NCBI GenBank assembly: GCA_947177485.1
Contig: CAMWUR010000004.1
Span: 271-64,270 of the forward strand
Length of the DNA: 64,000 bases
From: an uncultured Helicobacter sp.
GTDB lineage: Bacteria > Campylobacterota > Campylobacteria > Campylobacterales > Helicobacteraceae
Reading direction: 5' to 3'
In this document: piece after piece, positions 1 to 64,000 of the stretch
Layout of the letters: each line of letters begins with the position of its first letter
Numbering within the stretch: the first letter of the stretch is position 1
Position numbers and translations under genes: made by a program
The notes under the pieces: model-generated
Told to the model about the DNA's origin: nothing
Database searches by the model: none
The model's input: only the letters and a program-made list of their open reading frames with translations

Positions 1-67
1 TCGAACATAGACGTGTGCACTGTGGTTGGGGGATTGGAATCGGTGAGTAATGGCTATAGGCGACAGC

Positions 68-814
68 TTATGGAGTCATTATGCTGCTTGCATTATCCCG
101 CGTGCGGGGGGGGGGGGCAGAATGTGCTGCTTTGTTGTCATAGAGCATGACGGCGATGTTGGGCTCACGGGGCATGCGCTTGATGAGGTGGACAACCTCG
201 AGCGCGAGATTAAAAGGCGGCTGGCGCAAGTCGAGCGCGCGGTATTGTGTGGGCAGAATGTCGGCATTGACGCGCTCGCTGATGTCGTTTGCAATCAGCG
301 CATAGCGGAACTTGGGGAGAATCGCGATGAACTCGTGGATTTTTGCATTGGGTAGGTGTTGCAAGACATCTTTGCAGATGAGCAAATCGGCGCTCTGAAT
401 CTGCGCAAAATCGCCATTGTAATGCACAAAATGGACATTTTCTTTCGCATAGCGCGCGTTGTTTGCGTTGATGACGACAGACGCGACGTCATAGCCCGTG
501 TAGGACGCGCCGCCCCAATCGATGTTCTTTGAGAACTGCCAATCGCCACAGCCGACATCAGCGATTGTGTGAATCTCATGTTTGCGCAAAAAATCTTGCA
601 AAAACATCACATAGCCATGTAAAAGCTCCTCTTTGCTGCCGCTACCGCTGCCATTGCCCCACATGTTCGTTTCATAGACGGTGTCAAAGAGTATGTTCAG
701 ATTCTGCGCATTTTGCTTCAAAAGCATGGTTTTAATAAAGTTCAGCTTATTATCAGTTTGTTGCAAGAACATGACGAGTTGCTGAAAGAATCGCTCATCA
801 AGTTGCACGGGCAT
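68..814 (-). CDS. class I SAM-dependent methyltransferase linked to pseC (candidate sugar or flagellar-glycan modification enzyme)
   Basis: ORF 68..856 with a DVGCGDW SAM-binding motif. The ATG at 814 has a GGAAAGGGA SD 5 nt upstream, whereas 856 is a TTG. The 3' tail runs through the C12 tract. Confidence 0.7.
   Translation of the reverse strand: MPVQLDERFFQQLVMFLQQTDNKLNFIKTMLLKQNAQNLNILFDTVYETNMWGNGSGSGSKEELLHGYVMFLQDFLRKHEIHTIADVGCGDWQFSKNIDWGGASYTGYDVASVVINANNARYAKENVHFVHYNGDFAQIQSADLLICKDVLQHLPNAKIHEFIAILPKFRYALIANDISERVNADILPTQYRALDLRQPPFNLALEVVHLIKRMPREPNIAVMLYDNKAAHSAPPPRTRDNASSIMTP
106..117 (+). repeat. G12 homopolymeric tract (C12 on the coding strand of the methyltransferase)
   Basis: Read directly from the sequence: cgtgc-GGGGGGGGGGGG-cag. 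Confidence 0.95.
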
Positions 815-1919
815 CGGCGTCCCTTTCCGCACAAAGTGCGTTGAAGGTTTTGGCAATCTCGACTGCTTGCTCTTCGGTCATTTCTTGGTGGCATGGCAAA
901 GAGAGCTCGGCGAGATAGAAATCATGCGCCACAGGCGTGGCGCTCGAGTCCGCGCCATAGAGCGCATAGGAATTGATAGGCTTGTAATGCACTTGCACGC
1001 CAATGCCCTTTTCGTGGAGCTGCATAAACAGCGATTCTTTGCTGCACCAAAGCGCGCGCGAGAGGAAGATGGGATAGAGATGGTGGGTGCTATACAGCCG
1101 CGAATCGCGCTTGAGCGTGGTGCAATAGGGCGAATTGGCAAAGAGTGAATCATAGAGCCGCGCAATCGCTTCGCGCTTTGCGATGAAGCTATCAAGCCGC
1201 TTGTATTGCGAGATTCCAAGCGCCGCGCCAAGCTCGTTTAGCCGAAAGTTGAAGCCCAAAAATTCCACTTCGCTATTCCACAGCGCCCTTTTTTGCACGC
1301 CATGCGAATGTAGCAGCTGCGCCTTTTGGTGTGCTTTTGCGTCTTTGAACACAACCGCGCCACCCTCTGCTGTGGTGATGGGCTTAATCGCATGGAAGCT
1401 AAAGATGGTCGCGTCTGCAAAAGAGCCCACAGGAGAATCGCCCACGCGCGCACCGAATGCATGCGAGCTGTCAGAAATCCAGAGCAAGCCATGCTTTTGA
1501 GCGATATGCGCAATGGAATTGACTGCAACAGATTGCCCGGCGTAATCCACGCTCACAATCGCCTTTGTGCGGGGGGTGATGAGGCTTTCGATTTTGTTTG
1601 GGTCGATGTTGCCATTTGGCAAGATGTCGCAAAAAACGGGCTTTGCGCCGAGCGCAAGCAGCATGTTGGTCGTGGCGACAAAGCTAATGGGTGTGGTGAT
1701 GACTTCGTCATCGCGCCCGATTCCAAGCGCAGAGTAGGCGCAATACAACGCCGAAGTAGCAGAGTTGAGCGCAAGCGCATAGGGAGCGCCGGCGCGCGCG
1801 GCAACGAGGCTTTCAAACTCGCTAACGCGCTGCCCTTGTGTGAGATGCGAGCTAAACAGCGCCTCTTTGAGTGCCTCTAGGTCCTCGCTATTCACCGATT
1901 GCTTGCTGTATGGAATCAT
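798..1919 (-). CDS. pseC: UDP-4-amino-4,6-dideoxy-N-acetyl-beta-L-altrosamine transaminase (DegT/DnrJ/EryC1 family, pseudaminic acid pathway)
   Basis: 373 aa. The segments TTPISFVATTNM, SVDYAG and SFHAIKPITTAEGG match H. pylori PseC as I recall it. Confidence 0.8.
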   Translation of the reverse strand: MIPYSKQSVNSEDLEALKEALFSSHLTQGQRVSEFESLVAARAGAPYALALNSATSALYCAYSALGIGRDDEVITTPISFVATTNMLLALGAKPVFCDILPNGNIDPNKIESLITPRTKAIVSVDYAGQSVAVNSIAHIAQKHGLLWISDSSHAFGARVGDSPVGSFADATIFSFHAIKPITTAEGGAVVFKDAKAHQKAQLLHSHGVQKRALWNSEVEFLGFNFRLNELGAALGISQYKRLDSFIAKREAIARLYDSLFANSPYCTTLKRDSRLYSTHHLYPIFLSRALWCSKESLFMQLHEKGIGVQVHYKPINSYALYGADSSATPVAHDFYLAELSLPCHQEMTEEQAVEIAKTFNALCAERDADARAT

Positions 1920-2681
1920 CTAGGCTAGAAGCGTATCGATTTTGCTACGCAAATATTGCGTGTTATAGACGTTCGCATACAATGCAGCATTCTCTTTTAA
2001 TTTTGCCTGATTCAGCTCGTTATAATTTTCGGCAACATCATTATTTTGTTGGCTGCTTTCTGCTGCTGTGAGATTCACGATTGTAACGAGATTGGAATTG
2101 ATACCATGTTGGATTCCGTTCATCACCGAACCGATATTGGCACGTTCCATATTGACATTTGTCATGAAATCAAGGATTGTTTGTTGGTCGTTCACATCAA
2201 CAAGCGAGGTATTGGGTGCATTGATATTGAGCGTAACGCTTGTTTCGTTGCCTGTAACAAAGGTCAGCTCGGACGCGAAGACATTTTTGCCATTGAATGA
2301 AGCCTGCATGACAGAATCGCGCATGCTCGCCTTGAGCGCGTTGGTTTCGCTCTGAATCATCGCACGTTGCTCGGTTGTGAGCGTATCGTTGCCGAGTTTG
2401 ACGGAAAGCACATTGATTCTGTCTGCTGTGGCTGTCATGTTGCCGAGAGTCGAATCCGCGATTTGCAACATTCCGATTGCATCGTTTGCATTGCGCACAC
2501 CCTGTGTGAGCCCCGAGATTTGAGACAAAAGCGAATCTGCAATCATGAGGTTTGCACCATCTGTTCCTTGCAATGCACGCATTGCCGCGATGTTTTCAAG
2601 CGCACTTTTCTCTTCGTTTTTCGCTTTGTTTGCGTTGTTGTTCGCTGTTGCGTTGATAGTCTGACTTTCACCGATTTTCAT
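1920..2681 (-). CDS. flaC: short flagellin-family protein, FlaC-like (flagellin N- and C-terminal segments, no central domain)
   Basis: 253 aa. ALENIAAMRAL, DAIGMLQIADS and a C-terminal KENAALYA..LLA align with Campylobacter FlaC as I recall it. Confidence 0.7.
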   Translation of the reverse strand: MKIGESQTINATANNNANKAKNEEKSALENIAAMRALQGTDGANLMIADSLLSQISGLTQGVRNANDAIGMLQIADSTLGNMTATADRINVLSVKLGNDTLTTEQRAMIQSETNALKASMRDSVMQASFNGKNVFASELTFVTGNETSVTLNINAPNTSLVDVNDQQTILDFMTNVNMERANIGSVMNGIQHGINSNLVTIVNLTAAESSQQNNDVAENYNELNQAKLKENAALYANVYNTQYLRSKIDTLLA

Positions 2682-2738
2682 TGTTGACTCCTTGTCGTGT
2701 TTGATGAAGAACTAATATGAATCCTTCTGCTTTTACTC

Positions 2739-2755
2739 AAGCAATTACTGTTCCA
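2739..2755 (-). promoter_or_regulatory. candidate RpoN (sigma-54) promoter for the flaC-like gene
   Basis: The minus strand reads TGGAAC-agtaa-TTGCTT (GG-N10-GC spacing), about 58 nt upstream of the ATG at 2681. It overlaps the accC stop codon. Confidence 0.55.
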
Positions 2756-4079
2756 AATATTTGGTATGGATGCGATTTTCTCGAAAATCTTGATTTTGCA
2801 TCATTTTTTGGTGGAACGGAATCACCGTGCGTACTCCTTGTATGGTGAATTCATCGAGCGCGCGGCTCATGCGTGCGATTGCCTTTTGCCGTGAATCGCC
2901 CCATACAATCAGCTTGCCAATCATTGAATCATAATGGATTGGAATGGTATAGCCCTCGTAAGCGTGGCTATCGACACGTACAAATGCACCGCCCGGGGCG
3001 ATGAAGCGCACAATCTTGCCGGGGCTTGGAAAGAATCGTTCAGGGTCTTCGGCTGTGATGCGGCATTCAATCGCATGTCCGCTAAAGTGGACTGATTCTT
3101 GCTTGAACAATTCCTCGCCTTGCGCGATACGAATCATCCACTCGACAATGTCGATTCCACTGACCATTTCGCTCACGGGGTGTTCGACTTGCAAACGTGT
3201 GTTCATTTCCATAAAATAGAAATTCTGTGTCGAATCGAGCAAAAATTCAAATGTGCCTGCGCCGACATAATGGATTGCACGTGCGACTTCGACAGCCTTT
3301 TCGAGCAGCTTTGCGCGTGTTTCGGGCAGAAGCGCGATTGCTGGAGATTCTTCAATCAATTTTTGGTGGCGGCGCTGCATCGAGCAGTCGCGCTCGCCGA
3401 TGTGTACGACATTGCCATGTTTGTCGGCGAGAATCTGTACTTCGATATGTTTGGGATTATCGATGAACTTCTCCATATAAATTGTACCATCGCCAAATGC
3501 GCTAATCGCTTCGCTTTCAGCAGCGAGGTAGGCATTGATGATGTTGTCCTCGCTTTGGACAATGCGCATTCCGCGCCCGCCGCCGCCGCTTGCTGCTTTG
3601 AGAATCACGGGGTAGCCGATTTTTGCTGCTTCTTCTTTGGCATGCTCATGCCCTTTGAGCGCGCCTTCGCTGCCCGGAATCACGGGCATACCGATTTGTT
3701 TCATGACTTCTTTTGCTTTGCTTTTGTCGCTCATAAGCGCCATGACTTCGGCGTTTGGACCGATGAACTCGATTCCATGTGCTTGACAGATTTCGACAAA
3801 GGCTTGATTCTCGCTCAAGAATCCATAGCCAGGAAAAATGGCATCGGCGCCAAAAAGCTCGGCAGCAGAAATGATTGCGGGCATGTTGAGGTAGCTTTCA
3901 TTTGATTTGTCGCCGCCCACACAGACTTTTGCGTCAGCTAAGTCGAGATAATGCGCCTCTTTGTCGGCTGTGGAATAGACAGCAATTGAATATTTGCCCA
4001 TTTCGCGAATCGTGCGAATCGCGCGCAAGGCAATCTCGCCACGATTGGCAATCAGAATTTTTTGCAGATTCTTTTGCAT
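2745..4079 (-). CDS. accC: acetyl-CoA carboxylase biotin carboxylase subunit
   Basis: 444 aa, typical ATP-grasp biotin carboxylase sequence, immediately downstream of accB. Confidence 0.95.
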   Translation of the reverse strand: MQKNLQKILIANRGEIALRAIRTIREMGKYSIAVYSTADKEAHYLDLADAKVCVGGDKSNESYLNMPAIISAAELFGADAIFPGYGFLSENQAFVEICQAHGIEFIGPNAEVMALMSDKSKAKEVMKQIGMPVIPGSEGALKGHEHAKEEAAKIGYPVILKAASGGGGRGMRIVQSEDNIINAYLAAESEAISAFGDGTIYMEKFIDNPKHIEVQILADKHGNVVHIGERDCSMQRRHQKLIEESPAIALLPETRAKLLEKAVEVARAIHYVGAGTFEFLLDSTQNFYFMEMNTRLQVEHPVSEMVSGIDIVEWMIRIAQGEELFKQESVHFSGHAIECRITAEDPERFFPSPGKIVRFIAPGGAFVRVDSHAYEGYTIPIHYDSMIGKLIVWGDSRQKAIARMSRALDEFTIQGVRTVIPFHQKMMQNQDFRENRIHTKYLEQ

Positions 4080-4519
4080 TAGAGGCGCTCCACAATGAAT
4101 AAGACTTCGCCATATTCGACTGGTTGCGCATCAGCAGGCACAATCTCGAGAATCTTGCAATCATACTCGGCTTCGATTTCGTTCATGATTTTCATCGCCT
4201 CGATGATAGCAAGCGTTTGTCCTTTTTTGACTTTGTCGCCAACCTGTACATACGCAGCGCTCCCGGGTGAGGGCGAGCGGTAGAATGTCCCAACCATAGG
4301 CGATGTCAAGGTATCGCCTTCTTTTTTGGGCAATGGTGTGATGTCGTCATCATTGTCTTTTTGCACCAAAGGTGCTTGTACCATGATTGTTTGTGGTTCG
4401 ACTTTTGTTGCATGCCCTTTTTCGAGCTTTAAGACAAAATCGCCTCGTTGGATATGCAGCTTTGTTGATTGTGTCGAATCGAACAAAAGAACCAATTCTT
4501 TGATTTCCTCAAGCTTCAT
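4079..4519 (-). CDS. accB: acetyl-CoA carboxylase biotin carboxyl carrier protein
   Basis: 146 aa with the EAMKIMNEIEA biotinyl-lysine motif. Confidence 0.95.
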   Translation of the reverse strand: MKLEEIKELVLLFDSTQSTKLHIQRGDFVLKLEKGHATKVEPQTIMVQAPLVQKDNDDDITPLPKKEGDTLTSPMVGTFYRSPSPGSAAYVQVGDKVKKGQTLAIIEAMKIMNEIEAEYDCKILEIVPADAQPVEYGEVLFIVERL

Positions 4520-4579
4520 TGTTGTCCTTAAAAATTTTGCGTTATAATACCATAAATCTCTATGACTTTAGGAAACGTA

Positions 4580-5140
4580 ATGGGGCTCAAAGAGGATAAA
4601 TGGATTTTGCAAAAAGCATTACATGAGCAGATGATTGTGCCATTTTGTGAGAATCAGGTGGGCAAGGGCGTGATTAGTTATGGATTGAGTAGCTATGGTT
4701 ATGATATTCGCGTGAGTGATGAATTTAAGATTTTTACCAATATCAATACCACCGTTGTTGACCCCAAAGATTTTCAGCTCTCCAATACGATTGATTTTCG
4801 TGGCAATGTTTGCATTATTCCGCCTAATTCTTTTGCGCTCGCACGTACAATCGAATATTTTAAAATCCCACGCAATGTGCTTGCCATTTGTGTCGGCAAA
4901 AGCACCTATGCGCGTTGTGGGATTATTGTCAATGTTACGCCTTTTGAGCCAGAGTTTGAGGGATATATCACGATTGAGATTAGCAACACAACGCCCTTGC
5001 CCGCCAAAATCTATGCGAATGAGGGCATTGCACAGGTGTTGTTTTTCGAGGGTGATTGCGATTGCGAAGTGAGCTATAAAGACAAGAATGGCAAATACCA
5101 AAAGCAACAGGGAATCACGTTACCTCGCATTGTGGAGTAG
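4580..5140 (+). CDS. dcd: dCTP deaminase
   Basis: ORF 4562..5140. The internal start MGLKEDKWI matches the Helicobacter Dcd N-terminus and gives 186 aa. Confidence 0.9.
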
Positions 5141-5150
5141 GAGTTTGGGC

Positions 5151-6485
5151 ATGAAAGAAGCATTCATCTATCCCAATGGTATTACGGGGCGCATGCTCGG
5201 AATCATGATGACTCATCTATACAATATCCCGATTCATTATATCGATGATAGCGCGCCAGAAACCTCATTGCAAGCGCATGCCAAGACATTGCGCGAAAGG
5301 CAAATCACCGTTCTTGTGCCGCGAAGTCCTTATAATGAACAAACGGCAGATGTGCTTTGTGCCAAGTTACGAGCTGAAGGTATTGCCTATAATGACAATG
5401 CGCTTGAGGAGCTTGCGTTGCAGAGTATCGCCGCAATCGATGCGCTCTTGCGCGAGCGACAAAAACCAACCATCGCGATTGAGATGACAGGTATGGCAGA
5501 CGATAAGCATATTGGTCTCATTGATTCGGAACTTTTATCGCGCAATGCTGATGTGCAGATTCTCTATCTCTGTGGATTGCCCGAGCCATTTGCCAAAGTA
5601 CGTGCGCAGATTGAAGGTAGTGGGGGGGGGGGCAGGAATTGTCTAGTGCGCGCTTTGCCGTCTTTTTATTTTCATCAACTCTCTTCTATACAGGCTCTCA
5701 TCAAAACTTCAATGTACTTTAGCAACAAAAACTCCCATGTGCCGACTTTTTATCTCGGGCATGCGCTCGTTGATTGGACAAATTATCAGCAAAACCAACT
5801 TCATTTGCTTCAGCAGGAATCCTATGATTACGCATGCGTTGCGGGGGAGGATTTTTTGCCCCGCTCTCGCGAAGATTGCTATCTCCATTCGGGCTATCTC
5901 GGGTTTGATAGAATTGCGCCCGACATAAGTGGCGAGACATTTGCGCCCCGAAACATTGTCCTTTTTGCCCCCTACAACATGGACGAAATGTGGAAAATGT
6001 TTGGATTGGTCAAAGCCACATTGTCGGAGCAAGGGGGGATTTATGACGTGCGCTTGCGTGTGCGCTACCGCAACGTGGGTGAGCCATCGAGCCATTGGGA
6101 TAGTGAGGGTATGGCGCAGATTCTCGCGCAACTCTCTTGCTATTCCAATTTTTCCATAGACGAAAATGAACATATTGTGCCGCAATCTTATAACGAGACA
6201 TTTTGTTGTGTTTGTGGTGCAACCACAATGCGCTATACCTATCCTCTGCTTGCCTTGCGCCCATCGATTGTGCTTGCCGATGGCGCACATGTGTTGCCAA
6301 GTGCGTTGGGAATTGTGTTTGAGACGAGTGCGGAAGCACAATTCATGGAGATTTTAAATGACGTCTATACCAAACAAGAAACATGGCATAGCACTCTCTT
6401 GCAATATAGAAAGCAGAAAATCTATCATTTTGGTCGCGCTAGCGCATGGCTTGCAGATTTTGTTCTCAAAAAACTAGGGTTGTAG
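5151..6485 (+). CDS. hypothetical protein with an internal G11 tract; weak resemblance to glycosyl/glycerophosphate-transferase folds
   Basis: ORF 5088..6485. The ATG at 5151 follows a GGAG and the dcd stop. No confident family assignment from the sequence alone. Confidence 0.6.
   Translation: MKEAFIYPNGITGRMLGIMMTHLYNIPIHYIDDSAPETSLQAHAKTLRERQITVLVPRSPYNEQTADVLCAKLRAEGIAYNDNALEELALQSIAAIDALLRERQKPTIAIEMTGMADDKHIGLIDSELLSRNADVQILYLCGLPEPFAKVRAQIEGSGGGGRNCLVRALPSFYFHQLSSIQALIKTSMYFSNKNSHVPTFYLGHALVDWTNYQQNQLHLLQQESYDYACVAGEDFLPRSREDCYLHSGYLGFDRIAPDISGETFAPRNIVLFAPYNMDEMWKMFGLVKATLSEQGGIYDVRLRVRYRNVGEPSSHWDSEGMAQILAQLSCYSNFSIDENEHIVPQSYNETFCCVCGATTMRYTYPLLALRPSIVLADGAHVLPSALGIVFETSAEAQFMEILNDVYTKQETWHSTLLQYRKQKIYHFGRASAWLADFVLKKLGL
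5622..5632 (+). repeat. G11 homopolymeric tract inside CDS 5151..6485 (encodes GGGG)
   Basis: Read directly: ggtagt-GGGGGGGGGGG-cagg. Confidence 0.95.
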
Positions 6486-7052
6486 AATGCTCGCCTTCAG
6501 AATGCGCGGAGTTTCTTGTGGGCGGTTGTTGGAATCTGTTGGAATCGATTCGAGGACATTGAGCACATCAAAGCCGTTCTTTACCTCGCCAAAGATTGTG
6601 TGCTTGCCATCAAGCCATGGAGCTTTTGCAGTGGTGATGAAAAATTGCGAACCATTGGTGTTTGCGCCCGCGTTTGCCATTGCCAAAATACCGCCGCGGT
6701 CGAAGGTATAGCCAAGCGCGATTTCATCTTCAAAGGGCTTGTTCCAAATCGAGCTCCCGCCACGTCCTGTGCCTGTCGGGTCGCCACCTTGAATCATAAA
6801 CCCTTTGATGATTCTATGGAAGCTAATGCCATTATAATAGCCAGTGTCGACGAGCCGTAAGAAATTCTCGACAGCTTTGGGCGCGACTTTTGGAAAAAGC
6901 TCGAGCGTGATGTCGCCCGCTGTGGTTTGCAGCAACACTTGAGGATTGTTGCCGCTATCAAGAATCGCCGCGATGGTTTTTGCATTTGCAAAAGTGGCGC
7001 AACAAAGCAATATGGCAAGAAGTTTAATCAAACAATGAGTGAACGCTTTCAT
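6474..7052 (-). CDS. cyclophilin-type peptidyl-prolyl cis-trans isomerase, secreted
   Basis: 192 aa with an N-terminal signal peptide and the [15 protein letters not shown] and SQFFITT motifs. Confidence 0.9.
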
Positions 7053-7953
7053 TACGATAAATCCTTCGAATCACTTCGGCAAATAGCGATGCAACGCTTA
7101 GAATCGTGATTTTTTTATGGGGGTTGTGAATGGGGATTGTGTCGGTTACAACGACATTATCAATCGCGGGACTTTCAATCCGTTCTCTTGCCGCACCGCT
7201 AAAGACGGCATGCGTGCCAAATGCGAGCACGGCGCACGCACCCTGTGCCTTGAGCGCTTCAGCAGCTTTGAGCATCGTGCCTGCTGTGTCAATCATATCA
7301 TCAAGCAGAATCACGCTTTTACCTTGCACATCGCCGATGATGTTCATCACCTCGCTCTCGTTTGCCTTTTGGCGGCGCTTGTCGATAATCGCTAAATCGA
7401 GATTGAGCAGCTTCGCAAAATAGCGCGCGCGCGCCACGCCTCCGATGTCAGGGCTCGCAACAATGGGATTGACGAGGTTGAGCCTCTCGACATATTCTTT
7501 GAACACAATCGAGCCATAGAGATTGTCGACAGGAATATCGAAAAAGCCCTGAATTTGCCCTGCGTGCAGGTCCATCGTTACAACACGATTCACACCTGCG
7601 CTTTGGAGCAAGTCGGCAACGAGCTTTGCACTAATAGGCACACGTGGGGCGGCTTTGCGGTCTTGACGTGCATAGCCAAAATAAGGAATCACCGCTGTAA
7701 TCGAAGCAGCCGAGCTACGTTTCATCGCATCGGCGATGATTAAAAGCTCCATGAGGCTATCGTTTGCTGGAGCGCATGTGGGCTGAATCACAAAGACATC
7801 ATATCCACGTACACTTTCAGAGATTCGCACGCTGATTTCGCCATCGCTAAAACGTGCAATCTCTGCGGACGAAAGCAAAACCTCAAGGTTTTTTGCGACA
7901 TCAGCAGCAAAGCGTGGGTGCGCCGTTCCGCTGAATATTTTGTAGCTTTTCAT
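7024..7953 (-). CDS. prs: ribose-phosphate pyrophosphokinase
   Basis: ORF 7024..8013. The internal start [13 protein letters not shown] gives the canonical N-terminus. Confidence 0.9.
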
Positions 7954-8184
7954 GCAACATTGCTCCTGCTTATAAAATCTGCAATCATGCAATCGCAATG
8001 CGTGCTTGTGCATAAGCTATCCATGAATGCTATTAGGGACAAAGCAAAAAGCTTTTGTTGTCCGTTTCACAGCGACACAGGGCGCATGCGCTGTGCCGCA
8101 ACTTTGGGGATTTGCGGGCAATTCCGCAAACGACAGCAAAAGCTCGCTTTTGCAATAGCAAAACGATATTTTGCCGATTCTCTG

Positions 8185-8379
8185 CTATTTAGTTTTTTCT
8201 TTTGGAATAGGGCGTACCTCTAAATCCATCGAAAGCACATAGGAAAGGTAATTTGGGTCATTTTCGTCAACATACACAACCTTTCGCTTTTTGTTGATTT
8301 TATCGAAATGTTCTCGATATCCCTTGACAGTTTTTGGTGGCTCTATTCTGCTGTTTCTGTTCCCACTACTTCGAATCAT
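8185..8379 (-). CDS. small hypothetical protein (64 aa)
   Basis: The ATG is preceded by AAGGAGGAGTTT. It overlaps the mnmA 3' end by 14 nt, is AT-richer than its flanks, and I recognised no family. Confidence 0.4.
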
Positions 8380-9442
8380 AAACTCCTCCTTGACTTAAAG
8401 ATGAGGTCATCTCTGAATGCACGATAAACCCGCCGCCAAGAACCAAGTCACCGTCATATAGCACGAGCGCTTGTCCATTCGCAACACCATAGGCATGCTC
8501 TTTGAGATGAGCAATCAGCTGCCCGTCTGCATCGAGATGTACTTTTGCGGGCACTTTGGGGCTGCGGTAGCGAATCTTGACCATACATTCACGTGGCTCG
8601 AAATCATGTGGCAATGCAAGTGGATGAGCAAGCACACGATTTTTAGCGAGTTCTTCTTTTGTGCCGACAACGATTTGATTCTCTTTGGGGTGAATGGCGA
8701 GCACATAATGGGGCGTGTGTGCGCCATGGACAAAAAAGCCCTTGCGTTTGCCGATGGTGTATTGCATATAGCCCTTGTGTGTGCCGATTTTTTGCCCTTC
8801 TGTGTTGACAATCTCGCCTTCTTGTTCTACAGAGACATGTTGTTTGAGTACATCGATATAGTCTTTTTCAACAAAGCAAATTTCTTGAGATTCTTTGTAG
8901 GTTTCGAGACTCCCTAGCCATGGGAGTTTGGAGAGTGCAATGGGTTTGATGTCTTGTTTGAGCATATTGCCTAGAGGAAAAATAACGCGGTCAATCGCTT
9001 CTTGTGGGATTCCAAATAGAAAATAGCTTTGGTCTTTGTGTGAATCGAATGCTTCTTTGATTCTGCCTTTTTCAACACGTGCATAATGTCCTGTTGCGAT
9101 AGTGTCGCAGCCCATTTCCATTGCCTTTGCAAATGCAAAACCAAATTTCATGCGTGGGTTGCACATTGCGCATGGATTGGGTGTACGTCCCTCTTGGTAG
9201 CCGCGCACAAATTCATTATAAACATGCTCTTTGAAAAGCTCTTGTGCGTCTAAGACATCGTAGGCAAAGTTTAAATGACTGCTTGCTTTTTGGATATTGC
9301 GGATATTTGCGGCATGCAACTCTTCGCGCCCATGCAGCTTGAGATAGATTCCATGAATCTCATATCCCTGCTCTTTGAGCAAATAGGCACAATATGACGA
9401 GTCGACTCCTCCACTCATCAGCAAGGCAACTTTTTTATTCAT
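8366..9442 (-). CDS. mnmA: tRNA 2-thiouridine(34) synthase
   Basis: 358 aa with the N-terminal PP-loop LMSGGVDSS. Confidence 0.95.
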
Positions 9443-9538
9443 CGGTTGTTATCCTTAACTTCGATAGCTGTATTCTATCTAAAAAATTTTGAATTTGCAA
9501 GAGTTTCATCATCAATTTTGTGCGTGTTAGAAAGTTTA

Positions 9539-9547
9539 TGCTAGAAT
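9539..9547 (+). promoter_or_regulatory. extended -10 element (TGcTAGAAT) upstream of gyrA
   Basis: TG at 9539-9540 and TAGAAT at 9542-9547, with T-rich DNA upstream. Confidence 0.4.
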
Positions 9548-9571
9548 AGTTTTTGCTAAAAATGGAAGGCT

Positions 9572-12031
9572 GTGGCAGAATATATGGAAGAAAGCATTCA
9601 GAATATCAAAATCAAACAATCCGTTGAGGAAAGCTATCTTGAATACTCAATGAGTGTGATTATCGGACGTGCGCTACCTGATGCACGCGATGGGCTCAAG
9701 CCCGTTCATCGCAGGATTCTCTATGCGATGCATGAGCTGGGCATGGGCGCACGTAGCCCTCACAAAAAAAGCGCGCGCATTGTCGGGGACGTGATAGGAA
9801 AATACCACCCACATGGCGATAGCGCTGTGTATGACGCGCTTGTACGTATGGCGCAAGATTTTTCGATGCGCTTGCAGCTCATCGATGGGCAGGGCAACTT
9901 TGGCTCGATGGACGGCGATAGCGCCGCTGCAATGCGCTATACCGAAGCGCGTATGACATTTGCAAGCGAAGAAATTTTGCGCGATATTGAAAAGGAGACT
10001 GTTACTTTTATTCCCAATTATGACGGCAGCCAACAAGAACCCGAGGTGCTGCCCAGCAGGATTCCAAATTTGCTTGTCAACGGCAGCAATGGAATCGCAG
10101 TGGGTATGGCAACAAACATTCCGCCACATCGCCTAAGCGAGGTGATTGATGCGACATTGCATCTCATCGACAATCCCGATTCAAATCTCGCCGAGATTAT
10201 GCAACATTTGCAGGGTCCCGATTTCCCCACAGGCGGCATTATCTATGGCAAACATGGAATCAAAGAAGCCTATCAAACGGGGCGTGGGCGCGTCAAGGTG
10301 CGCGCCAAAACACATATCGAAAACACAAAAACAAAAGATTTAATTATCATCGATGAGCTGCCCTATCAAGTCAATAAGGCTCGCCTTGTCGAACAGATTG
10401 CCGAGCTTGCAAAAGAAAAGGCGATTGAAGGAATCAGCGAAGTGCGCGATGAGAGTGATAGAGAGGGCGTGCGGGTTGTTGTCGAGCTCAAGCGAGATGC
10501 AATGAGCGAGATTGTGCTCAATCATCTCTTTAAATCCACACCAATGGAGAGTACGTTTGGAATCATCTTATTAGCCATTTGCGATAAGCGCCCCAAAATC
10601 TTTACGCTCATTGAGCTTTTGCAGCTTTTTATCAACCACCGCAAGAGTGTGATTATCCGCCGAATCATCTTCGAGCTACAAAAGGCTCGCGCGCGCGTAC
10701 ATCTACTCGAAGGATTGCGCATTGCGCTTGAGCATATCGACGAGATTGTCGCGCTTTTGAAGGCGAGCTCTGACCCAAAAGTTGCTAAAACCGAGCTGAT
10801 TCATCGCTACACATTGAGCGAGATTCAGGCGCAGGCAATTCTCGATATGCGTTTGCAACGGCTCACGGGGCTTGAACGCGATAAAATCGAAAAAGAATAC
10901 CAAGAATTGCTTGAACAGATTGCGGGGCTTGAGAAGATTCTCAAGAGTGAAGAGGAACTCAACAATGTTATCAAAGCCGAGCTATGCGAGGTGCGCGAGA
11001 GATTCTATGACGAGCGGCGCACTGAAATTGTCGAAGATTATGAAAGCATTGATGAAGAAGATTTAATCCCCGATGAGAATGTTGTCGTAACGATGAGCCA
11101 CCGCGGCTATGTCAAGCGCGTGCCGATTCGAATCTATGAAAAGCAGCACCGAGGTGGCAAGGGCAAGATTGGTGCAAACACGCATGATGATGATTTCATC
11201 GAGAGTTTCTTTGTCTCGAGCACTCATGACACAATCCTTTTCCTCACCGACAAAGGGCAGCTCTATTGGCTCAAGGTCTACAAGATTCCCGAAGCAAGCC
11301 GCACGGCAATCGGTAAGGCGGTTGTGAATCTCATCAATCTTGCAGCAGGCGAGAAGATTAAGGCAACGATTACGACAAAAGACTTTGATAGCAACAAATC
11401 GATTGCATTTTTTACAAAAAAGGGCTTGATGAAGCGCACGAACCTTAGCGAGTTTAGAAACATTCGCTCGGTTGGAATCCGCGCGATTAGCCTCGATGAT
11501 GACGATGAACTTGTGATGGCAAAGATTATCGACAATGAGCAGGCGCAGCAAGTGTTGGTTGTTACATACCATGGCATGGCAGTGCGATTCTTGGCAAACG
11601 AAGTGCGCGATACGGGGCGCAACACGCGCGGTGTAACGGCGATTCGATTCAAAGAAGACAATGACTATGTGACAGGTGCAACGGTGATTGATTCAGAAAG
11701 CGAGGAAATTTTGAGCGTCAGCGAGCAAGGAATCGGCAAACGCACGCAAGCATGTGAATACCGCATGACCAAGCGCGGCGGCAAGGGTGTGATTGCGATG
11801 AAGCTCACGCAAAAAACCGGGCAGCTCGTGGGCATTGTGAATGTCGATGAGAGCATGGATTTGATGTTGCTCACGGGCAATGGCAAGATGATTCGTGTAG
11901 ATATGCAAGCCATTCGCAAGGCGGGGCGCAACACAAGCGGCGTGATTATCGTCAATGTCGCCGAAGGCGAGAAGGTCGTCTCGATTGCCAAATGTCCCAA
12001 AGACGAAGAGGAGCAGGCATTGTTGCAATGA
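9572..12031 (+). CDS. gyrA: DNA gyrase subunit A
   Basis: 819 aa with QRDR-like [17 protein letters not shown]. The start is ambiguous between GTG 9572 and ATG 9584. Confidence 0.95.
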
Positions 12032-12420
12032 GAATCTGTGTTGGCATGCTCATGCTCGCTTTTGCATGTGCGCATGATTTCTATATCTTTTCATATCGCG
12101 CCGCAATGCGCAATGGCATGCTGATTAACGAAGATTACAATGTCGCACGGAGTATGAGCATTCCCAAAGTGTTTGCGATTAAAGCCACATGCGAGATTGG
12201 CGAGCCGCTTGGCGAACTCACGGTGTTTTACCGCCTGCGCACCGACAAAGACGCGATGTTACTATGTTTCATGCGCAATGGAATCGGGCTGCGGGACGAC
12301 ACCACAGTGCTCAACCTCGCGAGCCGCTCGACAACCACGTTTTGGATTGCGCCTGTGGTGCTGCGCGCGCGTGAGATTGACGGCTATGCGGTTGTTGAAA
12401 TCTTAGACATAAAGGAGTAG
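12028..12420 (+). CDS. hypothetical secreted protein or lipoprotein (positional equivalent of H. pylori HP0702)
   Basis: ORF 11992..12420. The ATG at 12028 overlaps the gyrA stop (ATGA) and gives a signal-like N-terminus, [14 protein letters not shown]. Confidence 0.55.
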
Positions 12421-12423
12421 CAG

Positions 12424-13566
12424 ATGAAAATCGCGATTATCGAAGATGATATTAACATGCGCAAATCGCTCGAGATTGCTTTGGGTGAATATCCCGAGTT
12501 CCAAATCGTTGCATTCAAAAGCGCCAAAGACGCGCTTAAAAAGCTCGATGATAGCTTTGAGCTGATTATTACCGATATTAATATGCCCGGAATGGACGGA
12601 ATCGAGTTTTTGGAGCAGCTCAATGGGCGCTATGAGGCGATTATCATCACAGGCAATGCGACATTGAATAAGGCGATTGAATCGATTCGGCTAGGTGTCA
12701 AGGATTTTCTGACGAAGCCTTTTGAGGTTGAAACGCTCGTTGCCGCGATTCGACGTTCGGCAAAGGCGCAAAAGGTGCAGAGCAAGAATCCGATTGCAAG
12801 CGATTCAAACAAAGACTTCATCGCGACTTCGCCAACCTTTGAAAAAGTTCTCAAACTCGTCTCGAAAGCCGCAAACACCGATGCGTCTATCTTGCTTTTG
12901 GGCGAGAGCGGCGTGGGCAAAGAGGTGCTTGCACAATATATCCACAACAACTCGCCGCGCGCCAAAGCGCCGTTTGTCGCCATCAATATGGCGGCTATTC
13001 CCGATAATCTGCTTGAATCCGAGCTGTTTGGCTACGAAAAAGGCGCTTTCACAGACGCCACAGAGGGGCATAGCGGCAAGTTTGAAGCCGCGCATGGCGG
13101 GACGATTTTCCTTGATGAAATCGGCGAAATGCCGCTTGGGTTGCAGGCGAAGATTCTACGTGTTTTGCAAGAAAAAGAGGTTGTGCGGCTTGGCAGCAGC
13201 AAGCCGATTAAGGTCGAGTTTCGCGTTGTCTCGGCAACAAATGCAAATATCCAACAAAAGATTGCCAACCATGAATTTCGCGAAGATCTTTTCTTTCGTC
13301 TCCAAACCATTCCCGTGCAGATTCCGCCGCTGCGCGAGCGCAAAGAGGAGATTTTGCCTTTGTGTGAGGCAAAGCTTGCTGAAGTCTGTACGCAATATGG
13401 TTTTGCGCCCAAAACATTGAGCCAAGAATCCAAAGATTGTCTGCTTGCGTACAATTGGCCCGGAAACATTCGTGAGCTTCTTTCTGTCGTCGAACGTGCC
13501 GCGATTTTGAGCGAGAGTGATGAGATTGACACCGAAGATTTATTTCTTTCAAGCCGAAGCGGCTAG
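12424..13566 (+). CDS. flgR: sigma-54-dependent flagellar response regulator (NtrC family, no C-terminal DNA-binding domain)
   Basis: Receiver domain plus AAA+ domain (GESGVGKE, GAFTDA). The protein ends just after the AAA+ domain. The gyrA-flgR synteny matches H. pylori. Confidence 0.85.
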   Translation: MKIAIIEDDINMRKSLEIALGEYPEFQIVAFKSAKDALKKLDDSFELIITDINMPGMDGIEFLEQLNGRYEAIIITGNATLNKAIESIRLGVKDFLTKPFEVETLVAAIRRSAKAQKVQSKNPIASDSNKDFIATSPTFEKVLKLVSKAANTDASILLLGESGVGKEVLAQYIHNNSPRAKAPFVAINMAAIPDNLLESELFGYEKGAFTDATEGHSGKFEAAHGGTIFLDEIGEMPLGLQAKILRVLQEKEVVRLGSSKPIKVEFRVVSATNANIQQKIANHEFREDLFFRLQTIPVQIPPLRERKEEILPLCEAKLAEVCTQYGFAPKTLSQESKDCLLAYNWPGNIRELLSVVERAAILSESDEIDTEDLFLSSRSG

Positions 13567-13586
13567 ATACTACATAAAGGATTTTT

Positions 13587-14114
13587 ATGCGTTTTTTATT
13601 TTTTTTCTCTCTTTTGCTCGCACCACTCTTCGGGGCTTTTGAAACACTCAAAACCTTGCAGGGCGACTTCATGCAAGAGATTACCACACTTGAGGGCGAA
13701 ACGATTGTCTATCATGGCAAACTCTATCTCAAAAAGCCCGTACATGTGCGTTGGGACTATGTCTCCCCGACAACCAAACATCTCTATTTCGATGGCAAGG
13801 AAGCGATGATTTATGAGCCCAAGCTCGAGCAGGTAACGATTATCACAATCGATGATAAGGTGCTCGATTTTTCTGCGCTTTTGCGCAATGCAAAGAAACA
13901 AAAAGATGGGCGCTACCGCGCGATGATTGAGGGCAAAGAATATGTCTTGAATGTCGATTCTAAAGAGCTGCCCGCGAGTATTGAATATCTCGATGAGTTT
14001 GAGAATCACGTCAAGATTGTGTTCGAGAATTGCCGCTCGAATGTGAAAATCGCCGATTCTGTGTTTGAGTTTCATCCGCCAAGCCATGTGGACATCGTTC
14101 GGCACAATCGCTAG
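13587..14114 (+). CDS. lolA: outer-membrane lipoprotein carrier protein LolA-like
   Basis: 175 aa with a signal peptide and the LQGDF..Q motif, upstream of secA as in H. pylori. Confidence 0.65.
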
Positions 14115-14170
14115 ATTCTTGTGGCTTGTTTTATGCTAAAATTCACGATAAAAATATAAAGGTTTGGGAG

Positions 14171-16732
14171 ATGATTCAACGCATTTTCGCTTCTATCTTT
14201 GGCAGCACAAACGACCGACAAATTAAGCTGTATCGTAAAAAAATCCAACGTATCAACGAGCTTGAATCTCATTATCAAAGCATGAATGATAGCGAGCTTC
14301 GCGCTGCGTTTGATGCCCTGCGCCAAAAGGCGCGCGAGGGGCAGAGCCTCGATTCTCTTTTGCCCGATAGTTTTGCGATAACGCGCGAGGCGAGCCGCCG
14401 CGTTTTGAACATGCGCCATTTCGATGTGCAGCTGATTGGCGGAATGGTGCTGCATGAGCATAAAATTGCCGAGATGAAAACGGGCGAGGGCAAGACGCTT
14501 GTTGCGACATTACCTGTCGTGCTGAATGCTATGACGGGTCTTGGCGTGCATATCATCACCGTGAATGATTATCTTGCCAAACGCGATTGCAACGAGCTCG
14601 CACCATTGTATGAGTTCTTGGGTTATTCTGTCGGGGTCGTTACGAGTGATTGTGTCGATGACGCACAGCGAATCGAGGCATACAAATGCGACATCACGTA
14701 TGGCACAAACAATGAATTTGGGTTTGATTATTTGCGCGACAACATGAAATACGCGCTCGAGGACAAGGTGCAGCGCACGCACCATTACGCGATTGTCGAT
14801 GAGGTGGATTCGATTCTGATTGACGAAGCGCGCACGCCGCTCATTATTTCAGGACCAGCGAACCATAAGCTTGAACATTACAAAAAGGCAAATGAAATTG
14901 CGCTCAAGCTTGTTGTCGATGAGGATTTCACGATTGACGAAAAAAATCGTGTGATTCTGATTACCGAAAGCGGCGTGAGCAAGGCACAGGCGGGATTTGG
15001 GATTGAGAATCTTTATAGCATTGATAACGCGATTCTTGCACATCAGCTTGACCAAGCCTTGAAGGCGAATTATCTCTTTGCTAAAGATAAAGATTATGTC
15101 GTCCAAAATGGCGAAGTCGTGATTGTTGATGAATTTACGGGGCGCTTGAGTGTTGGGCGGCGCTTTAGCGAGGGCTTGCACCAAGCACTCGAGGCAAAAG
15201 AGGGTGTGGTGATTAAGGAAGAGACGCAAACACTTGCTGACATTACCTTTCAAAATTATTTTCGCCTCTATGACAAGCTCGCAGGAATGACGGGCACAGC
15301 CCAAACGGAGGCGACAGAGTTTTTGCAAATCTATGGGCTCGAGGTTGTGAGCATTCCCACCAATGTGCCGATTCGGCGACAGGATTTGAACGATTTGATT
15401 TATAGCACAGAAAAAGAAAAGTTTAGCGCCGTGATTGCCAAGATTGCCGAGCTCAATGCGCGCGGGCAGCCTGTGCTCGTGGGCACGGCTTCGATTGAGA
15501 AGAGCGAGATTCTGCATGCGCTACTCAAAAAGCAGAGAATCCCGCACACGGTACTAAACGCCAAGCAACACGCCAAAGAAGCAGAGATTATCAAAGACGC
15601 GGGCACGAAGGGCGCTGTAACGATTGCCACAAATATGGCTGGGCGTGGCGTGGATATTAAGATTACAGACGAGATTCGCGAGCTCGGCGGGCTGTATATT
15701 ATCGGCACAGAACGGCACGAAAGCCGCAGAATCGACAATCAGCTCCGCGGGCGAAGCGGACGGCAAGGCGACCCAGGCGTGAGCCAATTCTATTTGAGCC
15801 TCGAGGACAATCTGTTGCGCATTTTTGGCAGCGAGAAGATTCAAGGAATCATGCACAAACTCGGGCTCAAAGAGGGCGAGCATATCGAATCGCGGCTCGT
15901 TACGCGCTCGGTGGAAAAGGCGCAAAAGAAGGTCGAAGAGCGCAATTTTATGGCACGCAAGCATTTGCTTGAATATGACGATGTCGCCAACGAGCAGCGC
16001 AAGGCTGTGTATCGGTTGCGCAACGAGCTGCTGACACCCGATTATGATTTGAGCGAACGGATTGTTGACAATCGCCAAAGCAGCGTTGAGAATCTGCTGC
16101 GCAAAAGCGAGATTTTCGAGGAGAGCGAGCCCGAGACATTTGCGCTCGACAAGCTTGCTGCGCATTTTCAAGAGGAATATAATATGCCCATGCCCGACAA
16201 TATCGCGCATGGCAGCTTCGAGGAGCTCAAAATCGCGTTGCTCGCCGTCTTGGAATACGCGTATAATGAGAAATTTTCGATTGCGCTCCAGCAGCGCGGG
16301 CAGATTGAGCGCATTATTTATCTGCAGATTCTCGACCAACTCTGGCGCGAGCATCTCTACCTGATGGACAATCTCAAGACCGGAATCGGACTGCGCGGTT
16401 ACAACCAAAAAGACCCGCTCGTCGAGTACAAGAAGGAGAGCTATAATCTGTTCCTCGAGCTGATTGAGAATATCAAACTCGAGGCGATTAAGGCGCTGCA
16501 AAGTGTGCAGCTGCGCAAACGCGAGGAGATTGACGAAGAGCTGCAAAAGAGCACGCAAGAGCTCAAGGACAGCGTGGGCGAAACACAGCTTAGCACAGAC
16601 GAAAACCCCGCGTCAAGCGCCAAAAAGCCCGCGCGCAACGACCCATGCCCATGTGGCAGCGGCAAGAAATATAAGAATTGCCACGGGGCGAGCGGACCCA
16701 AGAAGGGGATTGCGGCGCGAATCGAGGGGTAG
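14171..16732 (+). CDS. secA: preprotein translocase ATPase SecA
   Basis: ORF 14126..16732. The internal start [11 protein letters not shown] is the canonical N-terminus. C-terminal [14 protein letters not shown] zinc motif. Confidence 0.95.
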
Positions 16733-16791
16733 GGGGGAAGTGAGAGTATGAATAGGTTTGAATATTTAATGCTTTAAGATAGCATTATGTT

Positions 16792-18651
16792 ATGATTTAT
16801 GGCAATTTTTATTATAGCAATCCTTTAAGAAAGCTCATTGCTTTTGATGTGCAAGGCGTTTTGAATGCGCTAGAGTGCATAGAATCTACTCTTAAATCAA
16901 AGCAAAAAGGCTATTTTGTCGGGTATATGACTTATGAGGCAGGTGTGGCTCTCCAAGCCCATCAAGCAAAAGCATATCATCATCTTTATGAACGTATATG
17001 CGCCACAATGTCTTTACGTAGGCAACCCTTGCTTTATTTTGTCTTTTTTGCCAAAAGACGTAAGCTTAAAAACCTTTTTAACAAGACACATCACACTCAA
17101 TTGCCGCTATTTCTTTTGCAGGGGCTTGACTATGAGGACTACAAGAGTGGCTTTACACGTATAAAAACGCATATTTTAAAAGGTGAGAGTTATCAAATCA
17201 ACTATACTCACGAGCTAAAGCTTTGTTCTCAAGCACAGCCCGAGCAACTTTTTAAGCAGATTCTTTCTCATCAAAACACTGCATATAAAGCCTACATTAA
17301 AAACGCATTTGGTGAGATTCTATGTTTTTCACCCGAGCTTTTCTTTGAGGTCAAAAATCGCATAATCACTGCCCAACCAATGAAAGGCACAATACAAAGA
17401 GTAAAAACGTCTAAGCAAGATTTATTGCAAAAGCGCACATTACAGCAAGATAGCAAAAATCGTAGCGAAAATATGATGATTGTAGATTTATTGCGCAATG
17501 ATTTAAGCAAAATTATCAAGCCTCGCTCCCTGCGAGTAAAACATCTATGCAAGATAAAAACTTATCCCACACTGCATCAAATGGTCTCTACCCTGCAGGG
17601 TAGATTATCCAAACGGACTTCATTACGTGAGATTCTGTGCGCTCTTTTTCCTTGTGGTTCTATCACAGGTGCGCCAAAGCTTAAAACAATGGAGATTATC
17701 CATAGTTTAGAATCTCGCCAAAGAGGCGTCTATTGTGGCGCATTAGGCATGATTTCTAATCAACATACTTCCTTTTGTGTGCCTATTCGCACACTTTTTA
17801 AAGGCGCAGATGAGGACTTTTATCGCTATGGTGTGGGAAGTGGGGTCGTGTGGGATTCTGTATGTGAGAGTGAGTTTGCAGAACTAGAACTTAAAGCAAG
17901 TTTTTTGCAACCCACCCCTTTAGAATCTTTTGCACTCTTTGAAACAATGCTTTTTGAAAATGGACACATTTTTTTACTCCAAGAGCATTTAGAGCGGCTT
18001 TTGCACTCTGCGCGCAAATTTGGCTTTATTTGCAATAAATTTAGCGCATTTACTGCTTCCTTTGCACACTCGCATTTATCTTATCCAAAGATTGAATTTC
18101 CGCACATTGAGCCATTACACAAGCGAGATTGTGTGAAACAAACACAGGCATTTTTTCAACTTTTTAAACAGCAAATGCCAAAAGAGCGAGCAATATTGCG
18201 CTTAAGTCTTATGCCAAATGGCGCGTATCATCTTGAGATAAAGCCTTTTGTGCCTTGTGCTTGCACTCGTGTTCTATTGTCTCAACATACACTCAATTCA
18301 CATAATCTATTTTTATACCATAAATCCACGCAACGCAACCATTTTGCAGATTCTATAAAACTCATAGAATCTAGCGTGGTGTTTGATGTCCTGTATTTTA
18401 ACCAAAAGGGTGAGCTATGCGAGGGTTCGCGAAGTAATATTGTGCTTGAGATAGAGGGGAGATTCTATACACCAAAGCGCAAAAGTGGATTGCTTGGTGG
18501 CACTTTGGCTCAAGCATTGCTCCAAAGTGGAGCGATAAAGGAAAAAACTTTAAAACGCAAACATCTTGCAAAAGCACAGAGAATCTACTGCATAAACTCT
18601 GTGCGCGGAGTGGTAGAAGTGCAGTTTGATTATGATAAGATTTATCAATGA
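16792..18651 (+). CDS. pabB: aminodeoxychorismate synthase component I fused to aminodeoxychorismate lyase (PabB-PabC fusion)
   Basis: 619 aa. The N-terminal part has chorismate-binding enzyme motifs (PCGSITGAPK, GVYCGALG). The C-terminal ~240 aa is class IV aminotransferase/ADC-lyase-like. Visibly AT-rich. Confidence 0.8.
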   Translation: MIYGNFYYSNPLRKLIAFDVQGVLNALECIESTLKSKQKGYFVGYMTYEAGVALQAHQAKAYHHLYERICATMSLRRQPLLYFVFFAKRRKLKNLFNKTHHTQLPLFLLQGLDYEDYKSGFTRIKTHILKGESYQINYTHELKLCSQAQPEQLFKQILSHQNTAYKAYIKNAFGEILCFSPELFFEVKNRIITAQPMKGTIQRVKTSKQDLLQKRTLQQDSKNRSENMMIVDLLRNDLSKIIKPRSLRVKHLCKIKTYPTLHQMVSTLQGRLSKRTSLREILCALFPCGSITGAPKLKTMEIIHSLESRQRGVYCGALGMISNQHTSFCVPIRTLFKGADEDFYRYGVGSGVVWDSVCESEFAELELKASFLQPTPLESFALFETMLFENGHIFLLQEHLERLLHSARKFGFICNKFSAFTASFAHSHLSYPKIEFPHIEPLHKRDCVKQTQAFFQLFKQQMPKERAILRLSLMPNGAYHLEIKPFVPCACTRVLLSQHTLNSHNLFLYHKSTQRNHFADSIKLIESSVVFDVLYFNQKGELCEGSRSNIVLEIEGRFYTPKRKSGLLGGTLAQALLQSGAIKEKTLKRKHLAKAQRIYCINSVRGVVEVQFDYDKIYQ

Positions 18652-19241
18652 GTAAGAAATTGAAAAAAACGCCCAAAGTGCTCCTTATTGATAATTATGA
18701 TTCGTTTACATATAATGTGCTTTATTTGTTTAAAGAATGTGGCATAAAGTCGTTTGTTGTGCCAAATGATATATCTTTATTGGAACTAAAACAGCTTTGT
18801 AAAAGGCATTCTATCACTCACCTTATCATCTCTCCCGGTCCAAGCCACCCTTTAGAATCTGGTGTGTGTTTGGAGGCGATTAGGCATTTTGCCCCATATA
18901 AGAAGATTCTAGGAATCTGTTTGGGACATCAGTGTATCGCTCAAGCATTTGGAGGCGAGGTTGTTTCTCTTGCAAATCCCACTCACGGCAAAATAGCGCA
19001 TTTTCATTTTGCACCAAATCCTTTATTTAAGGGAGTAAAGCAAGGTGTCAAAATAGCATTATATCATTCACTCTATGTAAGTCGATTAGGACAATGTGAA
19101 GCATTAGGATATACTGAAAATGGAGTACTTATGGCTCTTAAAGCAAAGGATTATCAAAGCTATGGGGTGCAATTTCACCCCGAATCTATTTTGCAAGAGC
19201 AGGGCAAACGCATCATGCAAAATTTTCTTGCATTAGATTGA
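18648..19241 (+). CDS. pabA: aminodeoxychorismate/anthranilate synthase component II (glutamine amidotransferase)
   Basis: 197 aa with the GICLGHQ catalytic Cys motif and a 4-nt overlap with pabBC. Confidence 0.85.
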   Translation: MSKKLKKTPKVLLIDNYDSFTYNVLYLFKECGIKSFVVPNDISLLELKQLCKRHSITHLIISPGPSHPLESGVCLEAIRHFAPYKKILGICLGHQCIAQAFGGEVVSLANPTHGKIAHFHFAPNPLFKGVKQGVKIALYHSLYVSRLGQCEALGYTENGVLMALKAKDYQSYGVQFHPESILQEQGKRIMQNFLALD

Positions 19242-19390
19242 GAGAAATTTGCAGACTATGCAAAAGAAAATTGATATATAATCCAGAATCTAAGATAGAA
19301 ATCATCAAGACTACATCGCAGAAAAAGAGTATAGATTTAGAAAAATTTCAAGATTACTAATAATTTTTTCAAAATAATAAATCCTAGATT

Positions 19391-20521
19391 TTAGACATTA
19401 AGAACTTGGCGATACTCTTCTCGTATTCTATGGAGCAAAATATAAGAATCATTCCTGTACACTTCCCAATACATAAAGCCGTTCAGTCGATTTGTTTTTG
19501 CATTTTTTAATTGCGCAGCGAGAGTGTGCATGTCATAAATCTGCCCTTCAAATATGAGTTTGCCTTCCTGTGTGAGCGTTGCTTCAAAACAGGTATTTTT
19601 TAAATACAATTTTTCCCCAACATGCAAGAATCCAGCCGCAATCATTGCGCTCAAAGTCGCCTTTATGGATTTCTTGTCAAACTCTGCTTTTGCAATAGGG
19701 CTATCCTCAAACACGACAGAATCCAAACGTTGTTTGCCATAGTGAATATAATCCGTGTTTTGTTCCAGCATGATATAATGCCTACCTAATCTTTTTGCCA
19801 TTGCCGCTGTGGTCATCGTGCCGCCAAAGGGGTCGAGCACAACATCACCTATATGGGAACTAATCGCGATGATTCGATATAGCAAAGCTTCGGGTTTTTG
19901 CGTATTATGTAGTTTTTTGCCGCTAGAATCCTTGAGTCTTTCTTTGCCATTGCAAATGGGGATTTTCCAAACACTTCCAAGTTGTTTGCGTGTTCCATTT
20001 TCAAAATCAATAATTTCACAATTGAGTTCCTTTGCCGTTTTGTAGTTAAATGTATATTTCGCATTTTTATCTTTTGTCGCCCAAATCAATGTTTCATGCG
20101 CATTATTGAGCCGCGTGCCATGAAAATTAGGTGTGGGATTGCTTTTATGCCAAATCACATCATTAATGAACCAAAAGCCACGTTCTTGCATGATTGCCCC
20201 GAGACTATAAATACATTGCATTGCGCCAATCACCCACATGCTACCATTTGGTTTTAGGATTCTATGGCATTGTTCAAGCCACAGACGACTAAAACGTATA
20301 TAATCTGCATTATTGGCAAAAGCGTCCCAAACATCATTGCAACCGCGAAAATCGCTGCCTTCTGGACGTTGTAACCTGCCCTCAACGCGCATAAAATAGG
20401 GCGGGTCGGCAAAAATGAGGTCAATGCTCGAATCGGGAATTGTTTGCAACAGCTTGAGGCTATCGCCCTGCAAGATTTGATTGATTGGTAATGTGTTCCT
20501 CTCGTGATTTTGCATGCTCAT
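19391..20521 (-). CDS. beta-class N6-adenine DNA methyltransferase, CcrM/M.HinfI-like (predicted GANTC specificity)
   Basis: 376 aa. IFADPPY, NDVIWHKSNPTPNF, NAHETLIWA and HNTQKPEALLYRII are collinear with Caulobacter CcrM as I recall it. Confidence 0.85.
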   Translation of the reverse strand: MSMQNHERNTLPINQILQGDSLKLLQTIPDSSIDLIFADPPYFMRVEGRLQRPEGSDFRGCNDVWDAFANNADYIRFSRLWLEQCHRILKPNGSMWVIGAMQCIYSLGAIMQERGFWFINDVIWHKSNPTPNFHGTRLNNAHETLIWATKDKNAKYTFNYKTAKELNCEIIDFENGTRKQLGSVWKIPICNGKERLKDSSGKKLHNTQKPEALLYRIIAISSHIGDVVLDPFGGTMTTAAMAKRLGRHYIMLEQNTDYIHYGKQRLDSVVFEDSPIAKAEFDKKSIKATLSAMIAAGFLHVGEKLYLKNTCFEATLTQEGKLIFEGQIYDMHTLAAQLKNAKTNRLNGFMYWEVYRNDSYILLHRIREEYRQVLNV

Positions 20522-21714
20522 TCCAAAAATTCCTTGAAGCTTTTATCTATGAGGCAGTTTTCCAAGCTTCTTTGCGAAAACAAAAAACGTCCATCGCACA
20601 CAAAGCCGAGTTCTGCCCAATCGATGGCATTCAATTTATTGCAAAGTTCATATAGTTTTTTAGAATCAACATGAAACTTTGGAAAAATGGCGAGGATTGA
20701 GCCATCGTAAGCTTTGCATGTGTGGATAAAAAAAGGTTTTCGATTCCGAGTCTTTGTGTTAACATAGATTCGTGGTTTATCACTTTGATAATAATCTCTG
20801 CCCCACTGCCACCAATTTGTCGCGTCAAATTTTCTAATCTTTCTTTGCAGCAATTGTTCCTTAAAGTCTTGCAAATAGGCGCAATCTTTGCCATAGTCGC
20901 CATAAATCATGCGCCTTGTTTTTCCACTTTTTGCCGTGCTTGAGCAAACAAATTCCATATTCCCAAACGTATTATTGGTAAAAATCGAATCCGCTCCGCT
21001 CACTGCGCCGACTTTGACGAAAAACAACGCGCTAAATGGAACGTCATAACGTTTCGTGGTCAAAAAAACCTGCCCGTCTACACATCTAAATTCTTTGTTG
21101 CCATTCGTGCTACGTTCAAAATTCCCCTTTTCAAATCGCCAAATCGCGCAATTGGGTTGCGCGCCTGCAAAAATCTTTTGGTCTCCCAAATCAATAAAAT
21201 CCGTGATTGTGCCTTGAGAAAACAAAAACGCGTTGAGCTTCCTGCTCGATGTGCTCTTGAGAAAATCGCGCGGGGTGATGAAAATGAGCTCGCCCTTGTC
21301 CTTGAGGTGCAAAATACTTTTGTAGATAAAAAATAGATAGAGATTCGAACGCAAATCAAAGATATTTTGATAGGCGTTTAAAAGAAATTTGGTCGAATCG
21401 ACAATATCTTGGTAACGCACATAAGGAGGATTTCCGATAATACAATCAAACGTTTCATCGAGGCTCAACTTAAAAAAATCGATATGCACAACCCGCGATT
21501 CTAATGTAGAATCTAAACATAGGCTCGTGTCGATTTCGACCCCCAACGCGTTGTTGGGCAGGTGGTGCAAAAACGCCCCGTCTCCACAGCTTGGCTCGAG
21601 GAATCGCGGATTCCCCAGCCGCCTCATGCTTTGGGCAAGGTGCAACATCATGCTCACAATATGTTGCGGTGTGAAAACTTGCCCAAGAGATTTGACATCG
21701 CGCATTGTTTGCAA
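20518..21714 (-). CDS. gamma-class N6-adenine DNA methyltransferase (TaqI/Eco57I-like fold), paralog of 36354..37541
   Basis: 398 aa with GQVFTPQHIV, EPSCGDGAF and GNPPYV. 4-nt overlap with the CcrM-like gene. Confidence 0.85.
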   Translation of the reverse strand: MQTMRDVKSLGQVFTPQHIVSMMLHLAQSMRRLGNPRFLEPSCGDGAFLHHLPNNALGVEIDTSLCLDSTLESRVVHIDFFKLSLDETFDCIIGNPPYVRYQDIVDSTKFLLNAYQNIFDLRSNLYLFFIYKSILHLKDKGELIFITPRDFLKSTSSRKLNAFLFSQGTITDFIDLGDQKIFAGAQPNCAIWRFEKGNFERSTNGNKEFRCVDGQVFLTTKRYDVPFSALFFVKVGAVSGADSIFTNNTFGNMEFVCSSTAKSGKTRRMIYGDYGKDCAYLQDFKEQLLQRKIRKFDATNWWQWGRDYYQSDKPRIYVNTKTRNRKPFFIHTCKAYDGSILAIFPKFHVDSKKLYELCNKLNAIDWAELGFVCDGRFLFSQRSLENCLIDKSFKEFLE

Positions 21715-21716
21715 TA

Positions 21717-22355
21717 CTATGGGAACAATCTTTTCATGAGCACATCAAACATGCTCTTTTTCTCGGGCAGTGGTTCGATGCCCACAGCAGCAGATTCTGC
21801 GGCGCTTGCCCCGCGCGTGTCGGGCAGCTGTGGCACTTGCGAATCGGGTGCGGCGATGTAGCAGCGCTGTTGTTGCCCGCCGACAATCGCCTCCCAACGA
21901 TAGGTGAGCGGATAGGGGTTGTCGGGAGTGAGGAAATGCAGCCCCTCGCGCCCGACATAGACGACATCAAGCGACAAGGTTTGTCCGTCAATCAGCGAAA
22001 CGCGTGTGTTGGGCTTATGAAACAGCGCTTCACCGAGCGTAAAGCCCACCTTGGGGATAAATGTGCACATTGCAACGATGAGCAGCAGCGCATACAGTCC
22101 ACGCCAAAGGCTCGCCCAAAATGGAGGATAGACAATCAATGTGCCGACAATAACGGCAAGGAGAAGCATCACCCAGCCAAAGCCGCTGTGAAAGATAGTG
22201 TCGTAAAAAAAGGGATTATAAAAAACCTGCCTGCCGCAATCTTTGATATGATAGAAATCGATATATCCTTCACGGATTCCTGCAATGACAATTGCCACAG
22301 GCACAAGCGCAAAAAGTGAGCCGAAAAATAAAATTCCCAAAATCCGTGAAATCAT
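21717..22355 (-). CDS. hypothetical integral membrane protein
   Basis: 212 aa with several hydrophobic helices in the N-terminal half. I recognised no family. Confidence 0.5.
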   Translation of the reverse strand: MISRILGILFFGSLFALVPVAIVIAGIREGYIDFYHIKDCGRQVFYNPFFYDTIFHSGFGWVMLLLAVIVGTLIVYPPFWASLWRGLYALLLIVAMCTFIPKVGFTLGEALFHKPNTRVSLIDGQTLSLDVVYVGREGLHFLTPDNPYPLTYRWEAIVGGQQQRCYIAAPDSQVPQLPDTRGASAAESAAVGIEPLPEKKSMFDVLMKRLFP

Positions 22356-22364
22356 AAAGCCTCC

Positions 22365-22793
22365 TTAGCGAATCCGTTTGATTGTATGATGATTGAGTCG
22401 ATAGATTTTTGAAGGTGCGCGTTCGCATAGCGGATTCTCGCGCTCAAAGACGCAAATTCTTGCTGAACGTAGCGCAAAATCCATGCAAAATCTCTCGCCG
22501 CTTTTGTTTGCCGAACTGCTGAACAACCCATCGAATCGTTGCAAGAACCCAGCATGTGGACAATCGGCGACTAATCGCACAGCGCGATTGCGAATGATGA
22601 ACGTGCAGCGGCGGCTCTTGCGCACGCGAGTGGCAAATTTTTTGGGCACGCGCACGACTTCGCGCAAATTTGATAGCCGCGCTGTTGTCCAGACAAAGGG
22701 CTTGTTGGTCTCGCGATTTTTTGCACGCGCGATTGTGTCGGGATTGTGTGCCAAAAAACCTGCTGTGGTATCTGTTTGGGCAAGATAGAGCAT
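22365..22793 (-). CDS. YrdC/Sua5-domain protein (TsaC-like)
   Basis: ORF 22365..22829. The internal start [13 protein letters not shown] overlaps the carB stop (TAATG). The TDT..G motif is present. Confidence 0.5.
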   Translation of the reverse strand: MLYLAQTDTTAGFLAHNPDTIARAKNRETNKPFVWTTARLSNLREVVRVPKKFATRVRKSRRCTFIIRNRAVRLVADCPHAGFLQRFDGLFSSSANKSGERFCMDFALRSARICVFERENPLCERAPSKIYRLNHHTIKRIR

Positions 22794-25700
22794 TAGATTT
22801 CCAAATAATCTTGCAGCGCTTTTGCGCAAAAGACATCGCCGCTTTTGTTGTCTTTGAGCGCATGCAATGCTGCAAAACTCGCAGCAAGCGTGGTGAAATA
22901 GGGCACAGAATTTTTGAGCACATGTGCACGAATCATCCGCGTATCGTCTTGATTTGCCTTTGCGTCAATCGTGTTAATCACGAGCGCAATCTCATTGTTG
23001 GTGAGCATATCGCAAATGTTGGGACGTCCTTCAGAAATCTTGAGCACATGCTGTACCTCGATTCCATTCTGTGCAAGCGCGCGCTGCGTACCCTTCGTGG
23101 CGCAGACGCTAAAGCCGAGCTTGATAAACTCACGCGCGAGCTTTGCGCTACTCTTTTTGTCTTCATTGCTTAATGATAGAAACACACGACCGCCGCTTGG
23201 CAGCGGATTCTTGCTTGCGAGCTGACTTTTGGCAAAGCTCAACCCAAAGCTATGGGAGATTCCCATCACCTCGCCCGTGCTCTTCATCTCGGGTCCAAGG
23301 CTCACATCGCCACCGCCAAGCTTGCTAAACGGAAAGACAGATTCTTTCACGGCAACATGGCGCAATGCTTTTGGACGCAGAATCTCGCTTGTGAAGTCAA
23401 TGCGTCCAAAGGTGTCATAAAACTGCAATGCCTCAATGAGCGCGTCATCATGCCCCTGTGCAACGCGCCATGCCACACGTGTTGCGACTTTGGCGAGTGG
23501 GATTCCGATTGCCTTGCTCACAAATGGCACGGTGCGGCTTGCGCGCGGATTGACTTCGATGAGATAGAGTAGGTTTTCATAGATGGCGTATTGCACATTC
23601 ATAAGCCCCACAACGCCGAGCTGTTTTGCGATTGTTGTTGTTGTTTGTTCGATGTCATGCACGATGTGTTGCTCAAGGTCAAGGGGCGGCAGGGAACATG
23701 CCGAATCGCCGCTATGGATTCCCGCTTCTTCGATATGCTGCATAATCCCGGCGATATAGACGCGCTGTCCATCGCAGATGCAGTCAACATCGAGCTCGAC
23801 AGCATTGGCGAGGAATTTGTCGATGAGCACGGGAGAATCATTGCTGACGCTCACGGCTTCGCTCATGTAGTGGTGCAACTCGTCATTGTTGCGTACAATG
23901 CGCATTGCACGTCCACCGAGAACATAGCTTGGGCGTACAAGCACAGGGTAACCGATGTTTTGGGCGATTTCAAGCGCCGATTCTTTGGTTGTCGCACTAC
24001 CATTGGGGGGCTGGAGGAGTTGGTGTGCTTGCACAAATGCAGCAAATTTTTCGCGGTCTTCGGCAATGTCGATGACGCGTGCGCTCGTGCCGATGAGCTT
24101 CGCGCCCATTTTTGTGAGGTTTTTGGCGAGCTTGAGTGGCGTTTGCCCGCCGAAATGGACGATGATTCCGGCGGGATTTTCGCGCTGCACGACATTTTGG
24201 ACATGCTCAAAATCGATGGGTTCAAAATAGAGAATATCGCTTGTGTCATAGTCGGTGCTCACGGTTTCGGGGTTGCAGTTGTACAGAATGCTTTGCACGT
24301 CTAAATCACGCAATGCAAAGGCGGCATGCACACAACAATAGTCAAACTCGATTCCCTGCCCGATGCGGTTGGGTCCCCCACCGATAATCAAAACTTTGGG
24401 GTCAGAATTGACGGGCATTGCGGGGCTTGGGAGAAGAGGGGTTGTGGAATACAGATAGGCGGTTTTTGTCCCAAATTCGGCGGCGCATGTGTCGACTTCG
24501 CGATATTCGAGCTCGACACCCAAACGTTTGCGCAATTCCATAATTTCTCGCTCGCTCATCTCGATGTCGTCATTTTTGCGCACCAAAAAAGCAATCATCT
24601 TGTCGCTAAAGCCTGCGAGCTTGAGTGTGCGGAGATATTTTATGTCTTGAATTGCCTCGAATGTGATGCCTCTTTCGAGCGCGACAATCTCGGCGATTTC
24701 GTTTAGAAACCATGGGTCGATTTTGCACCAATCATGGACTTCATCAAGCGACACACCATGTCGGAATGCGTCTGCAATGTAGCGCAAGCGGTTGTGGTTG
24801 GGGTGGCGAATCTCGCGTTCAATCAGCGCCATGTCATCGCTGATTGAATCGAGCCCGCAGAGCCCAGATTCGAGGCTGCACAGCGCCTTTTGCAGCGATT
24901 CTTTGAAATGTGCGCCGATTGCCATGACTTCACCAATCGATTTCATCGATGTCGTAAGAGTCGAATCGACTTGGGGGAATTTCTCGAACGCGAAGCGCGG
25001 AATCTTCGTAACGATGTAGTCAATGCTTGGCTCGAAGCTCGCTGGTGTGCCCGTGATGTCGTTGGTGATTTCATCGAGGCTGAAGCCAACGGCAAGGAGT
25101 GTCGCGACTTTGGCAATCGGGTAACCCGTTGCCTTGCTCGCAAGTGCCGAGCTACGCGAGACGCGTGGATTCATCTCGATGACCGTCATGCGCCCATTTT
25201 TGGGGTTAATGGCAAATTGCACATTGCTGCCGCCTGTATCGACACCAATCTCGCGCAGAATCTTGAAACTCGCATCGCGCATGCGTTGATATTCTTTGTC
25301 GGTGAGCGTGAGTGCAGGCGCAATCGTAATCGAATCGCCCGTGTGCACGCCCATTGGGTCGAGATTTTCGATGCTACAAACGATGATACAATTGTCATGT
25401 TTGTCGCGAATCACTTCCATTTCAAACTCTTTCCAGCCGAGCAGCGATTCTTCGATGAGAATCTCGTGAATCGGGCTTGTCTCGAGCCCGTTGCGCACGA
25501 TTTCTTTGAACTCGTCAATGTTATATGCCACGCCGCTACCTCCGCCTGCGAGTGTGTAACTCGCGCGGATAATGAGCGGAAAGCTGAAATTTTGCAAGCA
25601 ATCAAGCGCCTCTTCTTGACTATATGCGTAAAACGATTTTGGAATATCCATTCCAATTTTAAGCATGCTTTCTTTGAAAGCCTGCCTATCCTCGCCGCGC

Positions 25701-26065
25701 CGAATCGCCTCGGGCTTTGCACCCAAAAATTCAACACCCTCGAGCATACCTTTTTCATGCATTGACATCGCGACATTCAGTGCCGTTTGCCCGCCCATCG
25801 TGGGCAGAATCGCATCGATTTTTTCGCGTTCGATGATGTTGGCAATCACCTCTTCGGTAATCGGCTCGATGTAGGTGCGGTGCGCAAACTCGGGGTCTGT
25901 CATGATTGTTGCGGGGTTGGAGTTGATGAGCACAACCTTATAGCCCAGTGCTTTGAGCGTTTTTGCCGCTTGTGTGCCAGAGTAGTCAAACTCGCATGCT
26001 TGCCCAATTACAATGGGACCAGAACCAATCAATAGAATCGTGTGAATATCGTTTCGTTTGGGCAT
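22793..26065 (-). CDS. carB: carbamoyl-phosphate synthase large subunit
   Basis: 1090 aa with duplicated ATP-grasp halves. Confidence 0.97.
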
Positions 26066-26243
26066 GAAATTTCCTCGTATAATGGCTGTGTGATTCTAAC
26101 CTAAAAGTACTTAAAGAGGGATTCTTTGCTGCAAAATTGCGAATCGATTGGGGCTTTTAGAAACGTTTAATTTTTGTTGTGGCAGAATCTATGGGCTGAA
26201 AGAGACGCGGAAGGCAAAGAAAGCATAATATCCTTGCGTTGCG

Positions 26244-26350
26244 CGCCTCCTTTAGACCTGTGCAATGGATTTGCAAGGCAAGGCTTCAGGGTGGGAACAC
26301 AGCAGAGCACCTTGCAAATCTGTGTGCCGCAGGTATCTTGAGGGGGTACC
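26244..26350 (+). ncRNA. ffs: signal recognition particle RNA (small 4.5S type)
   Basis: UCAGG-GUG-GGAA-CAC-AGCAG matches E. coli domain IV UCAGG-UCC-GGAA-GGA-AGCAG. It is enclosed by a perfect 10-bp stem (AUUUGCAAGG/CCUUGCAAAU) and outer CCUCC/GGGGG pairing. A CATAAT-like -10 lies about 15 nt upstream. Confidence 0.65.
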
Positions 26351-26388
26351 CTCCTTTAGGAAGAATTGTAAGATGGTCTGCATTGCAG

Positions 26389-27150
26389 CTAGGCTATGGG
26401 CAAATGGTATTCGGCAAGAATGCGATTTGCCTTTCTCATTTCTTCCTCGCTTGGAATGGCGCAATCTGCGAGCTTGTATTCAAGATTGAGTTCTTGATAT
26501 TTATATGCCCCCAGCTGATGAAACGGCAGAAGCTGCACATTTTGCACACATGAAAACGGCGCAAGCAGCGCACCAAGAGCATGAATCTTCTCCTCGTTCA
26601 TCGTGTAATTTGGCACACAAACATAGCGAATCCATACTGTTTTGTTACGTTTTTCGCAATATTGCAACATACGTAATGTGTGCGCATTGCCAGCACCCGT
26701 GAGTTTGATGCAATCTTGTTCACAGACTTCTTTGATGTCAAGCAGAATCATATCTGCTTCGTTGATACATTTCCGCACTTTTTCGAGCTTTACGCAGCCG
26801 CTTGTGTCAATCGCTGTGTGTAGCCCAATGTAGCGCAGCGCGCGCAGGAGTTCATAAAGAAATGCATGTTGCAAGAGCGGTTCGCCACCCGAGATTGTAA
26901 CGCCACCTTTGCGGTAGAATTTTTTGTAGGGCACAATCTTTTTGAGAATCTCTTTGAGATTCCAGCATTGACCACCGCGAATCGCCCATGTATCAGGATT
27001 ATGGCAATACAGGCAGCGCAGCTTGCAGCCTTGCAAAAAAAGCACAAACCGCACACCAGGACCATCAGCAGCACCAAAACTCTCAAACGAATGTACTCGT
27101 GCTGTGATGTCCTTGTAGTTTGCGATGTAATTTTTGAGCGTTTGTTTCAT
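26389..27150 (-). CDS. pflA: pyruvate formate-lyase activating enzyme (radical SAM)
   Basis: 253 aa with the CKLRCLYCHN cluster motif, downstream of pflB. Confidence 0.9.
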   Translation of the reverse strand: MKQTLKNYIANYKDITARVHSFESFGAADGPGVRFVLFLQGCKLRCLYCHNPDTWAIRGGQCWNLKEILKKIVPYKKFYRKGGVTISGGEPLLQHAFLYELLRALRYIGLHTAIDTSGCVKLEKVRKCINEADMILLDIKEVCEQDCIKLTGAGNAHTLRMLQYCEKRNKTVWIRYVCVPNYTMNEEKIHALGALLAPFSCVQNVQLLPFHQLGAYKYQELNLEYKLADCAIPSEEEMRKANRILAEYHLPIA

Positions 27151-27152
27151 CT

Positions 27153-29411
27153 TTAGATTTTTTGGTGAAATGTGCGGCTAATCACATCAAGCTGTTGTTC
27201 ACGTGTTAGCTTGATAAAATTCACCGCATAGCCGCTGACACGAATGGTGAGCTGTGGGTATTTTTCGGGGTGCTCCATTGCGTCTAGCAATGTCTCACGT
27301 TTGAGGACATTGACATTGAGGTGGTAGCCCTGTTTGTTGCCATCTTCGCCATAGAAATAGCCGTCCATAAGCTGTACCAAATTGCCCGCTTCAAGCTCGG
27401 GCGTGTTGCCTAGCGCGCTAGGGACGATAGAGAAGGTGTTTGAGATTCCATCGCGGCAATATTCAAACGGAATCTTTGCAACTGAACAAAAGCTTGCAAT
27501 GCAGCCATTGGTATCACGTCCATGCATGGGGTTTGCGCCCGGAGCAAAGGGTTCGCCTGCTTTGCGTCCATCGGGTGTTGCCCCTGTTTTTTTGCCATAG
27601 ACGACATTCGAGGTAATGGTGAGCACACTCATTGTGGGCACAGAATCGCGGTAGGTTTTGTGCAGCGAGAGTTTGCGTGAGAATGCCTTGACGACTTCTA
27701 CCGCAATGGAATCGACACGGTCATCGTTGTTACCAAATTTTGGGAAATCGCCCTTGATGTCAAAATCGACAATGAGCCCACGTTCATCACGAATGGGCTT
27801 GACTCGTGCATAGCGAATCGCCGAAAGCGAATCGGCGATGACAGAGAGCCCCGCGATTCCACCCGCCATTGTGCGCACAATTTTTTCGTCATGCAAAGCC
27901 ATTTCGATGCGCTCATAGCAATATTTGTCATGCATATAGTGAATGACATTGAGCGTGTTGATATAGAGTCGCGCGAGCCAATCAAGCACGATATTGAGCT
28001 TGAACATCACTTGGTCATATTCAAGAATCTCGCCGCTCACGGGCGTGATGTTGGGTCCAACCTGTTGTCCTGTTTTTTCGTCTCGTCCTTCGTTCAAAGC
28101 ATAGAGTAATGCCTTTGCAAGGTTGCAGCGCGCGCCAAAGAATTGCATTTGTTTGCCGATTTTCATCGGCGAGACGCAGCATGCAATGCCATAATCATCG
28201 CCAAATTCAGGGAGCATGATTTCATCAGATTCGTATTGGACGCTGCTCGTGTTGATGCTGACTTTGGCGCAAAACTCCTTGAAGTTTTCAGGTAGGCGGG
28301 TGTTCCACAGAATCGTCATGTTGGGCTCTGGAGCAGGTCCAAGATTAGTGAGCGTGTGCAAGAATCGAAATGACATTTTCGTCACGAGATGTCGCCCATC
28401 AATGCACATTCCCCCGATACATTCAGTAACCCATGTTGGGTCGCCTGAAAAGAGTTCATCATAGCCAGGCGTGCGCAAGAAGCGAATCATGCGAAGCTTC
28501 ATCACAAAATGATCCACCATTTCCTGAATCTGTGTTTCGGTGTAGCGCCCGCTTTGTAAATCGCGTTCAGCATAGCAATCGAGAAACGTCGAGATTCTGC
28601 CGATGCTCATTGCCGCGCCGTTTTGTTCTTTTGTCGCAGCGAGATAGGCGAAATAGAGCCATTGAATCGCTTCTTGGGTATTTGTTGCAGGTGCGGAAAT
28701 ATCAAATCCATAGGATTGTGCCATAACTTTCAGCTCGTGCAAGGCTTTGATTTGTTCCGAGATTTCCTCGCGGTCGCGAATGGTGTCTGAATCCATCACA
28801 TCGGGCTCAAGCAGCTTTTTTGCCTTTTCTTTTTCGGCAATCAGTCGGTCGACTCCATAGAGTGCAACGCGGCGATAGTCGCCGATGATTCTGCCGCGCC
28901 CATACGAATCGGGTAATCCCGTGATGATTCCGACATGCCGTGCGAGTTTCATTTCGTCTGTATAGGCATCAAATACGCCGTCATTATGGGTTTTGCGATA
29001 TTTAAAGACATTGGCAACTTGTGGGTCTTCGGGTTTGTTGTAGGCTTTGAGCGATGTGAGCACCATGCGATAGCCACCAAAAGGCATCACCGCCCGTTTG
29101 AGAGGCTCATCAGTTTGCAGCCCGACAATCACTTCGAGTTCTTTGTCGATATATCCCGGTTTGTGCGATGTGATAGTCGAGATAGTGTCGTTTGAGATGT
29201 CGAGCACACCGCCGCGTGCGCGTTCGGTTTTCATGAGTTCGCAGACACGTTGCCATAGCTTGCTCGTTGTGTCTGTTGGGTTGGTCAGGAAAGAATCATC
29301 GCCATCGTAGGGTGTGTAGTTGCGCACGATAAAATCACGTACATTAATTTCTTCGTTCCAGATTCCCTCATCAAAGCCGCTTGTCTGAAGTTTATTTGCT
29401 GCATTGTCCAT
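27153..29411 (-). CDS. pflB: formate C-acetyltransferase (pyruvate formate-lyase)
   Basis: 752 aa with the RVSGYAV glycyl-radical motif near the C-terminus. Confidence 0.95.
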
Positions 29412-29582
29412 ATTGAACCTCTCTTAGAATTGTGTTAGCCCAGTTTCGAGCTGCAAGATTCTAGCCACGAAAACTTGAGAAACGAATTAAAAATGGTAAA
29501 TCGTTGGTTAATATGTGAGGCTTGCACTGCGAGGGACGCTTGGGCAATGTATCACCTTTGCACACTTTTGTGTGCATTTTTA

Positions 29583-29591
29583 TGCTATAAT
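29583..29591 (+). promoter_or_regulatory. extended -10 promoter element TGCTATAAT upstream of the yeeE-like gene
   Basis: Read directly. T-tracts lie upstream, and it would give a leader of about 140 nt. Confidence 0.45.
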
Positions 29592-29738
29592 GCACTTATG
29601 ATTTCGGGTTAAGCATACAGACTCGTATCATTCTTTAGGCTTTCGGTGAAGGCGCAACATCTAAAACTGCATTTCTGCTTCAATGGTGCTCACACCTGCA
29701 TTTTTAGATACATCTCTTTTTCTTTGTTAAGGATTTTC

Positions 29739-30953
29739 ATGGTGCGTCATTTTATTCAGCACTATTTGGTGCGATTCTGGTCGCCTATGCCCGCAATCAT
29801 CGCGCTTGGCGTTCTTGCGGCATATTATTTCGGGCTCACCGGGACATATTGGGCGGTTACCGGCGAATTTACGCGTTGGGGCGGGCATATTATGCAGTTT
29901 ATGGGCATAGACACGAGTTCGCTTGGCTATTTTACGATTATGGGCTTGCAAGGCACGCCGCTCGATAGAATCGATGGTGTGATGATTATTGGTATGTTCG
30001 CTGGTTGCTTTGCTGCCGCGCTCATGGCGAATAATGTCAAACTCCGCTTGCCACAAAGCAGTATCCGCGTTTTTCAGGCGCTCATCGGCGGGATTATCGC
30101 AGGCTTTGGCGCGCGAATCGGTATGGGCTGCAACCTTGCGAGCTTTTTTACAGGCATTCCTCAATTCAGCGTGCATGCATGGTTTTTTACTCTTGCGACA
30201 CTCGTGGGCGTGTGGGTCGCAGCGCAGGTTGTGAGCCTACCGCTGTTTCGCTCGAAAGTCAAGCTTGTGGCTGCCACGGCGCAAAAGCCAATCACACAAA
30301 ATCCCGCGCGAGCGAAGATTTTCTTTGTACTTGGTGTGCTTGTTTTGGTTGGAATTAGCGTGTGGATTGTGTGGCTTATGGCATTCAAACCCACGCCCGA
30401 AGGCAAGAGTATTTCTCCCCTTGCAATCGCAATGCTCTGTGGTGTTGGCTTTGGATTCATCATCTCACGTGCACAAATCTGCTTCACATCGGCGTTTCGC
30501 GATTTGTTCGTCACTGGGCGCGGCGTGATGGCACGTGCGGTGATTGTGGGCATGATGGTCTCCACCATTGGTGTGTTTAGCTATATCATGCTTGGCATGC
30601 CACCAAAGATTATGTGGGCAGGACCCAACACGATTATCGGCGGATTCTTGTTTGGGTTTGGAATCGTGCTCGCCGGTGGTTGCGAATGCGGTTGGATGTA
30701 TCGTGCTGTCGAAGGGCAGGTGCATTATTGGATTGTCGGAATCGGCAATGTGATTGGTGCAAGCCTCCTCGCACTCACGTGGGATTATTATGCCGAGCCG
30801 CTCGCAACAAGCTTCCCGCGCATTAACTTGCTTGCAACCTTTGGCAATTATGGTGGTTTGATTGTGAATTATATCGCCTTGATTGCGTTTTTGGTTGTGA
30901 TTTTGTGCATTGAAAAATATTATCTCGCTAAAAAACGCGTGCAATTTTCATAA
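29739..30953 (+). CDS. YeeE/YedE family inner-membrane sulfur (thiosulfate-type) transporter
   Basis: ORF 29646..30953. The ATG at 29739 follows AAGGA. Polytopic, with conserved Cys-containing loops (GMGCNLASF, GGCECGW). Confidence 0.75.
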   Translation: MVRHFIQHYLVRFWSPMPAIIALGVLAAYYFGLTGTYWAVTGEFTRWGGHIMQFMGIDTSSLGYFTIMGLQGTPLDRIDGVMIIGMFAGCFAAALMANNVKLRLPQSSIRVFQALIGGIIAGFGARIGMGCNLASFFTGIPQFSVHAWFFTLATLVGVWVAAQVVSLPLFRSKVKLVAATAQKPITQNPARAKIFFVLGVLVLVGISVWIVWLMAFKPTPEGKSISPLAIAMLCGVGFGFIISRAQICFTSAFRDLFVTGRGVMARAVIVGMMVSTIGVFSYIMLGMPPKIMWAGPNTIIGGFLFGFGIVLAGGCECGWMYRAVEGQVHYWIVGIGNVIGASLLALTWDYYAEPLATSFPRINLLATFGNYGGLIVNYIALIAFLVVILCIEKYYLAKKRVQFS

Positions 30954-30964
30954 AGGAGCCATAC

Positions 30965-31219
30965 ATGAAACCAACACAGAATCTCAAAGACATTGTCCCA
31001 ACGCATCGCCTCGACCTTGAGGGTGAGCCTTGCCCCTATCCCGCGATTCGCACGCTCGAGGTTTTGCCCGAGCTCAAAAAGGGCGATATTCTCGAAGTCA
31101 TCAGCGATTGCCCGCAGAGTATCAACAATATCCCCGTTGATGCGAAAAATCATGGCTATGAGGTGCTCGGAGTCGAGCAGATTGGCTCGACCATTCGCTA
31201 TTTGATTCAAAAACCCTAG
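30965..31219 (+). CDS. TusA/YeeD/YedF-family sulfurtransferase
   Basis: 84 aa with LDLEGEPCPYP (CPxP active-site motif). Confidence 0.85.
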   Translation: MKPTQNLKDIVPTHRLDLEGEPCPYPAIRTLEVLPELKKGDILEVISDCPQSINNIPVDAKNHGYEVLGVEQIGSTIRYLIQKP

Positions 31220-31234
31220 AAAAGGGCGGAGGAT

Positions 31235-32299
31235 ATGATGAGGCTTGCCATTTTGCCTATCCTCGCGGGCGCTGTTTTTGGAATCCTCGCCCCGCTTTTA
31301 GTTTTTTTGGGCAACCCGCCCAACATGGGTGTTTGCGCCGCATGCTTTATGCGCGACATCAGCGGTGCTGTTGGGCTGCATAGCGCGGCTGTGGTGCAAT
31401 ATTTGCGCCCCGAAATCTTTGGAATCGTGCTTGGCGCGTTTGCTTCGGCGCTTGTTTTTCGCGAGTTTCGCCCGCGCGGCGGCTCTGCACCGTTTGTGCG
31501 CTTTATGCTCGGCTTTTTTGGAATCATCGGCGCGCTCGTGTTCTTGGGCTGCCCTTGGCGCGCTCTTTTGCGGCTTGCTGGCGGCGATTTGAGCGCCATT
31601 GCTGGAATCCTCGGGCTCATCGCGGGCATTTTGGGCGGCAGCTTCTTTGTGCGCGGCGGCTATTCTTTGGGGCGCTCGAACAACATGAGCCATTTTGCGG
31701 GCTTGGTGTTCGTTCTGCTCATGCTCGCGCTTTTGGCTTTTGCGTTTGTCAAGCTTTCTGACCCCGAGTGGAGTCTCATTCGTGAATCGGCAAAGGGACC
31801 GGGCAGCAACCATGCGCCGCTCGTGCTCTCGCTCGTTGCGGGGCTGCTCATCGGCGCGCTGTTTCAAAAGAGCCGATTCTGCACCGTTGCCGCCATTCGC
31901 GACCCGTTCTTGTTTAAGGACACGCGCATTTTGCAAGGCGTTCTTGCCGCGCTTGTTGTTGCTGCGCTTATGAACATCGCGCTTGGGCAGTTCCATCTGG
32001 GCTTTGCCCCGCAACCCATTGCGCATAACGACTGGCTATGGAATTTTCTCGGAATGCTGCTCGCTGGGCTGTGTTTCGGGCTTGGAGGCGGCTGCCCGGG
32101 GCGGCAACTCATCTTTAGCGGCGAGGGCGATAGCGATGCGGCTGTCTTCTTGCTCGGCGGCTTTGTGGGCGCGGCAATGGCGCATAACTTCGCGCTCGCG
32201 TCATCGCCCGCTGGAATCAGCGTAAACGCGCCGATTGCTGTGGGCATTGGGCTTATCTTCTGCCTTTGTGTCGGCTTTTTGAACCGCGCGAAAGAGTAG
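31235..32299 (+). CDS. YedE-family membrane protein (putative selenium/sulfur transporter)
   Basis: 354 aa, polytopic, with GVCAACFMRD near the N-terminus and GGGCPGRQ near the C-terminus. Confidence 0.7.
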   Translation: MMRLAILPILAGAVFGILAPLLVFLGNPPNMGVCAACFMRDISGAVGLHSAAVVQYLRPEIFGIVLGAFASALVFREFRPRGGSAPFVRFMLGFFGIIGALVFLGCPWRALLRLAGGDLSAIAGILGLIAGILGGSFFVRGGYSLGRSNNMSHFAGLVFVLLMLALLAFAFVKLSDPEWSLIRESAKGPGSNHAPLVLSLVAGLLIGALFQKSRFCTVAAIRDPFLFKDTRILQGVLAALVVAALMNIALGQFHLGFAPQPIAHNDWLWNFLGMLLAGLCFGLGGGCPGRQLIFSGEGDSDAAVFLLGGFVGAAMAHNFALASSPAGISVNAPIAVGIGLIFCLCVGFLNRAKE

Positions 32300-32300
32300 C

Positions 32301-32795
32301 CTAGCGCCGCTGCCTCGCCTGCGACACAGCCGCCATTACCCAACGCGCGAGATTCTGCTGGATATACTGCGCGGGCGATGGGTTAGCAAGGCGTGGGGGG
32401 TCATAGACTTTGATATAGTTTGCGAGGCTGGTTGTGTTATTTATTGAAAAGATTTCAAAAGGATTGCGTCCCATTTCTGAAAGATTCCCATTTCCGTCTT
32501 TGAGGTTGTGGATATAGATTCCAAACAATCCCTTGCGCTCACTCCATGCCTTTTCGATTTCGTATTGCACCCACCGCGAATCGAAAGTTTCTGCGCCAAT
32601 CAAGACAACCACGCAGGGGCGATTCTGCATCGCCTTGTCTATGGTGTTTTTCACGCGGTAGTCCCCCTCCCATTTGAGATTCTCCCATTCATCTGCGCTA
32701 TAAATGCTCTGCCCTTGGACGATTGGGTTTTTTCGGATTTGTTGCAATCTCCAGTAATCATTTTCATAATGGAAGCTATAATAAACATGTTGCAT
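32301..32795 (-). CDS. TIR-like domain protein (DUF1863 / Thoeris ThsB-like), solitary
   Basis: ORF 32301..32843, probable start MQHVYYSFHYEND. The pattern VYYSFHYEND...VVVLIG..T..S.WV.YEI..A fits the MTH538/ThsB TIR-like family. Confidence 0.65.
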   Translation of the reverse strand: MQHVYYSFHYENDYWRLQQIRKNPIVQGQSIYSADEWENLKWEGDYRVKNTIDKAMQNRPCVVVLIGAETFDSRWVQYEIEKAWSERKGLFGIYIHNLKDGNGNLSEMGRNPFEIFSINNTTSLANYIKVYDPPRLANPSPAQYIQQNLARWVMAAVSQARQRR

Positions 32796-32942
32796 ACGTT
32801 TCCTTCTTGTCTCAATCTTGTGAAGCATATTTGATGCCATCATAACAAATTTTTGTTTTTTCTTTGCTTATGCGACATCGGGAGATTCATAATGGATTCA
32901 AGGAAATTTATATATGATTATGTACAAAAAAGGACATGCGCC

Positions 32943-33536
32943 ATGTATAGGCTGATTCTGATATTGCTGTTTTCCGCGTTTGCGTGGGCTGATGAGGTGC
33001 AGATTCTCTATGCTTCAAAGGTCAAATCGCTCTACAAAGAGGGTGAGATAAAGATTGTCGGAAGGCTCTTGCCCACGGCAAAGGTTGAGGTCATGGAGCG
33101 CAAAGACGGCAGGGTCTTGCTGCGCATTCAGGGCTATGCGCCCAAAGCACAGCGGCAGGCACTCTATTTCGCGCCCAATCGGCGGATTCTCAACGCTGGA
33201 TTCTCGAAGAATGCAGGGCTTAGCTTTGAGGTGTTGCAAACCATAAACGACAGCGAGAGTCGCAGCGACTGGGAGCTCGCTAGTATCGCGCTTTGGAGTG
33301 AGGATTCGGACTTGGTCGCAGAGGTCGCGCCGCTCTATGCAGAGGCAAACGAGCTCTTCACGAGCCGCTGCTCGATTTGCCATGCGCTGCACCCCGCCAA
33401 GGAGTTCAACGCCAACCAATGGGGGAGCGTGATAAAGTCGATGAAAAGCCGCGTTGGATTCGACAGCGACACCGAGCAACTTGTGGTGCAATATTTATCA
33501 AAAAATGCGAAAGACATGCCAAAGGAAAGCAAATGA
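32943..33536 (+). CDS. periplasmic monohaem cytochrome c, partner of the S/N-oxide reductase
   Basis: ORF 32853..33536. The start at 32943 gives the signal peptide MYRLILILLFSAFAWA. One CSICH haem motif. ATGA overlap with the next gene. Confidence 0.75.
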   Translation: MYRLILILLFSAFAWADEVQILYASKVKSLYKEGEIKIVGRLLPTAKVEVMERKDGRVLLRIQGYAPKAQRQALYFAPNRRILNAGFSKNAGLSFEVLQTINDSESRSDWELASIALWSEDSDLVAEVAPLYAEANELFTSRCSICHALHPAKEFNANQWGSVIKSMKSRVGFDSDTEQLVVQYLSKNAKDMPKESK

Positions 33537-36094
33537 GCAAGAGCGACAAAACACGGGCGAGAGTGGATTTGCAAAGGCGACAGGCTTTGCACACAATGGC
33601 GAAGGGCGCAGCATTTTTCGCGCTTATTCCTTTCGTGGGTTGCGGCAAAGAGGAGCAAAAGGCGGCACAGAAAGCCGTGCAAGAGGCTGTGGCAGAATCC
33701 ACTGCAAAATTTAGCACGGATTTAGTTCTAAATGGTGATGTCGTTACGGGCGCGCACTGGGGCGTGCTCAAAGCCACGCTTAAAGACGGCAAGATTGTGA
33801 GCAGCGGCAATGCGCTAACAAGCGACATTAAGAATCCGCTACATAGCACCATTGCCGACCTCGTCTATGCGCCTACGCGCGTCAAATACCCGATGGTACG
33901 CAAATCCTACCTCGAGAATCCGAGCAGCCCAAAGCCCGAGCTGCGCGGCGCTGACGAATGGGTGCGCGTGAGCTATGAGGAGGCGATTGCGCTGATTGCG
34001 CGCGAGCTCAAGGCGACATATAAGCAAAAGGGCAAGGAGGGCGTGTTCGCGGGCAGCTATGGCTGGAAAAGCAGCGGAAATATGCACAATGCACGCATTT
34101 TGTTGCAGCGATTTATGGGCATGGCGGGCGGCTATGTGGGCACAACGGGCGATTATTCGACTGGTGCTTCGCAGGTGATTATGCCCTATGTGCTCGGCAC
34201 AATCGAGGTTTATGAGCAGCAAACGAGCTATCCTGTCGTGCTTGAGCATAGCAAGGTGATTGTGATTTGGGGCGCAGACCCGATTTTGACGCTCCGCAAC
34301 GCATGGACGACCAACGAGGGCAGGGGCCTCGAGTTTTTCGCCGCGCTCAAGAAATCGGGCAAAACGATTCTGTGTATCGACCCCGTGCGCAACGCGACAT
34401 GCGACTATCTCGGCGCGGAGTGGATTGCACCCGTGCCCAACACCGATGTGGCGCTGATGCTTGGAATCGCGCACACAATGCTCGTAAGCGGGCGATACGA
34501 TAAAGAGTTTGTCGAGACTTATACCGAAGGATTCGAGCAGTTCCGCGATTATGTGCTTGGTATGACAGATGGTATCGCCAAAGACAGCACGTGGGCAGCG
34601 GCGATTTGCGGCGTTGAGCAGTCAAAAATCGAATCGCTCGCCGCACTGTTTTTTGACAACCGCACGATGTTCATGTCAGGCTGGGGTATGCAACGCGCAC
34701 ACCACGGTGAGCAGCCGCATTGGGCGCTTATTTCGCTTTGTGCACTGATTGGGCAGATTGGCTTGCCCGGCGGCGGCTTTGGCTTGTCGTATCATTACAG
34801 CAATGGCGGCTCGCCAACGGCTGTCGCGCCTGTGATTGGCGGCATGAATCTCGGCAATGCGACAAGTGGTGGCGCAGAATGGCTCATGCAAGGCAGCGAA
34901 TACAATTTCCCGCTCGCACGAATTGCCGATGCGTTGCAGAATCCGGGCAAGACGATTGACCACAACGGCAAGAAAATCACCTATACCGACATCGACTTCA
35001 TCTATTGGGCTGGCGGCAATCCGCTTGTGCATCACCAAAACACAAATGAGCTTCTCAAGGCTTGGCGCAAGCCGCGCACAATTGTTGTGAATGAAATTTA
35101 TTGGACGCCCACAGCGCGGCATGCCGACATCGTGATGCCTATCACGACAAGCTATGAGCGCAACGATATTTCGATGAGCGGGGATTATTCGAATCTGCAT
35201 ATTGTGCCGATGAAACAGCTTGTCGCGAAGCAGTTTGAGTCGGTTGATGACTATCAGATTTTTTGTGATTTGGCAAAGGCTTTTGGCATCTATGACGCGT
35301 TTAGCGAGGGCAAGGACGAAATGCAATGGATTGCCGAATTTTACGAACAGGCGCGGCGACAATCACAGTCGCTATTGATTGAAATGCCAAGTTTTGATGA
35401 TTTTTGGAAGGCGAACAAGCCCTTGCAGTTCAATGTGCCCTTTGAATCGGACGAATGGGTGCGCTATGCCGAGTTTCGCGAAGACCCGATTCTGAACCCG
35501 CTTGGCACAGAATCGGGACGAATCGAGCTCTACTCGCGCACGATTGAGGCGATGGGCTATGACGATTGCCCACCGCATGCGAGCTGGCTTGAGCCCATCG
35601 AGTGGCAAGGAATGGCAGACAAGCCCGCCGAGTTTGCGCTGATTACCTCGCACCCTGCATTGCGCCTGCATTCACAGCTGGCAAACACATCGTTGCGCGA
35701 GGAATACGCGATTGCGGGGCGCGAGCCGCTGTGGATAAACACCAAAGACGCCGCGGCGAAGGGCATTCAGACAGGTAATGTCGTGCGTGTGAGCAACGCG
35801 CGCGGCGAGGTTTTGGCTGGTGCGTTTGTAACGGACGATATTCGCGAAGGCGTTGTGCGGCTTTGCGAGGGGGCGTGGTATGACCCAATGGAGGCGGGCG
35901 AAATCGGCAGCATGTGCAAGAATGGCTCGTCCAATGTTCTCACGCTCGACTTGCCGACATCGAAGCTTGCGAATGGAAACATCGCGCATACGGGGCTTGT
36001 TGATGTGCAAAAATATGACGGCGAGGCTGCGCCCGTTGGAGTCTTTGAAGCGCCCAAAAATATTAGCCTTTGGTCGCTGCATAAAACGTTGTGA
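33533..36094 (+). CDS. molybdopterin-dependent TMAO/DMSO/biotin-sulfoxide-type reductase (TorA/BisC family), Tat-exported
   Basis: ORF 33377..36094. The start at 33533 gives a twin-arginine leader (LQRRQALHTMAKGAAF). 853 aa of molybdopterin oxidoreductase. Confidence 0.85.
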   Translation: MSKSDKTRARVDLQRRQALHTMAKGAAFFALIPFVGCGKEEQKAAQKAVQEAVAESTAKFSTDLVLNGDVVTGAHWGVLKATLKDGKIVSSGNALTSDIKNPLHSTIADLVYAPTRVKYPMVRKSYLENPSSPKPELRGADEWVRVSYEEAIALIARELKATYKQKGKEGVFAGSYGWKSSGNMHNARILLQRFMGMAGGYVGTTGDYSTGASQVIMPYVLGTIEVYEQQTSYPVVLEHSKVIVIWGADPILTLRNAWTTNEGRGLEFFAALKKSGKTILCIDPVRNATCDYLGAEWIAPVPNTDVALMLGIAHTMLVSGRYDKEFVETYTEGFEQFRDYVLGMTDGIAKDSTWAAAICGVEQSKIESLAALFFDNRTMFMSGWGMQRAHHGEQPHWALISLCALIGQIGLPGGGFGLSYHYSNGGSPTAVAPVIGGMNLGNATSGGAEWLMQGSEYNFPLARIADALQNPGKTIDHNGKKITYTDIDFIYWAGGNPLVHHQNTNELLKAWRKPRTIVVNEIYWTPTARHADIVMPITTSYERNDISMSGDYSNLHIVPMKQLVAKQFESVDDYQIFCDLAKAFGIYDAFSEGKDEMQWIAEFYEQARRQSQSLLIEMPSFDDFWKANKPLQFNVPFESDEWVRYAEFREDPILNPLGTESGRIELYSRTIEAMGYDDCPPHASWLEPIEWQGMADKPAEFALITSHPALRLHSQLANTSLREEYAIAGREPLWINTKDAAAKGIQTGNVVRVSNARGEVLAGAFVTDDIREGVVRLCEGAWYDPMEAGEIGSMCKNGSSNVLTLDLPTSKLANGNIAHTGLVDVQKYDGEAAPVGVFEAPKNISLWSLHKTL

Positions 36095-36110
36095 TAGAGC
36101 TTATTGGTGT

Positions 36111-36137
36111 TAGGATTGTTGCTTGCAGGCAATCCTA
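36111..36137 (+). terminator. hairpin downstream of the reductase gene
   Basis: TAGGATTG-11 nt-CAATCCTA inverted repeat, with no clear U-tail. Confidence 0.35.
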
Positions 36138-36237
36138 AGTGCGCATGTTGTTTGGGGGGAGATTATGTAATGTTTTATGTTATGTCCAATAATTCAAAAT
36201 TGCTAATTAAAAGAGAGTGATAAAATAATACATTGCT

Positions 36238-36353
36238 ATTTGCCGCGTTGCTCACAAGCGGCGCAACTATTTGCTTGGAATCTCCTTTTTGATAGGCTTC
36301 CATTGCGCCTTGTGTGATTCCAAAAACTAAAATCCATTTCATGGTTAAATCCT
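36238..36353 (-). repeat. degenerate copy C of the ilvD 3' end plus spacer, abutting the M1 stop codon
   Basis: tttgccgcgttgctcacaagcggcgcaac..ttgcttggaatctcc..gataggcttccattgcgcc aligns with 40510..40600 and 38806..38900. It lacks the first ~30 nt and has a 9-nt deletion. Confidence 0.85.
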
Positions 36354-37541
36354 TTATCCAACCTTACTACCAATGTCCTTAAAGCTAGAATCTAACATGC
36401 AATTCTCCAAGCTTCTTTGGGAAAATAAAAATCGTCCATCACATACAAAACCTAGTTCCTCCCAATCTACATTATTGAGTCTCTCGCATAATTCTTGTAA
36501 GATATTAGAATCTACTTCAAATTTTGGAAAAACCGCCAAAATAGAGCCATCATAAGCCTTGCAAGAATGCAGGAAAAAAGGCTTTTTATTTCGAGTTTTG
36601 GTATTAACATAGATTCGTGGTTGTTCGCTTTTGTGGTAGTCTCTGCCCCATTGCCACCAATTGTTTTCATTAAATCTTTTAATTTTTCTTTGTAATAATT
36701 TTTGTTTAAATTCTTGCAAATATACACAATCTTTGGCATAGATTCCATAAATCATTCTTTTTGTTTTGCCACTTTTTGCCGTAGTAGAATTTACAAAATC
36801 TACATTACCCCATTGTTGATTTGCAAAAATAGAATCTGCTCCACTTACCGCACCAACTTTCACAAAAAATAATGAGCTAAAGGGAATACTATAAGATTTT
36901 TTAGTAAAAAGAATCTGCCCATTGATACAACTAAATTCCCTCAAACATTGGGTTTTTCGCCCAAAATTACCTTTTTCAAATCTCCATATCGCACAATTTG
37001 GTTGAGCCTTGTTAAAAATCTTTTTATCTCCCAAATCTATAAAATCTGTTATGCTACCTTGCGAGAATAAAAACTTATTGAGTTTTATGCTTGCTGTGCT
37101 TTTTAGAAAATCTCTAGGGGTGATAAAAATTAATTCCCCCTTATCTTTTAAATGCAAGATGGACTTATAGATAAAAAATAAATACAAATTCGAGCGAGAA
37201 TCAAAGATATTCTTATAGGCATTTAAAAGAAATTTTGTAGAATCCAAAATATCTTGATAACGCACATAAGGAGGGTTGCCAATAATGCAATCAAATTTTT
37301 CACTCACAGGATAGCTAAAAAAATCAACTTTCAACACAGACTTATCGCAAACTACTTTAGAATCTAATTCTATGCCTACTTTGTTGTTGGGTAAATTTTC
37401 AAAAAATGCTCCATTTCCACAGCTTGGCTCTAAGAATCTAGGATTAGAAAGCTTTTTTGTGCTTTGAATGAGATTTAACATATCATTGACAATATGCGGT
37501 GGTGTGAAAACTTGCCCTAAATTTTCTACATCAAGATTCAT
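36354..37541 (-). CDS. gamma-class N6-adenine DNA methyltransferase (M1), paralog of 20518..21714
   Basis: 395 aa with GQVFTPPHIV, EPSCGNGAF and GNPPYV. Collinear with the 398-aa paralog along its whole length. AT-rich. Confidence 0.85.
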   Translation of the reverse strand: MNLDVENLGQVFTPPHIVNDMLNLIQSTKKLSNPRFLEPSCGNGAFFENLPNNKVGIELDSKVVCDKSVLKVDFFSYPVSEKFDCIIGNPPYVRYQDILDSTKFLLNAYKNIFDSRSNLYLFFIYKSILHLKDKGELIFITPRDFLKSTASIKLNKFLFSQGSITDFIDLGDKKIFNKAQPNCAIWRFEKGNFGRKTQCLREFSCINGQILFTKKSYSIPFSSLFFVKVGAVSGADSIFANQQWGNVDFVNSTTAKSGKTKRMIYGIYAKDCVYLQEFKQKLLQRKIKRFNENNWWQWGRDYHKSEQPRIYVNTKTRNKKPFFLHSCKAYDGSILAVFPKFEVDSNILQELCERLNNVDWEELGFVCDGRFLFSQRSLENCMLDSSFKDIGSKVG

Positions 37542-38154
37542 AAAAATATCTCCTAAAATGGAGGTAAGCTTCGGCTCTTAGCTTTAAGGATTGCTCAAAA
37601 GTTTCAAGCAAAAATCTTTTTGCACTTTCAAAGTCTCTCGCAACAATATTGCGATTGTTATCCCATTTTGCTTGAAAGGGTAAATTATTCCCATTTGGCA
37701 AAATAGATTCTAGGCTTTTTAGCGAAGTGGCAAAAACATCGCTGGGATTATCCTTATTAATAATCAAAAAACAATAATCTTTTGTGTTTTCTTGGATATT
37801 TTCTTTAAGATTTTTAAAATAGCAATCCCAACTTACACCATTACCAAAAGGCGGAATCTTGCCTGTTAGGGCATAATATATTCCAAGTTTGCAATTAAGA
37901 TTATCGGTAGTTTTTGTTGTGCTTACCTTGATATTAACAGGGTAAAAACTATTATTTTCCTCAAAGCTGAAATCTATCCAATCACGCATATTTGGACGAT
38001 TGATTGCAAAGTTTGATTCTAAGCATTTAAAAATTTCATCCTCATTAAAGGCAGAATTTATCCTACCATCTCGACTTTGCTTACTTAAAGCAATTGGGTT
38101 TATTTGTAAAAACTCTACAATTTGAATAAGCAAATTTGGCATAACTTGGCTCAT
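37531..38154 (-). CDS. putative type II restriction endonuclease (R1) partnered with M1
   Basis: 207 aa with an 11-nt overlap with M1. Possible PD-(D/E)xK-like core DWIDFSF...VNIKVS (MspI/HinP1I-style D..N.K). Assigned by context only. Confidence 0.45.
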   Translation of the reverse strand: MSQVMPNLLIQIVEFLQINPIALSKQSRDGRINSAFNEDEIFKCLESNFAINRPNMRDWIDFSFEENNSFYPVNIKVSTTKTTDNLNCKLGIYYALTGKIPPFGNGVSWDCYFKNLKENIQENTKDYCFLIINKDNPSDVFATSLKSLESILPNGNNLPFQAKWDNNRNIVARDFESAKRFLLETFEQSLKLRAEAYLHFRRYFYES

Positions 38155-38169
38155 TTTATTTCTTTATCC

Positions 38170-38778
38170 TCAAACTTGGTTCTGCTGTCTATCTACATTC
38201 TCTGCAGCCAATCTTTCTTGTATAATTTCAATTAGAACTTCGCACAATACATCAAAATAGCCATATTCAAAGTAAAAATACTCCACCTCCTCTGTTCGTG
38301 CCCTTTCACTCATATATCTAAATTGAGTAAAGATGTCTTGATTATTTACCAAAAGACTTTTTATGTCTTTTTCTCTTTTTTTATTAGGTGGTGTAGAATT
38401 ATTAAATTTTTCTTTTGAGTTTTCAGAGGTAACACCACGAATAAATAACTCTGGTATTTTCTTGTCTCGAATGTAAATATTATATTTGTTGCAAATTGCA
38501 TCTTGAGTATCTTTGTCTATTTTTTCAAATAGTTTATATAAATCATGTGTTCTATCTGGCTTCTCTCCACTTTCTCCCGAAATAATAGTTTTCAATAGTA
38601 GCTCAATAGCTAAACCATAATTGGTAGCTGATGCAAAAAGCTCAAATGGAGTCATGCTTCGTTTTGCCTCATGTATTTGAGTGTAGATTCTAGCTAACGA
38701 CCAAAAACAAATTGCGCTTCCATATGAAGTTATATAATCATTTTCCTCACACCCTTTAAATTTTTTATTTGTTGCCAT
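38170..38778 (-). CDS. HEPN-like domain protein (202 aa) immediately upstream of R1-M1
   Basis: ORF 38170..39009 trimmed to the ATG at 38778, the first codon after repeat B. YGLAIELLLKTIISG..KPDRTHDLYKLFEKI and FTQFRYMSE resemble the HEPN (PF05168-type) helices. Confidence 0.5.
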   Translation of the reverse strand: MATNKKFKGCEENDYITSYGSAICFWSLARIYTQIHEAKRSMTPFELFASATNYGLAIELLLKTIISGESGEKPDRTHDLYKLFEKIDKDTQDAICNKYNIYIRDKKIPELFIRGVTSENSKEKFNNSTPPNKKREKDIKSLLVNNQDIFTQFRYMSERARTEEVEYFYFEYGYFDVLCEVLIEIIQERLAAENVDRQQNQV

Positions 38779-38996
38779 TTTCACATCTCCGTCTTCAACG
38801 CCGCGCCATTTGCGGCATTGCTCACAAGCAGCGCATAGCGGCGCAACCATTTGCTTGGAATCTCTTTTTTGATAGGCTTCCATTTGCCTTACATGCTTCC
38901 AAAAACCAAAGTCCATTTCATAATTAAATCCTTTATCCAACTTTGCTGCTAATGTTCTTAAGCTAGAATCTAGCATACAATTCTCTAGACTTCGTA
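38776..38996 (-). repeat. copy B: ilvD 3' end (about 125 bp) + spacer + 3' fragment of an M1-type methylase gene
   Basis: 38776..38903 is near-identical to 40478..40603. 38904..38996 aligns with 36325..36415 (spacer plus M1 codons RSLENCMLDSS...) with a 1-nt deletion that removes the stop. Confidence 0.9.
38933..38996 (-). pseudogene. 3'-terminal remnant of an M1-type methyltransferase gene
   Basis: It translates as RSLENCMLDSS, as does the M1 C-terminus. It is frameshifted after DSS and truncated at the HNH-gene stop. Confidence 0.8.
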
Positions 38997-38998
38997 CA

Positions 38999-39574
38999 TT
39001 ATTTTTCATATTGCCTCAAATATTCTATTACTTTTTCTAAAAATTTTGGATTATCTTTAAACCTACCAAGTCCAGTATTGCAACTATCGCATATCCACTC
39101 TCTACCTTCACCTGTTTCATGATTATGGTCTCGAACAAGATTTGCTGTAATTCCTACAATGCTTCTTTTTTCACAAATTGGACATGTGAAAACACTGCCT
39201 TTTGGTGGCGCAAGTTTGTCCATTCGTTTCTTTTCAGCAATAGAAAGCTTTACGCCATCAATTTGTTTTCTACATTCTCTGCAACTCGGTCTTGTTGTTT
39301 TGTTGCCTTTTGCATCGGTTTGATTTATTTCAAAATTATCGGTATTTTTTAAGATATGACAAATATTGCAAATTTTAACATCAAACCCCTTTCCTGTTTT
39401 ATAAATATCAATAGATTCCAAATCTTCATATTTCATTTTCTTAATCTCATTAACGCCTATAAATAAAACCATTGCAAAATTTCCATTAAGAGCCTTAACA
39501 ATACCCACAGAATTTTCTGCTATATTGTCAATTTGTTTATTCGCAATTACAAAACTATCGATATTTATATGCAT
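38999..39574 (-). CDS. HNH / endonuclease VII-type (beta-beta-alpha-Me) nuclease with Cys4 zinc sites; putative restriction endonuclease (R2)
   Basis: 191 aa with VRDHNHETGEGREWICDSCNTGLGRF and the pairs CNIC, CRECR and CPIC. Its size and layout recall Hpy99I. 10-nt overlap with M2. Confidence 0.6.
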   Translation of the reverse strand: MHINIDSFVIANKQIDNIAENSVGIVKALNGNFAMVLFIGVNEIKKMKYEDLESIDIYKTGKGFDVKICNICHILKNTDNFEINQTDAKGNKTTRPSCRECRKQIDGVKLSIAEKKRMDKLAPPKGSVFTCPICEKRSIVGITANLVRDHNHETGEGREWICDSCNTGLGRFKDNPKFLEKVIEYLRQYEK

Positions 39575-40380
39575 AAGACATTCCTATATTTATCTAGTCT
39601 TTTTCTTGCCATCTCAATATATTCTTGACTTATATCTACTCCTATAAAATTTCTTTTGGCTAAAAAAGCCATTTTACATGTTGTGCCAGAGCCACACATC
39701 GGGTCAAATACAATATCTCCTTCATTGCTCCAAGATAAAATATGGTCTTGTGCAAGCTGTTCAGGATACATAGCTGGATGTTGAAAGGCTTCCCTATCAT
39801 TTGTTGTTCCACCAAGTCCTACTGCATAATACCAAATGTTCGTTTTTGTTTTTTCTTTTTTTAGCTCCTTTAGAACCTTATGGTTTTTTCCATCTGATTT
39901 TTTGTTGGCAACCAACATTTCTAAGCCGCTTCTTGCAGTTTCTTCTTTTAGAGGATTAAAGGTTTTTGGCTTTCCTTTAGAAAAAACAAACATATATTCA
40001 TAACTATTGGTATAAGCATTTGAGCGCATAAAAGGCGTATTTTTCTTTGCATATATCATTGTGTCATGCACGTTAAACCCAATTTGTTGAAAATATAAAG
40101 CCTGTTTAAAGCTCGTTAAACTTTTATTGCCATTTTTGATTTTATCGCCCACAACCCAAACAACAACACCGCCATTTTTTGTAATTCTAAAAATTTCATT
40201 GGCAATATTTTCAAAATCAAAGTTATATCCATTGTAATCTCTTAGGTCATCATAAGGCGGAGAGGTTACAATCAAATCAATACAGTTATTGCTTACGTTG
40301 TTTTGCATAAAATGTACACAATCATCTACATAAAATTTATTTAATAAATGATTATAGTTTTTGTAAATTGTTTGTGTCAT
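39565..40380 (-). CDS. beta-class N4-cytosine/N6-adenine DNA methyltransferase (M2)
   Basis: 271 aa with DLIVTSPPY (SPPY motif IV) followed by the C-terminal FDPMCGSGTT (motif I). Confidence 0.85.
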   Translation of the reverse strand: MTQTIYKNYNHLLNKFYVDDCVHFMQNNVSNNCIDLIVTSPPYDDLRDYNGYNFDFENIANEIFRITKNGGVVVWVVGDKIKNGNKSLTSFKQALYFQQIGFNVHDTMIYAKKNTPFMRSNAYTNSYEYMFVFSKGKPKTFNPLKEETARSGLEMLVANKKSDGKNHKVLKELKKEKTKTNIWYYAVGLGGTTNDREAFQHPAMYPEQLAQDHILSWSNEGDIVFDPMCGSGTTCKMAFLAKRNFIGVDISQEYIEMARKRLDKYRNVLCI

Positions 40381-40477
40381 TTTTGCTCCTTTCGTCTCAA
40401 TATAATATATCTATAATTGTACTATCCTAATATAATTTGCAACAAATACGGAGTGTTTGTAGCACCAAAAGTCAATG

Positions 40478-40603
40478 CATTTTCACATCTCCGTCTTCAA
40501 CACCGCGCCATTTGCGGCATTGCTCACAAGCAGCGCATAGCGGCGCAACCATTTGCTTGGAATCTCCTTCTTGATGGGCTTCCATTGCGCCTTACGTGCC
40601 TCC
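40478..40603 (-). repeat. copy A: the native ilvD 3' end (the duplicated target)
   Basis: It is the functional end of ilvD including its stop codon, and is near-identical to 38776..38903. Confidence 0.9.
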
Positions 40604-42789
40604 AAAACAGCGGAATCCACGAGCAGCTCGAGCGTCCCCTTGCTCACCGAAATCGCGATTCTATCGCCGTCTTCAATCAGCGCAATGAGCCCCCCCTCTG
40701 CCGCTTCGGGGCTGACATGCCCAATGCAGCCCCCACGTGTCGCGCCGCTAAAGCGCCCGTCCGTAATCAGCGCAACCGATTCTCCAAGTCCCATTCCCAT
40801 AATGAGACTTGTGGGGGTTAGCATTTCTTGCATTCCGGGTCCTCCCTTTGGTCCCTCGTAGCGAATCACAACGACATTCCCCGCCTTTACCTTGCCACCC
40901 GCAATGCCCTTAATCGCCTCATCTTGCGAGTTGAAACACACCGCACTTCCCTCAAACTCTTTCATAGATTCCGCCACTGCGGCGACTTTGAGCACCGCGC
41001 CCTCACGCGCAAGATTGCCATAGAGGATTTTTAATCCACCCATTTGCGAATACGCGTTTTCATTGTGGCGAATGATATTAGAATCCGTAATCTCCGCCCC
41101 CGCAATGCGCTCACCCAGTGTCTCGCCTGTAATCGTGAGCGCGTCAAGATAGAGCGTATGCGGCGGAAGTTGTGGTAAATCAAGGATAAAAAAATCGCTA
41201 ATTTCTTTAGGATAAAACGGAGCATAAGCCACAGGCAATTGCTCATAAGGAACTTGCCTAAAGCCCATTTTTGTATAAAATTCCCGATTTTGCTGCGTGG
41301 CTTCGGGCGTATCAAAAATAAGCTCGCCAAAGTTTAATCCACCCGTATAAGTATTAATATAGCCCTTATTAGGACTATCGGCAATCAATGTTTTATAATG
41401 CGATCGCTCAAGAAATGCAAACAACTCGGCACAAAGTCGATTTACAAGAGAAATGGACGAATAATATCTTTGATGAATGATGAATTTTTTTAGGATTCCA
41501 ATGCCTTTTTGCTCTTCATAAACACCGATACAACCAACGACTTCTTCGCCCTCAAGAGCAATCCAAAATGCACCATTTTTATAATAATCAGCAATATTAT
41601 GCAAGTCAAGTTGAGTTTTAAGATATGCCTTACGCCATAAATCATCGTGATTGTCGTAATTCAAAACAAGAGAAATCACAGCCTCTTGATATTTTTGCAA
41701 TTCTTTTGTAAATCGCATAATGCGAATCGAATCTGTTGTTCCGCTTGTTTTAAAATCTAGCTCAAAGGCAGCGTTACCCCTTTTTGCCACCTCATTCATC
41801 ACGGCACTGACGCCACCGGCGCGGTGAATATCCTCCATATGCACGTTACTAAGGGCAGGGGCGATTTTGGCGATGTGTGCCACTTGGGAGGCAAGTGCGT
41901 TGATAGAATCTAGGTTAAAATCCACCTCCGCTTCTTTGGCGATTGCGAGCATATGCAGAATCGTATTCGTGCTTCCACCCATTGCCATATCTACGACAAA
42001 GGCGTTATGCACAGCTTTTTGATTCAAAATATTGCGGAATCTAAACTTTTCGCTTTTTTGCTCATCAAGCGCGATTTCTACGATTCTACGCGCTGCTTTG
42101 CGTAAAAGCTCCTCGCGCTCCTTGCTAAGGGCTAGAATCGTCCCATTTCCGGGCAGCGCAACACCCATAGCCTCACAAAGCGTATTCATAGAGTTTGCGG
42201 TAAACATTCCACTACAACTTCCGCCACTTGGGCACGCATTGCATTCTATTTCGTGTAACCTTTTCTCATCAATCTTGCCCTCATTAAACGCGCCCACCGC
42301 TTCAAAGGCAGAGTTTAAATCTAGTATTGTGCCGTCCTCTAGCTTGCCCGCACGCATTGGACCGCCACTCACAAAGATTGTCGGCACATTCACGCGCAAA
42401 GCACCCATAAGCATTCCGGGCACGATTTTATCGCAGTTTGGGATACAAATCATCGCGTCCAAACTATGCGCATTCATCATTGTTTCAATAGAATCCGCAA
42501 TCAGCTCGCGGCTTGGCAGAGAGTAGAGCATACCGCTATGCCCCATTGCGATTCCGTCATCTACACCGATGGTGTTAAACTCAAAGGGCACGCCACCCGC
42601 AGTGCGAATCTCCTCTTTGATGATTTGCGCGTATTTATTTAAGAAAAAATGCCCGGGAATAATGTCAATATAACTATTTGCAATGCCGATAAAGGGCTTG
42701 TTAAAATCCTCGTCCTTTAGACCGGTAGCGCGTAATAAACTTCTGTGGGGGGCTCTTTGGAATCCCTTTTTAATGGTGTCGCTTCGCAT
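40483..42789 (-). CDS. ilvD: dihydroxy-acid dehydratase carrying a 206-aa internal GNAT-like insertion
   Basis: 768 aa. The IlvD/Edd motifs ([29 protein letters not shown]) are intact on both sides. Minus the insertion the protein is 562 aa. Confidence 0.9.
41155..41772 (-). other. in-frame 618-bp AT-rich insertion encoding a GNAT-type acetyltransferase-like domain within ilvD
   Basis: It lies between ..[10 protein letters not shown] and [11 protein letters not shown]... The insert contains [38 protein letters not shown] and [13 protein letters not shown] (GNAT beta4-alpha3 and motif B patterns). Confidence 0.7.
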
Positions 42790-42909
42790 AAAATCTCCTT
42801 GATAATTTGCGCCTGTGCGCCCGCAGCTATGGGCGCTTGTTTAAGACTCAAAATAAATGCGAAAGTATAGCATACAATCCCTAATAGTATGCAATGATTG
42901 CGGCTATTC

Positions 42910-43455
42910 TCACGTTGTTTGCAAGTCGATTGTTACGGTGTTGCTGTTCATCATCGAACCCTCGATTCCAAAATCTTTGATGTTGAGTTCGCCGCGAAGC
43001 GAAAGCGTGGGATTATCCGATTCAGGCGCAAGGACGCTATCAAACTCGATGTGCTGACTTTTGCCATGTAGCTCGAGGAGTGCCATAAGCTTGCCTGCAA
43101 TCTTGCCTGAATCCTCGCTTTCATATGGCGTATATGAGACGAGCGAGAGCCGCGCAGTGGGGAAGTTTTGCGCGTCCAAGAAATCGGGCGCAAGCAAGTG
43201 CGCATCACGTTTCGCGTTCTCTGTCATAATCGAATCCATCGCGACTTCGCCGCTAAGTGCTATGATTTTGTTCTGTGCATCAAGCGTGAGTGTTCCGCTG
43301 AATTTTTGAAATCGTCCCTCGACATTCAGCACCAAAAACTTATCGACATTAAAACCAATTTTAGAATCTTCACGTACAGAATAATCACGCGCATAAAGCG
43401 TGGAGGCAAAGATTCCAATCCAAAGCAAAAGTTTACCAAGTGTTACGATTTTCAT
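42910..43455 (-). CDS. YceI-family periplasmic protein
   Basis: 181 aa with a signal peptide and the pattern F.V....V.G.F..F.G....D. Confidence 0.8.
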   Translation of the reverse strand: MKIVTLGKLLLWIGIFASTLYARDYSVREDSKIGFNVDKFLVLNVEGRFQKFSGTLTLDAQNKIIALSGEVAMDSIMTENAKRDAHLLAPDFLDAQNFPTARLSLVSYTPYESEDSGKIAGKLMALLELHGKSQHIEFDSVLAPESDNPTLSLRGELNIKDFGIEGSMMNSNTVTIDLQTT

Positions 43456-43463
43456 TGTGTCTC

Positions 43464-43910
43464 CTAAATGTTAGTTTGGTGGATTCCAACAAAGCATTTA
43501 TAGAGGAGTTTTTGCAAAGTTTCTAGTTCGTCTTTGCTAAGATGAGTTAAGAGAAACTCTTTTTGCGATTGCAACATGAGTGCAAATGTTTCTTCCGCAA
43601 CTCTTTTACCCGATTCTGTGAGGACGAGCAGCTTTTCCCTGTGGTCTTGGGGATTAATGACACGTTCAATCAGCCCTTTTTGTTGCAAATCCTCAACAAA
43701 AATGCGCGCATAATTCTTGTCGAGTTCACCAAGCTGGCTGATGAAACTTTGTGTTTTGGGCTGTGCATAGCACACCCATAAAATCCCTGCCTGTCTGTGC
43801 TCGAGCTGATAGGGCGCGAGATGTCGCGCGAAACTCTTTTGAAGCTTTTGGCGCAATGTTGCCGACAAAAAGCCAACACATAGCCCGAGACGAATGGTTT
43901 CTCTTTGCAT
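43464..43910 (-). CDS. MarR-family transcriptional regulator
   Basis: 148 aa with a winged-helix pattern, upstream of the yceI-like gene. Confidence 0.8.
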   Translation of the reverse strand: MQRETIRLGLCVGFLSATLRQKLQKSFARHLAPYQLEHRQAGILWVCYAQPKTQSFISQLGELDKNYARIFVEDLQQKGLIERVINPQDHREKLLVLTESGKRVAEETFALMLQSQKEFLLTHLSKDELETLQKLLYKCFVGIHQTNI

Positions 43911-44013
43911 AGAACTCCTTGCAATAATGGTTTTATGAAATCCTTTCTAAGGACATTCATTTTTAGTGATTATCCTCAAAAATGAATATAGCGCATAAAA
44001 GCTTTGAAAAACC

Positions 44014-44829
44014 TTAAGATTCTGGCGCAAACACGCGATAGAAATGGTTCGTTGGACCATGCCCCTTGCCAAGATTGAGAGAGTGCAGAATCGCGCCAAA
44101 CACATATTCCTTCGCCTCGCGCACGGATTCGAGCGCGCTCTTGCCCAGCGCGAGGTTCGCGGCAATCGCCGAACTAAGTGTGCAGCCTGTGCCATGCGTG
44201 TTGCGCGTCTCGATGCGCTCGCTCGCAAGAACGTTCATGTCCTTGCCATCAAAAAAGACATCGTTCGCGTTTTCGCTGCGATGTCCGCCCTTAATCAGCA
44301 CATTCTTTGCGCCCTTTTTGCACAGCACCTCTGCTGCACGTTTCATCGCGTTTTCATCGCAAATCTCAAACCCACAGAGTGCTTGCGCCTCGGGGATATT
44401 GGGCGTGAGCACATCGGCAAAGCGAATCATCGTTTGTGCAAACAGCGCGCAATTTTGTGGTGGCATGAGTGCAAATCCATTTTTAGCAAACATCACAGGG
44501 TCGATGACGATATTTTTGGGCTGCCATTTTTGGAGATTCCGCGCCACGCACGCGATGATGTCGGCGCTGCCGAGCATACCGATTTTCACGGCTCGCGGCG
44601 GAATGTCCTCGAACACCGCCTCGAACTGCTCATCGACACATTGTGTCGGCACATCGAAGCTCGAGAGTACGCGCGCCGTGTTTTCTGCCACAACGCTAAG
44701 CACGACACTCATGCCAAAGAGATTGTGTGCGCTGAATGTTTTCAAATCCGCCTGAATGCCCGCGCCCCCGCTGCAATCGCTCCCGGCAATTGTGAGAATG
44801 GGAATGAGGTTTGAATGTTTTGCCTGCAT
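44014..44829 (-). CDS. thiD: hydroxymethylpyrimidine/phosphomethylpyrimidine kinase
   Basis: 271 aa with the TIAGSDCSGGAGIQADLKT N-terminus and the GTGCTLSSAIAA motif. Confidence 0.92.
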   Translation of the reverse strand: MQAKHSNLIPILTIAGSDCSGGAGIQADLKTFSAHNLFGMSVVLSVVAENTARVLSSFDVPTQCVDEQFEAVFEDIPPRAVKIGMLGSADIIACVARNLQKWQPKNIVIDPVMFAKNGFALMPPQNCALFAQTMIRFADVLTPNIPEAQALCGFEICDENAMKRAAEVLCKKGAKNVLIKGGHRSENANDVFFDGKDMNVLASERIETRNTHGTGCTLSSAIAANLALGKSALESVREAKEYVFGAILHSLNLGKGHGPTNHFYRVFAPES

Positions 44830-44993
44830 TTGTTGTTTTCCTCGATTTTTTTCCGAATTGTAGCAGCTGCCGCGTTATTTTAGCAAATCAAAAGTTTTTT
44901 ACACTACAATTGCATATTGATTTTGCCGTGTGCAAACCACAGACAAGCCGATTTTTCTGCTATATCTGCGTATCTTATCCTAAAGCAATCACA

Positions 44994-46160
44994 ATGCAAC
45001 ATTCTTTGAATTGCGACAATATCCCACTTGGCAAACTGTTTTTTCTGCGGCTTGAGAATGCCTTTTTGCTTGCCGACACAGGCGACACAATCGAGATTCT
45101 AAGCCGATTTGATAATCTCGAATCCGAGCTCATTTCATACTGTCGGCTGAAAGGCGAATCGTTTGTGCACAAAACGGCGCTGAAGGGCTGCTTTGCGTAT
45201 CTTTTGCGCAAGGATTCTATACAAAATTTTATGACGTTTTCGCCCGAGCTCGCGCTTGCTCCGCGCGAAATTGGGCTCGCGCCGCATGGCGTTGTGGCGC
45301 AAAAGGCGAGCCCCGATTATCATTTTGCGCTGAATCACAAAGACGAGCTTTGGAGTAAGAATGTGAGCAAGATGTACGAGGACGCCAAGGCGGCGCAATG
45401 GAACGCAACAAGCGCGATTGAATGGAGCGCGATTCCAGACTTTGCGCCCAAAGTCGAGTTTGCAATTGCACAGATTATGACGTATTTGATAGAGAATGAA
45501 CTAAGCGCACTCTATATTCCTGCCAAATTCCTCGCGCAGATTTCGCCCTATTTCCTGCCCATTCCGATGCTGTTATCCAGCATTATCGGCGATGAAGCGC
45601 GGCATATCGAAGCATTCACCAAGCGCGCAAACGCGACACATTTGGGCGTGCAATATTCCACGCTGACCACGCAGCAAAGCCTTTTTAGCTTGTTCAAAGA
45701 AAGCAATTATCTCGCCGCGAGCTTTTTGCTGCACATCATGGGCGAAGGGACATTTATTGATTTGCTCAAGTTTCTTGAAGATTGCGCGCCCGATTTGCCT
45801 ACTAAAAAGCTATTCAACCTCGCGCGCAAAGACGAGGCGCGGCATGTCGCGTATGGCATGAACAATGTCAAAATGGCGCTTTTGAGCAACCCGCATCGAA
45901 TCGAGATTCTCAAAGATTCTGTGTTGCGCCGCAAGGTCTATCTTGATGAGGTGAGTGGGGAATCAACACTCTTGCTTGAATCTCTCGCTGTCTTTGCCGG
46001 CGGGGGCGATAGCGCGATAGAGATTGCGCGCGGGTTTGAGATGGTCGAGAATCTCAAGGCAAAAATGGAAGCTAACCGCACCAAGAGGCTCGTTGAGTGC
46101 GGAATTGACGAAGAACTCGCGTTTGAGTTAAGCAAGGCGCACACGCCCAATTTCATGTAG
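44994..46160 (+). CDS. ferritin-like diiron-carboxylate protein with a small N-terminal domain that weakly resembles TusA
   Basis: ORF 44811..46160 trimmed to the ATG at 44994. Two ExxH motifs (DEARHIEAF, DEARHVAYG). Confidence 0.6.
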   Translation: MQHSLNCDNIPLGKLFFLRLENAFLLADTGDTIEILSRFDNLESELISYCRLKGESFVHKTALKGCFAYLLRKDSIQNFMTFSPELALAPREIGLAPHGVVAQKASPDYHFALNHKDELWSKNVSKMYEDAKAAQWNATSAIEWSAIPDFAPKVEFAIAQIMTYLIENELSALYIPAKFLAQISPYFLPIPMLLSSIIGDEARHIEAFTKRANATHLGVQYSTLTTQQSLFSLFKESNYLAASFLLHIMGEGTFIDLLKFLEDCAPDLPTKKLFNLARKDEARHVAYGMNNVKMALLSNPHRIEILKDSVLRRKVYLDEVSGESTLLLESLAVFAGGGDSAIEIARGFEMVENLKAKMEANRTKRLVECGIDEELAFELSKAHTPNFM

Positions 46161-46249
46161 GCTGTTGTGTGGGGGAGTGTTGCCCCTAGATAAGAGTCTA
46201 TGAGACTTAATCTTAAGGATTCGTGTAATCCTTTACAAAAGGAGTAGAA

Positions 46250-47371
46250 ATGTTAACATTGGACAATTTGGAACAAGAAACAAAAGCGCTTGGCGAAAGA
46301 GTCATTGCGCCCATCACGAAGAGTGTCGATGAGGACGGGAGATTCCCTGCCGAAGCATACAACGCATTGCGCAAGGAGGGATTCATGGGCTTGCTCGTGC
46401 CCAAAGAGTTTGGCGGGCTTGGCGGCGGCGATGTGCATCATGCAAGAGTTTGCGGGATTCTTGCGGAGTTTGACGCGACCACGGCATTGTGCTATATGAT
46501 GCACAATACGGCAACTGCAATGCTTGCAAAGTTTGGTGGTCAGGTATTCGGCGAGATTCTTGCAAAAGTCGCAAGGGGCGAGCTTGCCATTGCGCTTGCA
46601 TACAGCGAGAGCGGCTCGGGCACGCATTTTGACTTGCCCGACATGACCGAGCAAGAAGCGGGGGATTTTCGGATTCTAAACGGGCGCAAGAGCTTTGTTA
46701 CCTCGGCAGAATTTGCGGATTATTACTTGACGTATACCAACTCATGCAAGCTAAAGGGCAAGCGCAATAATTGGCTTGTGGAGCGCAATAGTCAGAATCT
46801 TGTGCATGAACACAACCTTTGGAACGGCGTGGGAATGCGCGGCAACAACTCAAAGCCGGTGCAATACAATGGCGTCAAAGTTCCCAATTCGATGCTTGTG
46901 GGTGCTGAAGGGCAGGGCGAAGACCAAGCGGGGCTTGTCGCGATGTATTTTATCACAGGGCTTGGGGCAATCTATGCGGGGCTTGGCAACGCGGCATACA
47001 ATTGTGCGCTGGCGCACACAAAAGAACGCAAATACACCAATGGCAATGCTTTGTGCGATATTGAGATGGTGCGCGCCCACCTCGCCACACTCTATACCAA
47101 AGCTCAAAGCGCCCGCGCACTTGTGCTCGAAGCCGCGCGCAGTTTTGACGCGGGCGAAACAGACGCAGCGACAAAGATTTTTGCATGCCGCGTGAATGCA
47201 ACAGAGCTTGTTACCGAGATTTGCTCGCTCGCTATGCGGCTTGGTGGGGGCAAGGCATATAGTAAATTGTTGCCGCTTGAACGTTATTTGCGCGATTCGT
47301 ATGCAGCACAAGTGATGGCGCCAAGTCTTGATGTCGTCAAGATGTGGCTTGGGGACGCGTTGCGCAAATAA
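46250..47371 (+). CDS. acyl-CoA dehydrogenase family flavoprotein
   Basis: 373 aa, ACAD-like throughout (YSESGSGTH, GGKAYS). Confidence 0.8.
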   Translation: MLTLDNLEQETKALGERVIAPITKSVDEDGRFPAEAYNALRKEGFMGLLVPKEFGGLGGGDVHHARVCGILAEFDATTALCYMMHNTATAMLAKFGGQVFGEILAKVARGELAIALAYSESGSGTHFDLPDMTEQEAGDFRILNGRKSFVTSAEFADYYLTYTNSCKLKGKRNNWLVERNSQNLVHEHNLWNGVGMRGNNSKPVQYNGVKVPNSMLVGAEGQGEDQAGLVAMYFITGLGAIYAGLGNAAYNCALAHTKERKYTNGNALCDIEMVRAHLATLYTKAQSARALVLEAARSFDAGETDAATKIFACRVNATELVTEICSLAMRLGGGKAYSKLLPLERYLRDSYAAQVMAPSLDVVKMWLGDALRK

Positions 47372-47381
47372 GGAGCGGCTC

Positions 47382-48281
47382 GTGAAAAAGACACTTTTGC
47401 TCGGCGCAGTTGCCTATGACCCAAAGGTTGTGCCCATCTGGGATATTATCCGTGACTATGCAAACGCGGGAGATTTTGGAATCGGGCTGGATTATGTCCT
47501 GTTTAGCAATTATGAACGACAAGTTGATTCGCTTCTCAAGGGGCATATCGATGTGGCTTGGAATACAAATGTCGCGTGGATTCGCACATTGCACGCGACA
47601 AACAATGCAGCGCGCGCTCTTATCATGCGCGACACCGATATTGACTTTACGACAAAGTTTGTCGCACTCAAAGATAGTGGAATCCAAACCCTCGTCGACC
47701 TCAAGGGCAAGCGCTTTGGGCTCGGCAGCCGCGATTCGGCGCAAGCGGCGATTATGGGGTTGTATTATCTGCAACAAGCAAAGATTGTACCTGAAATCAC
47801 CGAGTTCCACTCGCCCGATGAATGCGGGCGCGGGCGCAGCGATGAGATTCGCGCAGCAGAGCTTAAGGTTGTGCGCCACAACAGCGACTTGGGCAAGCAC
47901 GGCGACACGGGGCGCAGCGAGTTTGATGTGCTTGATAGCATTAAGCGCGGCGAGCTGGACGCGGGCGCGATTGGCTCAAGCACGTGGATTCGTATTTTGC
48001 AAGAGGGCAGCTACCCCGAGATTGCGAGCTTTTGGAGCAGCCCGGGCTATTGCCATTGCAATTTTTCGGTGCTGCCAAGCTTTGATTTTGGGCTTGGCGA
48101 GACGTTTGCGCAGATGTTGCTTTCGCAAAACGAGCGCAAAGACGACCCGATGATTAGCAAGATGATGAGCATGGAGGGGCTGAACAAGTGGGTGCGCGTT
48201 GGCGAAGAGCAACTGCGCGGGTATGACGCGATTTATACGGCGATGAGAGAGCAGAATCTGCTGGAGAATGCGTCTCTCTAA
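47382..48281 (+). CDS. PhnD/phosphonate-binding-like periplasmic-binding-fold protein with no signal peptide
   Basis: ORF 47328..48281. The GTG at 47382 is preceded by AAGGAG. The GAVAYDPKV...DVAWNTNVAW pattern is present. Confidence 0.55.
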   Translation: MKKTLLLGAVAYDPKVVPIWDIIRDYANAGDFGIGLDYVLFSNYERQVDSLLKGHIDVAWNTNVAWIRTLHATNNAARALIMRDTDIDFTTKFVALKDSGIQTLVDLKGKRFGLGSRDSAQAAIMGLYYLQQAKIVPEITEFHSPDECGRGRSDEIRAAELKVVRHNSDLGKHGDTGRSEFDVLDSIKRGELDAGAIGSSTWIRILQEGSYPEIASFWSSPGYCHCNFSVLPSFDFGLGETFAQMLLSQNERKDDPMISKMMSMEGLNKWVRVGEEQLRGYDAIYTAMREQNLLENASL

Positions 48282-48292
48282 TCTTTCATCAT

Positions 48293-48329
48293 ATAAGAGG
48301 GCAGAATCTAGCTATTCTGTTCCTCTTAT
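48293..48329. terminator. bidirectional hairpin between convergent genes, at the right edge of core DNA
   Basis: ATAAGAGG-GCAGAAT-ctagct-ATTCTGT-t-CCTCTTAT, an imperfect stem of about 14 bp. Confidence 0.55.
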
Positions 48330-48333
48330 CCTC

Positions 48334-48603
48334 TTAGAACAGCTCGCTATGGCTACCAAGACGCATTGCCAAAAGTTCTAAATATTCATTATTTATTTTA
48401 TAAATTAAAATAAGGTCGGGTCTAATATGGCAATCTCGGCAACCTTTAAAATTACCTACTAGTGCATGGTCATGATATTTATCTTCCAAAATTTCCTTTT
48501 TGGCAAGTTTGTCAAGAATTTTGAGTACTTGTTCTTTATCGCTTTGGGCGAGTTTTTTAAAAGATTTTTTAAATTTTTTTGTAAAGGTAATAGAATATGT
48601 CAT
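48334..48603 (-). CDS. type II TA toxin, YafQ/RelE-family mRNA interferase (copy 1)
   Basis: 89 aa with HDHALVGNFKGCRDCHIRPDLILIY...GSHSELF. Confidence 0.85.
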   Translation of the reverse strand: MTYSITFTKKFKKSFKKLAQSDKEQVLKILDKLAKKEILEDKYHDHALVGNFKGCRDCHIRPDLILIYKINNEYLELLAMRLGSHSELF

Positions 48604-48845
48604 GATTCTAAATCCGCCTTCAATTCTTCTATGCTATGAAAAGTTTTCAATGTGCCCTTTTTGCGTTTTCTTTCTATTTCTTTTATTGCCTTTTTGAGCC
48701 TTTTTTCTGCCTTTGGATTTAGGGTATAATTTGCTGCTGCACAAATGGGGCATTCCTCTTGAATCTGAAGTTTTGGATTAAAAGCCTTGAGGCTCTCTAA
48801 GACTCCCAAAACCTTAGAATCGGCATTTTTGACAACGAGTGTCAT
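48600..48845 (-). CDS. cognate antitoxin (copy 1) with the shared MT(L/I)xLKNxD N-terminal module
   Basis: 81 aa with a 4-nt overlap with the toxin. The N-terminal ~28 aa are shared with 49209..49421 and 50812..51003. Confidence 0.7.
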   Translation of the reverse strand: MTLVVKNADSKVLGVLESLKAFNPKLQIQEECPICAAANYTLNPKAEKRLKKAIKEIERKRKKGTLKTFHSIEELKADLES

Positions 48846-48894
48846 TTTTTCTCCTTTGTTTTTTGATGATGTCTTGTTTTGGCTTCATGTCGCT

Positions 48895-48936
48895 TTATTT
48901 GAGCAGGAATCCACATTTATAGACCTTTGATTTTGC
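48895..48936 (-). repeat. degenerate copy of the 3' end of gene 49461..50435
   Basis: It aligns with 49461..49502 at about two-thirds identity by eye. The core ATAGACCTTTG is identical, the stop codons align, and the translations are KVYKCGFLLK* versus KVYEYEFLLE*. Confidence 0.5.
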
Positions 48937-49206
48937 TTAAAATAGCTCACTATGGCTACTCACACGAACGCAAATGAGCACTAAAATATGTTCATATTTT
49001 TTATAGATTAAGAGCAAGTCAGGGCTGATATGGCATTCTCTGTGTCCCTGATAGAGACCGAATAGCGCATGGTCTCTATGACGTTCCTCTAGGGTTTCGT
49101 TGCGGGCAAGTTTTTCAATCATGCTATCAACAATATCGGCTTTACCTTGTTTTATTATTTTTTTGTAATCTTTTTTAAATTGTGATGTCCATTCTACCCG
49201 ATACAT
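48937..49206 (-). CDS. type II TA toxin, YafQ/RelE-family mRNA interferase (copy 2)
   Basis: 89 aa with RDHALFGLYQGHRECHISPDLLLIY...SSHSELF. Confidence 0.85.
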   Translation of the reverse strand: MYRVEWTSQFKKDYKKIIKQGKADIVDSMIEKLARNETLEERHRDHALFGLYQGHRECHISPDLLLIYKKYEHILVLICVRVSSHSELF

Positions 49207-49208
49207 TA

Positions 49209-49421
49209 TTAATCACCCAATAAAGCCTCTTTTGCTTCTTCCCACGAATCATAGGGCTTTCTTATGCCCTGTTTAATTTCTGTATAGATTGTTTCAGCCT
49301 CTGCCATTGCCTCTAATGTCTCTTGAGATATTTGAATAATCTCAAAATCTGGCTTTAAGATTTTCAGACTCTGAATGACATGCAACAATTCAATATCAAC
49401 ATTCTTCAAAACTAGTGTCAT
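49209..49421 (-). CDS. cognate antitoxin (copy 2) with the shared N-terminal module
   Basis: 70 aa, N-terminus MTLVLKNVDIELLHVIQSLKILKP. Confidence 0.7.
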   Translation of the reverse strand: MTLVLKNVDIELLHVIQSLKILKPDFEIIQISQETLEAMAEAETIYTEIKQGIRKPYDSWEEAKEALLGD

Positions 49422-49460
49422 TTTCTCTCCTTTGTTTTTGTATCGCTTTTTTGATTTTTG

Positions 49461-50435
49461 CTACTCGAGTAAAAACTCATATTCATAGACCTTTGGTTCA
49501 ATCTTTTTGGCGAGATTCTCGAGCTCATAGTTGAGATTCCCAATTAAATCTTTGTAATACGAATCTTTCGCCTTTTGTGGCGGATTCATTCTACCGCTCG
49601 CGCTTAGCCCTTGAAAATATGCCTTGATGTCATAGAGGCTTGCATTGGGATTATAGGGATTCTTAGAATCATGAAAATCTTGGCTATGGTAATATTGCCA
49701 AAGCTTGAGCCCCGCAGCAAAGACTGCCTTTGCCTCTTCGCTAAATTCTAAAGGCTCTGTGGGAATCAGATTTTCAACATAAAACGATTCCTCATCAAAG
49801 CCATTTTGTTCTTTTTTATTATGTTGAGTTGGCGCAACATCTCTCTTAAGGTTTTTGCGAGATTCTTCAGCTAGCGCTTCAGAATGACAAGCGGAGTCTT
49901 GTTTGATTTTGCCACTTATAAAACAAATCATGAAATCACTCTCAAACGCTTCTTTTGCGCCCACATCTGTTTCGGAAAATGGGATAAATGGATTTGTTCC
50001 CTCTTTGCTTGTAATGCGATTCTGCCCATGAAAAAGCATAAACGCGAGGCAATCATTTTGAAACTCTCTATCCTTTGCCCATTCCTTGTTTGGCATTAGG
50101 AATTGGTCGCGGTCGTTTATCCATGTGGCTTTGATACAATGGCGCACGGCGAAGTAAATGGAAACCAACATAATATTGTTTTTGGTAATTTTAAGTTTGG
50201 TTATTCCTTTAGCATTACCAACACCTTTTATAGAATCCCAAAAATTAATATTACAAAAATTACTATTTTGAAAATCTGTTCCTTTGCAACAAATTGTGCA
50301 AAGTTCTTGGGATTGCGTATCAACAAATTGTTTTATCCATTGATTAATGCTTTTTGCCTTGTCGTTTATATAAATCCTCTTTATCCCTAAAAATTCTCCA
50401 TTCCTATCAAACATATCAAGTCCTATTACTTTCAT
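49461..50435 (-). CDS. hypothetical protein; candidate detached target-recognition (C-terminal) part of the upstream nuclease-methylase
   Basis: 324 aa. Its start overlaps the Doc stop (ATGA). I recognised no catalytic motifs. Assigned by context only. Confidence 0.4.
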   Translation of the reverse strand: MKVIGLDMFDRNGEFLGIKRIYINDKAKSINQWIKQFVDTQSQELCTICCKGTDFQNSNFCNINFWDSIKGVGNAKGITKLKITKNNIMLVSIYFAVRHCIKATWINDRDQFLMPNKEWAKDREFQNDCLAFMLFHGQNRITSKEGTNPFIPFSETDVGAKEAFESDFMICFISGKIKQDSACHSEALAEESRKNLKRDVAPTQHNKKEQNGFDEESFYVENLIPTEPLEFSEEAKAVFAAGLKLWQYYHSQDFHDSKNPYNPNASLYDIKAYFQGLSASGRMNPPQKAKDSYYKDLIGNLNYELENLAKKIEPKVYEYEFLLE

Positions 50436-50815
50436 TGTGTCTCCAATAATTTTTTTAGTATTTTTTGTAAATCTTCTTTTGATATTTTGCCCTCTGCTAC
50501 AAAGACTACAATATCTTCTAATCTTTGATAAAAATCATCAGGTAAATGATTGGGACAATTGAGCTCTATAAACGCATTTGCTAGATAAATTGCAGTGCGC
50601 TTGTTTCCATCTGCAAAGGGGTGAAACTTCACACAGGCAAACATTAAATGTGTGAGTTTATCTAAAAAGTGAGGATAAAGTTCATCATTTTGAATTTGAC
50701 TCAAAGCAGAATCTAAAAGCCCGATTTGGCTTTTATTAAAACCCTTCAAGCCCCCCATTATTTCCATAATATCATCATGCAAGATAATTGCTTCATCAAG
50801 TGATAAATATTTCAT
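50432..50815 (-). CDS. Doc (death-on-curing) / Fic-family toxin
   Basis: 127 aa with the HPFADGNKRTA motif. Confidence 0.85.
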   Translation of the reverse strand: MKYLSLDEAIILHDDIMEIMGGLKGFNKSQIGLLDSALSQIQNDELYPHFLDKLTHLMFACVKFHPFADGNKRTAIYLANAFIELNCPNHLPDDFYQRLEDIVVFVAEGKISKEDLQKILKKLLETQ

Positions 50816-51003
50816 TTATCTTTTAATCTCTCAAATACTGCACGATTTTGCGGTTTATTTAGGTTTTGTTTCATTTTTTCTCGCAATAATGAAAATTCTT
50901 CTTTTTCCTCCCCTTTTTCAATAGTAAGTTTTGGATTCAAAGCCTGTAAGCTTTCAATCACTTGCAAAGTTGCAGAATCTACATTTTTAAGCGTTATTGT
51001 CAT
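50812..51003 (-). CDS. antitoxin for Doc carrying the same N-terminal module as the YafQ antitoxins
   Basis: 63 aa, N-terminus MTITLKNVDSATLQVIESLQALNPKL, with a 4-nt overlap with doc. Confidence 0.65.
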   Translation of the reverse strand: MTITLKNVDSATLQVIESLQALNPKLTIEKGEEKEEFSLLREKMKQNLNKPQNRAVFERLKDK

Positions 51004-51028
51004 TTTATCTCCTTTTTGCTATTATCAT

Positions 51029-52699
51029 TTATTGCTTGCCATTTTTGCTCAAATCCCAAACTAAGAATCCAATCGGAAATTGCCCCTTAACATTATCAAA
51101 AGTATCAGCTGGAACAATAAATCCTCCCTTAAACTCTGCCTTGAATAATTCTCTAAATTCAATAAAATTACTTGCATTCAGATATTTAAGTTTAGAAAAA
51201 CTTGCAAGTATGCAGTGTGGAATTTCTAAGTAAGTGCGTATAAAAAATTGCACAAAAAGTTCCCGTGTAGATTTTTTATATTTTTTGCCATATTGTTCCG
51301 AAACAAATGTTTGATTACTAACATTTATCTTGTTATTTGTTGTTTGTGTTATGGTTTTTGTACTAGCAGCTTCCGCATACGGCGGGTTGATAAAGATGAT
51401 GAGCTTTTTGCGTTTTTCTTTATCTTTGAGAATTTCTTGCAATTTTTTTGGAAGTTTAGAGTTTTGGCAGTTTCTGCAAGTAGAATCCAGCTTATCTTTA
51501 TGTTTTTCACAAGGCTTGTCGAAAAAACAATCATTCAAAAAATCAAATTGGAAAATGTGCCTTTCTAAAAGTGGCAAATGCTGATTTTTTGCAAGCTCTT
51601 TCATAATCTCCACATCTGCCTTATCGAGCGTTGAGGCATAAAAATTGCGTGGTTCGGTGAGGTTTGCAAACAGATTCCCTGTCCCTGCGGCACAATCCCA
51701 GACAATGTATTCACTCTGCCAATCTTCGCCTAACGCTTTAACAAGGTATTCTTGCGCCTTTTGCACCCAAACTTGTGGCGTAAAAAACGCCCCCTTGCGC
51801 TCGCGAATATCACTAGGCACGAGCAAATCGCGCCTATCGATGATATAATCCCAATAGATTTCTTTTGGAGGGCGCTCGTAGAGATTCCAAAACTCATTAT
51901 GGGCTTTTTGATTGTCTCTAAACGTTGCTGTGTCCTTTTGCTCCGACCCCATGAACGTGATGATTTTATTAAACTCATAATGTGTTTTTCTAAGCACAAC
52001 AAAGAGTTTATCTAGTAGGCTTTGATTCTCGATACTTAGCAAATCGGCGAGATAGAAATCCGCGTCCAAAATGCCCGAGCTTTTGGCAAGATTCCAATCA
52101 ATGCTAATAGAATCCTTCACACTTAAAAGCCATTTTTGATAAACATTTGTGAAATTATTCTTTGTGATTTGAATCCTATGCACATGCTCATTTTCGAGCG
52201 TGAAATTCTCCCTGATAAACTCGCGCAATTCTTTAGAATCATGCTCAAAATCAAATTGCAATTTCTTGGATTCCAAAATATCTTTTGACTTTGCATAGAG
52301 TTGCCTAAATTCCTTCGTGCTGTGGTCGCTCGGTGCGACATTCCAATTAAAATCATTTTGGCTAAAAATATCCATGATTTCATAATACGGAATAAACGCG
52401 ATTTTCTCGCAATCAAACGCGCCCAAGAAAAGCGGCGGGAGCTCGTTTTCAAATGTTCTTTCCTTGCCAATCGTTAGAATCAGCTGCACAAACGATTCCA
52501 CAATATCCGCTTTATTCCCCCTCTTTGCCTCTGCCCAAAGAAAATGGATTGCCTGAAACAATGTCTTGGCGCGATACGACACGCAAAAATCAATTTTGCC
52601 CATCGTTGACATGTCCAATCCCTTGAAAAAATCATGCGCGATATGGTTTTTCAAATCCTCTTCAGGCATATTTTGCGCATACATCAACCCCTCCTTCAC
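51029..52699 (-). CDS. gamma-class N6-adenine methyltransferase domain fused to an N-terminal PD-(D/E)xK-like region (type IIG/IIL-like, lacking a TRD)
   Basis: 556 aa with GAFFTPQVWV, VWDCAAGTGNL (motif I) and FINPPYAEA (motif IV). The N-terminus has IDF-x17-WAEAK (D-x19-E-x-K). Confidence 0.7.
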   Translation of the reverse strand: MKEGLMYAQNMPEEDLKNHIAHDFFKGLDMSTMGKIDFCVSYRAKTLFQAIHFLWAEAKRGNKADIVESFVQLILTIGKERTFENELPPLFLGAFDCEKIAFIPYYEIMDIFSQNDFNWNVAPSDHSTKEFRQLYAKSKDILESKKLQFDFEHDSKELREFIRENFTLENEHVHRIQITKNNFTNVYQKWLLSVKDSISIDWNLAKSSGILDADFYLADLLSIENQSLLDKLFVVLRKTHYEFNKIITFMGSEQKDTATFRDNQKAHNEFWNLYERPPKEIYWDYIIDRRDLLVPSDIRERKGAFFTPQVWVQKAQEYLVKALGEDWQSEYIVWDCAAGTGNLFANLTEPRNFYASTLDKADVEIMKELAKNQHLPLLERHIFQFDFLNDCFFDKPCEKHKDKLDSTCRNCQNSKLPKKLQEILKDKEKRKKLIIFINPPYAEAASTKTITQTTNNKINVSNQTFVSEQYGKKYKKSTRELFVQFFIRTYLEIPHCILASFSKLKYLNASNFIEFRELFKAEFKGGFIVPADTFDNVKGQFPIGFLVWDLSKNGKQ

Positions 52700-52714
52700 A
52701 GCGACTTTGCCAAA

Positions 52715-53359
52715 TCACCCCATACGCGCGAGCCAAAAATCGATGTTTTGGCATTCCTCGCTTGCTATGGTGGAAGCGCCGTGCCCGGGATAGATGGGTT
52801 TGTTTGCACGTTCACTTTTGGCATTGCACCAAACTTGGAATCGCAACAGGCTCTGTTTCATCTCGCTTTCGGACGAGTAGGGGAAGTCATAGCGTCCAAT
52901 CGAGCGATGAAAGATAAAATCGCCACTAAAGATTCCCACATCGGTTTCGATGATGCAACAGCCCGGCGTGTGCCCGGGGAAATGCCAGTAGCGCACTTCA
53001 ATGTCACCAAAGCGCAGGCTCTCGCCGTCATTTTGCACCAAGTGCGTGGGCGCGGAGCAGGGGAGATTGAGCCCGAAGCAATCCTCGCGCAGCATAAACG
53101 CATCGCCGGCATGCACAATCAGCGGAATCCCTGCATAGACACTTTGCAGCTCCTGATTGCTCCAAATATGGTCAAAATGCCCATGCGTGTTCAGAATCGC
53201 AAGCGGGTTGTGGCAGTTTTCGCACACCCATTTTGTCGCGCCCATTCCAGGGTCGATAATGAGTTCGCCAGAATCAAAGACAAGAATATAACAATTTGTT
53301 TGGTATTCGCCAAAGGCGTGCATAAGTAGGCGAGGCGAAGAATGTTGAGATTGTGACAT
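52715..53359 (-). CDS. MBL-fold metallo-hydrolase (glyoxalase II-like)
   Basis: 214 aa with the NTHGHFDH motif. Confidence 0.85.
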   Translation of the reverse strand: MSQSQHSSPRLLMHAFGEYQTNCYILVFDSGELIIDPGMGATKWVCENCHNPLAILNTHGHFDHIWSNQELQSVYAGIPLIVHAGDAFMLREDCFGLNLPCSAPTHLVQNDGESLRFGDIEVRYWHFPGHTPGCCIIETDVGIFSGDFIFHRSIGRYDFPYSSESEMKQSLLRFQVWCNAKSERANKPIYPGHGASTIASEECQNIDFWLARMG

Positions 53360-53435
53360 ATTGTTCCTTGCAACTTTTTGCTATTTTATCCAAGACATGG
53401 TAACATATAGCTTTTTATTCAGTTTTGAGGAAAAC

Positions 53436-54590
53436 ATGCAATTAGACGAATGGCAATCAACAAAACGGCAGCCAGAACAGCGATTCTATGCAGCCAAAGA
53501 GGACTTTCGCGACCCATTCTCTCGCGACCGCGACAGGATTATCCATTGTTCCTCGTTTCGGCGGCTTGAATACAAAACGCAGGTTTTTCTCAATAGTGTG
53601 GGTGATTTTTTTCGCACGCGCCTCACGCATTCGCTCGAAGTCAGCCAGATTGCGCGTTCGATTGCCAAGCAGCTTGGGCTTTGTGAATCGCTTTGCGAAG
53701 CCATTGCGCTCGCACATGATTTGGGGCACACACCCTTTGGGCATGCGGGCGGTGATGAGCTCGATTCTGTGTTACGTTGTCATTCCCAATGCAACGGCGC
53801 GCGATTTGACCACAACTTCCAGTCGTTTCGTGTGGTACAAAAACTCGAAAAGCGCTACAAGGATTTTGATGGCTTGAATCTCACCTTTGCGACTTTGGAA
53901 GGAATCCTCAAACATTCTGCACCCTATCGCAAAGATTTTTTCAATACCGAACTTGCAGCCTATCTCGATGCGCATTTTCAGCTTGATTTGCACCCAAGCC
54001 TCGAGGCAATCGTGGTGGATTGCGCCGATGAAATCGCGTATATCAGCCATGACATCGATGATGGCTTGAAATGTGGCTTTTTGCGCTTTGATTCCATTCG
54101 TGACAACGCATTCGTGCAAAATGCGCTTGTTTTGGTGCAGAATGAGGGCATTTGCGAGGGGGATTCGGTGTTTCAGGCGCGGTTTGTAACGGCGCTTATT
54201 CATGTGGCGATTACGAGTCTGATTGCCCATTCATCGCACTCGCCTTATCTAAAATCAGCAAGTAAAGCGCCGCAATGCGCACAGATTCCAAGCGATTGCG
54301 ACCATGGAATCGGGCTTGCGCCCGAGCTCGATGCGCCTTTTTTGGAGCTGAAAAAAATATTATTTCAAGAACTCTATTACCATGACGCCGTGAAGCGCAA
54401 AATGGCATTTGGCAAGCGCTGTGTGCGCGCGCTGTTTGAGGATTTGATGAACGACACGCGCCTGCTCGAAGCGCCCTATCGCGCTCGGATTGATGCGGGT
54501 GCAAAGCTGCACCGTGTGGTTGCGGATTTTATCGCGAGCTTGAGCGACCGCAGCGCTGTGAGATTGTATCAAGAATTGCATTTGGGCTAA
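53436..54590 (+). CDS. dgt: dGTPase-like HD-domain triphosphohydrolase
   Basis: ORF 53361..54590 trimmed to the ATG at 53436 (GAGG SD). Contains RLTHSLEV and HDLGHTPFGH. Confidence 0.85.
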   Translation: MQLDEWQSTKRQPEQRFYAAKEDFRDPFSRDRDRIIHCSSFRRLEYKTQVFLNSVGDFFRTRLTHSLEVSQIARSIAKQLGLCESLCEAIALAHDLGHTPFGHAGGDELDSVLRCHSQCNGARFDHNFQSFRVVQKLEKRYKDFDGLNLTFATLEGILKHSAPYRKDFFNTELAAYLDAHFQLDLHPSLEAIVVDCADEIAYISHDIDDGLKCGFLRFDSIRDNAFVQNALVLVQNEGICEGDSVFQARFVTALIHVAITSLIAHSSHSPYLKSASKAPQCAQIPSDCDHGIGLAPELDAPFLELKKILFQELYYHDAVKRKMAFGKRCVRALFEDLMNDTRLLEAPYRARIDAGAKLHRVVADFIASLSDRSAVRLYQELHLG

Positions 54591-54600
54591 AGGAGAGAGA

Positions 54601-55776
54601 ATGACATATCAAGAAAAGGATTTGCAATATGTCCTGCATACCTACAAACGCAATCCCATTTGTTTTGACAGAGGCAAGGGGGCGGTGCTGTATGCGGGCG
54701 ATTCGGATTATATCGACTTCATGGCTGGAATCGCCGTTTGTAGCGTTGGGCATGGCAATGAAAGGCTCGCGCAGGCGCTGTATGACCAAGCCTTGAAGCT
54801 CATTCATGTGAGCAATCTATATGGAATCACCAATCAAGCCGAGCTCGCCGAGCGCATCGTGAATCTAAGCGGTTTGGACGCACGCATTTTTTTCTGCAAC
54901 TCGGGCGCAGAGGCGAACGAAGCGGCGATTAAGATTGCGCGCAAAAACGGCGAGGCGCAGAATCGATTCAAGATTATTTCGTTGCGCCAATCGTTCCATG
55001 GGCGCACAATTGCCACGCTCAAAGCCACAGGGCAGGAGAAAATGCATGCACATTTCGCGCCCTATCCCGATGGATTCGTGCATGCTGACAATCTCGCACA
55101 TGTGCAACAGCTGCTCGATGACCAAACGGCGGCTGTGCTGCTCGAACTCATCAAGGGCGAAGGCGGGATTGAATGCCTCAATCAATCTGAAATGCATGCG
55201 CTTGCAAAGACGCTCAAGGAACGTGGGATTCTGCTCATGATTGATGAGGTGCAAAGCGGAATCTACCGCAGCGGCGAGTTTCTCGCGAGCAATCTCTATG
55301 GTTTGCAGCCTGATGTTGTTACGCTCGCAAAGGGGCTTGCTGGGGGTGTGCCGATTGGCGCTGTGCTCACAACGCTCAAAGATATTTTTGCGCCCGGCGA
55401 CCATGGCAGCACATTTGGTGGCAATCCTCTCGCTACACGTGCGGCTTTGTGCGTGCTCGAACTCTTGCAAAACGAAAAAGATTCCAAGCGCCTCGCAGGG
55501 CGAATCGAGCTCTTTTGGCAAAAGCTTGCGCAGATGTGCGAGAAATTCCCGCAGCTTTTTGCGCGCAGAGTTGGAATCGGACTCATGTGTGGGTTGCAAT
55601 GTGCGCGCGATGAGCTGCAAACGCACGTGATTGAAAAATGCTTCGCGCACCGCGTGCTTGTCTTGCGCTCGGGCGTAAATGTTGTGCGCTTTGTGCCGCC
55701 GCTTACAATCAACGAGAACGAAATCAACGAGGGCTTTGCACGTTTTGAAGCTGCATGCGCAACGATTGAGCCATAG
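54601..55776 (+). CDS. argD: class III aminotransferase (acetylornithine aminotransferase-like)
   Basis: 391 aa with SFHGRT, DEVQSG and TLAKGLAGG. Confidence 0.8.
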   Translation: MTYQEKDLQYVLHTYKRNPICFDRGKGAVLYAGDSDYIDFMAGIAVCSVGHGNERLAQALYDQALKLIHVSNLYGITNQAELAERIVNLSGLDARIFFCNSGAEANEAAIKIARKNGEAQNRFKIISLRQSFHGRTIATLKATGQEKMHAHFAPYPDGFVHADNLAHVQQLLDDQTAAVLLELIKGEGGIECLNQSEMHALAKTLKERGILLMIDEVQSGIYRSGEFLASNLYGLQPDVVTLAKGLAGGVPIGAVLTTLKDIFAPGDHGSTFGGNPLATRAALCVLELLQNEKDSKRLAGRIELFWQKLAQMCEKFPQLFARRVGIGLMCGLQCARDELQTHVIEKCFAHRVLVLRSGVNVVRFVPPLTINENEINEGFARFEAACATIEP

Positions 55777-55787
55777 CGGACTTTTGC

Positions 55788-56843
55788 GTGGAATTTTTTG
55801 CAGATTCGATGCACCGTGCGCTCTATGGCGAAAATGGCTATTATCAGCACGCAAAGATTGGCAAAGAGGGCGATTTCTATACGTCCGTGTCGGCGGGCGA
55901 GCTGTTTGGCGACACCATCGCTGCTTTGATTGCGCAGAGTTTTGAGCAATGTGGTTTTCCGCGTACAATCGTTGAGATTGGTGCTGATAGGGGCTATTTG
56001 CTTGCCGACATCATGCGCTATTTGCAACGTTTTTTTCCACATGTTTTTGAATCTCTCGCATTTGTCATTATCGAGCCGCTATCGATTTTGGCGCAAAAGC
56101 AGCGCGCGTATTTTGACACATTGGGTTTGCATGTGCGCATCGTGGAATCGGCAGAGACGTTCGATAGCCCGCTATTTGTCGCTAATGAATTGTTTGATGC
56201 TATGCCATGTGATTTGTTGCGCCACGAATCGGGTGCATATACATTTGGAATGTTTGAGAATCAAAAATTTGCATTTATGCCCTTGAGCACGCTAAGTAGC
56301 GAGCAGGCAGACTATGCGCGGCAGCTTGTTGAGGTTGCGCAGCGGTTTTGTGTTGTTTGTGGCGAGATTCCGCTTGCCTATCTGCCGTTTTTGGAGCAGC
56401 TTTTGACACAGCAAGAACATTGGGCATTTTTGACGTTTGATTATGGCGAGCGGGGCTTTAGCAACGCATTTTCGTTGCGCTTTTTTAAAGAATCGGCAAT
56501 TTTTGGCTTTGATGATTTTATGCGCAATCCCCACGCATTTTTGGGCAATGCGGACATCACATACGATGTTGCGTGGGAGTATGTCCAATGGCTTTTTGAA
56601 CGTTTTGGTGGGGCTTGTGTGCTCTATGGTCGGCAAAACACGATTCTATTGCGCTTGGGATTGGTCGAGGTTTTCGAGCGCATTGTTGCGGGGCTTTCGC
56701 CCGAAAAACGGGAATATATTCATTATGCCTCCACGTTGAAGACATTGATTTCTCCCACACTTTTGGGTGAGCGATTCAAGGGTGCACTCTATGTTGCAAA
56801 CGCGCTGCAATCAGAATTTGCAGCTTTTTTGAAAACCCCTTGA
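55788..56843 (+). CDS. SAM-dependent methyltransferase, DUF185/MidA family
   Basis: 351 aa with the MidA-like N-terminus YGENGYY..IGKEGDFYTS. GTG start (alternative ATG at 55809). Confidence 0.65.
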   Translation: MEFFADSMHRALYGENGYYQHAKIGKEGDFYTSVSAGELFGDTIAALIAQSFEQCGFPRTIVEIGADRGYLLADIMRYLQRFFPHVFESLAFVIIEPLSILAQKQRAYFDTLGLHVRIVESAETFDSPLFVANELFDAMPCDLLRHESGAYTFGMFENQKFAFMPLSTLSSEQADYARQLVEVAQRFCVVCGEIPLAYLPFLEQLLTQQEHWAFLTFDYGERGFSNAFSLRFFKESAIFGFDDFMRNPHAFLGNADITYDVAWEYVQWLFERFGGACVLYGRQNTILLRLGLVEVFERIVAGLSPEKREYIHYASTLKTLISPTLLGERFKGALYVANALQSEFAAFLKTP

Positions 56844-56888
56844 CAAACGCAAAAAATTGCGATAGAATGCGGTTTCTACTTTGAATAT

Positions 56889-56963
56889 TCCGGATTAGCT
56901 CAGCGGTAGAGTAGGTGGCTGTTAACCACTTGGTCGCAGGTTCGAATCCTGCATCCGGAGCCA
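56889..56963 (+). tRNA. tRNA-Asn (GTT)
   Basis: Cloverleaf folded by hand: acceptor TCCGGAT/ATCCGGA, anticodon loop CTGTTAA, T-loop TTCGAAT, encoded CCA. Confidence 0.9.
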
Positions 56964-57011
56964 TATCCCCTTTGTGTATGTTTATTGATTATTGTCTGTT
57001 CTATTGTTCTT

Positions 57012-57087
57012 GGTCGCGTAGCTCAGTTGGTAGAGCACTACCTTGACATGGTAGTGGTCGCTGGTTCAAGTCCAGTCGTGGCCACCA
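57012..57087 (+). tRNA. tRNA-Val (GAC)
   Basis: Acceptor GGTCGCG/CGTGGCC, anticodon stem CTACC/GGTAG with loop TTGACAT, encoded CCA. Confidence 0.9.
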
Positions 57088-57217
57088 TTGCAGATGATAC
57101 GAAATGTTACGAATCGAAACAAGCCTCTGCTTCTGATATTCCCAAAAATTACAGCACTTTTTAAGGGCGATTTGCCTAGAATTATTCATGACTATTAAGA
57201 AAACAAAAGGAGAAGCT

Positions 57218-57778
57218 ATGCTAGAAATTCGATGGCATAGCCGCGCAGGACAAGGTGCGGTTACGGGGGCAAAAGGGCTGGCTGATGTCTTTGCTAAAAC
57301 GGGCAAAGAGGTGCAGGCTTTTGCGTTCTATGGTTCAGCAAAACGTGGTGCGGCAATGACGGCATATAATCGTGTTGATGATAATGAGATTCTAAATTAC
57401 GAGAAATTTATGAATCCTGATTATGTCTTGGTCATTGACCCGGGATTAGTTTTTATCACCAATATTTGTGAGAACGAAAAACCCGAGACGCAATATATCA
57501 TCACAACCCATTTAAGCAAAGACGAGCTCATCGAGCGCAAGCCCGAGCTTGCTGGCAAAAAAGTCCATACGCTTGATTGTATCAAAATCTCGCTTGAAAC
57601 AATTGGGAAATCTGTCCCCAATGCACCGATGCTTGGTGCGCTTATCAAGGTTTCTGGGGAATTAGAACTGGATTTTTTTCTTGAGGCTTTTAAGAAGGTC
57701 TTAGGCAAAAAACTCCCACAAAGCGTCATTGACGCGAACATGGTCGCCATTACGCGTGCATATAACGAAGTGTCTTAA
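57218..57778 (+). CDS. porC: pyruvate:ferredoxin/flavodoxin oxidoreductase gamma subunit
   Basis: ORF 57188..57778. The start MLEIRWHSRAGQGAVTGAKG follows AAGGAG. 186 aa, as in H. pylori PorC. Confidence 0.9.
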   Translation: MLEIRWHSRAGQGAVTGAKGLADVFAKTGKEVQAFAFYGSAKRGAAMTAYNRVDDNEILNYEKFMNPDYVLVIDPGLVFITNICENEKPETQYIITTHLSKDELIERKPELAGKKVHTLDCIKISLETIGKSVPNAPMLGALIKVSGELELDFFLEAFKKVLGKKLPQSVIDANMVAITRAYNEVS

Positions 57779-57787
57779 GGAGTGAGA

Positions 57788-58192
57788 ATGGAAAAACTGA
57801 AAGGTTGGAATGAATTTGAAATTGGGACATTGCTATTCCCATTTGAGAATCAAGCAAACGAGAATTTGGACAAGCATGCAAGTGAGCGCGTTTATCGTAA
57901 GGATAGCTCCTATACAGCGAGTGTGGCGCATTGGCGTGTCAATAAGCCTGTTTATAATCATGACCATTGTATCAATTGTTTCAATTGCTGGGTGTTCTGT
58001 CCCGATGCGTCCATATTGGCGCGCGATGACAAAATGAGTGGGGTGGATTATGTCCATTGCAAGGGCTGTGGTGTTTGTGCGCAGGTTTGCCCCACAAATC
58101 CCAAATCGCTGATTATGTTCTCGGATTATATGAGTGAGGAAGATGCGCTTGCGCAATGGCCTGCAAAAGAATCAAAAGCAAAGGAGGCATAA
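57788..58192 (+). CDS. porD: pyruvate:ferredoxin oxidoreductase delta subunit (2x[4Fe-4S])
   Basis: Contains CINCFNCWVFCP and CKGCGVCAQVCP. The ATG at 57788 follows AAGGAG. Confidence 0.9.
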   Translation: MEKLKGWNEFEIGTLLFPFENQANENLDKHASERVYRKDSSYTASVAHWRVNKPVYNHDHCINCFNCWVFCPDASILARDDKMSGVDYVHCKGCGVCAQVCPTNPKSLIMFSDYMSEEDALAQWPAKESKAKEA

Positions 58193-59415
58193 TGGCAGCT
58201 AAAATGGAACTTCAAAAAACAGAAGTATGGGACGGCAATATGGCAGCCACGCATGCAATGCGACAAGCGCAAATTGATGTTGTTGCTGCCTATCCTATCA
58301 CGCCTTCAACACCCATCGTCCAGACTTATGCGAGTTTTTTGGCAGATGGCTATGTCGATGGTGAGTTTGTGATGGTTGAAAGCGAACATGCTGCAATGAG
58401 CGGTTGCGTTGGTGCGGCTGCTGCGGGCGGACGTGTTGCCACAGCGACAAGCTCGCAAGGCTTTGCGCTGATGGTTGAGGTGCTCTATCAAGCGTCAGGA
58501 ATGCGCTTGCCGATTGTGCTCAACCTCGTCAACCGTGCGCTTGCAAGCCCATTGAATGTCAATGGCGACCATTCTGATATGTATCTTGGGCGCGATGCGG
58601 GCTGGATTAATCTATGTGCCTACAATGCGCAAGAAGTGTATGATTTGAATCTTATGGCATTTAAGATTGCCGAAGATTTAGCGGTGCGCTTGCCTGTCAT
58701 GGTGCATCAAGACGGATTCATCTGCTCACACACGGCACAGAGTGTACACCCTCTGCAAGACGATGAAGCGTATGCGTTTATTGGCGATTATAAGCCCAAA
58801 AATCCCCTGCTTGACTTCGAGCACCCCGTAACTTATGGTTCGCAAACCGAAGAAGATTGGCATTTTGAACACAAAATGCGTCAGCACCATGATTTAATGG
58901 AATCTATCCATGTGATTGAGCGCGTTTTTGACGAGTTCCAGAAGCTCACAGGCAGACGTTATCGCGCGGTTGAAGAATACGACATGGACGATGCCGAAGT
59001 CGTGATTGTCGCGCTTGGTACGGCTGTCGAATCTGCACGTTTTGCTGCAAAAGAAGTGCGCAAAAGAGGAATCAAGGCAGGCGTTGTCGCGCTGCGCGTG
59101 TTGCGTCCGCTGCCATATAGCGCCTTTGGCAAGGCGCTTGCAAAGGCAAAGGCTGTTGCATTTCTTGATAGAAGCTCGCCCGCAGGCGCAATGGGAATGC
59201 TTTACAACGAAGGCGTTGCGGCGCTCTATCAGGCGCTTAGTGCGCACAAAACGATTGTGAGTAATTATATCTATGGACTTGGTGGGCGCGACCTCAAGCA
59301 ATCGGACATCATCGAGGTGTATCAGACACTCAACAAAGATGCGCAAAGCGGCAAACGTAGTGTGCCAACACAGCAATTCATCGGGCTTCGCGGCGCACAA
59401 ATCGGCTTTTTCTAA
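58192..59415 (+). CDS. porA: pyruvate:ferredoxin oxidoreductase alpha subunit
   Basis: ORF 58156..59415. The ATG at 58192 overlaps the porD stop (TAATG). 407 aa. Confidence 0.9.
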   Translation: MAAKMELQKTEVWDGNMAATHAMRQAQIDVVAAYPITPSTPIVQTYASFLADGYVDGEFVMVESEHAAMSGCVGAAAAGGRVATATSSQGFALMVEVLYQASGMRLPIVLNLVNRALASPLNVNGDHSDMYLGRDAGWINLCAYNAQEVYDLNLMAFKIAEDLAVRLPVMVHQDGFICSHTAQSVHPLQDDEAYAFIGDYKPKNPLLDFEHPVTYGSQTEEDWHFEHKMRQHHDLMESIHVIERVFDEFQKLTGRRYRAVEEYDMDDAEVVIVALGTAVESARFAAKEVRKRGIKAGVVALRVLRPLPYSAFGKALAKAKAVAFLDRSSPAGAMGMLYNEGVAALYQALSAHKTIVSNYIYGLGGRDLKQSDIIEVYQTLNKDAQSGKRSVPTQQFIGLRGAQIGFF

Positions 59416-59424
59416 GGAGACATT

Positions 59425-60369
59425 ATGGCAGATATTAAAAACCTTAAACAATACTCACGCGCTCGTGAACGTTTCGAGGGTGCACATCTTTTGTGCCCCG
59501 GCTGTGCACATGGCATGATTATCCGTGAAGTACTGAATGCGACAGACAATCCCGTTTTTATTGCTGCTTCGACTGGTTGTATGGAAGTCAGCACGGCTGT
59601 CTATCCGCACACATCATGGGACACGCCATGGATTCATATCGGGTTTGAAAACAGCTCGACAGCCGCTGGTTGTGCCGAGGCGATGTATAAATGCTTGGAA
59701 CGCAAAGGCAGATTGTATAGCGACAAAAAGCCCAAGTTTGTCGCGATTGGAGGCGATGGCTCGACGTATGACATCGGATTCCAATTCATCAGCGGCACTT
59801 TTGAGCGCGGGCATAATATCACTTATGTTTGTCTCGATAACGAAGTCTATGCAAACACGGGCGGGCAAAGAAGCGGCAGCACACCCTTTGCTGCAAATAC
59901 GACAACAACACCTGCAGGACGCGTCAGTTATGGCAAAAAAGACCGCAAAAAAGATATTTTGGCGATTATGGCAGCGCATGGTTCGCCCTATGTTGCACAG
60001 GTTGCGCCGAACAAATGGAAAGATATGGCACAAAAAATCAAACGTGCAATGGAGACAGAAGGACCGACTTTCATCAACGCGATGAGCGCCTGCACGACAG
60101 AATGGCGTTTTCCGTCCAACACGACCATCGAAGTCAGCGATTTAGCCGTTGATTCGCTCGTGTTTCCACTCTATGAAATTGTGAATGGTTGCGAGCTCAA
60201 CATCACCTATCGCCCCAAAAAGGTGATTCCTGTGCGCGATTATCTCGCTGTGCAGGGGCGATTCAAGCATTTGTTCACGAAAGAAAACGAGCACCTCATT
60301 GAGCAATGGCAAAAAGAGGTTGATGCGCGTTGGGAGCGATTGCAACGTCGAGAGGAAGCGCGAGTGTAG
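59425..60369 (+). CDS. porB: pyruvate:ferredoxin oxidoreductase beta subunit (TPP-binding)
   Basis: 314 aa with the GGDG..YDIG TPP motif. Confidence 0.9.
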   Translation: MADIKNLKQYSRARERFEGAHLLCPGCAHGMIIREVLNATDNPVFIAASTGCMEVSTAVYPHTSWDTPWIHIGFENSSTAAGCAEAMYKCLERKGRLYSDKKPKFVAIGGDGSTYDIGFQFISGTFERGHNITYVCLDNEVYANTGGQRSGSTPFAANTTTTPAGRVSYGKKDRKKDILAIMAAHGSPYVAQVAPNKWKDMAQKIKRAMETEGPTFINAMSACTTEWRFPSNTTIEVSDLAVDSLVFPLYEIVNGCELNITYRPKKVIPVRDYLAVQGRFKHLFTKENEHLIEQWQKEVDARWERLQRREEARV

Positions 60370-60486
60370 CGATTTGAATCGTCATGATAGAGACGCAGTG
60401 TGCAAATCATTTTGCATGGCTCTATTGTGGTGTTCAAATTTCATCTCACAGCAGGGAGTGCAAAAGGAATGCAAGAAAAGTAAGAA

Positions 60487-60574
60487 TGGCAGACAGAAGG
60501 GGATTCGAACCCCTGAAGGCTTGCACCTTACACGCGTTCCAGGCGTGCTCCTTCGACCACTCGGACACCTGTCT
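60487..60574 (-). tRNA. tRNA-Ser (GGA)
   Basis: The reverse complement AGACAGGTGTCCGAGTGGTCGAAGGAG...CTGGAAC...GGGGTTCGAATCCCCTTCTGTCTGCCA has a long variable arm and an A1:U72 first pair. Confidence 0.85.
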
Positions 60575-60761
60575 ATATTGCACATTGTAGCGCAGAACGA
60601 TTGAAACAAACTTTAAAGCAAAATCTTGGGTATAAATGCTACAATATCCTTTGATTCTATCTGTGCAATCATTCTTTTAATGTGTATTTTAGCAAAAAGC
60701 TGACAAAGTAGAATCACCTGTTTTTCGCAGGGGGAATTTCATCTATCATCAAGGAGCATCA

Positions 60762-62045
60762 ATGGCTACAGTGACACTCATCAACAATGAAACAGGCGAA
60801 AAATTCGATTTTGACCTCATCGAATGTACGCGAGGACCAAAAGCTGTGGATTTTTCAAAATTATTTGAAAAGACTGGAATTTTTTCGTATGACCCCGGCT
60901 ATGGTTCAACAGCGGGCTGCCAAAGCACGATTAGCTACATCAACGGGCAAGAGGGGCAGCTCCTCTACAAAGGAATGCCAATCCAAGACATCGTGGATAA
61001 ATATTCTTTTACCGATGTTGCAAAACTACTCATCACAGGCGAAGCGCCCAAAAATAAAGACGAATCAGTCGAGTTTGAGCTTGAGTTGCGCCACCGCTCG
61101 TTCTTGAATGAACGACTCATCAATATCCTCTCGGCTTTTCCTGATAGTGCGCACCCAATGGCAAATCTAAGCTCGGCAGTTGCGGCTCTTTCAACATTCC
61201 ATTATGACTATCGCGACCCTGACAATCGAGATGAATATCAGGTAATGGCGCGCCGCATCATCGCAAAAATCCCTACACTCGTTGCTTTTTCGTATCGCCA
61301 CTCGATTGGCGCGCCGTTCATCTACCCCGACATCTCGCGCGGTTATGTCGAGAATTTTCTCTATATGTTGCGCGCCTATCCGGGCAATCGCCTCAAATAC
61401 ACCAAAGATGGCGAAACCGAGATTACGCCTCTCGAAGTCGAGGCGCTCGACAAAATCTTCACGCTCCATGCCGACCATGGACAAAACGCTTCGACAACCA
61501 CAGTGCGCAATGTCGCATCCACAGGCGTACATCCCTATGCGGCGCTTTCGGCTGGAATCAACGCGCTTTGGGGTCCATCGCATGGCGGCGCGAACGAAAA
61601 AGTGCTTGACCAATTGCGCGAGATTGGCGATGTGAAAAATGTGAGCAAGTTCATTGAACGTGTGAAAGACAAGAGCGACCCCTTCCGCCTTATGGGCTTT
61701 GGGCATCGTGTCTATAAGAGTTATGACCCCCGCGCAAAGGCGATTAAAAACCTCAAGAATGAGCTCAACAAAAAGGGAATCAAAATGGACGCACGATTGA
61801 GCGAGATTGCTGAAGCGCTCGAAGAAGTCGCGTTGAGCGATGAATACTTCATCAAACGCGGACTCTATCCCAATGTGGATTTTTATAGCGGAATCATTCT
61901 CACTGCGCTCAAGATTCCTGTTTCGCTCTTCACTCCGATTTTTGTGATTGGGCGCATGCCGGGCTGGAGTGCACAGCTCATTGAACATCTCAAAAATCCC
62001 CATGCGCGAATCACGCGCCCCCGACAAGTGTATGTCGGCAAATAG
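60762..62045 (+). CDS. gltA: citrate synthase
   Basis: 427 aa with [10 protein letters not shown] and GFGHRVYK. Confidence 0.95.
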
Positions 62046-62046
62046 C

Positions 62047-63132
62047 ATGCTCGGTGTCGCGCTTCTTGGCTGCGGACGTATCGCGTTGCGGCATGCCGAG
62101 CTCCTAAGCAAAGGTGAGATTCCGTCTATGCAGCTTGCCTGTGTCTGCGATGTACAAGAGGAGCGCGCACGCAACTTTGGGGAGCGCTATGGTGTCCCTT
62201 ATTTTACCGATATGCATGAGATGATGCGGCAATGTGGCGCGACAATCCATGTCGTTTCGATTCTGACACCAAGCGGCTTGCATGCGCGCCACACAATCGA
62301 GCTCGCACCCTATCGCAAGCATGTTGTTGTCGAGAAGCCTATGGCGCTCACACTTGATGATGCAGATGCAATGATTCAAGCATGCGATAAGAATCGGATT
62401 AAGCTCTTTGTTGTGAAGCAAAATCGCTACAATCTCCCCGTACAAAAATTGCGCGAAGCACTCGAGGCAGGGCGCTTTGGCAAGCTTGTCATGGGCAGCG
62501 TGCGCGTGCGGTGGTGCCGCGACCAAAAATATTACGACCAAGATTCATGGCGCGGAACATGGGCGATGGACGGCGGCGTTTTCACAAACCAAGCGAGCCA
62601 CCACATCGACTTGCTTGAATGGATGCTTGGCGATGTAACAAGTGTCTTTGCCAAGAGTCGCACGGCACTTAGCCATATCGAAGCTGAAGACACAGGCGTG
62701 GCGATTGTGCATTTTGCAAGCGGCGCGCTGGGTATGATAGAGGCGACAACAGCCACGCGCCCTGTTGATTTGGAGGGCAGCCTTTCGATTTTGGGCGAGG
62801 GCGGGAGTGTCGAGATTGGCGGATTTGCTGTGAATCAAATTCTGCATTGGAACTTCGCTAAACCTATTCCAAGCGATAAGGAAGTGGTTGAGAAATTTTC
62901 AGTCAATCCACCAAATGTCTATGGATTTGGGCATAAAGAATATTACACGCATGTTGTGGATTCGATACAAAACAATACAAAGGCTCTTGTCGATGGGCTT
63001 GAGGGGCGCAAAAGCCTTGAATTGATTGTTGCGATATATGAAAGTATCGAAACAGGCAAGGAAGTCTTTTTGCGATTCCACCCAACGCAATGCAAGTTAG
63101 GGCATTTTGTGCAAAATAATGCTAAGATATAG
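62047..63132 (+). CDS. Gfo/Idh/MocA-family sugar-nucleotide oxidoreductase
   Basis: ORF 61948..63132 trimmed to the ATG at 62047, right after the gltA stop. Rossmann N-terminus GVALLGCGRIA. Confidence 0.8.
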   Translation: MLGVALLGCGRIALRHAELLSKGEIPSMQLACVCDVQEERARNFGERYGVPYFTDMHEMMRQCGATIHVVSILTPSGLHARHTIELAPYRKHVVVEKPMALTLDDADAMIQACDKNRIKLFVVKQNRYNLPVQKLREALEAGRFGKLVMGSVRVRWCRDQKYYDQDSWRGTWAMDGGVFTNQASHHIDLLEWMLGDVTSVFAKSRTALSHIEAEDTGVAIVHFASGALGMIEATTATRPVDLEGSLSILGEGGSVEIGGFAVNQILHWNFAKPIPSDKEVVEKFSVNPPNVYGFGHKEYYTHVVDSIQNNTKALVDGLEGRKSLELIVAIYESIETGKEVFLRFHPTQCKLGHFVQNNAKI

Positions 63133-63171
63133 CGTGGCATATGAGCCGATAATTTCTAAAAAGGGGTTTCT

Positions 63172-63651
63172 TTGAATCCAACATCTCTCTCATTTGAACC
63201 CAAGATACTCAAAGTCGGGATTCGTGATGTGCAATGCGGCAAAGGTGTCGTGATTGTCGAACCAAGCAATCTCTATGAATGCACACTTGCCGATGGTGTT
63301 TTTGTGGGTCCGTTTGTCGAGATTCAACGTGGCGTCAAGGTGGGTGCAAATACGAAGATCCAATCGCATAGTTTCATCTGTGAACTTGTCGATATTGGGC
63401 ATGACTGCTTCATCGGGCAGGGCGTTGTGTTTATCAATGACCTTTTTTCTGATGGTGCGCCAAGCGGCAACTCAAGCCATTGGCGGCGTACGATTATCGG
63501 CAACAATGTGAGCATTGGTAGCAACGCAACGATTCTGCCTGTGCGAATCTGCGATGGCTGTGTGATTGGCGCGGGCGCTGTGCTGACAAAAGATGCGCTT
63601 GAGTGCGGAATCTATGCGGGCAACCCCGCGCGTTTGTTACGTGCATTGTAG
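63172..63651 (+). CDS. left-handed beta-helix (hexapeptide-repeat) sugar N-acetyltransferase
   Basis: 159 aa with hexapeptide repeats. TTG start 6 nt after AAAAGGGG. Confidence 0.7.
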   Translation: MNPTSLSFEPKILKVGIRDVQCGKGVVIVEPSNLYECTLADGVFVGPFVEIQRGVKVGANTKIQSHSFICELVDIGHDCFIGQGVVFINDLFSDGAPSGNSSHWRRTIIGNNVSIGSNATILPVRICDGCVIGAGAVLTKDALECGIYAGNPARLLRAL

Positions 63652-63653
63652 CT

Positions 63654-64000
63654 ATGAAACGCGTTGTTTTTCTGGGTGGCAAAGACATCGGGCGCGCATG
63701 CCTAGAGATTCTGCATGCACATAGCGAACGTCTTGGCTTTCAAATCGCCGCTGTTTTGCCCTCGACTCGTGGGCAGTGTGTGTGGGAGTTTTGCCTCGCG
63801 CATGCGATTCCCATGCTGCAAAGTCTCGAATCTCTGCACACAATCGAGCCTTTCGAGATTCTATTGAGCGTGCAATACCATGCAATTCTCGCGCCTGCCC
63901 ATATCCAATGCGCGCGCGAAATTGCGCTCAATCTCCACCTCGCGCCCTTGCCTGAATATCGCGGCTGCAATCAATTCAGCTTCGCGATTCTAAATGGTGA
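63654..64000 (+). CDS. formyltransferase-family protein (sugar or Fmt-like), 5' partial at the window edge
   Basis: My own translation is MKRVVFLGGKDIGRACLE...NLHLAPLPEYRGCN (formyltransferase N-domain motif). It is open to the end of the window and absent from the ORF track. Confidence 0.65.
   Translation, partial: MKRVVFLGGKDIGRACLEILHAHSERLGFQIAAVLPSTRGQCVWEFCLAHAIPMLQSLESLHTIEPFEILLSVQYHAILAPAHIQCAREIALNLHLAPLPEYRGCNQFSFAILNG

Follow-up and report, generated by a model that had tools for sequence, protein, structure and literature searches.

A nested restriction-modification (R-M) island was found at the 3' end of ilvD in an enterohepatic Helicobacter of the rodent gut. In the 64,000-nucleotide stretch of DNA analyzed here (referred to as the window), the island consists of two apparently intact type II units of 1.7 kb and 2.5 kb, M2-R2 and ORF-R1-M1, whose enzymes are presumably active, and behind each unit lies a nonfunctional relic (T') of the final ~140 nt of ilvD. 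The stacking of these units is overall best explained by homologous recombination between lineages, a reading that we consider probable and in which the ilvD relic probably served as a portable arm.

On the minus strand, the order is ilvD, M2-R2, a methylase gene stump with repeat copy B, ORF-R1-M1, and repeat copy C (Table 1), in agreement with the gene order given in a preliminary description of this locus, where R2 was named HNH and the ORF was named HEPN. The GC content of the island is 30-37%, compared with 42-59% for its flanks, and the right flank is molybdopterin oxidoreductase. A protein domain scan of the island and of ~10 kb to its left and right detected no integrase or transposase genes, as had been described.

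Table 1. Features of the ilvD-associated island in the window, listed in minus-strand order
Feature	Coordinates	Strand	Basis
ilvD (dihydroxy-acid dehydratase), 768 aa, intact	40483..42789	-	Pfam ILVD_EDD_N + ILV_EDD_C
Imported patch: ilvD end, leader, M2, most of R2	about 39050..40750	-	99-100% identity to L082
Copy A, functional ilvD end + 5 nt past stop	40478..40619	-	sequence comparison
M2, N4/N6 DNA methyltransferase, 271 aa	39565..40380	-	Pfam N6_N4_Mtase, E=2e-44
R2, Hpy99I-like His-Me/HNH restriction endonuclease, 191 aa	38999..39574	-	Pfam SH3_17, His_Me_b4a2, Endonuclease_7
Stump, last ~63 nt of M1-type methylase gene, 1-nt deletion	38933..38995	-	sequence comparison
17-nt spacer AGGATTTAATTATGAAA	38916..38932	-	sequence comparison
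Copy B, hybrid relic of T	38776..38915	-	sequence comparison
Orphan ORF, 202 aa, weakly HEPN-like	38170..38778	-	start conserved in L005 + H. typhlonius
R1, predicted type II restriction endonuclease, 207 aa, PD-(D/E)XK, EcoRV/HincII type	37531..38154	-	fold comparison
M1, gamma-class N6-adenine DNA methyltransferase, TaqI-like, 395 aa	36354..37541	-	Pfam Eco57I + N6_Mtase
17-nt spacer after M1 stop	36337..36353	-	sequence comparison
Copy C, oldest relic of T	36230..36336 (approximate)	-	sequence comparison

The presence of three direct copies of the ilvD 3' end (T) was confirmed by a 35-nt core that occurred exactly three times at ≤2 mismatches, against 0 occurrences expected from 100 shuffles. 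The copies are real, but the unit spans ~137 to 142 nt rather than the ~125 bp first estimated, with the left boundary at TGGATT in every copy. Copy A is the functional end, the ilvD stop codon being located at 40483-40485. Copy B shares about 140 nt with copy A, and its reported near identity to A was borne out by 96% identity over 109 nt and by 99% identity in the right two-thirds, where the ilvD reading frame is intact up to a TGA at 38781-38783, but not in the left third, which is 80% identical and has a 1-nt frameshift deletion common to copy B of genomes L005 and L010. Copy C is degenerate, as previously noted, but its deletion is 10 nt rather than 9 nt, and it extends to 36336 rather than 36312; it breaks off ~25 nt short of the ilvD stop. 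Copies B and C have about 100 nt in common, plus 83 nt of stump and spacer. A called 55-aa ORF (36175-36342) that overlaps the copy C relic sequence was rejected as spurious.

An M1 3' end and the same 17-nt spacer lead into both copy B and copy C, as the preliminary description had stated, with the stump and spacer stretch being 83-85% identical between B and C; the spacer also recurs in eight copies in other genomes. The M1 3' end before copy C is the real gene end (stop codon at 36354-36356), again as described. Before copy B it is a stump, correctly described as frameshifted, but beginning 3 to 8 nt past the TAA of the R2 gene (38999-39001) and not exactly at the stop. The window, L005, and L010 do not differ at this R2 stop/stump junction; the M1 remnant of L009 is longer and has an internal deletion. 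The presence of M1 remnants downstream of M2-R2 in four genomes, in two junction forms, supports the earlier proposal that M2-R2 overwrote most of an M1-bearing unit.

The recognition sequence of Hpy99I, an enzyme from another Helicobacter species than R2, is CGWCG. R2 aligned with Hpy99I (PDB 3FC3 and 3GOX) over residues 5-191 with an E value of 5e-104. Their makeup is also alike, comprising three domains (SH3-like, His-Me finger of the beta4-alpha2 type, and EndoVII-like), and R2 lies next to an N4/N6 methyltransferase, as in a type IIP R-M system of the Hpy99I type. L082 and L084-L091 encode an identical M2 protein. In the second unit, M1 matched M.TaqI in the PDB (E=9e-15) and MTase_II in PADLOC (E=1.6e-135). 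R1 is predicted from its AlphaFold model (pLDDT 89) to have an EcoRV/HincII-type fold, the top 43 Foldseek matches all being HincII or EcoRV (probability up to 0.99-1.00, TM about 0.4-0.5), and its homologs are labeled "restriction endonuclease" by NCBI. An R1-M1 unit was also found elsewhere, 3-4 nt past the guaA stop codon, with guaA 3' duplications of 97 nt and 57 nt. The true start of the orphan ORF is an ATG 2 nt downstream of the relic stop; gene calls of 279 aa and 268 aa, which read on through copy B and the stump, were rejected as artifacts. The Pfam HEPN score of the ORF was 21.6 bits against a cutoff of 22, and a check by eye for the HEPN Rx4-6H motif in a three-sequence alignment showed only a conserved HDL/HNL motif. 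Homologs of this ORF were found in only 3 clusters among 5.8 billion proteins, and its structure model (low confidence, pLDDT 59) gave no fold match. The ORF is frameshifted in H. typhlonius and deleted in L012.

The ilvD flank was compared mainly among species representatives and MAG contigs, and the empty, single-cassette (of both kinds), and double-cassette alleles whose comparison had been proposed were all found. Empty sites with a single T copy and no cassette were present in L002, L004 (H. rodentium), L006 (H. ganmani), L014, L019, and L050, which are other species or have other right-flank contexts; neither a conspecific empty site nor a strictly isogenic one with the molybdopterin oxidoreductase right flank was found among the genomes compared. 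The M2-R2-only allele, ending in an M1 remnant and T', was observed in L009 and L082-L091, with both flanks common to the window. H. typhlonius has the ORF-R1-M1-only allele, and L012 has R1-M1 only. The double cassette was found in the window and in L005, and in L010 the M2-R2-stump-T' module is stacked on an unrelated PabI-like R-M system. At least 8 further R-M systems were found at this ilvD flank, with duplications measuring 46, 85-140, 170 (L013), and about 358 nt (L008, spanning the stop codon), and the site is in use in at least 10 species. No integrase, transposase, or IntI domains were detected in the cargo ORFs of relatives that were scanned.

Sliding identity revealed the window ilvD to be 97-100% like that of L002 to nt ~2000 and 72-80% thereafter, with the last ~300 nt resembling L009/L010. 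Copy A falls inside a recently imported 1.7-kb patch that is 99-100% identical to L082, a single-cassette allele of another species; the flanks of the patch are 74-92% identical to it. Copy B would represent a former functional end of ilvD, because its junction with the ORF is the functional ilvD-end/ORF junction of H. typhlonius, and the corresponding T(B)/PabI junction of L010 is the ilvD-end/PabI junction of L007. The 10-nt deletion of copy C is also present in the H. typhlonius copy, indicating that copy C was inherited together with the cassette. Given these different histories of an imported, a former, and an inherited end, the three copies are best explained as not having been made in place but as having been joined by homologous recombination between lineages.

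Mosaic ends were also observed in the relatives. The ilvD genes of L005 and H. typhlonius are 88-100% identical to that of H. ganmani until about 160 nt from the end, but from 119 to 60 nt from the end they are 71-75% identical to H. ganmani and 100% identical to each other (type I); in both genomes the functional ilvD end is foreign and not resident derived. H. typhlonius has two foreign T copies, its native ilvD end being located 3 kb away in inverted orientation. Copy C of L005 has ~20 nt of cassette-type sequence and is then L002-like, and in copy C of L012 the left part is cassette-like, whereas the right part is 93% identical to the ilvD end of L012 itself. Duplicates of the resident target make up the repeats of L013 (96%) and L008 and the right part of the L012 repeat. 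Within a single genome, gene conversion from one copy to another could mimic some hybrid patterns, such as the 99% identity of window copies B and A in their right part. A further point against the recombination reading is that the demonstrable recent crossovers of the window are in ilvD and R2, not in T'.

The preliminary description had the island built locally, by two successive de novo insertions that each duplicated the last ~125 bp of the resident ilvD, with M2-HNH overwriting a local M1. Three direct copies flanking R-M units without mobility genes are what such insertions would leave, the right part of copy B is 99% identical to A, and independent de novo long duplications, with other boundaries, clearly do arise at this site in relatives (L013 and L008). 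However, another species has the same double layout, the R2/stump junction is common to L005 and L010, with the L010 module lying on a different cassette, and the shared deletion of copy C, the imported patch around copy A, and the match of the T(B)/ORF junction to a functional ilvD end elsewhere all argue against duplication in place. This part of the earlier account did not hold up, and we consider local origin unlikely. A slightly poorer candidate is a tandem duplication of ORF-R1-M1-spacer-T by unequal crossing-over, in which M2-R2 replaced most of the first unit and the single-cassette alleles are deletion derivatives. The stump, spacer, and T do occur in the same order at B and C, recombination of A with B or of B with C could yield the single alleles, and a passage of PMC2853133, citing Sadykov 2003, reports amplification of R-M units with flanking long repeats. 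Against this, L009 has a longer, different M1 remnant and a different T'-to-flank sequence, so a simple B x C deletion does not account for its single allele. In addition, the stump and spacer of B and C are more diverged from each other than are the islands of the window and L005 (88% identity), and the L010 stump module is located on a PabI-type cassette at a junction matching the genuine ilvD end of L007.

Integrase-driven elements bring with them a substitute for the 3' end of the gene they target, as seen for islands in tRNA genes and for phage 21 and e14 at icd. Many species reuse the ilvD end, and here too the incoming DNA provides a new functional 3' end, with the old one displaced to the far side, as might be expected if T were an att site for a recombinase encoded elsewhere or, in an integron-like variant, an attC analog. 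Site-specific integration nevertheless appears very improbable, as no integrase (tyrosine or serine recombinase), transposase, or IntI domain was found in the island proteins scanned, and there is no fixed core or constant boundary, with duplications of 46, 57, 85-140, 97, 170, and about 358 nt, one of them past the stop codon, and with crossover points within T that vary among genomes. Furthermore, no significant hairpin was found in T (z-scores of -0.7 to -1.0 relative to shuffled sequence), and the same R1-M1 unit is found at guaA with a guaA duplication. In outline the locus resembles an integron array, with promoter-poor cassettes in a row, a recurring element between them, and a fixed anchor upstream, but no IntI is present, T is a fragment of a gene and lacks attC-like structure, and the cassettes are multigene R-M units. 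Finally, misjoined or chimeric repeats in a short-read metagenome assembly can be set aside, for although the window is a SPAdes-type metagenome contig and assemblers can be misled by ~140-nt repeats, the three copies differ in sequence, per-run Logan contigs had 0 mismatches across copy C (36053-36468) and across copy B, the stump, and the R2 stop (38601-39033), a second public assembly (GCA_029068565.1) was 100% identical over 10.4 kb, and the same junctions were found independently in L010, L009, H. typhlonius, and L005, a different species with the same colinear layout at 88% identity.

The anatomy, the alleles, the mosaic ancestry, and the common junctions were observed directly; for stacking by homologous recombination between lineages, we infer the following order of events from the mosaic patterns. 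ORF-R1-M1 would have inserted immediately past the ilvD stop codon, duplicating a long ilvD end, and this first insertion would have taken place in a lineage with a native type I ilvD end (the L003/L009/L010 clade). In one such allele, an illegitimate recombination event may have put M2-R2 in place of the ORF, R1, and most of M1, leaving the M1 stump, spacer, and T' at the right end of M2-R2. The resulting M2-R2-stump-spacer-T' module would then have spread across species by natural transformation and a RecA-type double crossover, with ilvD as the left arm and, as the right arm, the T' relic pairing with the recipient's ilvD end. The module and a replacement ilvD end would thereby be placed ahead of the recipient's old end and its cassette, the old end becoming copy B, and the outcome would be a stack in which every new "target duplication" combines donor and recipient sequence. 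Later exchanges would keep patching the locus, as in the patch from about 40750 to 39050, and the repeats may also serve as substrates for cassette loss or amplification. The portable-arm model leaves the very first T duplication unexplained, and the H. typhlonius state, with its foreign T copies and inverted native end, needs an extra rearrangement under this history. More tentatively, we suggest that the trailing T' relic might be the mobility device of the cassette, that is, a portable downstream homology arm through which a double crossover following natural transformation could place the cassette and a replacement gene end behind the same conserved housekeeping gene (ilvD here, guaA for the R1-M1 unit elsewhere) in any related species.

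R-M mobility of this kind is already known as "insertion with long target duplication" (Nobusato et al. 2000, Gene 259:99; Furuta, Abe and Kobayashi 2010, NAR 38:2428, PMC2853133), defined by R and M homologs, a size of <20 kb, no mobile-element genes, direct repeats of >30 bp that duplicate the resident target, and a single repeat copy at the empty site of a related genome (PMC2853133). Substitution of one R-M system by another at the same locus has also been described, and the mechanism was left open, with only double-strand breakage suggested (PMC2853133). The assignment of the island to this class by the preliminary description was upheld: it is a small insert with R and M genes together, no mobility gene, and direct repeats of >30 bp that align to a single-copy target in the empty-site genomes and span the stop codon, so that the target gene is intact, and the hosts are naturally competent epsilonproteobacteria. 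It differs in that one site carries a stack of several units and that the flanking repeats in several genomes are foreign or hybrid rather than resident copies, which suggests spread by homologous recombination with the relic as an arm. The locus is a multispecies hotspot, probably assembled by recombination between lineages and not by local duplication.

The hpyIIRM system of H. pylori reportedly has direct repeats through which it undergoes deletion and horizontal reconstitution. As here, direct repeats bracket an R-M unit, which recombination between the repeats can remove and natural transformation can restore; hpyIIRM is a single unit in one species, whereas sequence comparison shows here a nesting of units, exchange across species boundaries, and repeats that are relics of the end of a housekeeping gene. 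A passage of PMC2194252, citing Aras et al. 2001 (Mol Microbiol 42:369), states that the repeats flanking the hpyII R-M system affect gene content.

R-M systems shape gene flow and phage defense, and how they move without mobility genes has been unclear since 2000. The ilvD locus constitutes a natural allele series across rodent-gut Helicobacter, comprising empty, single (two kinds), double, and stacked-on-other-cassette forms, in which crossover points are readable in the sequence and which supports recombination-driven modular assembly behind conserved gene ends. For annotation, the 279-aa "HEPN" ORF and the 55-aa ORF are flagged as relic-derived artifact gene calls. If the trailing relic does act as a portable arm, every transfer would regenerate a "long target duplication" and let cassettes stack, and this class of R-M insertion, long without an explanation, would gain a concrete mechanism.

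A repeat search, a three-way alignment and the raw sequence all recovered three direct copies of the ilvD end (T, the last ~140 nt of the gene) within 35-42 kb of the window, as the preliminary description had reported. Copy A belongs to ilvD itself. Copy B lies behind a cassette comprising a methylase (M2) and a Hpy99I-like HNH nuclease (R2), and copy C lies behind a second cassette comprising a 202-aa ORF, a nuclease (R1) and a methylase (M1). Allowing ≤2 mismatches, the 64-kb window contained a 35-nt core exactly three times, with none expected in shuffles. Copy B was 96% identical to copy A over 109 nt, with the identity spread unevenly: the right two-thirds were 99% identical and kept the ilvD frame as far as a TGA, and the left third was 80% identical with a 1-nt deletion. 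Copy C was missing the final ~25 nt and had an internal deletion, first counted as 9 nt and measured here as 10 nt, flanked by two GCGCYGCT repeats.

The same 17-nt spacer and M1 3' end stood ahead of both copy B and copy C, again as first described. Before copy C this was the genuine end of M1. Before copy B it was a 63-nt stump, frameshifted by a 1-nt deletion as claimed, but starting 3 to 8 nt past the TAA of the HNH gene rather than exactly at that stop. Two called ORFs of 279 and 55 aa were rejected as artefacts that cross the relics in another reading frame. The true ORF behind copy B has its ATG at 38778, 2 nt past the relic stop, and is placed likewise in H. typhlonius and in L005, a double-cassette locus. 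The starts of R1 and of this ORF lie 2 to 9 nt past the stop codon. The possibility that the spacer is the start of a third gene (UCP028583, found after M1 at guaA loci) was rejected because the two sequences are unrelated. The GC content of the island was 30-37% vs 42-59% in its surroundings. Among the window proteins no integrase or transposase was found in the island or within about 10 kb, in agreement with the initial reading, and promoter and terminator scans across the island gave nothing exceeding chance.

Coordinates of the ilvD-end copies and associated features in the window and in compared loci
Feature	Locus	Position	Strand	Remark
Copy A	window	40478-40619	minus	forms the end of ilvD
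ilvD stop codon	window	40483-40485	minus	
Copy B	window	38776-38915	minus	relic
Copy C	window	about 36230-36336	minus	relic
279-aa called ORF	window	38170-39009		artefact
55-aa called ORF	window	36175-36342		artefact
Copy B, stump and R2 stop	window	38601-39033		spanned by Logan contigs
Copy C region	window	36053-36468		spanned by Logan contigs
Recombination patch	window	39050-40750		ilvD end, leader, M2, most of R2
ilvD insert	window	41155-41780	minus	aa ~340-545
Second R-M locus	window	19391-22355	minus	just downstream of carB
carB	window	22793-26065		
Other accessory genes	window	~32300-32800 and ~48000-52000		TIR, Fic and toxin ORFs
guaA 3' duplication	L101 (Helicobacter sp.)	5899-5995 and 8933-9029		97 nt, 94%
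guaA 3' duplication	L095 (H. rodentium)	5892-5948 and 7524-7580		57 nt, 84%
Inverted native ilvD end	L093 (H. typhlonius)	11066-11389		324 nt
Repeated PabI-type methylase region start	L007 (H. mesocricetorum)	11704-11808 and 15830-15934		86%, after EcoRV-type cassette

The window derives from a metagenome contig (ENA ERZ14208509 NODE_100). In three runs, Logan per-run contigs cover the island; two of them span the copy C region and the region of copy B, stump and R2 stop with 0 mismatches. The NCBI assembly GCA_029068565.1, which may share the window's reads, was 100% identical over 10.4 kb, and L005 (mouse-gut MAG MGBC110621), another species-level genome, had the same colinear arrangement at 88% identity. 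Together, the spanning contigs, this identity and the L005 layout exclude an assembly artefact. A contig from a mouse-gut metagenome of another study (run X4) carried ORF-R1-M1 at about 91% identity (window 36364-38832), with different sequence past the M1 stop, neither spacer nor relic copy (T'), and a break inside a T copy.

Both ILVD/EDD domains of ilvD were present. M2 is an N6_N4 methyltransferase, and R2, with SH3_17, His_Me_b4a2 and Endonuclease_7 domains, matched the Hpy99I structures 3fc3 and 3gox (E = 5e-104). M1 is an Eco57I/N6_Mtase-type methylase resembling M.TaqI (E = 9e-15) and matching PADLOC MTase_II (E = 1.6e-135). R1 had no match in PDB sequences, Pfam, NCBIfam or PADLOC; its homologues carry the NCBI name "restriction endonuclease", and the top 43 PDB matches to its AlphaFold model (pLDDT 89) were all HincII or EcoRV. 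R1 is therefore a predicted nuclease of this fold, identified by fold comparison only. The 202-aa ORF showed a weak HEPN likeness (21.6 bits vs a cut-off of 22) and was almost an orphan, with three clusters among 5.8 billion proteins; its structure model was poor and gave no fold match.

Several further accessory features were observed. About 206 aa inserted in frame separate the N- and C-terminal domains of the window ilvD and show a weak GNAT signature (Acetyltransf_1, 21.9 bits vs a cut-off of 20.7). This insert is also present in L002, in diverged form in L003, and absent from H. rodentium, H. ganmani, L005, L009 and L010; L019, L050 and L077 have shorter inserts (~45 aa) at the same position. 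Elsewhere in the window, gene calls on the matching contig point to further accessory or defence-type genes, namely those for a ThsB-like TIR protein and a Fic protein, along with two toxin ORFs of the ParE/YafQ type. A molybdopterin oxidoreductase between the island and the TIR gene is absent in L005.

The window was mapped onto the ilvD loci of GTDB species representatives carrying ilvD, a comparison made mostly with species representatives and MAG contigs, and was placed among enterohepatic Helicobacter such as H. rodentium and H. ganmani. Empty, single and double alleles were all found. An empty site with a single T was present in L002, L004 (H. rodentium), L006 (H. ganmani), L014, L019 and L050. 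M2-R2 alone, followed by an M1 remnant, spacer and T', occupied L009, L082 and L084-L091, in which both flanks are common with the window and the M2 protein is identical to that of the window. H. typhlonius had ORF-R1-M1 alone, followed by spacer and T', and L012 had R1-M1 alone with a remnant of the ORF start. The double cassette was present in the window and L005, and in L010 M2-R2-stump-spacer-T' was stacked ahead of a PabI-like R-M. In H. pullorum, R1-M1 lay at ilvD with no T'. Among the loci compared, none was a conspecific empty site having the window's right flank, and the spacer-T' junction had no match in JGI metagenome contigs.

Other occupants of the ilvD flank were an EcoRV-like nuclease with a D12 methylase, an R.PabI-like nuclease with a methylase, HaeII with a C5 methylase fragment, a DpnII R-M, a type I-like M+S pair, DUF6996/6997 with a methylase, and a BsaWI fragment with a methylase. 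The ilvD-end duplications accompanying other occupants measured 46, 85-140, 170 and about 358 nt, the last extending beyond the stop codon. No recombinase domain was found in the relatives' cargo ORFs scanned. Given this allele series and these occupants, the region is neither ancestral nor invariant; the ilvD flank is an R-M hotspot. The L007 array contains further nested duplications not involving ilvD.

The same R1-M1 unit was also found 3-4 nt past the guaA stop in Helicobacter sp. L101, H. rodentium (L095) and C. upsaliensis (L102), with a duplicated guaA 3' end in the first two. The repeat at the guaA loci was of guaA, and T' was not seen to move with R1-M1 to non-ilvD loci. Behind R1-M1 at the guaA loci, the duplicated 3' end is that of a gene encoding, in H. 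rodentium, a 1375-aa protein with GATase and several GNAT matches. At the second R-M locus in the window, a 212-aa ORF with no relationship to R1 accompanies a 398-aa paralogue of M1 (73% identity) and an N6_N4 methylase that has a RAMA domain; the carB 3' end showed no duplication there.

The preliminary description took the repeats to be duplications of the ilvD end that arose at least twice at this one site. The junction between the R2 stop and the stump was identical in the window, L005 and L010, indicating that M2-R2 overwrote most of an M1-bearing unit once, as had been proposed, and that the product moved as a module. The L009 M1 remnant was longer, with an internal deletion. The junction between copy B and the ORF in the window equals that between the functional ilvD end and the ORF in H. 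typhlonius, and the corresponding copy B-PabI junction in L010 equals the ilvD end-PabI junction in L007; copy B was therefore once the end of an ilvD gene.

Segment-wise identity matrices and sliding windows showed that ilvD of L005 and H. typhlonius is H. ganmani-like (88-100%) up to about 160 nt from its end, where it switches to a "type I" end native to the L003/L009/L010 clade. Copy C of L005 has ~20 nt of cassette-type sequence and is then L002-like; copy C of L012 has a cassette-like left part and a right part that agrees with the ilvD end of L012 itself (93%). Window copy C and the H. typhlonius copy have the 10-nt deletion in common. The window ilvD is 97-100% L002-like for 2 kb and then falls to 72-80%, and the 1.7-kb stretch from its end through most of R2 is 99-100% identical to L082, a different species, in surroundings that are 74-92% identical. 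The stretch is a very recent patch of inter-species recombination. H. typhlonius keeps its native, H. ganmani-like ilvD end in inverted orientation, some 3 kb downstream of its cassette, its functional end being foreign, which resembles duplication associated with inversion.

These patterns are most simply read as the modular assembly of cassettes through homologous recombination, the hosts being naturally competent. A cassette already trailing T' would be inserted behind any ilvD via a double crossover, with ilvD as the left arm and T', paired with the recipient's own ilvD end, as the right arm. The product would read donor ilvD end, cassette, hybrid T and then the recipient's former ilvD-downstream DNA. 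All four predictions were seen, namely foreign functional ends, hybrid relics with variable crossovers, conserved junctions between a former end and the next cassette, and stacking. The same product would also result if a circular intermediate integrated through a single crossover. Modular assembly starts from an existing duplication; initial duplications of the ilvD end recur independently at the locus, with different boundaries. The shared junctions, the mosaic ancestry of the foreign or hybrid ends and the patch in the window weaken both in-place double duplication, as first proposed, and in-place tandem duplication with later overwriting. Site-specific recombination conflicts with the absence of recombinases from the proteins scanned, with the varying repeat lengths and crossover points, and with T, in which no attC-like or other structure was found.

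By most of the published criteria the locus is a case of R-M "insertion with long target duplication" (Furuta 2010, PMC2853133), the behaviour to which it had initially been likened; that study also notes the replacement of one R-M unit by another and the frequent extension of such repeats across stop codons. The hpyII R-M system is known to be lost through its repeats and regained horizontally (Aras 2001, as cited in PMC2194252), and the window locus is likewise a repeat-flanked R-M. No report of an ilvD-linked R-M hotspot in Helicobacter was found in the literature. What the locus adds to the known class is a multi-species allele series, along with sequence-level evidence for partial import of the "duplications".

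Follow-up and report, generated by a model that had tools for sequence, protein, structure and literature searches.

Does a small HEPN-like gene that lies directly in front of a restriction-modification (R-M) gene pair belong to the defence unit of that pair, or does it only share its place on the chromosome? The question is raised by a locus in a 64,000-nt stretch of DNA (the window) from an uncultured Helicobacter sp. A sequence-only reading had described three co-oriented genes here, HEPN, R1 and M1, packed into one repeat-bounded cassette, and had proposed that they travel as a three-part defence unit. The features of the locus are collected in Table 1. The layout was found as described. 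The HEPN stop codon (38170-38172) and the R1 start (38154) are separated by a 15-nt gap, GGATAAAGAAATAAA, the SD sequence of R1 spans the HEPN stop codon, and R1 and M1 overlap by 11 nt, so that HEPN is packed operon-style with R1-M1. A GGAG sequence is present 8 nt 5' of the HEPN ATG. The GC content of the island is low (32-36%) compared with that of the flanks (44-55%). The neighbouring cassette encodes R2, which carries SH3_17, His_Me_b4a2 and Endonuclease_7 domains (Pfam E 5e-36; PADLOC REase_II E 2e-107), and M2.

Table 1. Genes and repeats at the ilvD 3' end of the window. Repeats are lettered in plus-strand order; B and C of the sequence-only reading evidently correspond to A and B here.
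Feature	Position	Strand	Description
Repeat A	36235-36415		M1 3' end and older ilvD 3'-end copy; downstream boundary of the trio
M1, 395 aa	36354-37541	minus	Predicted gamma-class N6-adenine DNA methyltransferase, NPPY, cognate to R1
R1, 207 aa	37531-38154	minus	Predicted type IIP restriction endonuclease, PD-(D/E)XK, HincII/EcoRV type
HEPN-like ORF, 202 aa	38170-38778	minus	Stand-alone, HEPN-T-like; ATG at 38778; ORF and SD
Repeat B	38776-38993		Upstream boundary of the trio; chimera
R2	38999-39574	minus	His-Me finger restriction endonuclease of the neighbouring cassette
M2	39565-40380	minus	N4/N6 DNA methyltransferase of the neighbouring cassette (Pfam N6_N4_Mtase E 2e-44; PADLOC)
Repeat C	40478-40607		True ilvD 3' end, the duplicated target
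ilvD	40483-42789	minus	Chromosomal gene; 3' end is the insertion hotspot

The HEPN reading frame extends upstream as far as 39009, which would give 279 aa, and P0001, the gene call in public data, is 268 aa long. The upstream extension crosses repeat B and is not conserved in the related locus L018, where the listed ORF has 198 aa and begins with MTTNK. All HEPN homologs have 192-204 aa; therefore, the 202-aa product is correct, and the homolog lengths together with the L018 ORF rule out the 279-aa and 268-aa products. HEPN would be expressed as the first gene of the R1-M1 operon. Its transcription is probably read-through from ilvD and, in the window, also through M2-R2. No terminator was found on the minus strand of the island, and no obvious promoter was found in repeat B. 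The promoter scan, in which promoter-like sites were fewer than in shuffled sequences, is uninformative for Helicobacter promoters.

The R1-M1 pair was considered next to its relatives. R1 has 953 homologs, many of which are named restriction endonuclease by NCBI, and it matches the PHROG endonuclease with E 3e-27. R1 had been assigned by context only, with the reservation that the system might not be a classical type II system. This reservation can be dropped. The AF2 model of R1 (pLDDT 88.5) matched HincII and EcoRV in the Foldseek check that had been proposed (E 4e-4, probability up to 1.0, TM up to 0.62), and the match of the model points to a classical type IIP system. By its modelled fold, R1 is a genuine PD-(D/E)XK restriction enzyme. 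Because base-excision restriction glycosylases of the PabI/HpyAXII type occur in Helicobacter and Campylobacter, this identity was also considered for R1; it was ruled out, as the model fits HincII/EcoRV and the R1 sequence had no match among PDB chains. M1 matches Pfam Eco57I (E 1.7e-22) and also N6_Mtase, carries the NPPY motif, and matches the PADLOC model MTase_II PDLC03282 with E 1.6e-135. Among 80 genome loci retrieved that contain a relative of R1, 78 have M1 directly 3' of R1, and the dN/dS of R1 is about 0.10. Judged from these sequence comparisons, R1-M1 is a self-contained two-gene type IIP module.

The HEPN-like nature of the 202-aa protein, claimed from the sequence alone, was upheld. 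The Pfam model HEPN (PF05168) matched the window protein at 21.6 bits (E 2.5e-4), missing the gathering score of 22 by 0.4 bits. The same model was matched by 27 of 31 close relatives (E<=0.01) and by 63 of 122 distant relatives (E<=1e-3, best E 2e-10). The one competing family, a caulimovirus coat-protein domain, took only 2 members. The AF2 model is a confident helical bundle (pLDDT 84.9, pTM 0.86). In BFVD, the top structural match was a phage protein named HEPN domain-containing protein (E 4.4e-3, probability 1.0). Against the PDB, Foldseek gave nothing significant (best E 0.43), and the weak matches included seven HEPN entries (1ufb, 3o10, 8xeh, 6m6u, 7bxo, 7ae8 and 5fsh; E 0.85-6.7). PDB sequence searches, run both with the protein itself and with two profiles of its family, returned nothing relevant, and NCBIfam, PADLOC and PHROGs gave no usable match. 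Since Foldseek against the PDB gave nothing significant and the profile searches found nothing there, the assignment is based on the Pfam model, the motifs and the single BFVD match. These suggest a place for the protein within the classical HEPN branch (HEPN-T, PF05168), as a divergent member that stands alone. The solo HEPN family to which it belongs comprises about 450 representative clusters. A dN/dS of 0.19-0.21 against a 72%-identical ortholog indicates a real gene. The tight packing and this purifying selection leave room for some cooperation in lineages that keep all three genes.

The motifs quoted in the sequence-only reading, AIELLLKTI...THDLYKLFEKI and FRYMSE, are present and mark the best-conserved stretches of the family. 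In a set of 122 sequences with a mean identity of about 20%, E59, R154 and Y155 never vary, and K63 and H78 are each conserved to at least 90%. E59 and K63 form the Ex3[KR] motif of helix 2, both within the helix 44-70. In the AF2 model, H78 lies in the connector between this helix and the helix 89-103, and R154 stands at the end of the helix preceding the last long helix. The Rx4-6H motif is absent, with no histidine 5-7 residues past the invariant R154; E158 is conserved at +4 (R154-Y155-x2-E158). Anantharaman et al. (2013, PMC3710099) described the same helix and histidine layout in AF0298-like HEPN-T proteins and in AbiV, and a histidine conserved after the second helix, as H78 is after helix 44-70, is their alternative-histidine feature. 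The arrangement E59-x3-K63/H78/R154-Y155 lacking Rx4-6H thus appears to match the known alternative-histidine HEPN-T/AbiV type. With Rx4-6H absent, RNase activity is inferred by analogy with AbiV and the HepT toxins: HEPN may be an abortive-infection- or toxin-type effector that forms a dimer and either cleaves RNA without metal ions or binds it. If it is active, one more solo HEPN subfamily, with the alternative histidine in place of Rx4-6H and with no protein antitoxin, would join the candidate abortive-infection effectors.

The sequence-only reading had also noted that the usual MNT partner is missing, and this held for the island and for the listed neighbours of relatives. Pfam found no MNT gene in the island, and MNT is missing from the list of Pfam families obtained for the 113 neighbours of HEPN relatives. 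The relatives occur in phage-like and assorted chromosomal contexts. No conserved partner was found in about 45 loci, no Pfam family was common to more than 3 of the 113 neighbours, and the PADLOC matches were scattered over 1-2 neighbours per model.

How the genes came together can be read from the repeats. The trio is bounded by the direct repeats B and A, both of which carry copies of the ilvD 3' end, so the description as a repeat-bounded cassette was right. Repeat B is composed of two parts: in 38776-38905 the ilvD 3' end is repeated, with a pseudo stop codon that lies 2 nt before the HEPN ATG, and 38906-38993 resembles the 3' end of M1. Repeats A and B are 81% identical over 191 nt, and repeats C and B are 94-96% identical over 130 nt. 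M2-R2 is flanked by the 130-nt direct repeats B and C, which exceed the 30 bp required for long target duplication, and it is absent in L004 and in H. typhlonius, where ilvD is joined straight to HEPN. Repeat A, on the other flank of HEPN-R1-M1, copies the ilvD end to 80%, and the ilvD sites compared all carry R1-M1. Relatives have the HEPN start after the ilvD stop codon or overlapping it. R-M units of Helicobacter and Campylobacter have been documented to insert by long target duplication (Furuta et al. 2010, PMC2853133). The repeats may accordingly be read as long target duplications of the ilvD 3' end, formed as R-M cassettes stacked there. A single insertion, in an H. typhlonius-related lineage, would have put the HEPN gene after the ilvD stop codon and ahead of R1-M1, which was by then complete. 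The locus would then illustrate cleanly how long target duplication lets R-M cassettes stack at one chromosomal hotspot, here the ilvD 3' end.

The claim that HEPN and the R-M pair travel as a three-part unit was not borne out. In the set of 80 genome loci with a relative of R1, only 1 had a HEPN gene beside R1-M1, and no third gene was found to recur next to the pair. The proposed check for co-occurrence of homologs with R-M genes also came out negative on the other side, as no methylase was found as a conserved partner of distant HEPN relatives. The linked cases are close relatives from one narrow Helicobacter lineage, all at one locus downstream of ilvD; because they share this single insertion site, the linkage arose once. 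The order is guaA-R1-M1 in C. upsaliensis, and ilvD-R1-M1 with HEPN absent in H. canis, H. bilis and H. didelphidarum. The trio is intact in the window and in L018. Elsewhere in the lineage it decays independently in both directions, according to pseudogene evidence drawn partly from metagenome contigs. In four assemblies of H. typhlonius, the loss of 1 nt from an A6 run shifts the HEPN reading frame, and R1 and M1 are intact. In strain HAN017, HEPN is deleted to about 18 nt of its 5' end, again with R1-M1 intact. Conversely, HEPN is intact in L001-L003, where R1 is split, and in L004, where M1 is split and R1 is altered.

Because the linkage is confined to one lineage and is freely broken, HEPN looks separable and not like a third part. 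We therefore favour, with a probability of roughly 0.6, the reading that HEPN is a divergent, solo HEPN-T-like passenger or embedded defence gene, inserted once beside R1-M1 and functionally separable from it. Linkage of HEPN genes to R-M systems was already described in 2013 (PMC3710099). The locus reveals no new kind of defence system, and HEPN adds to a known type. The natural alleles of the H. typhlonius group, in which all three genes are intact or HEPN, R1 or M1 is broken, provide a ready set for testing whether HEPN depends on the R-M pair.

It is rather unlikely that the protein is a non-catalytic RNA- or nucleotide-binder or a regulator with no role in defence, or a hitch-hiker on its way to loss. 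The missing Rx4-6H motif agrees with this, since HEPN-T and MtlR-type domains lacking the motif have been proposed to be non-catalytic binders (PMC3710099). Selection on HEPN is also more relaxed (dN/dS 0.2-0.4, compared with about 0.1 for R1 and M1), and the gene was repeatedly lost or frameshifted in sister lineages. However, E59, K63, H78, R154 and Y155 are strongly conserved across the representative clusters of the family, which argues for an active or binding site kept by selection, and the alternative-histidine arrangement is the very one that was proposed to be catalytic.

An integrated three-part defence is less probable still. Here the HEPN RNase would be a PrrC-like second line, kept inactive by R1, M1 or both until a phage neutralises the R-M system and so sets it free. 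Operon-style packing in one orientation, two loci with the intact trio, purifying selection on HEPN, and precedents for HEPN-R-M cooperation (PMC3710099; PrrC) all speak for such a design. Against it stand the single insertion site with linkage in 1 of 80 loci, the distant HEPN relatives that are not linked to R-M, and the intact R1-M1 pairs next to a frameshifted or deleted HEPN. The loci with an intact HEPN and a broken R1 (L001-L003) or M1 (L004) show that cells are viable without the proposed inhibitor. Moreover, the 202-aa protein has no ATPase or sensor domain. We also regard as improbable the broader proposal that the E-x3-K/His/R-Y solo HEPN family is a new class of antitoxin-less, trigger-activated RNases, serving here as the back-up arm of a type II R-M system. 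If it were true, the back-up arm would be co-expressed with the R-M pair from one operon and be activated when restriction fails.

Most improbable is a toxin-antitoxin or addiction module that stabilises the island through a non-protein antitoxin, for example a type III RNA like abiV2 encoded in non-coding or repeat DNA of the flanks. AbiV is a solo 201-aa HEPN neutralised by an upstream RNA (bioRxiv 10.1101/2024.05.05.592566), no protein partner was found for the HEPN family and an antitoxin RNA could be made from the HEPN coding sequence. Against this, HEPN begins right at or across the ilvD stop in L004 and H. typhlonius and thus has no non-coding stretch ahead of it, no match in the Rfam scan of the island reached the gathering score, Pfam and PADLOC gave no AbiV match, and HEPN is easily lost, unlike an addiction module. 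A single sub-threshold Rfam match, CRISPR-DR47, lies inside the HEPN coding sequence and was taken as chance.

Among known systems, HEPN as a separable HEPN-T-like gene can be compared through its motifs with the AF0298-like subgroup of HEPN-T (PDB 2hsb; Anantharaman et al. 2013, PMC3710099). The window protein matches PF05168 just under its gathering score; like the subgroup, it has Ex3K in helix 2, lacks the histidine of Rx4-6H but keeps the arginine, and has a conserved histidine between helices 2 and 3. It differs in exceeding the 117 positions of the Pfam domain by about 60-80 residues, with one more helix at the N terminus and a low-confidence insert that contains two short strands (residues about 104-140 and 166-170), and in having neither an MNT partner nor a significant match to solved HEPN structures. 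AbiV of Lactococcus (type III TA) is likewise a solo HEPN of about 200 aa, a defence-type effector with no protein antitoxin, and its alternative histidine is at the same position as in HEPN-T (Anantharaman et al., PMC3710099). A 2024 study assigned the catalysis of AbiV to R91/H97, an Rx5H motif (bioRxiv 10.1101/2024.05.05.592566). In contrast, the window HEPN has no histidine equivalent to H97 and no upstream non-coding antitoxin region, and the AbiV models in Pfam and PADLOC did not match it at E<=1. HepT-MntA (HEPN-MNT) shares the HEPN superfamily and gave weak structural matches, including 8xeh, 6m6u and 7ae8, whereas the window HEPN has no adjacent MNT gene and no Rx4H motif.

The anticodon nucleases PrrC and RloC are HEPN-type nucleases whose genes, like HEPN, are embedded in R-M loci, and they provide the model for a second line of defence. 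They have an N-terminal ABC-ATPase domain, type I hsd operons and conserved linkage, whereas the window HEPN is a 202-aa solo domain beside a type IIP pair, is linked in one lineage and decays independently. R1-M1 itself resembles the HincII/EcoRV-like type IIP systems with long target duplication (Furuta et al. 2010) in the R1 fold and in the flanking direct repeats of more than 30 bp that copy the target, with M1 as a gamma-class m6A methyltransferase. It differs from them in that two cassettes are stacked here on one target, and in that repeat B is chimeric and retains the remnant of an M1-type 3' end.

Our preferred explanation for the genes downstream of ilvD, to which we give a probability of about 60%, is a separable gene for a divergent solo HEPN-T-type effector lying beside a self-sufficient restriction-modification (R-M) pair, the endonuclease gene R1 and its methyltransferase M1. 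The genes form a low-GC island of the window (about 36100-40480, 32-36% GC against 44-55% in the flanks), which lies directly downstream of ilvD and has all its genes on the minus strand. A neighbouring methyltransferase-endonuclease cassette (M2-R2) and three repeats belong to the same island. The gap, overlap, protein lengths and motifs quoted for the trio in the sequence-only reading were reproduced in a sequence check.

Layout of the ilvD-downstream island, in minus-strand order
Feature	Coordinates	Strand	Remarks
ilvD	40483-42789	-	first in order
Repeat C	40478-40607		true ilvD 3' end
M2	39565-40380	-	
R2	38999-39574	-	
Repeat B	38776-38993		between R2 and HEPN-like ORF
HEPN-like ORF	38170-38778	-	202 aa
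R1	37531-38154	-	207 aa; 15-nt gap after HEPN-like ORF
M1	36354-37541	-	395 aa; 11-nt overlap with R1
Repeat A	36235-36415		last in order

The ATG of the HEPN-like gene lies inside repeat B, 2 nt past the stop codon of a pseudo-ilvD, and the last ilvD codons contain a GGAG located 8 nt ahead of that ATG. The reading frame stays open as far as 39009, which would give 279 aa, and the publicly annotated gene (P0001) has 268 aa. These longer products were rejected because the extension is repeat sequence that the sister locus L018 does not conserve; the ORF listed there starts MTTNK and has 198 aa. Since the homologs are 192-204 aa long, 202 aa is the correct product. At 38999-39009, the start of the spurious 279-aa ORF and the R2 stop codon overlap by 11 nt, and the equal length of the R1/M1 overlap is probably a coincidence.

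The protein is rare: a single-sequence search found only 5 clusters among 5.8 billion proteins, and a profile search raised this to 37. In 1.84 billion representatives, searched exhaustively with HMMER, there were 447 relatives at E<=1e-3 (45 at E<=1e-10), which are mostly stand-alone proteins of about 190-220 aa. Its own match to the Pfam HEPN family (PF05168; 21.6 bits, E 2.5e-4) is borderline when taken alone, the gathering score being 22. At the family level, PF05168 was matched by 27 of 31 closer members at E<=0.01 and by 63 of 122 broader members at E<=1e-3 (best 2e-10); the sole competing family among the broader members was a caulimovirus coat-protein domain, in two of them. E59, R154 and Y155 are invariant in the 122 sequences, despite a mean identity of about 20%, and K63, H78, L80, L83, L143 and F150 are at least 90% conserved. 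The AlphaFold model is a helical bundle (pLDDT 84.9, pTM 0.86), in which E59 and K63 are predicted in helix 44-70, H78 in the connector ahead of helix 89-103, and R154 at the end of the helix preceding the last long helix. The structure comparison gave no significant PDB match for this model (best E 0.43); the weak matches included seven HEPN entries (1ufb, 3o10, 8xeh, 6m6u, 7bxo, 7ae8, and 5fsh), with a target-normalised TM-score of 0.64 for 8xeh. The top BFVD match was a phage 'HEPN domain-containing protein' (E 4.4e-3, probability 1.0). Overall, the family-level Pfam matches, the conserved motifs and the BFVD match uphold the first description of the protein as HEPN-like, although the PDB comparison is weaker, and it likely belongs to the HEPN superfamily.

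The canonical Rx4-6H motif is not present in the protein, so RNase activity can only be inferred. AF0298-like HEPN-T and AbiV proteins have Ex3[KR] in helix 2, keep the motif arginine and lack the motif histidine; a second conserved histidine comes from the segment between helices 2 and 3, an arrangement proposed as an alternative active site (Anantharaman et al. 2013, PMC3710099). The window protein shares with them the Ex3[KR], an arginine without the motif histidine, and a histidine between helices 2 and 3. We consider it unlikely that the gene is a non-catalytic or decaying passenger. Against its 72%-identical ortholog, dN/dS is 0.19-0.21 at a dS of about 0.7 (about 0.10 for R1 and 0.08-0.09 for M1), and the gene is under purifying selection.

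R1 has no Pfam match and no PDB sequence match, and it had been assigned only by context, with doubt as to whether the system is a classical type II. That doubt is removed by the fold and by the pairing with M1. Foldseek places the R1 model (pLDDT 88.5) with HincII and EcoRV (E 4e-4, probability up to 1.0, TM up to 0.62), and R1 matches a PHROG 'endonuclease' family at E 3e-27. Many of its 953 homologs, which occur in Helicobacter, Campylobacter, Bacteroidales and others, are named 'restriction endonuclease' at NCBI. M1, which carries an NPPY motif, is a gamma N6-adenine methyltransferase of the Eco57I/TaqI type and matches the PADLOC model for type II methyltransferases (E 1.6e-135). Among 80 genome loci collected by way of R1 relatives, 78 have M1 immediately after R1; the flanking genes are diverse, and no third gene recurs around the pair. 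The fold match, the near-constant pairing and the diverse flanks show that R1-M1 is a classical self-contained type IIP module with a HincII/EcoRV fold. A PabI/HpyAXII-type base-excision enzyme was considered for R1 and rejected because of the fold. A second M1-type methyltransferase (20518-21714, minus strand, 398 aa, 73% identical to M1) precedes a RAMA-domain N6_N4 methyltransferase (19391-20521, minus strand), and no R1 homolog lies beside the two. If this second M1-type enzyme has the specificity of M1, the dependence of the cell on M1 would relax.

The trio had been proposed as a three-part defence unit in which a HEPN component travels with the R-M pair. The co-occurrence of HEPN homologs with this R-M family does not bear this out. 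A HEPN-family gene occurs within 5 kb in only one of the 80 loci, L018, an uncultured Helicobacteraceae MAG with the architecture of the window (ilvD-M2-R2-HEPN-R1-M1). The close HEPN homologs found in a protein search lie without exception at this site downstream of ilvD or on short contigs bearing an ilvD 3'-end copy. In L001-L003 (89% identity, three samples), HEPN and M1 are intact and R1 is split into 44 + 152 aa. In L004 (72% identity; ilvD-HEPN-R1-M1), the HEPN start overlaps the ilvD stop, the R1 C-terminus is altered and extended, and M1 is split. Helicobacter typhlonius (four assemblies, L012-L015) has the same order with intact R1 and M1, and its HEPN gene is broken into 93 + 99 aa by a 1-nt deletion in the homopolymer GGAAAAAAG (A6 to A5; about 4620 in L012-L015 versus 2890 in L004). 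The window allele reads GGAGAGAAG at this site and thus has no slippery run there; in the sister lineage, phase variation is possible. In Helicobacter sp. HAN017 (L019), R1-M1 is intact, and all that is left of HEPN between it and ilvD is about 18 nt of the 5' end (ATGACAACAAGTAAGAAA). No HEPN gene is present in H. canis, H. bilis, H. didelphidarum and Ca. H. avicola, where only a short spacer separates ilvD from R1-M1, and C. upsaliensis has guaA-R1-M1.

The linkage is lineage-specific and separable: it is confined to one narrow lineage and one locus, it arose once, and HEPN, R1 and M1 decay independently of one another, the damage falling in some genomes on HEPN and in others on the R-M pair. 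Cells evidently manage with HEPN when R1 or M1 is not working, and with R1-M1 when HEPN is lost. The single origin, independent decay and tolerance argue against an obligatory three-part machine, and in particular against a PrrC-like arrangement whose R-M proteins would keep a toxic HEPN nuclease in check. HEPN as an integrated back-up arm of the R-M system is improbable.

The repeats, which copy the ilvD 3' end, are target duplications. Identity is 94-96% between B and C over 109-130 nt and 81% between B and A over 191 nt, and B encodes the last 34 ilvD codons at 94% identity. The repeats match the long-target-duplication type of insertion, by which R-M units have been documented to move, above all in Helicobacter and Campylobacter (PMC2853133). 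In L004 and H. typhlonius, M2-R2 is absent and ilvD is joined straight to HEPN, so M2-R2 was inserted later, with a duplication of about 130 nt (repeats B and C). Repeat B is chimeric: 38776-38905 is the 94-96% ilvD 3'-end copy, and 38906-38993 (about 90 nt) resembles an M1-type 3' end as in repeat A. This would fit the integration, by a single crossover in the ilvD-derived repeat, of an M2-R2 circle that had been cut out from behind an M1-type gene elsewhere. An inverted ilvD C-terminus fragment (about 105 aa, ILV_EDD_C) lies roughly 3 kb downstream of M1 in H. typhlonius (about 9580-10500, minus strand, in L013-L015; also in L012) and points to further rearrangements at this hotspot.

The window ilvD itself has 768 aa, with an in-frame insertion of about 200 aa at residues ~339-555 that matches GNAT acetyltransferase models (Acetyltransf_1, 22.2 bits versus a gathering score of 20.7). 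Orthologs in L004, L012, L018, L019 and L022 (564-572 aa) are without it, and L032 and L033, whose ilvD ORFs are also longer, have an insert there that is not homologous. Such a domain insertion is unusual for a dihydroxy-acid dehydratase. A second low-GC island (window 48000-52800, 33-40% GC) contains a Fic/DOC-family gene (50432-50815, minus strand, 127 aa) adjoining 324-aa and 556-aa ORFs without Pfam match, and may be another toxin or defence cassette.

Outside this locus, HEPN relatives at about 40% identity were found on phage-like contigs with Bro-N, HNH_3 and AAA_24, on a phage- or plasmid-like contig, and in a bacterial genome with a DEAD helicase and unknown genes around. Two genes were surveyed on each side of about 45 non-redundant family loci. 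Among the resulting 113 proteins, no Pfam family occurred more than three times, and the families listed included no DNA methyltransferase and no MNT, in line with the lack of an MNT partner noted from the sequence. PADLOC matches of the neighbours were scattered, at 1-2 per model (type II and IV restriction enzymes, NucC, Mad, SoFic, pVip-like and others), which hints that the family often sits in defence islands, with no fixed partner. As there is no consistent neighbour, the family is a 'solo' HEPN without protein antitoxin. On the phage- or plasmid-like contig L005, the gene next to a 43%-identical relative (1791-2810, plus strand, 339 aa, no Pfam match) contains 'LRNAVAHG', resembling the canonical Rx4H HEPN motif; judged by this motif, the contig may carry two adjacent, different HEPN-type genes. 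A type III-like toxin-antitoxin module has a precedent in the RNA antitoxin demonstrated for AbiV (bioRxiv 10.1101/2024.05.05.592566), but it is very improbable here, as the orthologs starting at the ilvD stop codon have no upstream non-coding region and the Rfam scan gave nothing above threshold.

As a separable solo effector, the HEPN protein would dimerise, and H78, R154 and E59 would form a metal-independent RNase or RNA-binding site. It may be an abortive-infection or toxin-like effector that acts independently, and its gene would share a transcript with R1-M1 through read-through from ilvD and, in the window, also from M2-R2; the island showed no minus-strand terminator. The HEPN subfamily itself is uncharacterised. 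At least 16 HEPN clades are linked to R-M systems, including HEPN-T clustered with R-M operons (Anantharaman et al. 2013, PMC3710099). It is a recognised pattern that R-M loci harbour defence genes, and the linkage of HEPN with R-M genes is already known.

Follow-up and report, generated by a model that had tools for sequence, protein, structure and literature searches.

The window, i.e. the whole stretch of 64,000 nt analysed here (from a contig of an uncultured Helicobacter sp.), carries an ilvD gene whose product of 768 aa contains an additional in-frame block of 206 aa (AAFELDFK...LPPHT, residues 340–545, nt 41155–41772). The position of this block had been given in a preliminary description of the same sequence and was confirmed exactly. 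Its deletion leaves a protein of 562 aa, insert-less relatives being of 563–564 aa, within a range of 563–572 aa for insert-less Helicobacter IlvD. The parts of the gene referred to below are as follows.

40483–42789 (-): ilvD ORF, dihydroxy-acid dehydratase (DHAD) with embedded GNAT domain, 768 aa plus stop codon
41779–42789 (-): N-terminal part of IlvD, aa 1–337, ending in a helix (ILVD_EDD_N profile positions 1–299 of 316; 6nte residues 6–330)
42403–42435 (-): IlvD/EDD signature 1, residues 119–129 (PROSITE pattern match; invariant in the IlvD alignment)
41773–41778 (-): G338-N339, remnant or start of a variable loop (both junctions codon-aligned against the insert-less allele L008)
41719–41772 (-): N-terminal linker, aa 340–357 (pN/pS 0.5–0.9 between lineages; pLDDT 46–67; no counterpart in free-standing GNATs)
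41176–41718 (-): body of the GNAT fold, aa 358–538 (end-to-end alignment with free-standing GNATs of ~160 aa)
41434–41484 (-): degenerate acetyl-CoA (beta4-alpha3) loop, aa 436–452 (comparison with 110 free-standing members)
41326–41397 (-): internal loop unique to embedded copies, aa 465–488 (22-aa gap in all free-standing sequences; low pLDDT)
41260–41289 (-): alpha4 motif of 10 residues, with Arg in place of the His of SHxFY (alignment column analysis)
41188–41214 (-): YPKEISDFF, the same in all embedded copies and standing for the family motif YPDRxSxLY, DR being replaced by KE (alignment columns)
41155–41175 (-): C-terminal linker, aa 539–545 (PQLPPHT; pN/pS 0.3–0.9; beyond the end of free-standing homologues)
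40486–41154 (-): remainder of IlvD, aa 546–768 (ILV_EDD_C, residues 571–762; 6nte residues 337–557)
40738–40773 (-): IlvD/EDD signature 2, residues 673–684, holding the catalytic Ser (PROSITE pattern match)

The dehydratase and the site of insertion

The sequences flanking the block together form a complete IlvD of the short form (as in 6nte, 6ovt, Helicobacter hepaticus and H. typhlonius), with 92–96% identity to insert-less Helicobacter IlvD. In the 768-aa protein, Pfam detects ILVD_EDD_N at residues 31–338 (PF00920; E 1.5e-126, 422 bits) and ILV_EDD_C at residues 571–762 (PF24877; E 4.7e-76, 255 bits), and downstream of the block IlvD continues with the closing ~17 residues of the N-terminal-domain model, followed by the connecting region and then by the C-terminal domain. 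The closest solved structure is the DHAD 6nte (E 1.6e-137), the match to which is split in two segments; where 6nte has a turn of 3–4 residues (residues ~333–337), the present protein has 206–208 extra residues that would form an independent domain. Both PROSITE signatures are present (C-D-K-x2-P-[GA]-x3-[GA] and ...T-D-[GA]-R-x-S-[GA]...). In the first, Cys119 corresponds to a cluster ligand and Asp120 and Lys121 to Mg ligands, the Lys being carbamylated, while the catalytic Ser of IlvD/EDD enzymes falls in the second (PMC5770437). Among the insert-bearing lineages the IlvD core has a dN/dS of 0.03–0.07, indicating purifying selection. Since the core is so constrained and both catalytic signatures are intact, ilvD does not appear to be inactivated, which had been one of the outcomes envisaged in the preliminary description, and its product is predicted to be a working dihydroxy-acid dehydratase.

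When the insert-less allele (AKR-KESV-LYLDAL) is taken as reference, GN belongs to the replaced segment together with the 206 aa, making 208 aa, and the closest insert-less relative has a 4-aa turn where the block sits. The site is a surface turn that follows the last helix of the N-terminal domain and precedes the final ~17 residues of that domain, just before the inter-domain connecting loop. The insert has the foreign-looking composition that had been noted earlier: its G+C content is 0.369, compared with 0.479 and 0.552 for the flanking parts of ilvD, and its GC3 is 0.29, compared with 0.51 and 0.61 for the same parts and 0.52 for the median gene of the window. No stop codon occurs in its frame over 206 AT-rich codons, for which the probability by chance is ~5e-7, and each of the other five frames has 5–23 stops. 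The flanks of the insert show neither a target-site duplication nor terminal repeats, direct or inverted. Reading the sequence by eye, no Shine-Dalgarno-like sequence was evident upstream of the internal Met358, so separate expression from this codon is unsupported.

The embedded GNAT domain

The insert alone gave a confident AF2 model with a pLDDT of 78 and a pTM of 0.75, in which the order of secondary structure elements (beta1-alpha1-alpha2-beta2-beta3-beta4-alpha3-beta5-alpha4-beta6-beta7) is that of GNAT proteins. A Foldseek search with this model returned 542 PDB matches at E<=1e-3, GNATs throughout among the top matches listed, of which the best were 2q7b (target TM 0.85, rmsd 2.2 A) and 3d8p (target TM 0.88). 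A profile built from relatives of the insert gave E-values of 1e-47 and 3e-45 for these two entries when run against PDB sequences. The earlier suggestion of a GNAT-like domain within a loop of IlvD is thus borne out by profile, model and structural comparison alike, and the three motifs on which it was based are real, mapping in the model to beta2/beta3, the beta4-alpha3 loop and alpha4-beta6. In the model, the embedded domain forms an autonomous GNAT fold carried on linkers of 18 and 7 aa. Its placement relative to the IlvD core was not given by a full-length AlphaFold model, in which the core had a mean pLDDT of 45 with near-identical IlvD sequences as the only input.

At the level of sequence the relationship to GNATs is more distant. 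With Pfam Acetyltransf_1 (PF00583) the insert alone scores a marginal 22.4 bits (cut-off 20.7), and none of the NCBIfam models matches it, while its free-standing relatives of ~160 aa score 44–61 bits on PF00583 (bona fide Pfam GNATs) and do match NCBIfam acetyltransferase models. A word-indexed search with the insert alone had no match, a limitation of the index, and the relatives came from an exhaustive search of representatives and from tblastn; an annotated GNAT was found by tblastn at 6e-17 and proteins of ~160 aa by phmmer at 3e-14. Met358 aligns on the start Met of the free-standing homologues and the body stops where they stop. By these alignments the insert holds the whole of a GNAT protein of ~160 aa that was formerly free-standing and was captured in frame. 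Homology to 2q7b (Streptococcus agalactiae), 3d8p (Staphylococcus aureus) and Bacillota proteins annotated as 'GNAT family N-acetyltransferase' extends from the first to the last strand at 30–40% identity; unlike these, the embedded domain lacks a start and stop of its own and has gained a 22-aa internal insertion and two linkers. The internal loop (aa 465–488) is conserved among five lineages, with invariant D, P, N, G, Y, Y, T and F. An origin of this loop by tandem duplication of beta5 was considered and rejected, as LIADSPN and LIFDTPE are encoded by sequences identical at only 6 of 24 nucleotides.

The residues that characterise the subfamily of 2q7b and 3d8p (IQN, EEQPD, KKFFV, the R...G loop, LDTP, SHxFY and YPDRxS) are not retained as a set in the insert, which by this comparison is a divergent derivative of the subfamily rather than a regular member. 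In the acetyl-CoA loop, Arg and Gly are conserved in 99% and 95%, respectively, of 110 free-standing members, and the loop had rightly been called degenerate in the window, for in all five embedded copies the Arg is replaced (by Y, A or L) as is the Gly (by S or H). Motif A, [QR]xxGx[GA], has no match in the insert; among the free-standing members, 51 of 110 match it literally and 98 of 110 in relaxed form. The alpha4 His, found in 100% of the free-standing members sampled, is Arg in every embedded copy, the Gln of IQN (also 100%) has become D, N or E, and the DR pair of YPDRxS is KE throughout. Retained in all five copies are the F of KKFFV and the D of LDTP, and in four of five the N of IQN, the K of KKFFV and the Tyr of FY, a common general acid of GNATs. 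As loop Arg, loop Gly and alpha4 His have been lost from all embedded copies, the domain is most likely no longer a canonical acetyltransferase, and a structural or regulatory role would be the most probable one. The replacements in the loop fall short of proving that binding is lost, because GNATs hold the pyrophosphate of acetyl-CoA largely via backbone amides.

Distribution, age and exchange of the cassette

Genes of the same architecture were recovered on about 30 contigs from independent samples (NCBI, ENA and Logan), forming five clusters at 90% identity, as well as in two GTDB species representatives and one JGI contig. The hosts are uncultured Helicobacter associated with the gut and fall into five or more diverged lineages. 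Identity between the inserts of these contigs ranges from 48 to 97%, and the junction anchors are identical. The preliminary description had regarded the domain as recently acquired, a view that does not hold: the capture must be old, because the five lineages share derived features and yet the aa identity of the embedded copies has fallen to 48%, with dS>1. It evidently occurred only once, as the 22-aa internal loop and the DR to KE and His to Arg replacements are common to all copies.

The body of the GNAT domain is under purifying selection, with a dN/dS of 0.11–0.32 for the insert, and no internal deletions of the insert were seen across lineages with dS>1. Its rate of change at the protein level is 4–7 times that of the core. 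The internal loop has a pN/pS similar to that of the folded body, and the linkers are near neutral. That this loop and the His to Arg replacement are conserved while the linkers drift suggests that a new constraint was gained after capture. The selection could, on the other hand, mean no more than that a domain situated within an important enzyme has to remain folded. A scan for co-adaptation between core and insert gave only lineage-linked substitutions, none of them convincing.

No free-standing copy carrying the motifs specific to embedded domains, i.e. a likely donor, was found among GTDB representatives or JGI metagenomes. A free-standing GNAT gene that neighbours ilvD in two of the contigs (L009 and L018) was rejected as donor, the match being of 13 aa (E 0.012). 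Searches against phage sequences and against defence systems (PADLOC) had no match.

The insert is present or absent roughly by species, and a comparison of related Helicobacter recovered alleles of both kinds. The insert-less L008 is collinear with the window over 7 kb at 94.8% nt identity, the break falling exactly at the insert. When the window is compared with L004, third-position divergence is ~0.45 in the core and ~0.15 in the insert, i.e. ilvD is a mosaic, and two further contigs (L012 and L015) carry a near-identical insert while having only ilvD in common with the window. To judge from these alleles, the cassette spreads or is lost by homologous recombination between mosaic copies of ilvD, which is the reason why close genomes differ in having it. 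Its arrival in the present genome, from the ilvD allele of another Helicobacter, may have been recent. Since a close insert-less allele exists, the insert is dispensable in at least some backgrounds.

A feature passed over in the preliminary description is that the same loop is a hot spot of insertion in Helicobacter IlvD proteins, ranging from 5 to 210 aa in sequences that are otherwise 85–96% identical. Besides the GNAT domain, it accommodates low-complexity sequence, inserts of ~50 aa and an unrelated insert of ~160 aa. By this comparison the loop is a permissive insertion site. An RPE or MITE origin of the ~50-aa inserts was considered and set aside: the 156-nt insert of H. japonicus is hairpin-prone (z -3.2), but had no second copy in the DNA examined.

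Explanations for the embedded domain

The reading we consider probable is that of a working DHAD with a once-captured GNAT domain that is kept by selection, recombines between alleles and is likely to be a non-catalytic appendage. A free-standing GNAT gene was captured whole and in frame in a surface turn of IlvD, has been retained under purifying selection in several Helicobacter lineages, and is exchanged or lost through homologous recombination between ilvD alleles; it would now persist as a structural or docking module or as a ligand-sensing regulator of the dehydratase, the catalysis of which is presumed to be unaffected in kind. What sits less well with a non-catalytic domain is that the Tyr of FY is kept in four of the five lineages, that the literal motif A, missing from the insert, is matched by only 51 of the 110 free-standing members themselves, and that to our knowledge no substrate has been reported for the free-standing family, 2q7b and 3d8p both being structural-genomics deposits. 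In a bifunctional enzyme, as had been proposed earlier, the domain would be an active N-acyltransferase, its substrate being for example an amino acid or a metabolite related to the pathway, and its fusion to DHAD would serve channelling or co-regulation. In favour of such an enzyme, the model contains every secondary structure element of a complete GNAT fold, purifying selection acts on the body, neither the FY..GF motif nor the greater part of the hydrophobic core has been lost, and the PF00583 score is just over the cut-off. Against this, none of the five lineages keeps the cofactor and active-site residues conserved in the family (loop Arg and Gly, alpha4 His, Gln of IQN, DR pair), and there is neither a motif A nor an NCBIfam match. 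Furthermore, we know of no substrate or product of DHAD that bears an amine for acetylation. A bifunctional enzyme is therefore disfavoured and appears unlikely.

A neutral passenger, kept in frame and folded only because its disruption would harm IlvD, is rather unlikely as well. The length of the loop varies between 5 and 210 residues, it accepts low-complexity sequence as well as an unrelated insert of ~160 aa, an insert-less allele occurs in a ~95%-identical genome, the insert evolves 4–7 times faster than the core in protein sequence, and it has a degenerate cofactor site with no convincing core co-adaptation, all of which would be expected of a passenger. Yet the domain has been kept without internal deletions at dS>1 although recombination offers insert-less alleles, and the features specific to embedded copies are among its best conserved parts while the linkers drift. 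A selfish in-frame element, be it an intein or a sequence resembling a transposon or MITE, that homes into ilvD or is excised from the protein or the RNA, would likewise account for an in-frame position in a highly conserved gene, presence/absence polymorphism and foreign composition, features in which the insert resembles inteins. As already stated in the preliminary description, however, intein features are absent. There is no match to Hint or intein Pfam models and the GNAT fold accounts for the whole insert, whose first residue is Ala here and Gly, Thr or Pro in the remaining lineages, and whose final PHT is followed by Leu, so that an N-terminal Cys or Ser, a C-terminal Asn and a +1 Cys, Ser or Thr are all missing. 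Without the Hint fold or splicing residues, the insert is expected to remain in the mature protein. Flanking repeats and matches to phages or PADLOC systems are also lacking, and ordinary homologous recombination explains the spread, making such an element highly improbable. A sharp break in composition within a metagenome-assembled genome could, finally, be the mark of a chimeric assembly junction or of an ilvD broken by foreign DNA. This can be practically dismissed: the architecture recurs with the same junction anchors on ~30 contigs from independent runs and assemblers, which speaks against chimeric assembly, and the frame is open (chance ~5e-7), insert and core are both under purifying selection, and the signatures are intact.

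A more specific version of the preferred reading, in which the captured domain is a selected appendage, can be offered only as a speculation that we hold to be quite unlikely. The embedded GNAT would be a new allosteric or sensor module beside the connecting region of DHAD, tying the flux of branched-chain amino-acid and pantothenate precursors to a CoA thioester or amino-acid signal, or affecting the stability of the oxygen-labile Fe-S site, and would circulate among gut Helicobacter as a selectable regulatory cassette. A conceptual precedent is PanZ/PanM, a GNAT fold that acts as a non-catalytic, CoA-dependent regulator of PanD in the synthesis of pantothenate, and the pantothenate/CoA pathway draws on the DHAD product 2-ketoisovalerate. 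PanZ is, however, a separate protein that keeps acetyl-CoA binding, whereas the present domain forms part of the dehydratase chain and has a degenerate cofactor loop. More generally, the IlvD loop would then be a natural hot spot of domain capture, its occupants being the GNAT, an EVE-like domain and hairpin-encoding inserts of ~50 aa, and the insertion of domains could be followed there within populations.

The case is a clear one of natural domain insertion caught while still polymorphic, a foreign gene having entered a highly conserved Fe-S enzyme (85–96% identity across the Helicobacter IlvD clusters compared). The domain is a candidate GNAT pseudoenzyme, in which the new constraints on the aa 465–488 loop and on YPKEISDFF suggest a function gained after capture. 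The insert also shows where DHAD tolerates additions, a site of use for experiments on this enzyme, which is a bottleneck in engineered isobutanol and pantothenate pathways as well as a herbicide and antimicrobial target. No existing concept is overturned by these observations.

Literature searches gave no published description of the IlvD-GNAT architecture, in agreement with the earlier impression; a paper on EVE domains contains a single mention of IlvD, which concerns gene neighbourhood only. The architecture thus appears not to have been described before, although both families, and inserted domains as a phenomenon, are well known. The nearest parallels among IlvD/EDD enzymes are the beta-hairpin in the connecting region of Shewanella 6-phosphogluconate dehydratase, which packs on the helix-loop-helix lid of the active site, and the hairpin at 409–417 of Caulobacter xylonate dehydratase (PMC5770437). 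These similarly indicate that the boundary between the N-terminal domain and the connecting loop tolerates extra structure, but they comprise ~10–14 residues and are fixed in their subfamilies, whereas the present insert is a whole foreign domain, precedes the domain boundary by ~17 residues and is present in some members of a genus and absent from others.

Position of the insert in IlvD

The ilvD gene of the window and the parts of its product are as follows.
40483–42789, minus strand: ilvD ORF, encoding 768 aa
IlvD residues 31–338: Pfam ILVD_EDD_N (E 1.5e-126, profile positions 1–299 of 316)
41155–41772, minus strand (residues 340–545): inserted block, AAFELDFK...LPPHT
IlvD residues 571–762: Pfam ILV_EDD_C (E 4.7e-76)
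41773–41778: remnant or start of the variable loop after NEVAKR, with equivalents in IlvD proteins P0001–P0120 (alignment A1)

Both the position of the block and the 562 aa that remain without it are exactly those of the preliminary description. The block (GC 0.369, GC3 0.29) lies between ilvD flanks of GC 0.48 and 0.55 (GC3 0.51 and 0.61); the median gene GC3 across the window is 0.52, and among its genes only the restriction-modification island directly downstream (GC3 0.20–0.27) is similarly AT-rich. The block frame runs through 206 AT-rich codons without a stop, compared with 5–23 stops in each of the five other frames, and the probability of this by chance is about 5e-7.

The alignment to the closest solved dihydroxy-acid dehydratase (DHAD), 6nte (561 aa), stops at its residue ~333 and restarts at 337, so that the insert stands in place of a tight turn, which reads AKR-KESV-LYLDAL in the closest insert-less allele and AKR-GN-[206 aa]-LYLDAL in the window. 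As the Pfam N-terminal-domain model still has 17 profile positions to run at the insertion point, the site falls between the last helix (...VMNEVAKR) and a short final segment ahead of the inter-domain connecting loop. In the IlvD/EDD fold, a long connecting loop joins the N-domain to the C-domain, the active site lies at the dimer interface under a mobile helix-loop-helix, and the connecting region carries lineage-specific hairpin insertions, one of which packs on the helix-loop-helix lid (PMC5770437). Any effect of the inserted domain on the lid or dimer interface is speculative, since the full-length AlphaFold2 model, built with near-identical IlvD sequences only, has a poor IlvD core.

Loop length at this site was measured across 112 IlvD clusters from Helicobacter, whose identity outside the loop is 85–96%.

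Length of the IlvD loop in Helicobacter clusters
5 aa: 15 clusters
6 aa: 7 clusters
9 aa: 27 clusters
14 aa: 36 clusters
49–63 aa: 21 clusters, low-complexity (H. japonicus, H. rodentium, MIT 05-5294)
162 aa: 1 cluster (P0015), unrelated insert
204–210 aa: 5 clusters, GNAT

Given this range, the GNAT insertion is the extreme case of a generally permissive, insertion-prone loop. The hypervariable length was noted in IlvD of enterohepatic Helicobacter, where short loops resemble nested subsets of long ones (NASLGSHSADSILY vs NSSLGSHSADS[44 aa]DSILY). In a H. japonicus-like lineage, the 720-aa protein P0015 has another insert of ~160 aa in the same loop (L009:1809–2298), nested in a H. japonicus-type low-complexity insert, whose match to the EVE (PUA-like) domain is only weak (E 0.006 for Pfam PF01878, E 0.7 for the EVE-fold protein PH1033 in the PDB). 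If real, this is a second, unrelated domain captured at the same loop. The H. japonicus-type ilvD encoding P0031 carries a 156-nt in-frame insert (L018:11012–11167), corresponding to a low-complexity 52-aa loop. As ssDNA it forms a long imperfect hairpin (MFE -20.6; shuffled sequences, -11.8 +/- 2.7; z -3.2), which brings to mind in-frame palindromic elements, the Rickettsia RPEs among them. A search of the window, the other loci and 22 kb of the genome that carries it found no second copy.

Fold and cofactor site of the inserted domain

Scanned alone, the insert scores only marginally in Pfam (Acetyltransf_1, 22.4 bits, cut-off 20.7; Acetyltransf_7, 22.7 bits, under its cut-off of 27) and has no match in NCBIfam. 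Its homology to GNAT proteins is nevertheless firm. By tblastn, annotated free-standing GNAT genes match at 30–33% identity over 84–95% of the insert (E down to 6e-17), and phmmer, run exhaustively against 1.8 billion representatives, returned 94 proteins (best E 3e-14), mostly of ~160 aa, these reaching 44–61 bits on Acetyltransf_1. A profile of the inserts and their relatives matches the structural-genomics GNATs 2q7b (1e-47) and 3d8p (3e-45). The AlphaFold2 model of the insert has the canonical order of GNAT elements (mean pLDDT 78, pTM 0.75), and the region is confident within the full-length model also. With Foldseek, the insert model matches 2q7b at a target TM of 0.85 (rmsd 2.2 A) and 3d8p at 0.88; hundreds of other matches come after these, and those listed are all GNATs. 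The GNAT-like identity proposed from sequence alone is thus upheld.

The alignment to free-standing proteins is end to end: IlvD Met358 coincides with their start Met and the last strand, FFILDL, with their C-termini. The insert differs from them in having extra linkers of 18 aa at its N-terminus and 7 aa at its C-terminus, and a 22-aa internal insertion (within aa 465–488) between alpha3 and beta5. Named relatives are mostly from Bacillota, and also from Paraburkholderia replicons. Within an otherwise regular short-form IlvD, the insert represents a diverged offshoot of the 2q7b/3d8p subfamily; it has the fold and homology of the GNAT superfamily, and lacks motif A and several of the invariant residues of that subfamily. 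These features were compared between 110 free-standing members and the five embedded lineages.

Conserved residues of the free-standing family and their replacements in all five embedded lineages
Arg, beta4-alpha3 acetyl-CoA loop: free-standing 99%; embedded Y, A or L
Gly, beta4-alpha3 acetyl-CoA loop: free-standing 95%; embedded S or H
His in alpha4 ('SHxFY'): free-standing 100%; embedded R
Gln of 'IQN': free-standing 100%; embedded D, N or E
'DR' of 'YPDRxS': free-standing 94% and 97%; embedded KE

The motif [QR]xxGx[GA], present literally in 51/110 free-standing members and in relaxed form in 98/110, is not matched in the insert, and the acetyl-CoA loop is indeed degenerate, as had been read from the sequence. 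R502, YPKEISDFF and much of the new internal loop are invariant among the embedded copies.

Distribution, recombination and selection

Independent assemblies in NCBI, ENA and Logan yield about 30 contigs with this very protein or a close variant, one ENA record name mentioning a yellow-necked field mouse co-assembly. Insert-bearing IlvDs form five 90%-identity clusters of 762–768 aa; one member, RefSeq WP_297681517.1, bears no annotation beyond 'dihydroxy-acid dehydratase [Helicobacter sp.]'. Of 185,579 species representatives in GTDB, scans with patterns from insert-specific peptide motifs picked out two carriers, each an uncultured Helicobacter MAG; the JGI metagenomes gave one contig. In every such case the motif lay inside a 762–768-aa ilvD ORF (that of locus L015 is listed as 785 aa, from an upstream TTG), and no free-standing copy with embedded-specific motifs was found in either set.

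The junction anchors are shared by all embedded copies, together with the internal insertion and a number of derived substitutions; this argues for a single capture of the GNAT by ilvD. Their divergence, down to 48% amino acid identity with dS>1, indicates that this capture is old and runs counter to the recent acquisition first proposed. Insert GC3 is ~0.29–0.33 in every lineage (window, L001, L004, L010, L012) against 0.37–0.69 in the host ilvD core, and has not ameliorated although the copies are anciently diverged.

The ilvD gene is a recombination mosaic, third-position divergence being zero in some stretches and ~0.5 in adjoining ones. In 40-codon windows it jumps between 0.00 and ~0.5 in comparisons of the window with L008, L010, L012 and L004; the window gene is identical to L008 over codons 40–100 and to L010 over its final ~60 codons. 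Relative to L004, third positions differ by ~45% in the core and only ~15% in the insert, the shift occurring at the insert edges. The inserts of L012 and L015 are near-identical to that of the window, but these genomes have nothing beyond ilvD in common with it and show another synteny (aminotransferase – Cu-ATPase – ilvD). Contig L008, which lacks the insert, has the MarR-YceI-ilvD synteny of the window and is collinear with it over 7 kb (94.8% nucleotide identity), the alignment breaking exactly at 41783/41155. From these patterns, the insert behaves as a cassette that ilvD alleles gain or lose when homologous recombination takes place across their conserved flanks. Its presence is polymorphic at about species level, and no transposon-like repeats flank it.

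By the Nei-Gojobori method, dN/dS is 0.03–0.07 for the IlvD core of insert-bearing lineages, essentially the values of a normal essential enzyme, and 0.11–0.32 for the whole insert. Both PROSITE IlvD/EDD signatures (residues 119–129 and 673–684) are intact; with the core values, this rejects the inactivated ilvD that the preliminary description had offered as one outcome. An artefact or pseudogene is practically untenable, the insert being present in five clusters and on some 30 contigs of independent assemblies. An intein-like selfish element is very improbable, since the insert has no Hint domain and, as noted at the outset, no splicing residues.

Within the insert, both linkers are near neutral (pN/pS ~0.5–0.9) and the GNAT body and embedded-specific internal loop are constrained (~0.2–0.5), a pattern typical of a folded domain under selection that is held by flexible tethers. 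A purely neutral passenger is unlikely. The replaced residues suggest that the GNAT was remodelled after capture, most likely losing canonical acetyl transfer and being constrained for something else, and an active bifunctional enzyme appears quite unlikely. As caveats, GNATs bind pyrophosphate via backbone amides, the FY tyrosine is kept in 4/5 embedded lineages, and we know of no substrate for the free-standing family. We consider it fairly probable that the protein is a functional DHAD with an anciently captured GNAT-fold appendage that would be selectively retained, recombination-mobile and probably non-catalytic. PanZ is a non-catalytic GNAT regulator, and inserted domains and GNAT-enzyme fusions are known generally (N-acetylglutamate synthase fusions, Elp3, TmcA); the IlvD-GNAT architecture appears to be new, as searches of 8 million full texts found no account of a GNAT domain within IlvD.

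Neighbouring genes and the cluster site

Directly downstream of ilvD lies the AT-rich island (36354–40380, GC 0.31–0.34), which includes:
39565–40380: N6/N4 DNA methyltransferase
38999–39574: His-Me finger / endonuclease VII-type restriction enzyme
38170–39009: weakly HEPN-like ORF

The insert-less L008 is without the methylase and nuclease pair, and different restriction-modification genes occupy the position in L001 (HaeII, Pab1, DNA_methylase) and L006 (Pab1, D12). In the H. japonicus-like loci, a free-standing 163-aa GNAT gene is found ~1 kb downstream of ilvD (L009:3944–4435, L018:12764–13255); the best blastp match between it and the embedded GNAT covers 13 aa (E 0.012), and the two are unrelated.

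At window ~42640–42660 (IlvD residues ~44–50) there is Gly-His (IIPGHFF) where the 2Fe-2S DHAD 6nte has Cys (TITPCNMG); E. coli IlvD, of the 4Fe-4S type, reads similarly at this position. Since the cluster-ligand cysteines are not all conserved across the IlvD/EDD family (PMC5770437), the Fe-S cluster type of this Helicobacter IlvD may differ from that of 6nte.

Follow-up and report, generated by a model that had tools for sequence, protein, structure and literature searches.

An antitoxin–Doc cassette probably splits a putative single-chain restriction–modification enzyme at its methylase/recognition boundary in a Helicobacter lineage

In the window, the stretch of 64,000 nucleotides from an uncultured Helicobacter sp. 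analysed here, a Doc toxin gene and its antitoxin lie between two ORFs of a putative restriction–modification (R-M) system. This raises the question whether the two ORFs are parts of one enzyme, and how a toxin–antitoxin (TA) pair came to separate them. A sequence-only reading of the locus had offered two answers, namely that (a) a TA cassette invaded and split a fused R-M-S gene, or that (b) the four genes form a deliberate operon. The features are compiled in Table 1. ORF calling placed all operon ORFs on the minus strand, matching the earlier description, and a direct read of the sequence confirmed the junctions given there: the 556-aa ORF terminates ...FPIGFLVWDLSKNGKQ-TAA, exactly 25 nt including AAAGGAG separate this stop from the antitoxin ATG, and ATGA overlaps are found both between antitoxin and Doc and between Doc and the 324-aa ORF. 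The proposed operon would therefore run from an RM half over the 25 nt with a ribosome-binding site (RBS) to the antitoxin, Doc and a recognition half, the last three joined by the overlaps. The true start of the first ORF is probably the internal ATG, giving 551 aa, as judged from the deposited entry and the fused homologs. The parts upstream and downstream of the cassette are referred to as N half and C half in the following.

Table 1. Positions of the operon, the neighbouring cassettes and the surrounding island, counted from the first letter of the window.
Feature	Position	Strand	Basis or remark
N half, 556 aa from GTG	52699..51029	minus	ORF
N half, alternative, 551 aa from ATG	starts 52684	minus	NCBI entry MDE7316291.1 and fused homologs
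Antitoxin of the Doc pair, 63 aa	51003..50812	minus	ORF
Doc toxin (Fic fold), 127 aa	50815..50432	minus	ORF and Fic/DOC profile matches
C half, 324 aa	50435..49461	minus	ORF; corresponds to residues 551–870 of the fused enzyme
Hypervariable TRD-like module, first ~92 codons of C half	50160..50435	minus	Entropy, core types
Second TA cassette	48937..49421	minus	70-aa antitoxin 49421..49209 and YafQ/RelE toxin 49206..48937
Third TA cassette	48334..48845	minus	81-aa antitoxin 48845..48600 and YafQ/RelE toxin 48603..48334
Relic copy of the R-M gene 3' end	48896..48932	minus	Repeat, 73% identical to 49462–49498
Low-GC island	48334..52699		GC profile; between a phosphonate-binding-protein gene and an MBL-fold hydrolase gene

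Both halves show homology to a single ancestral ORF. The fused 870-aa homolog P0122 shares 83% identity with the 556-aa protein over residues 1–550 and 72% with the 324-aa protein over residues 551–870 (E = 3e-165), and P0194 of C. upsaliensis likewise matches both halves within one ORF. Over 8000 hits were obtained, their lengths clustering at about 550–570 aa and about 865–895 aa, and single-ORF relatives of ~805–895 aa number in the hundreds across many phyla. Among 80 GTDB species loci from at least five phyla, most show both parts abutting in one ORF of 805–840 aa; the remaining loci represent contig-end cuts, frameshifts, or Campylobacterota loci with TA genes. Judged from these homologs, a single ORF of about 805–895 aa is the ancestral and overwhelmingly common form, which runs from a nuclease-like domain over a spacer, the methylase and the variable module to the C-terminal domain. 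The earlier proposal that the 556 and 324 aa add up to a single-chain enzyme was thereby borne out, and the refuting condition named with it turned out in its favour. The family (1828 clusters at 50% identity) is widespread but undescribed and has no Pfam family of its own; its members are all named “hypothetical protein” in the databases. Paralogs missing exactly the N-terminal ~290 aa adjoin full-length copies.

The orthologous locus itself is uninterrupted in a syntenic sister Helicobacter genome (L086), which has at this chromosomal position a gene of 870 aa that is 83% (residues 1–550) and 72% (residues 551–870) identical to the two halves. Both flanks are common to the window, this genome and a further one (L087) at 83–88% nucleotide identity, the intact gene encoding 870 and 848 aa, respectively. 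In L086 an antitoxin–Doc pair is located downstream of the intact gene, not inside it. Fused alleles coexist with split alleles at the same chromosomal locus, and the two states are interleaved in a tree of the N part. In the window, the operon is part of an island with a GC content of 0.32–0.42, compared to about 0.45–0.54 in the flanks, which holds two more antitoxin/YafQ pairs downstream of the operon. Their toxins match the profiles YafQ_toxin (4.9e-29 and 8.7e-29 for the second and third cassette) and RelE_StbE (5.6e-23 and 4.4e-23). The stretch 48932..48600 aligns at the nucleotide level with L086 10576..10900, which comprises the fused gene's end and the antitoxin, and the relic of the R-M gene 3' end marks an earlier rearrangement of the cassette array.

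The N half shows the motifs that had been claimed for it. D37-x19-E57-A-K59, motif X (G303-AFFTPQ), motif I (W334-DCAAGTGNL) and motif IV (N438-PPY) are invariant in the family alignment, the latter three spanning residues 303–309, 334–343 and 438–441. Based on sequence and Foldseek comparison, a gamma-class N6-adenine methylase with the motif order X, I, IV is thus found in one polypeptide, and the N half is best described as a PD-(D/E)xK-like N-terminal domain, a helical spacer and a gamma-class N6-adenine DNA methyltransferase, all with putative activities. Family-wide, D32, E52-x-K54 and Q67 are invariant or nearly so, and the D...ExK and Q residues are kept, with the spacing D-x8-ExK, in relatives at about 20–35% identity over the N-terminal domain. 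Comparison of this domain with Pfam gave sub-threshold matches only, to Cas4 (1.5e-4) and HSDR_N (7.6e-3), and comparison with PDB sequences and nuclease families gave no significant match; the model is of low confidence across the N-terminal ~100 residues (pLDDT 41–79). The assignment as PD-(D/E)xK-like nuclease domain is attributed to the conserved motif together with these sub-threshold matches. The AF2 model of the fused protein (overall pLDDT 76) retrieved LlaBIII (9.5e-8) and DrdV (5.4e-7) as well as CamA, EcoKI M2S1, M.BseCI and BrxX, with E values of 1e-7 to 1e-5 and a probability of 1.00; because the Foldseek output comes without query ranges, only the methylase fold can be regarded as firmly matched.

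The split point falls on a domain boundary. The N half stops right behind the final strand of its methylase, in agreement with the sequence-only reading, which had it stop after the catalytic domain, and in the fused model the break corresponds to a loop (residues 545–552) flanked by the strands 537–544 and 553–559. That reading had also seen a possible target duplication in the weakly similar residues WDLSKNGK and LDMFDRNGE. The fused homolog holds every residue once, the N half ending at ~550 and the C half starting at 551, with RNGEF pairing with MKDSF in the junction alignment, and no direct repeat flanking the TA cassette was found at the DNA level. A target-site duplication is therefore unsupported.

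At the same split point begins the hypervariable, cassette-like block of the family (~100 aa). The entropy reaches 1.8–2.3 bits at residues 541–640 of P0122, as compared to 0.5–0.9 in neighbouring blocks, and nucleotide identity to the syntenic locus collapses from 51042 to 50159. The core of the variable module (~45–50 aa) exists as discrete, exchanged types with 71–80% identity within and 21–44% between types, independent of the other parts of the gene. The core in the window shares 80% identity with the one in H. winghamensis and 24–27% with other types, and the same core types occur in otherwise divergent alleles, split and fused alike. DNA recognition by this module is putative. The proposal that the 324-aa protein is a TRD holds for its first ~90 aa, to which TRD-like behaviour appears confined by sequence variability; the remainder is a conserved domain, and about 70 invariant positions are kept in the C half of split alleles. 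The variable module is below the size of typical TRDs. A total of 1189 homologs of the C half were found, and Pfam, Methylase_S included, gave no match at all. Modelled alone, the C half performed poorly (pLDDT 63) and gave no structural matches.

The prototypical Doc of phage P1 is an EF-Tu kinase. The Doc of the window matches Pfam Fic (PF02661, 3.7e-15), TIGR01550 DOC_P1 (3e-10; 40.3 bits, above the cut-off of 38.65) and PADLOC PDC-M59B (9.5e-18), and aligns end to end (residues 1–123) with P1 Doc (3k33, 8e-7), HPFADGNKRTA pairing with HIFNDANKRTA. Thus, it shares with P1 Phd–Doc the 127-aa Fic-fold toxin, the Doc-type motif HxFx(D/N)(A/G)NKR (here HPFADGNKR) and a small upstream antitoxin with overlapping stop. 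The 63-aa antitoxin, conversely, has no family in Pfam, NCBIfam or PADLOC and no detectable Phd/YefM homology; its N-terminal ~30 aa are common to both YafQ antitoxins, whereas its C-terminus (..VFERLKDK) is Doc-specific. This antitoxin, with its C-terminus, accompanies Doc in all split loci.

A toxin gene inside the R-M operon is found in the window and nine related loci, and the four genes keep this arrangement in species of both Helicobacter and Campylobacter. The split order, with ~570 aa, 64 aa, a 127-aa Fic protein and ~300 aa, was found in C. helveticus, H. winghamensis, H. cinaedi (complete genome AP025204) and several MAGs, where its chromosomal position differs. Values of dN/dS amount to 0.16–0.21 for the N half, 0.12–0.27 for the conserved part of the C half, 0.04–0.35 for the antitoxin and 0.07–0.16 for Doc. 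All four genes are thus under purifying selection, as is expected for a maintained operon and not for a dead gene. Still, the arrangement is not always maintained, as shown by decay in some related loci: the N half is frameshifted in two (L014, L090) and lost in one (L013), a fourth retains the antitoxin only (L008), and two are split by frameshifts with the insert absent (L089, L092). Of the two answers quoted at the outset, each captured part of the truth, since a TA cassette split the gene and the product is a four-gene operon maintained under selection.

Between H. winghamensis, H. cinaedi and C. helveticus, amino-acid identity is 92–100% for antitoxin–Doc, compared to 65–90% for the N half and 44–57% for the variable module, and dS of antitoxin–Doc is lower than that of the flanking halves (e.g. 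0.09/0.19 versus 1.27). The junction is occupied by Doc, by YafQ plus Doc, by YafQ alone, or by an antitoxin alone. The antitoxin genes have the RBS and 5' coding sequence in common, and the YafQ cassette of H. cinaedi is joined exactly inside this shared sequence. TA occupants of the junction therefore turn over by recombination, and Doc is one among several interchangeable occupants. In an unrelated lineage, HicAB is inserted at a distance of ~10 residues from this junction; the 74 closest relatives of that locus all lack an insert.

The sequence-only reading had placed the enzyme with those of the MmeI kind. The predicted architecture agrees with this. Type IIG/IIL enzymes (MmeI, DrdV; BpuSI; type ISP LlaBIII in its methylase–TRD part) show the domain order predicted here, from an N-terminal PD-(D/E)xK-type motif to a helical C-terminal domain, a total length of about 810–890 aa and a solitary mobile gene, and LlaBIII and DrdV are the best Foldseek matches of the family. 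Membership in the MmeI family was rejected, as none of the Pfam domains MmeI_N, hel, Mtase, TRD and C was detected in the window proteins, 43 family members and 10 distant representatives (E <= 0.01–0.1). Eco57I or other Pfam domains did not exceed the threshold either, the N6_Mtase matches being sub-threshold, and no PDB sequence matched; the family is undescribed and of the same architecture, with a variable module of ~100 aa. Moreover, the coding sequence is divided over two genes that flank a TA pair in the window, and R, M and S occur in a single polypeptide in the fused homologs only. Catalysis and recognition reside on separate, associating polypeptides in BcgI A/B and HsdM/HsdS. By analogy, the window would likewise divide putative catalysis (nuclease and methylase) from recognition, albeit with a 324-aa half that lacks HsdS/Methylase_S homology, shows a single variable block instead of duplicated TRDs, and derives its two-gene state from a fused ancestor.

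Type I R-M loci with embedded toxins are already known. prrC is located inside EcoprrI (PMC12707154); Doc, RhuM and HEPN toxins are embedded in R-M operons and have been proposed as layered defence (PMC3710099); and in the pneumococcal SpnIV (tvr) locus, the phd–doc homologs tvrAT lie among shuffling hsdS fragments, where they modulate the type I locus, an effect of TvrAT on recombinase transcription being reported, and are experimentally not TA-like (PMC6265443). The nesting of a translation-targeting toxin gene beside specificity determinants is the same. However, those toxins lie between separate type I genes, whereas the cassette of the window lies inside one ancestral ORF and creates two subunits; a single-chain R-M enzyme split by a toxin was not found in the literature searched. 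In contrast to those systems, no recombinase is present here, the antitoxin is not Phd-like, and the occupant is exchangeable with YafQ cassettes. The dedicated antitoxin would argue for ordinary TA control over a PrrC-type control by R-M proteins. The module types resemble the “domain movement” of TRDs in type I S, type IIG and type III genes of H. pylori (Furuta et al. 2011, 2014; PMC3077401, PMC3983042) in that discrete types recur in divergent alleles, the mosaics being consistent with recombination after natural transformation; that work includes neither the present family nor a linked TA cassette.

The island is therefore probably best explained as a single-chain R-M-S enzyme of type IIG/IIL architecture, split at the methylase/recognition boundary by antitoxin–Doc and maintained as an operon. 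R-M genes are often pseudogenised in Helicobacter, and the frameshifted, N-less and insert-free split loci mentioned above would suit an insertion that inactivated the enzyme, leaving decaying remnants or a relic linked to a TA addiction module. Such gene death is highly improbable in view of halves that have stayed intact in the window as well as in five or more further species or MAGs despite near-saturated synonymous divergence (dN/dS 0.1–0.27), with all catalytic motifs, the invariant C-half positions, the RBS and the overlapping stop/start codons preserved and the variable module still exchanged among split alleles. It is also quite unlikely that the protein is not a restriction enzyme and carries a non-nucleolytic N-terminal domain, as an orphan or epigenetic methylase or a BREX-like component would, so that the split parts a methylase from a specificity or accessory domain. 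The absence of a significant nuclease-family or solved-structure match, the low model confidence, the uninformative database names and the structural neighbours CamA (an orphan methylase) and BrxX are in line with this proposal. It is at odds with the invariant D...E-x-K and downstream Q in their predicted strand/helix context in remote relatives, with sub-threshold matches solely to PD-(D/E)xK families, with N-terminally shortened paralogs that resemble the companion methylases of type IIG/IIS systems, and with a gene that is solitary, horizontally mobile, low in GC and equipped with a hypervariable recognition module.

A functional coupling, with the TA pair integrated in defence instead of hitchhiking, draws on the same precedents and on antitoxin–Doc being the most conserved part of the operon, on the ATGA overlap that couples the recognition half to Doc at the level of translation, and on the HicAB pair close to the same junction. 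The pair could then act as a PrrC-like guardian that fires upon R-M inhibition or host transcription stop, or, by analogy to TvrAT, the antitoxin–Doc complex could regulate expression of the translationally coupled recognition subunit. We consider this rather unlikely: with an interchangeable occupant and a Doc pair outside the intact sister gene, the cassette looks more like a mobile passenger than like a co-adapted part, its low dS points to recent horizontal spread and not to constraint alone, and the closest relatives of the HicAB locus carry no insert.

In the preferred reading of a split and maintained R-M-S enzyme, the cassette would have divided the gene in the Helicobacter lineage of the window, and the halves may reassemble non-covalently into an active enzyme, like the RM and S subunits of BcgI-type or type I systems, as suggested by their joint conservation. 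Enzyme activity and any role of the cassette are inferred. Doc and a labile antitoxin may serve as an addiction or abortive-infection module that stabilises the mobile island and is carried along when natural transformation swaps the recognition module beside it. A further-reaching reading, which we regard as doubtful, is that the methylase/recognition boundary has been selected as a place where TA modules dock (Doc and YafQ in Campylobacterota, HicAB independently elsewhere) and that the TA is not a passive passenger. If so, the TA would contribute post-segregational killing, an ability not expected of a single-chain R-M-S enzyme, whose R and M activities decay together. Moreover, it would place a strongly conserved “handle” of sequence beside the hypervariable module, promoting exchange of recognition cassettes via transformation, and the locus would amount to a TA-linked system by which specificity is stabilised and swapped.

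The island carrying the split enzyme has a GC content of 0.32–0.42, compared with about 0.45–0.54 outside, and two antitoxin/YafQ pairs also lie within it. Reading of the ORFs and the sequence bore out the coordinates and all sequence details of the sequence-only reading, and all of the ORFs are on the minus strand. The N half is a maximal ORF; the ATG at 52684 gives a 551-aa protein (MYAQNMPEE...), as in the NCBI annotation, and agrees with the start of the homologs. A gap of 25 nt, containing AAAGGAG, separates its stop codon from the 63-aa antitoxin ORF, and ATGA overlaps are present at both the antitoxin/Doc and the Doc/324-aa junctions. The 127-aa protein is assigned as a Doc toxin on the basis of its Fic match (3.7e-15), a DOC_P1 score that exceeds the cut-off, and a full-length match with P1 Doc, in which HIFNDANKRTA is aligned to HPFADGNKRTA. 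Its best PADLOC match is the candidate defence system component PDC-M59B (9.5e-18), and no PADLOC model matches the other three operon proteins. In the window, tRNA-Asn(GTT) and tRNA-Val(GAC) on the plus strand are found about 4 kb from the island (56889–57087 and 60487–60574 listed), together with tRNA-Ser(GGA) on the minus strand; no tRNA adjoins the island and no integrase was seen.

Coordinates of the operon, its surroundings and the compared loci
Feature	Locus	Position	Strand	Remark
N half, 556 aa	window	52699..51029	minus	maximal ORF, GTG start
Antitoxin, 63 aa	window	51003..50812	minus	ORF
Doc, 127 aa	window	50815..50432	minus	ORF
C half, 324 aa	window	50435..49461	minus	ORF
Antitoxin, 70 aa	window	49421-49209
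Antitoxin, 81 aa	window	48845-48600
Low-GC island	window	48334-52699		4.4 kb
Stretch lacking similarity to L086	window	51042-50159
Relic of R-M gene 3' end	window	48896-48932		37 nt, copy of 49462-49498
Orphan 81-aa antitoxin and antitoxin-Doc pair	L086	10655-11500		downstream of the intact gene
HicAB-split gene	L088	4001-7318
Variant operon	L090/L091	122-3356		frameshifted N half
N-terminally short paralog	L036	3028-4611
N-terminally short paralog	L055	5275-6819
N-terminally short paralog	L059	2673-4235
N-terminally short paralog	L069	6974-8548

That the 556-aa and 324-aa proteins are halves of one protein, as had been proposed, is borne out by contiguous homologs. By length, homologs of the 556-aa protein form two groups, of about 550–570 aa and about 865–895 aa. 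The uninterrupted 870-aa homolog P0122, the nearest of the long group, covers both halves, with 83% identity between its residues 1–550 and the 556-aa protein, and 72% identity (E 3e-165) between residues 551–870 and the 324-aa protein; the fused homolog from C. upsaliensis, P0194, aligns in the same way, and H. trogontum likewise carries a fused allele. Scanning a single genome for each GTDB species turned up relatives in at least 582 species, the 80 best of which belong to Bacteroidota, Spirochaetota, Planctomycetota, Pseudomonadota, Acidobacteriota and Campylobacterota. At most of these 80 loci both parts abut in a single ORF of 805–840 aa, and the remainder are contig-end cuts, frameshifts, or Campylobacterota loci with TA genes. 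An exhaustive HMMER search returned 1828 clusters at 50% identity, mostly of 800–880 aa. The fused form is therefore ancestral and the rule. The longer homologs of the C half, with 430–545 aa, were considered as Doc fusions; this was rejected, since they are fused genes that are truncated or carry frameshifts.

When the fused P0122 was modelled with AlphaFold2 from 83 diverse homologs (mean pLDDT 76), the break came to lie in the loop 545–552, between the last methylase strand FPIGFLIW (537–544) and strand 553–559, the first of the next domain. The N half thus does end right after the catalytic domain, as first read. The break coincides with the start of a hypervariable block: column entropy reaches 1.8–2.3 bits at residues 541–640, with very conserved blocks on either side. 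The core of this block, about 45–50 aa, falls into discrete types that do not follow the remainder of the gene. The core in the window shares 80% identity with that of H. winghamensis and 24–27% with the others, and between the cores of the split L012 allele and the fused P0122 identity is 71%. From the position of the break and the start of the block it follows that the 324-aa protein comprises a recognition module and a conserved C-terminal domain. The proposal of a putative TRD therefore applies to its beginning but not to the remainder.

The orthologous locus L086, on the metagenomic Helicobacter contig that encodes P0122, reveals the same site with the gene intact. Both flanks are common to the window at 83–88% nucleotide identity, with an MBL-fold hydrolase, an HD phosphohydrolase (Pfam HD + HD_assoc) and an aminotransferase on one side and a phosphonate-binding protein and an acyl-CoA dehydrogenase on the other. 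Nucleotide similarity is lost exactly over the antitoxin, Doc and the initial ~92 codons of the C half. After the intact gene in L086 comes an orphan 81-aa antitoxin with no YafQ partner, and after that an intact antitoxin-Doc pair, positioned downstream of the gene and not inside it. The Doc proteins of L086 and the window are only 63% identical. The weak likeness of the residues on the two sides of the insert had been taken to suggest a target-site duplication. This was not upheld: the junction residues pair one-to-one with the fused homolog and there is no flanking direct repeat, the sole repeated element at the insertion being the RBS and start of the antitoxin genes.

As to whether the split is an accident of one genome or a maintained arrangement, the comparison argues for the latter. 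The order of ~570 aa, 64 aa, 127-aa Fic and ~300 aa recurs in H. winghamensis, H. cinaedi (complete genome), C. helveticus and several Helicobacter MAGs, and the chromosomal site differs among these species. Between split loci, dN/dS (Nei-Gojobori) amounts to 0.16–0.21 for the N half, 0.07–0.16 for Doc and 0.14–0.27 for the conserved part of the C half, and low values persist between operons saturated at synonymous sites. No variation is seen at about 70 positions of the C half or in any catalytic motif of the N half. By these measures the split form is a conserved operon rather than an accident, and conservation and selection on the halves indicate that both still do something visible to selection. 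Decayed or variant operons occur as well: L090/L091 combine a frameshifted N half with a YafQ pair in the junction, the N half is missing from L013, and nothing but the antitoxin is left between the halves in L008 and L014.

One independent case was identified. In L088, from an unrelated low-GC lineage, a 55-aa ORF and HicB/HicA interrupt the gene about 10 residues further downstream; the N half of L088 is 41–46% identical to everything else and its nearest relatives are all fused. The 74 metagenome relatives closest to L088 all lack the insert; TA-mediated splitting outside Campylobacterota is therefore rare, and L088 was the one HicAB case in a search for more TA-split lineages. Other "half" proteins (L089, L092, L093, L094) were dismissed as TA splits, being frameshift splits, contig ends or fragments, and orphans.

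Within the Campylobacterota clade the occupant of the junction varies. It is antitoxin-Doc in the window, L001, L002, L005 and L012, a YafQ pair plus antitoxin-Doc in L003, L004, L010 and L011, the YafQ pair alone in L090 and L091, and only an antitoxin in L008 and L014. RBS and the first ~30 codons are common to all antitoxin genes. The three window antitoxins share an N-terminal stretch of ~30 aa, MT[IL]xLKN[VA]D..L.V[IL].SL., followed by toxin-specific C-termini (..VFERLKDK for the Doc antitoxin, other tails for the two YafQ antitoxins); judging by this pattern they are a modular family, for which no Pfam, NCBIfam or PDB match was obtained. The joint of the extra YafQ cassette in H. cinaedi falls within the shared antitoxin stretch, suggesting homologous recombination between cassettes. 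Identity among H. winghamensis, H. cinaedi and C. helveticus is 92–100% for antitoxin and Doc, 65–90% for the N half and 44–57% for the variable module. For antitoxin and Doc, dS lies several-fold below that of the flanks, and the cassette has therefore spread recently between alleles. In the neighbour-joining tree built from the N half, split alleles are scattered among fused ones; the nearest relatives of the window are fused, as are all outgroups. Such a pattern fits allele exchange by recombination; these bacteria are naturally transformable. The 37-nt relic, which has the first YafQ gene on one side and the 81-aa antitoxin on the other, is a record of an earlier rearrangement of the cassette array. 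As the 81-aa antitoxin directly follows the gene in L086, the cassette of the 70-aa antitoxin and YafQ came in together with the gene-end duplication.

Searches of the window proteins, 43 family members and 10 distant representatives revealed no covering family in Pfam, NCBIfam or PADLOC, with sub-threshold matches to N6_Mtase, MTase_II and Cas4 only, and profile searches against PDB sequences gave nothing or spurious Rab matches. The N-half motifs GAFFTPQ, WDCAAGTGNL, NPPY and D37-x19-E57-A-K59 are present and invariant among homologs, and across the family the N-terminal residues D32, E52-x-K54 and Q67 show little or no variation. Relatives at about 20–35% identity over the N-terminal domain keep the motif with a spacing shortened to D-x8-ExK, and the weak family matches of this domain are all PD-(D/E)xK nucleases (Cas4 1.5e-4, HSDR_N 7.6e-3). 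Foldseek comparison of the fused model with the PDB returned solely gamma-class N6-adenine DNA methyltransferases carrying recognition domains (E 1e-7 to 1e-5), comprising LlaBIII (type ISP), DrdV (MmeI family), CamA, EcoKI M2S1, M.BseCI and BrxX; as the output came without query ranges, it assigns nothing to the C-terminal domains. The 324-aa protein modelled alone (pLDDT 63) gave no Foldseek matches at E < 1. As a whole it has the architecture of a type IIG/IIL R-M-S enzyme, with the nuclease assigned at the level of the motif only. The likeness to the MmeI kind thus holds for the architecture but not for the family, which is not MmeI. In some Bacteroidota and Hyphomicrobiales MAGs, 513–526-aa paralogs adjoin full-length genes, and two or three tandem copies are found in L046 and L059. 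The paralogs start at about residue 291; they lack the nuclease-like domain and the spacer, keep the methylase, recognition and C-terminal parts, and may be companion methylases.

Homology of the halves to one ORF, break position, conservation, selection, module exchange and cassette turnover come directly from the comparison. As for function, the halves would reassemble as catalytic and recognition subunits, in the manner of BcgI A/B or HsdM/HsdS; the enzyme so formed would methylate and restrict DNA at a site that the variable module recognises. The toxin, by analogy with its P1 counterpart, would arrest translation upon loss of the antitoxin and could thereby stabilise the island or serve as an abortive-infection back-up. 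A single-chain R-M-S enzyme is expected to be poor at post-segregational killing because its R and M activities decay together; more speculatively, the nested TA pair could supply this function.

TA or toxin genes embedded in R-M systems are already known, and are found here in an R-M-like family without prior characterisation. The prrC gene lies within EcoprrI (PMC12707154), type I operons with Doc, RhuM and HEPN genes inside have been described (PMC3710099), and in Helicobacter R-M genes recognition domains are exchanged (PMC3077401, PMC3983042). The closest known case to the embedded Doc of the window is the pneumococcal SpnIV locus, where the phd-doc homologs tvrAT are found among shuffling hsdS fragments; tvrAT modulated recombinase expression and did not display TA behaviour (PMC6265443). 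The known embedded toxins reside in type I operons, whereas in the window a TA cassette is found inside a single ancestral ORF. The full-text literature searched yielded no description of this protein family, no TA cassette inside a type IIG gene, and no case in which such a cassette turned an ancestrally single-chain enzyme into a maintained two-subunit operon.

In summary, the observation of a Doc module nested in a putative restriction enzyme gene is confirmed and its interpretation supported, with the corrections described. The R-M-like family is large, with >1800 clusters at 50% identity and members in many phyla, and has no entry in Pfam or PADLOC; annotation pipelines will name the halves "hypothetical proteins" and miss the system. 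The locus extends the wider case of toxins in R-M loci, with evidence that TA cassettes turn over at the junction and travel with the recognition module. Having both the fused and the split allele at a single locus makes for a clean experimental system. With the enzyme as one chain in one sister genome and as two chains in the other, at the same chromosomal locus, this natural split/fused pair makes it testable whether type IIG-like enzymes tolerate the separation of catalysis and recognition, and how multi-subunit R-M systems could have come from fused ones or the reverse.
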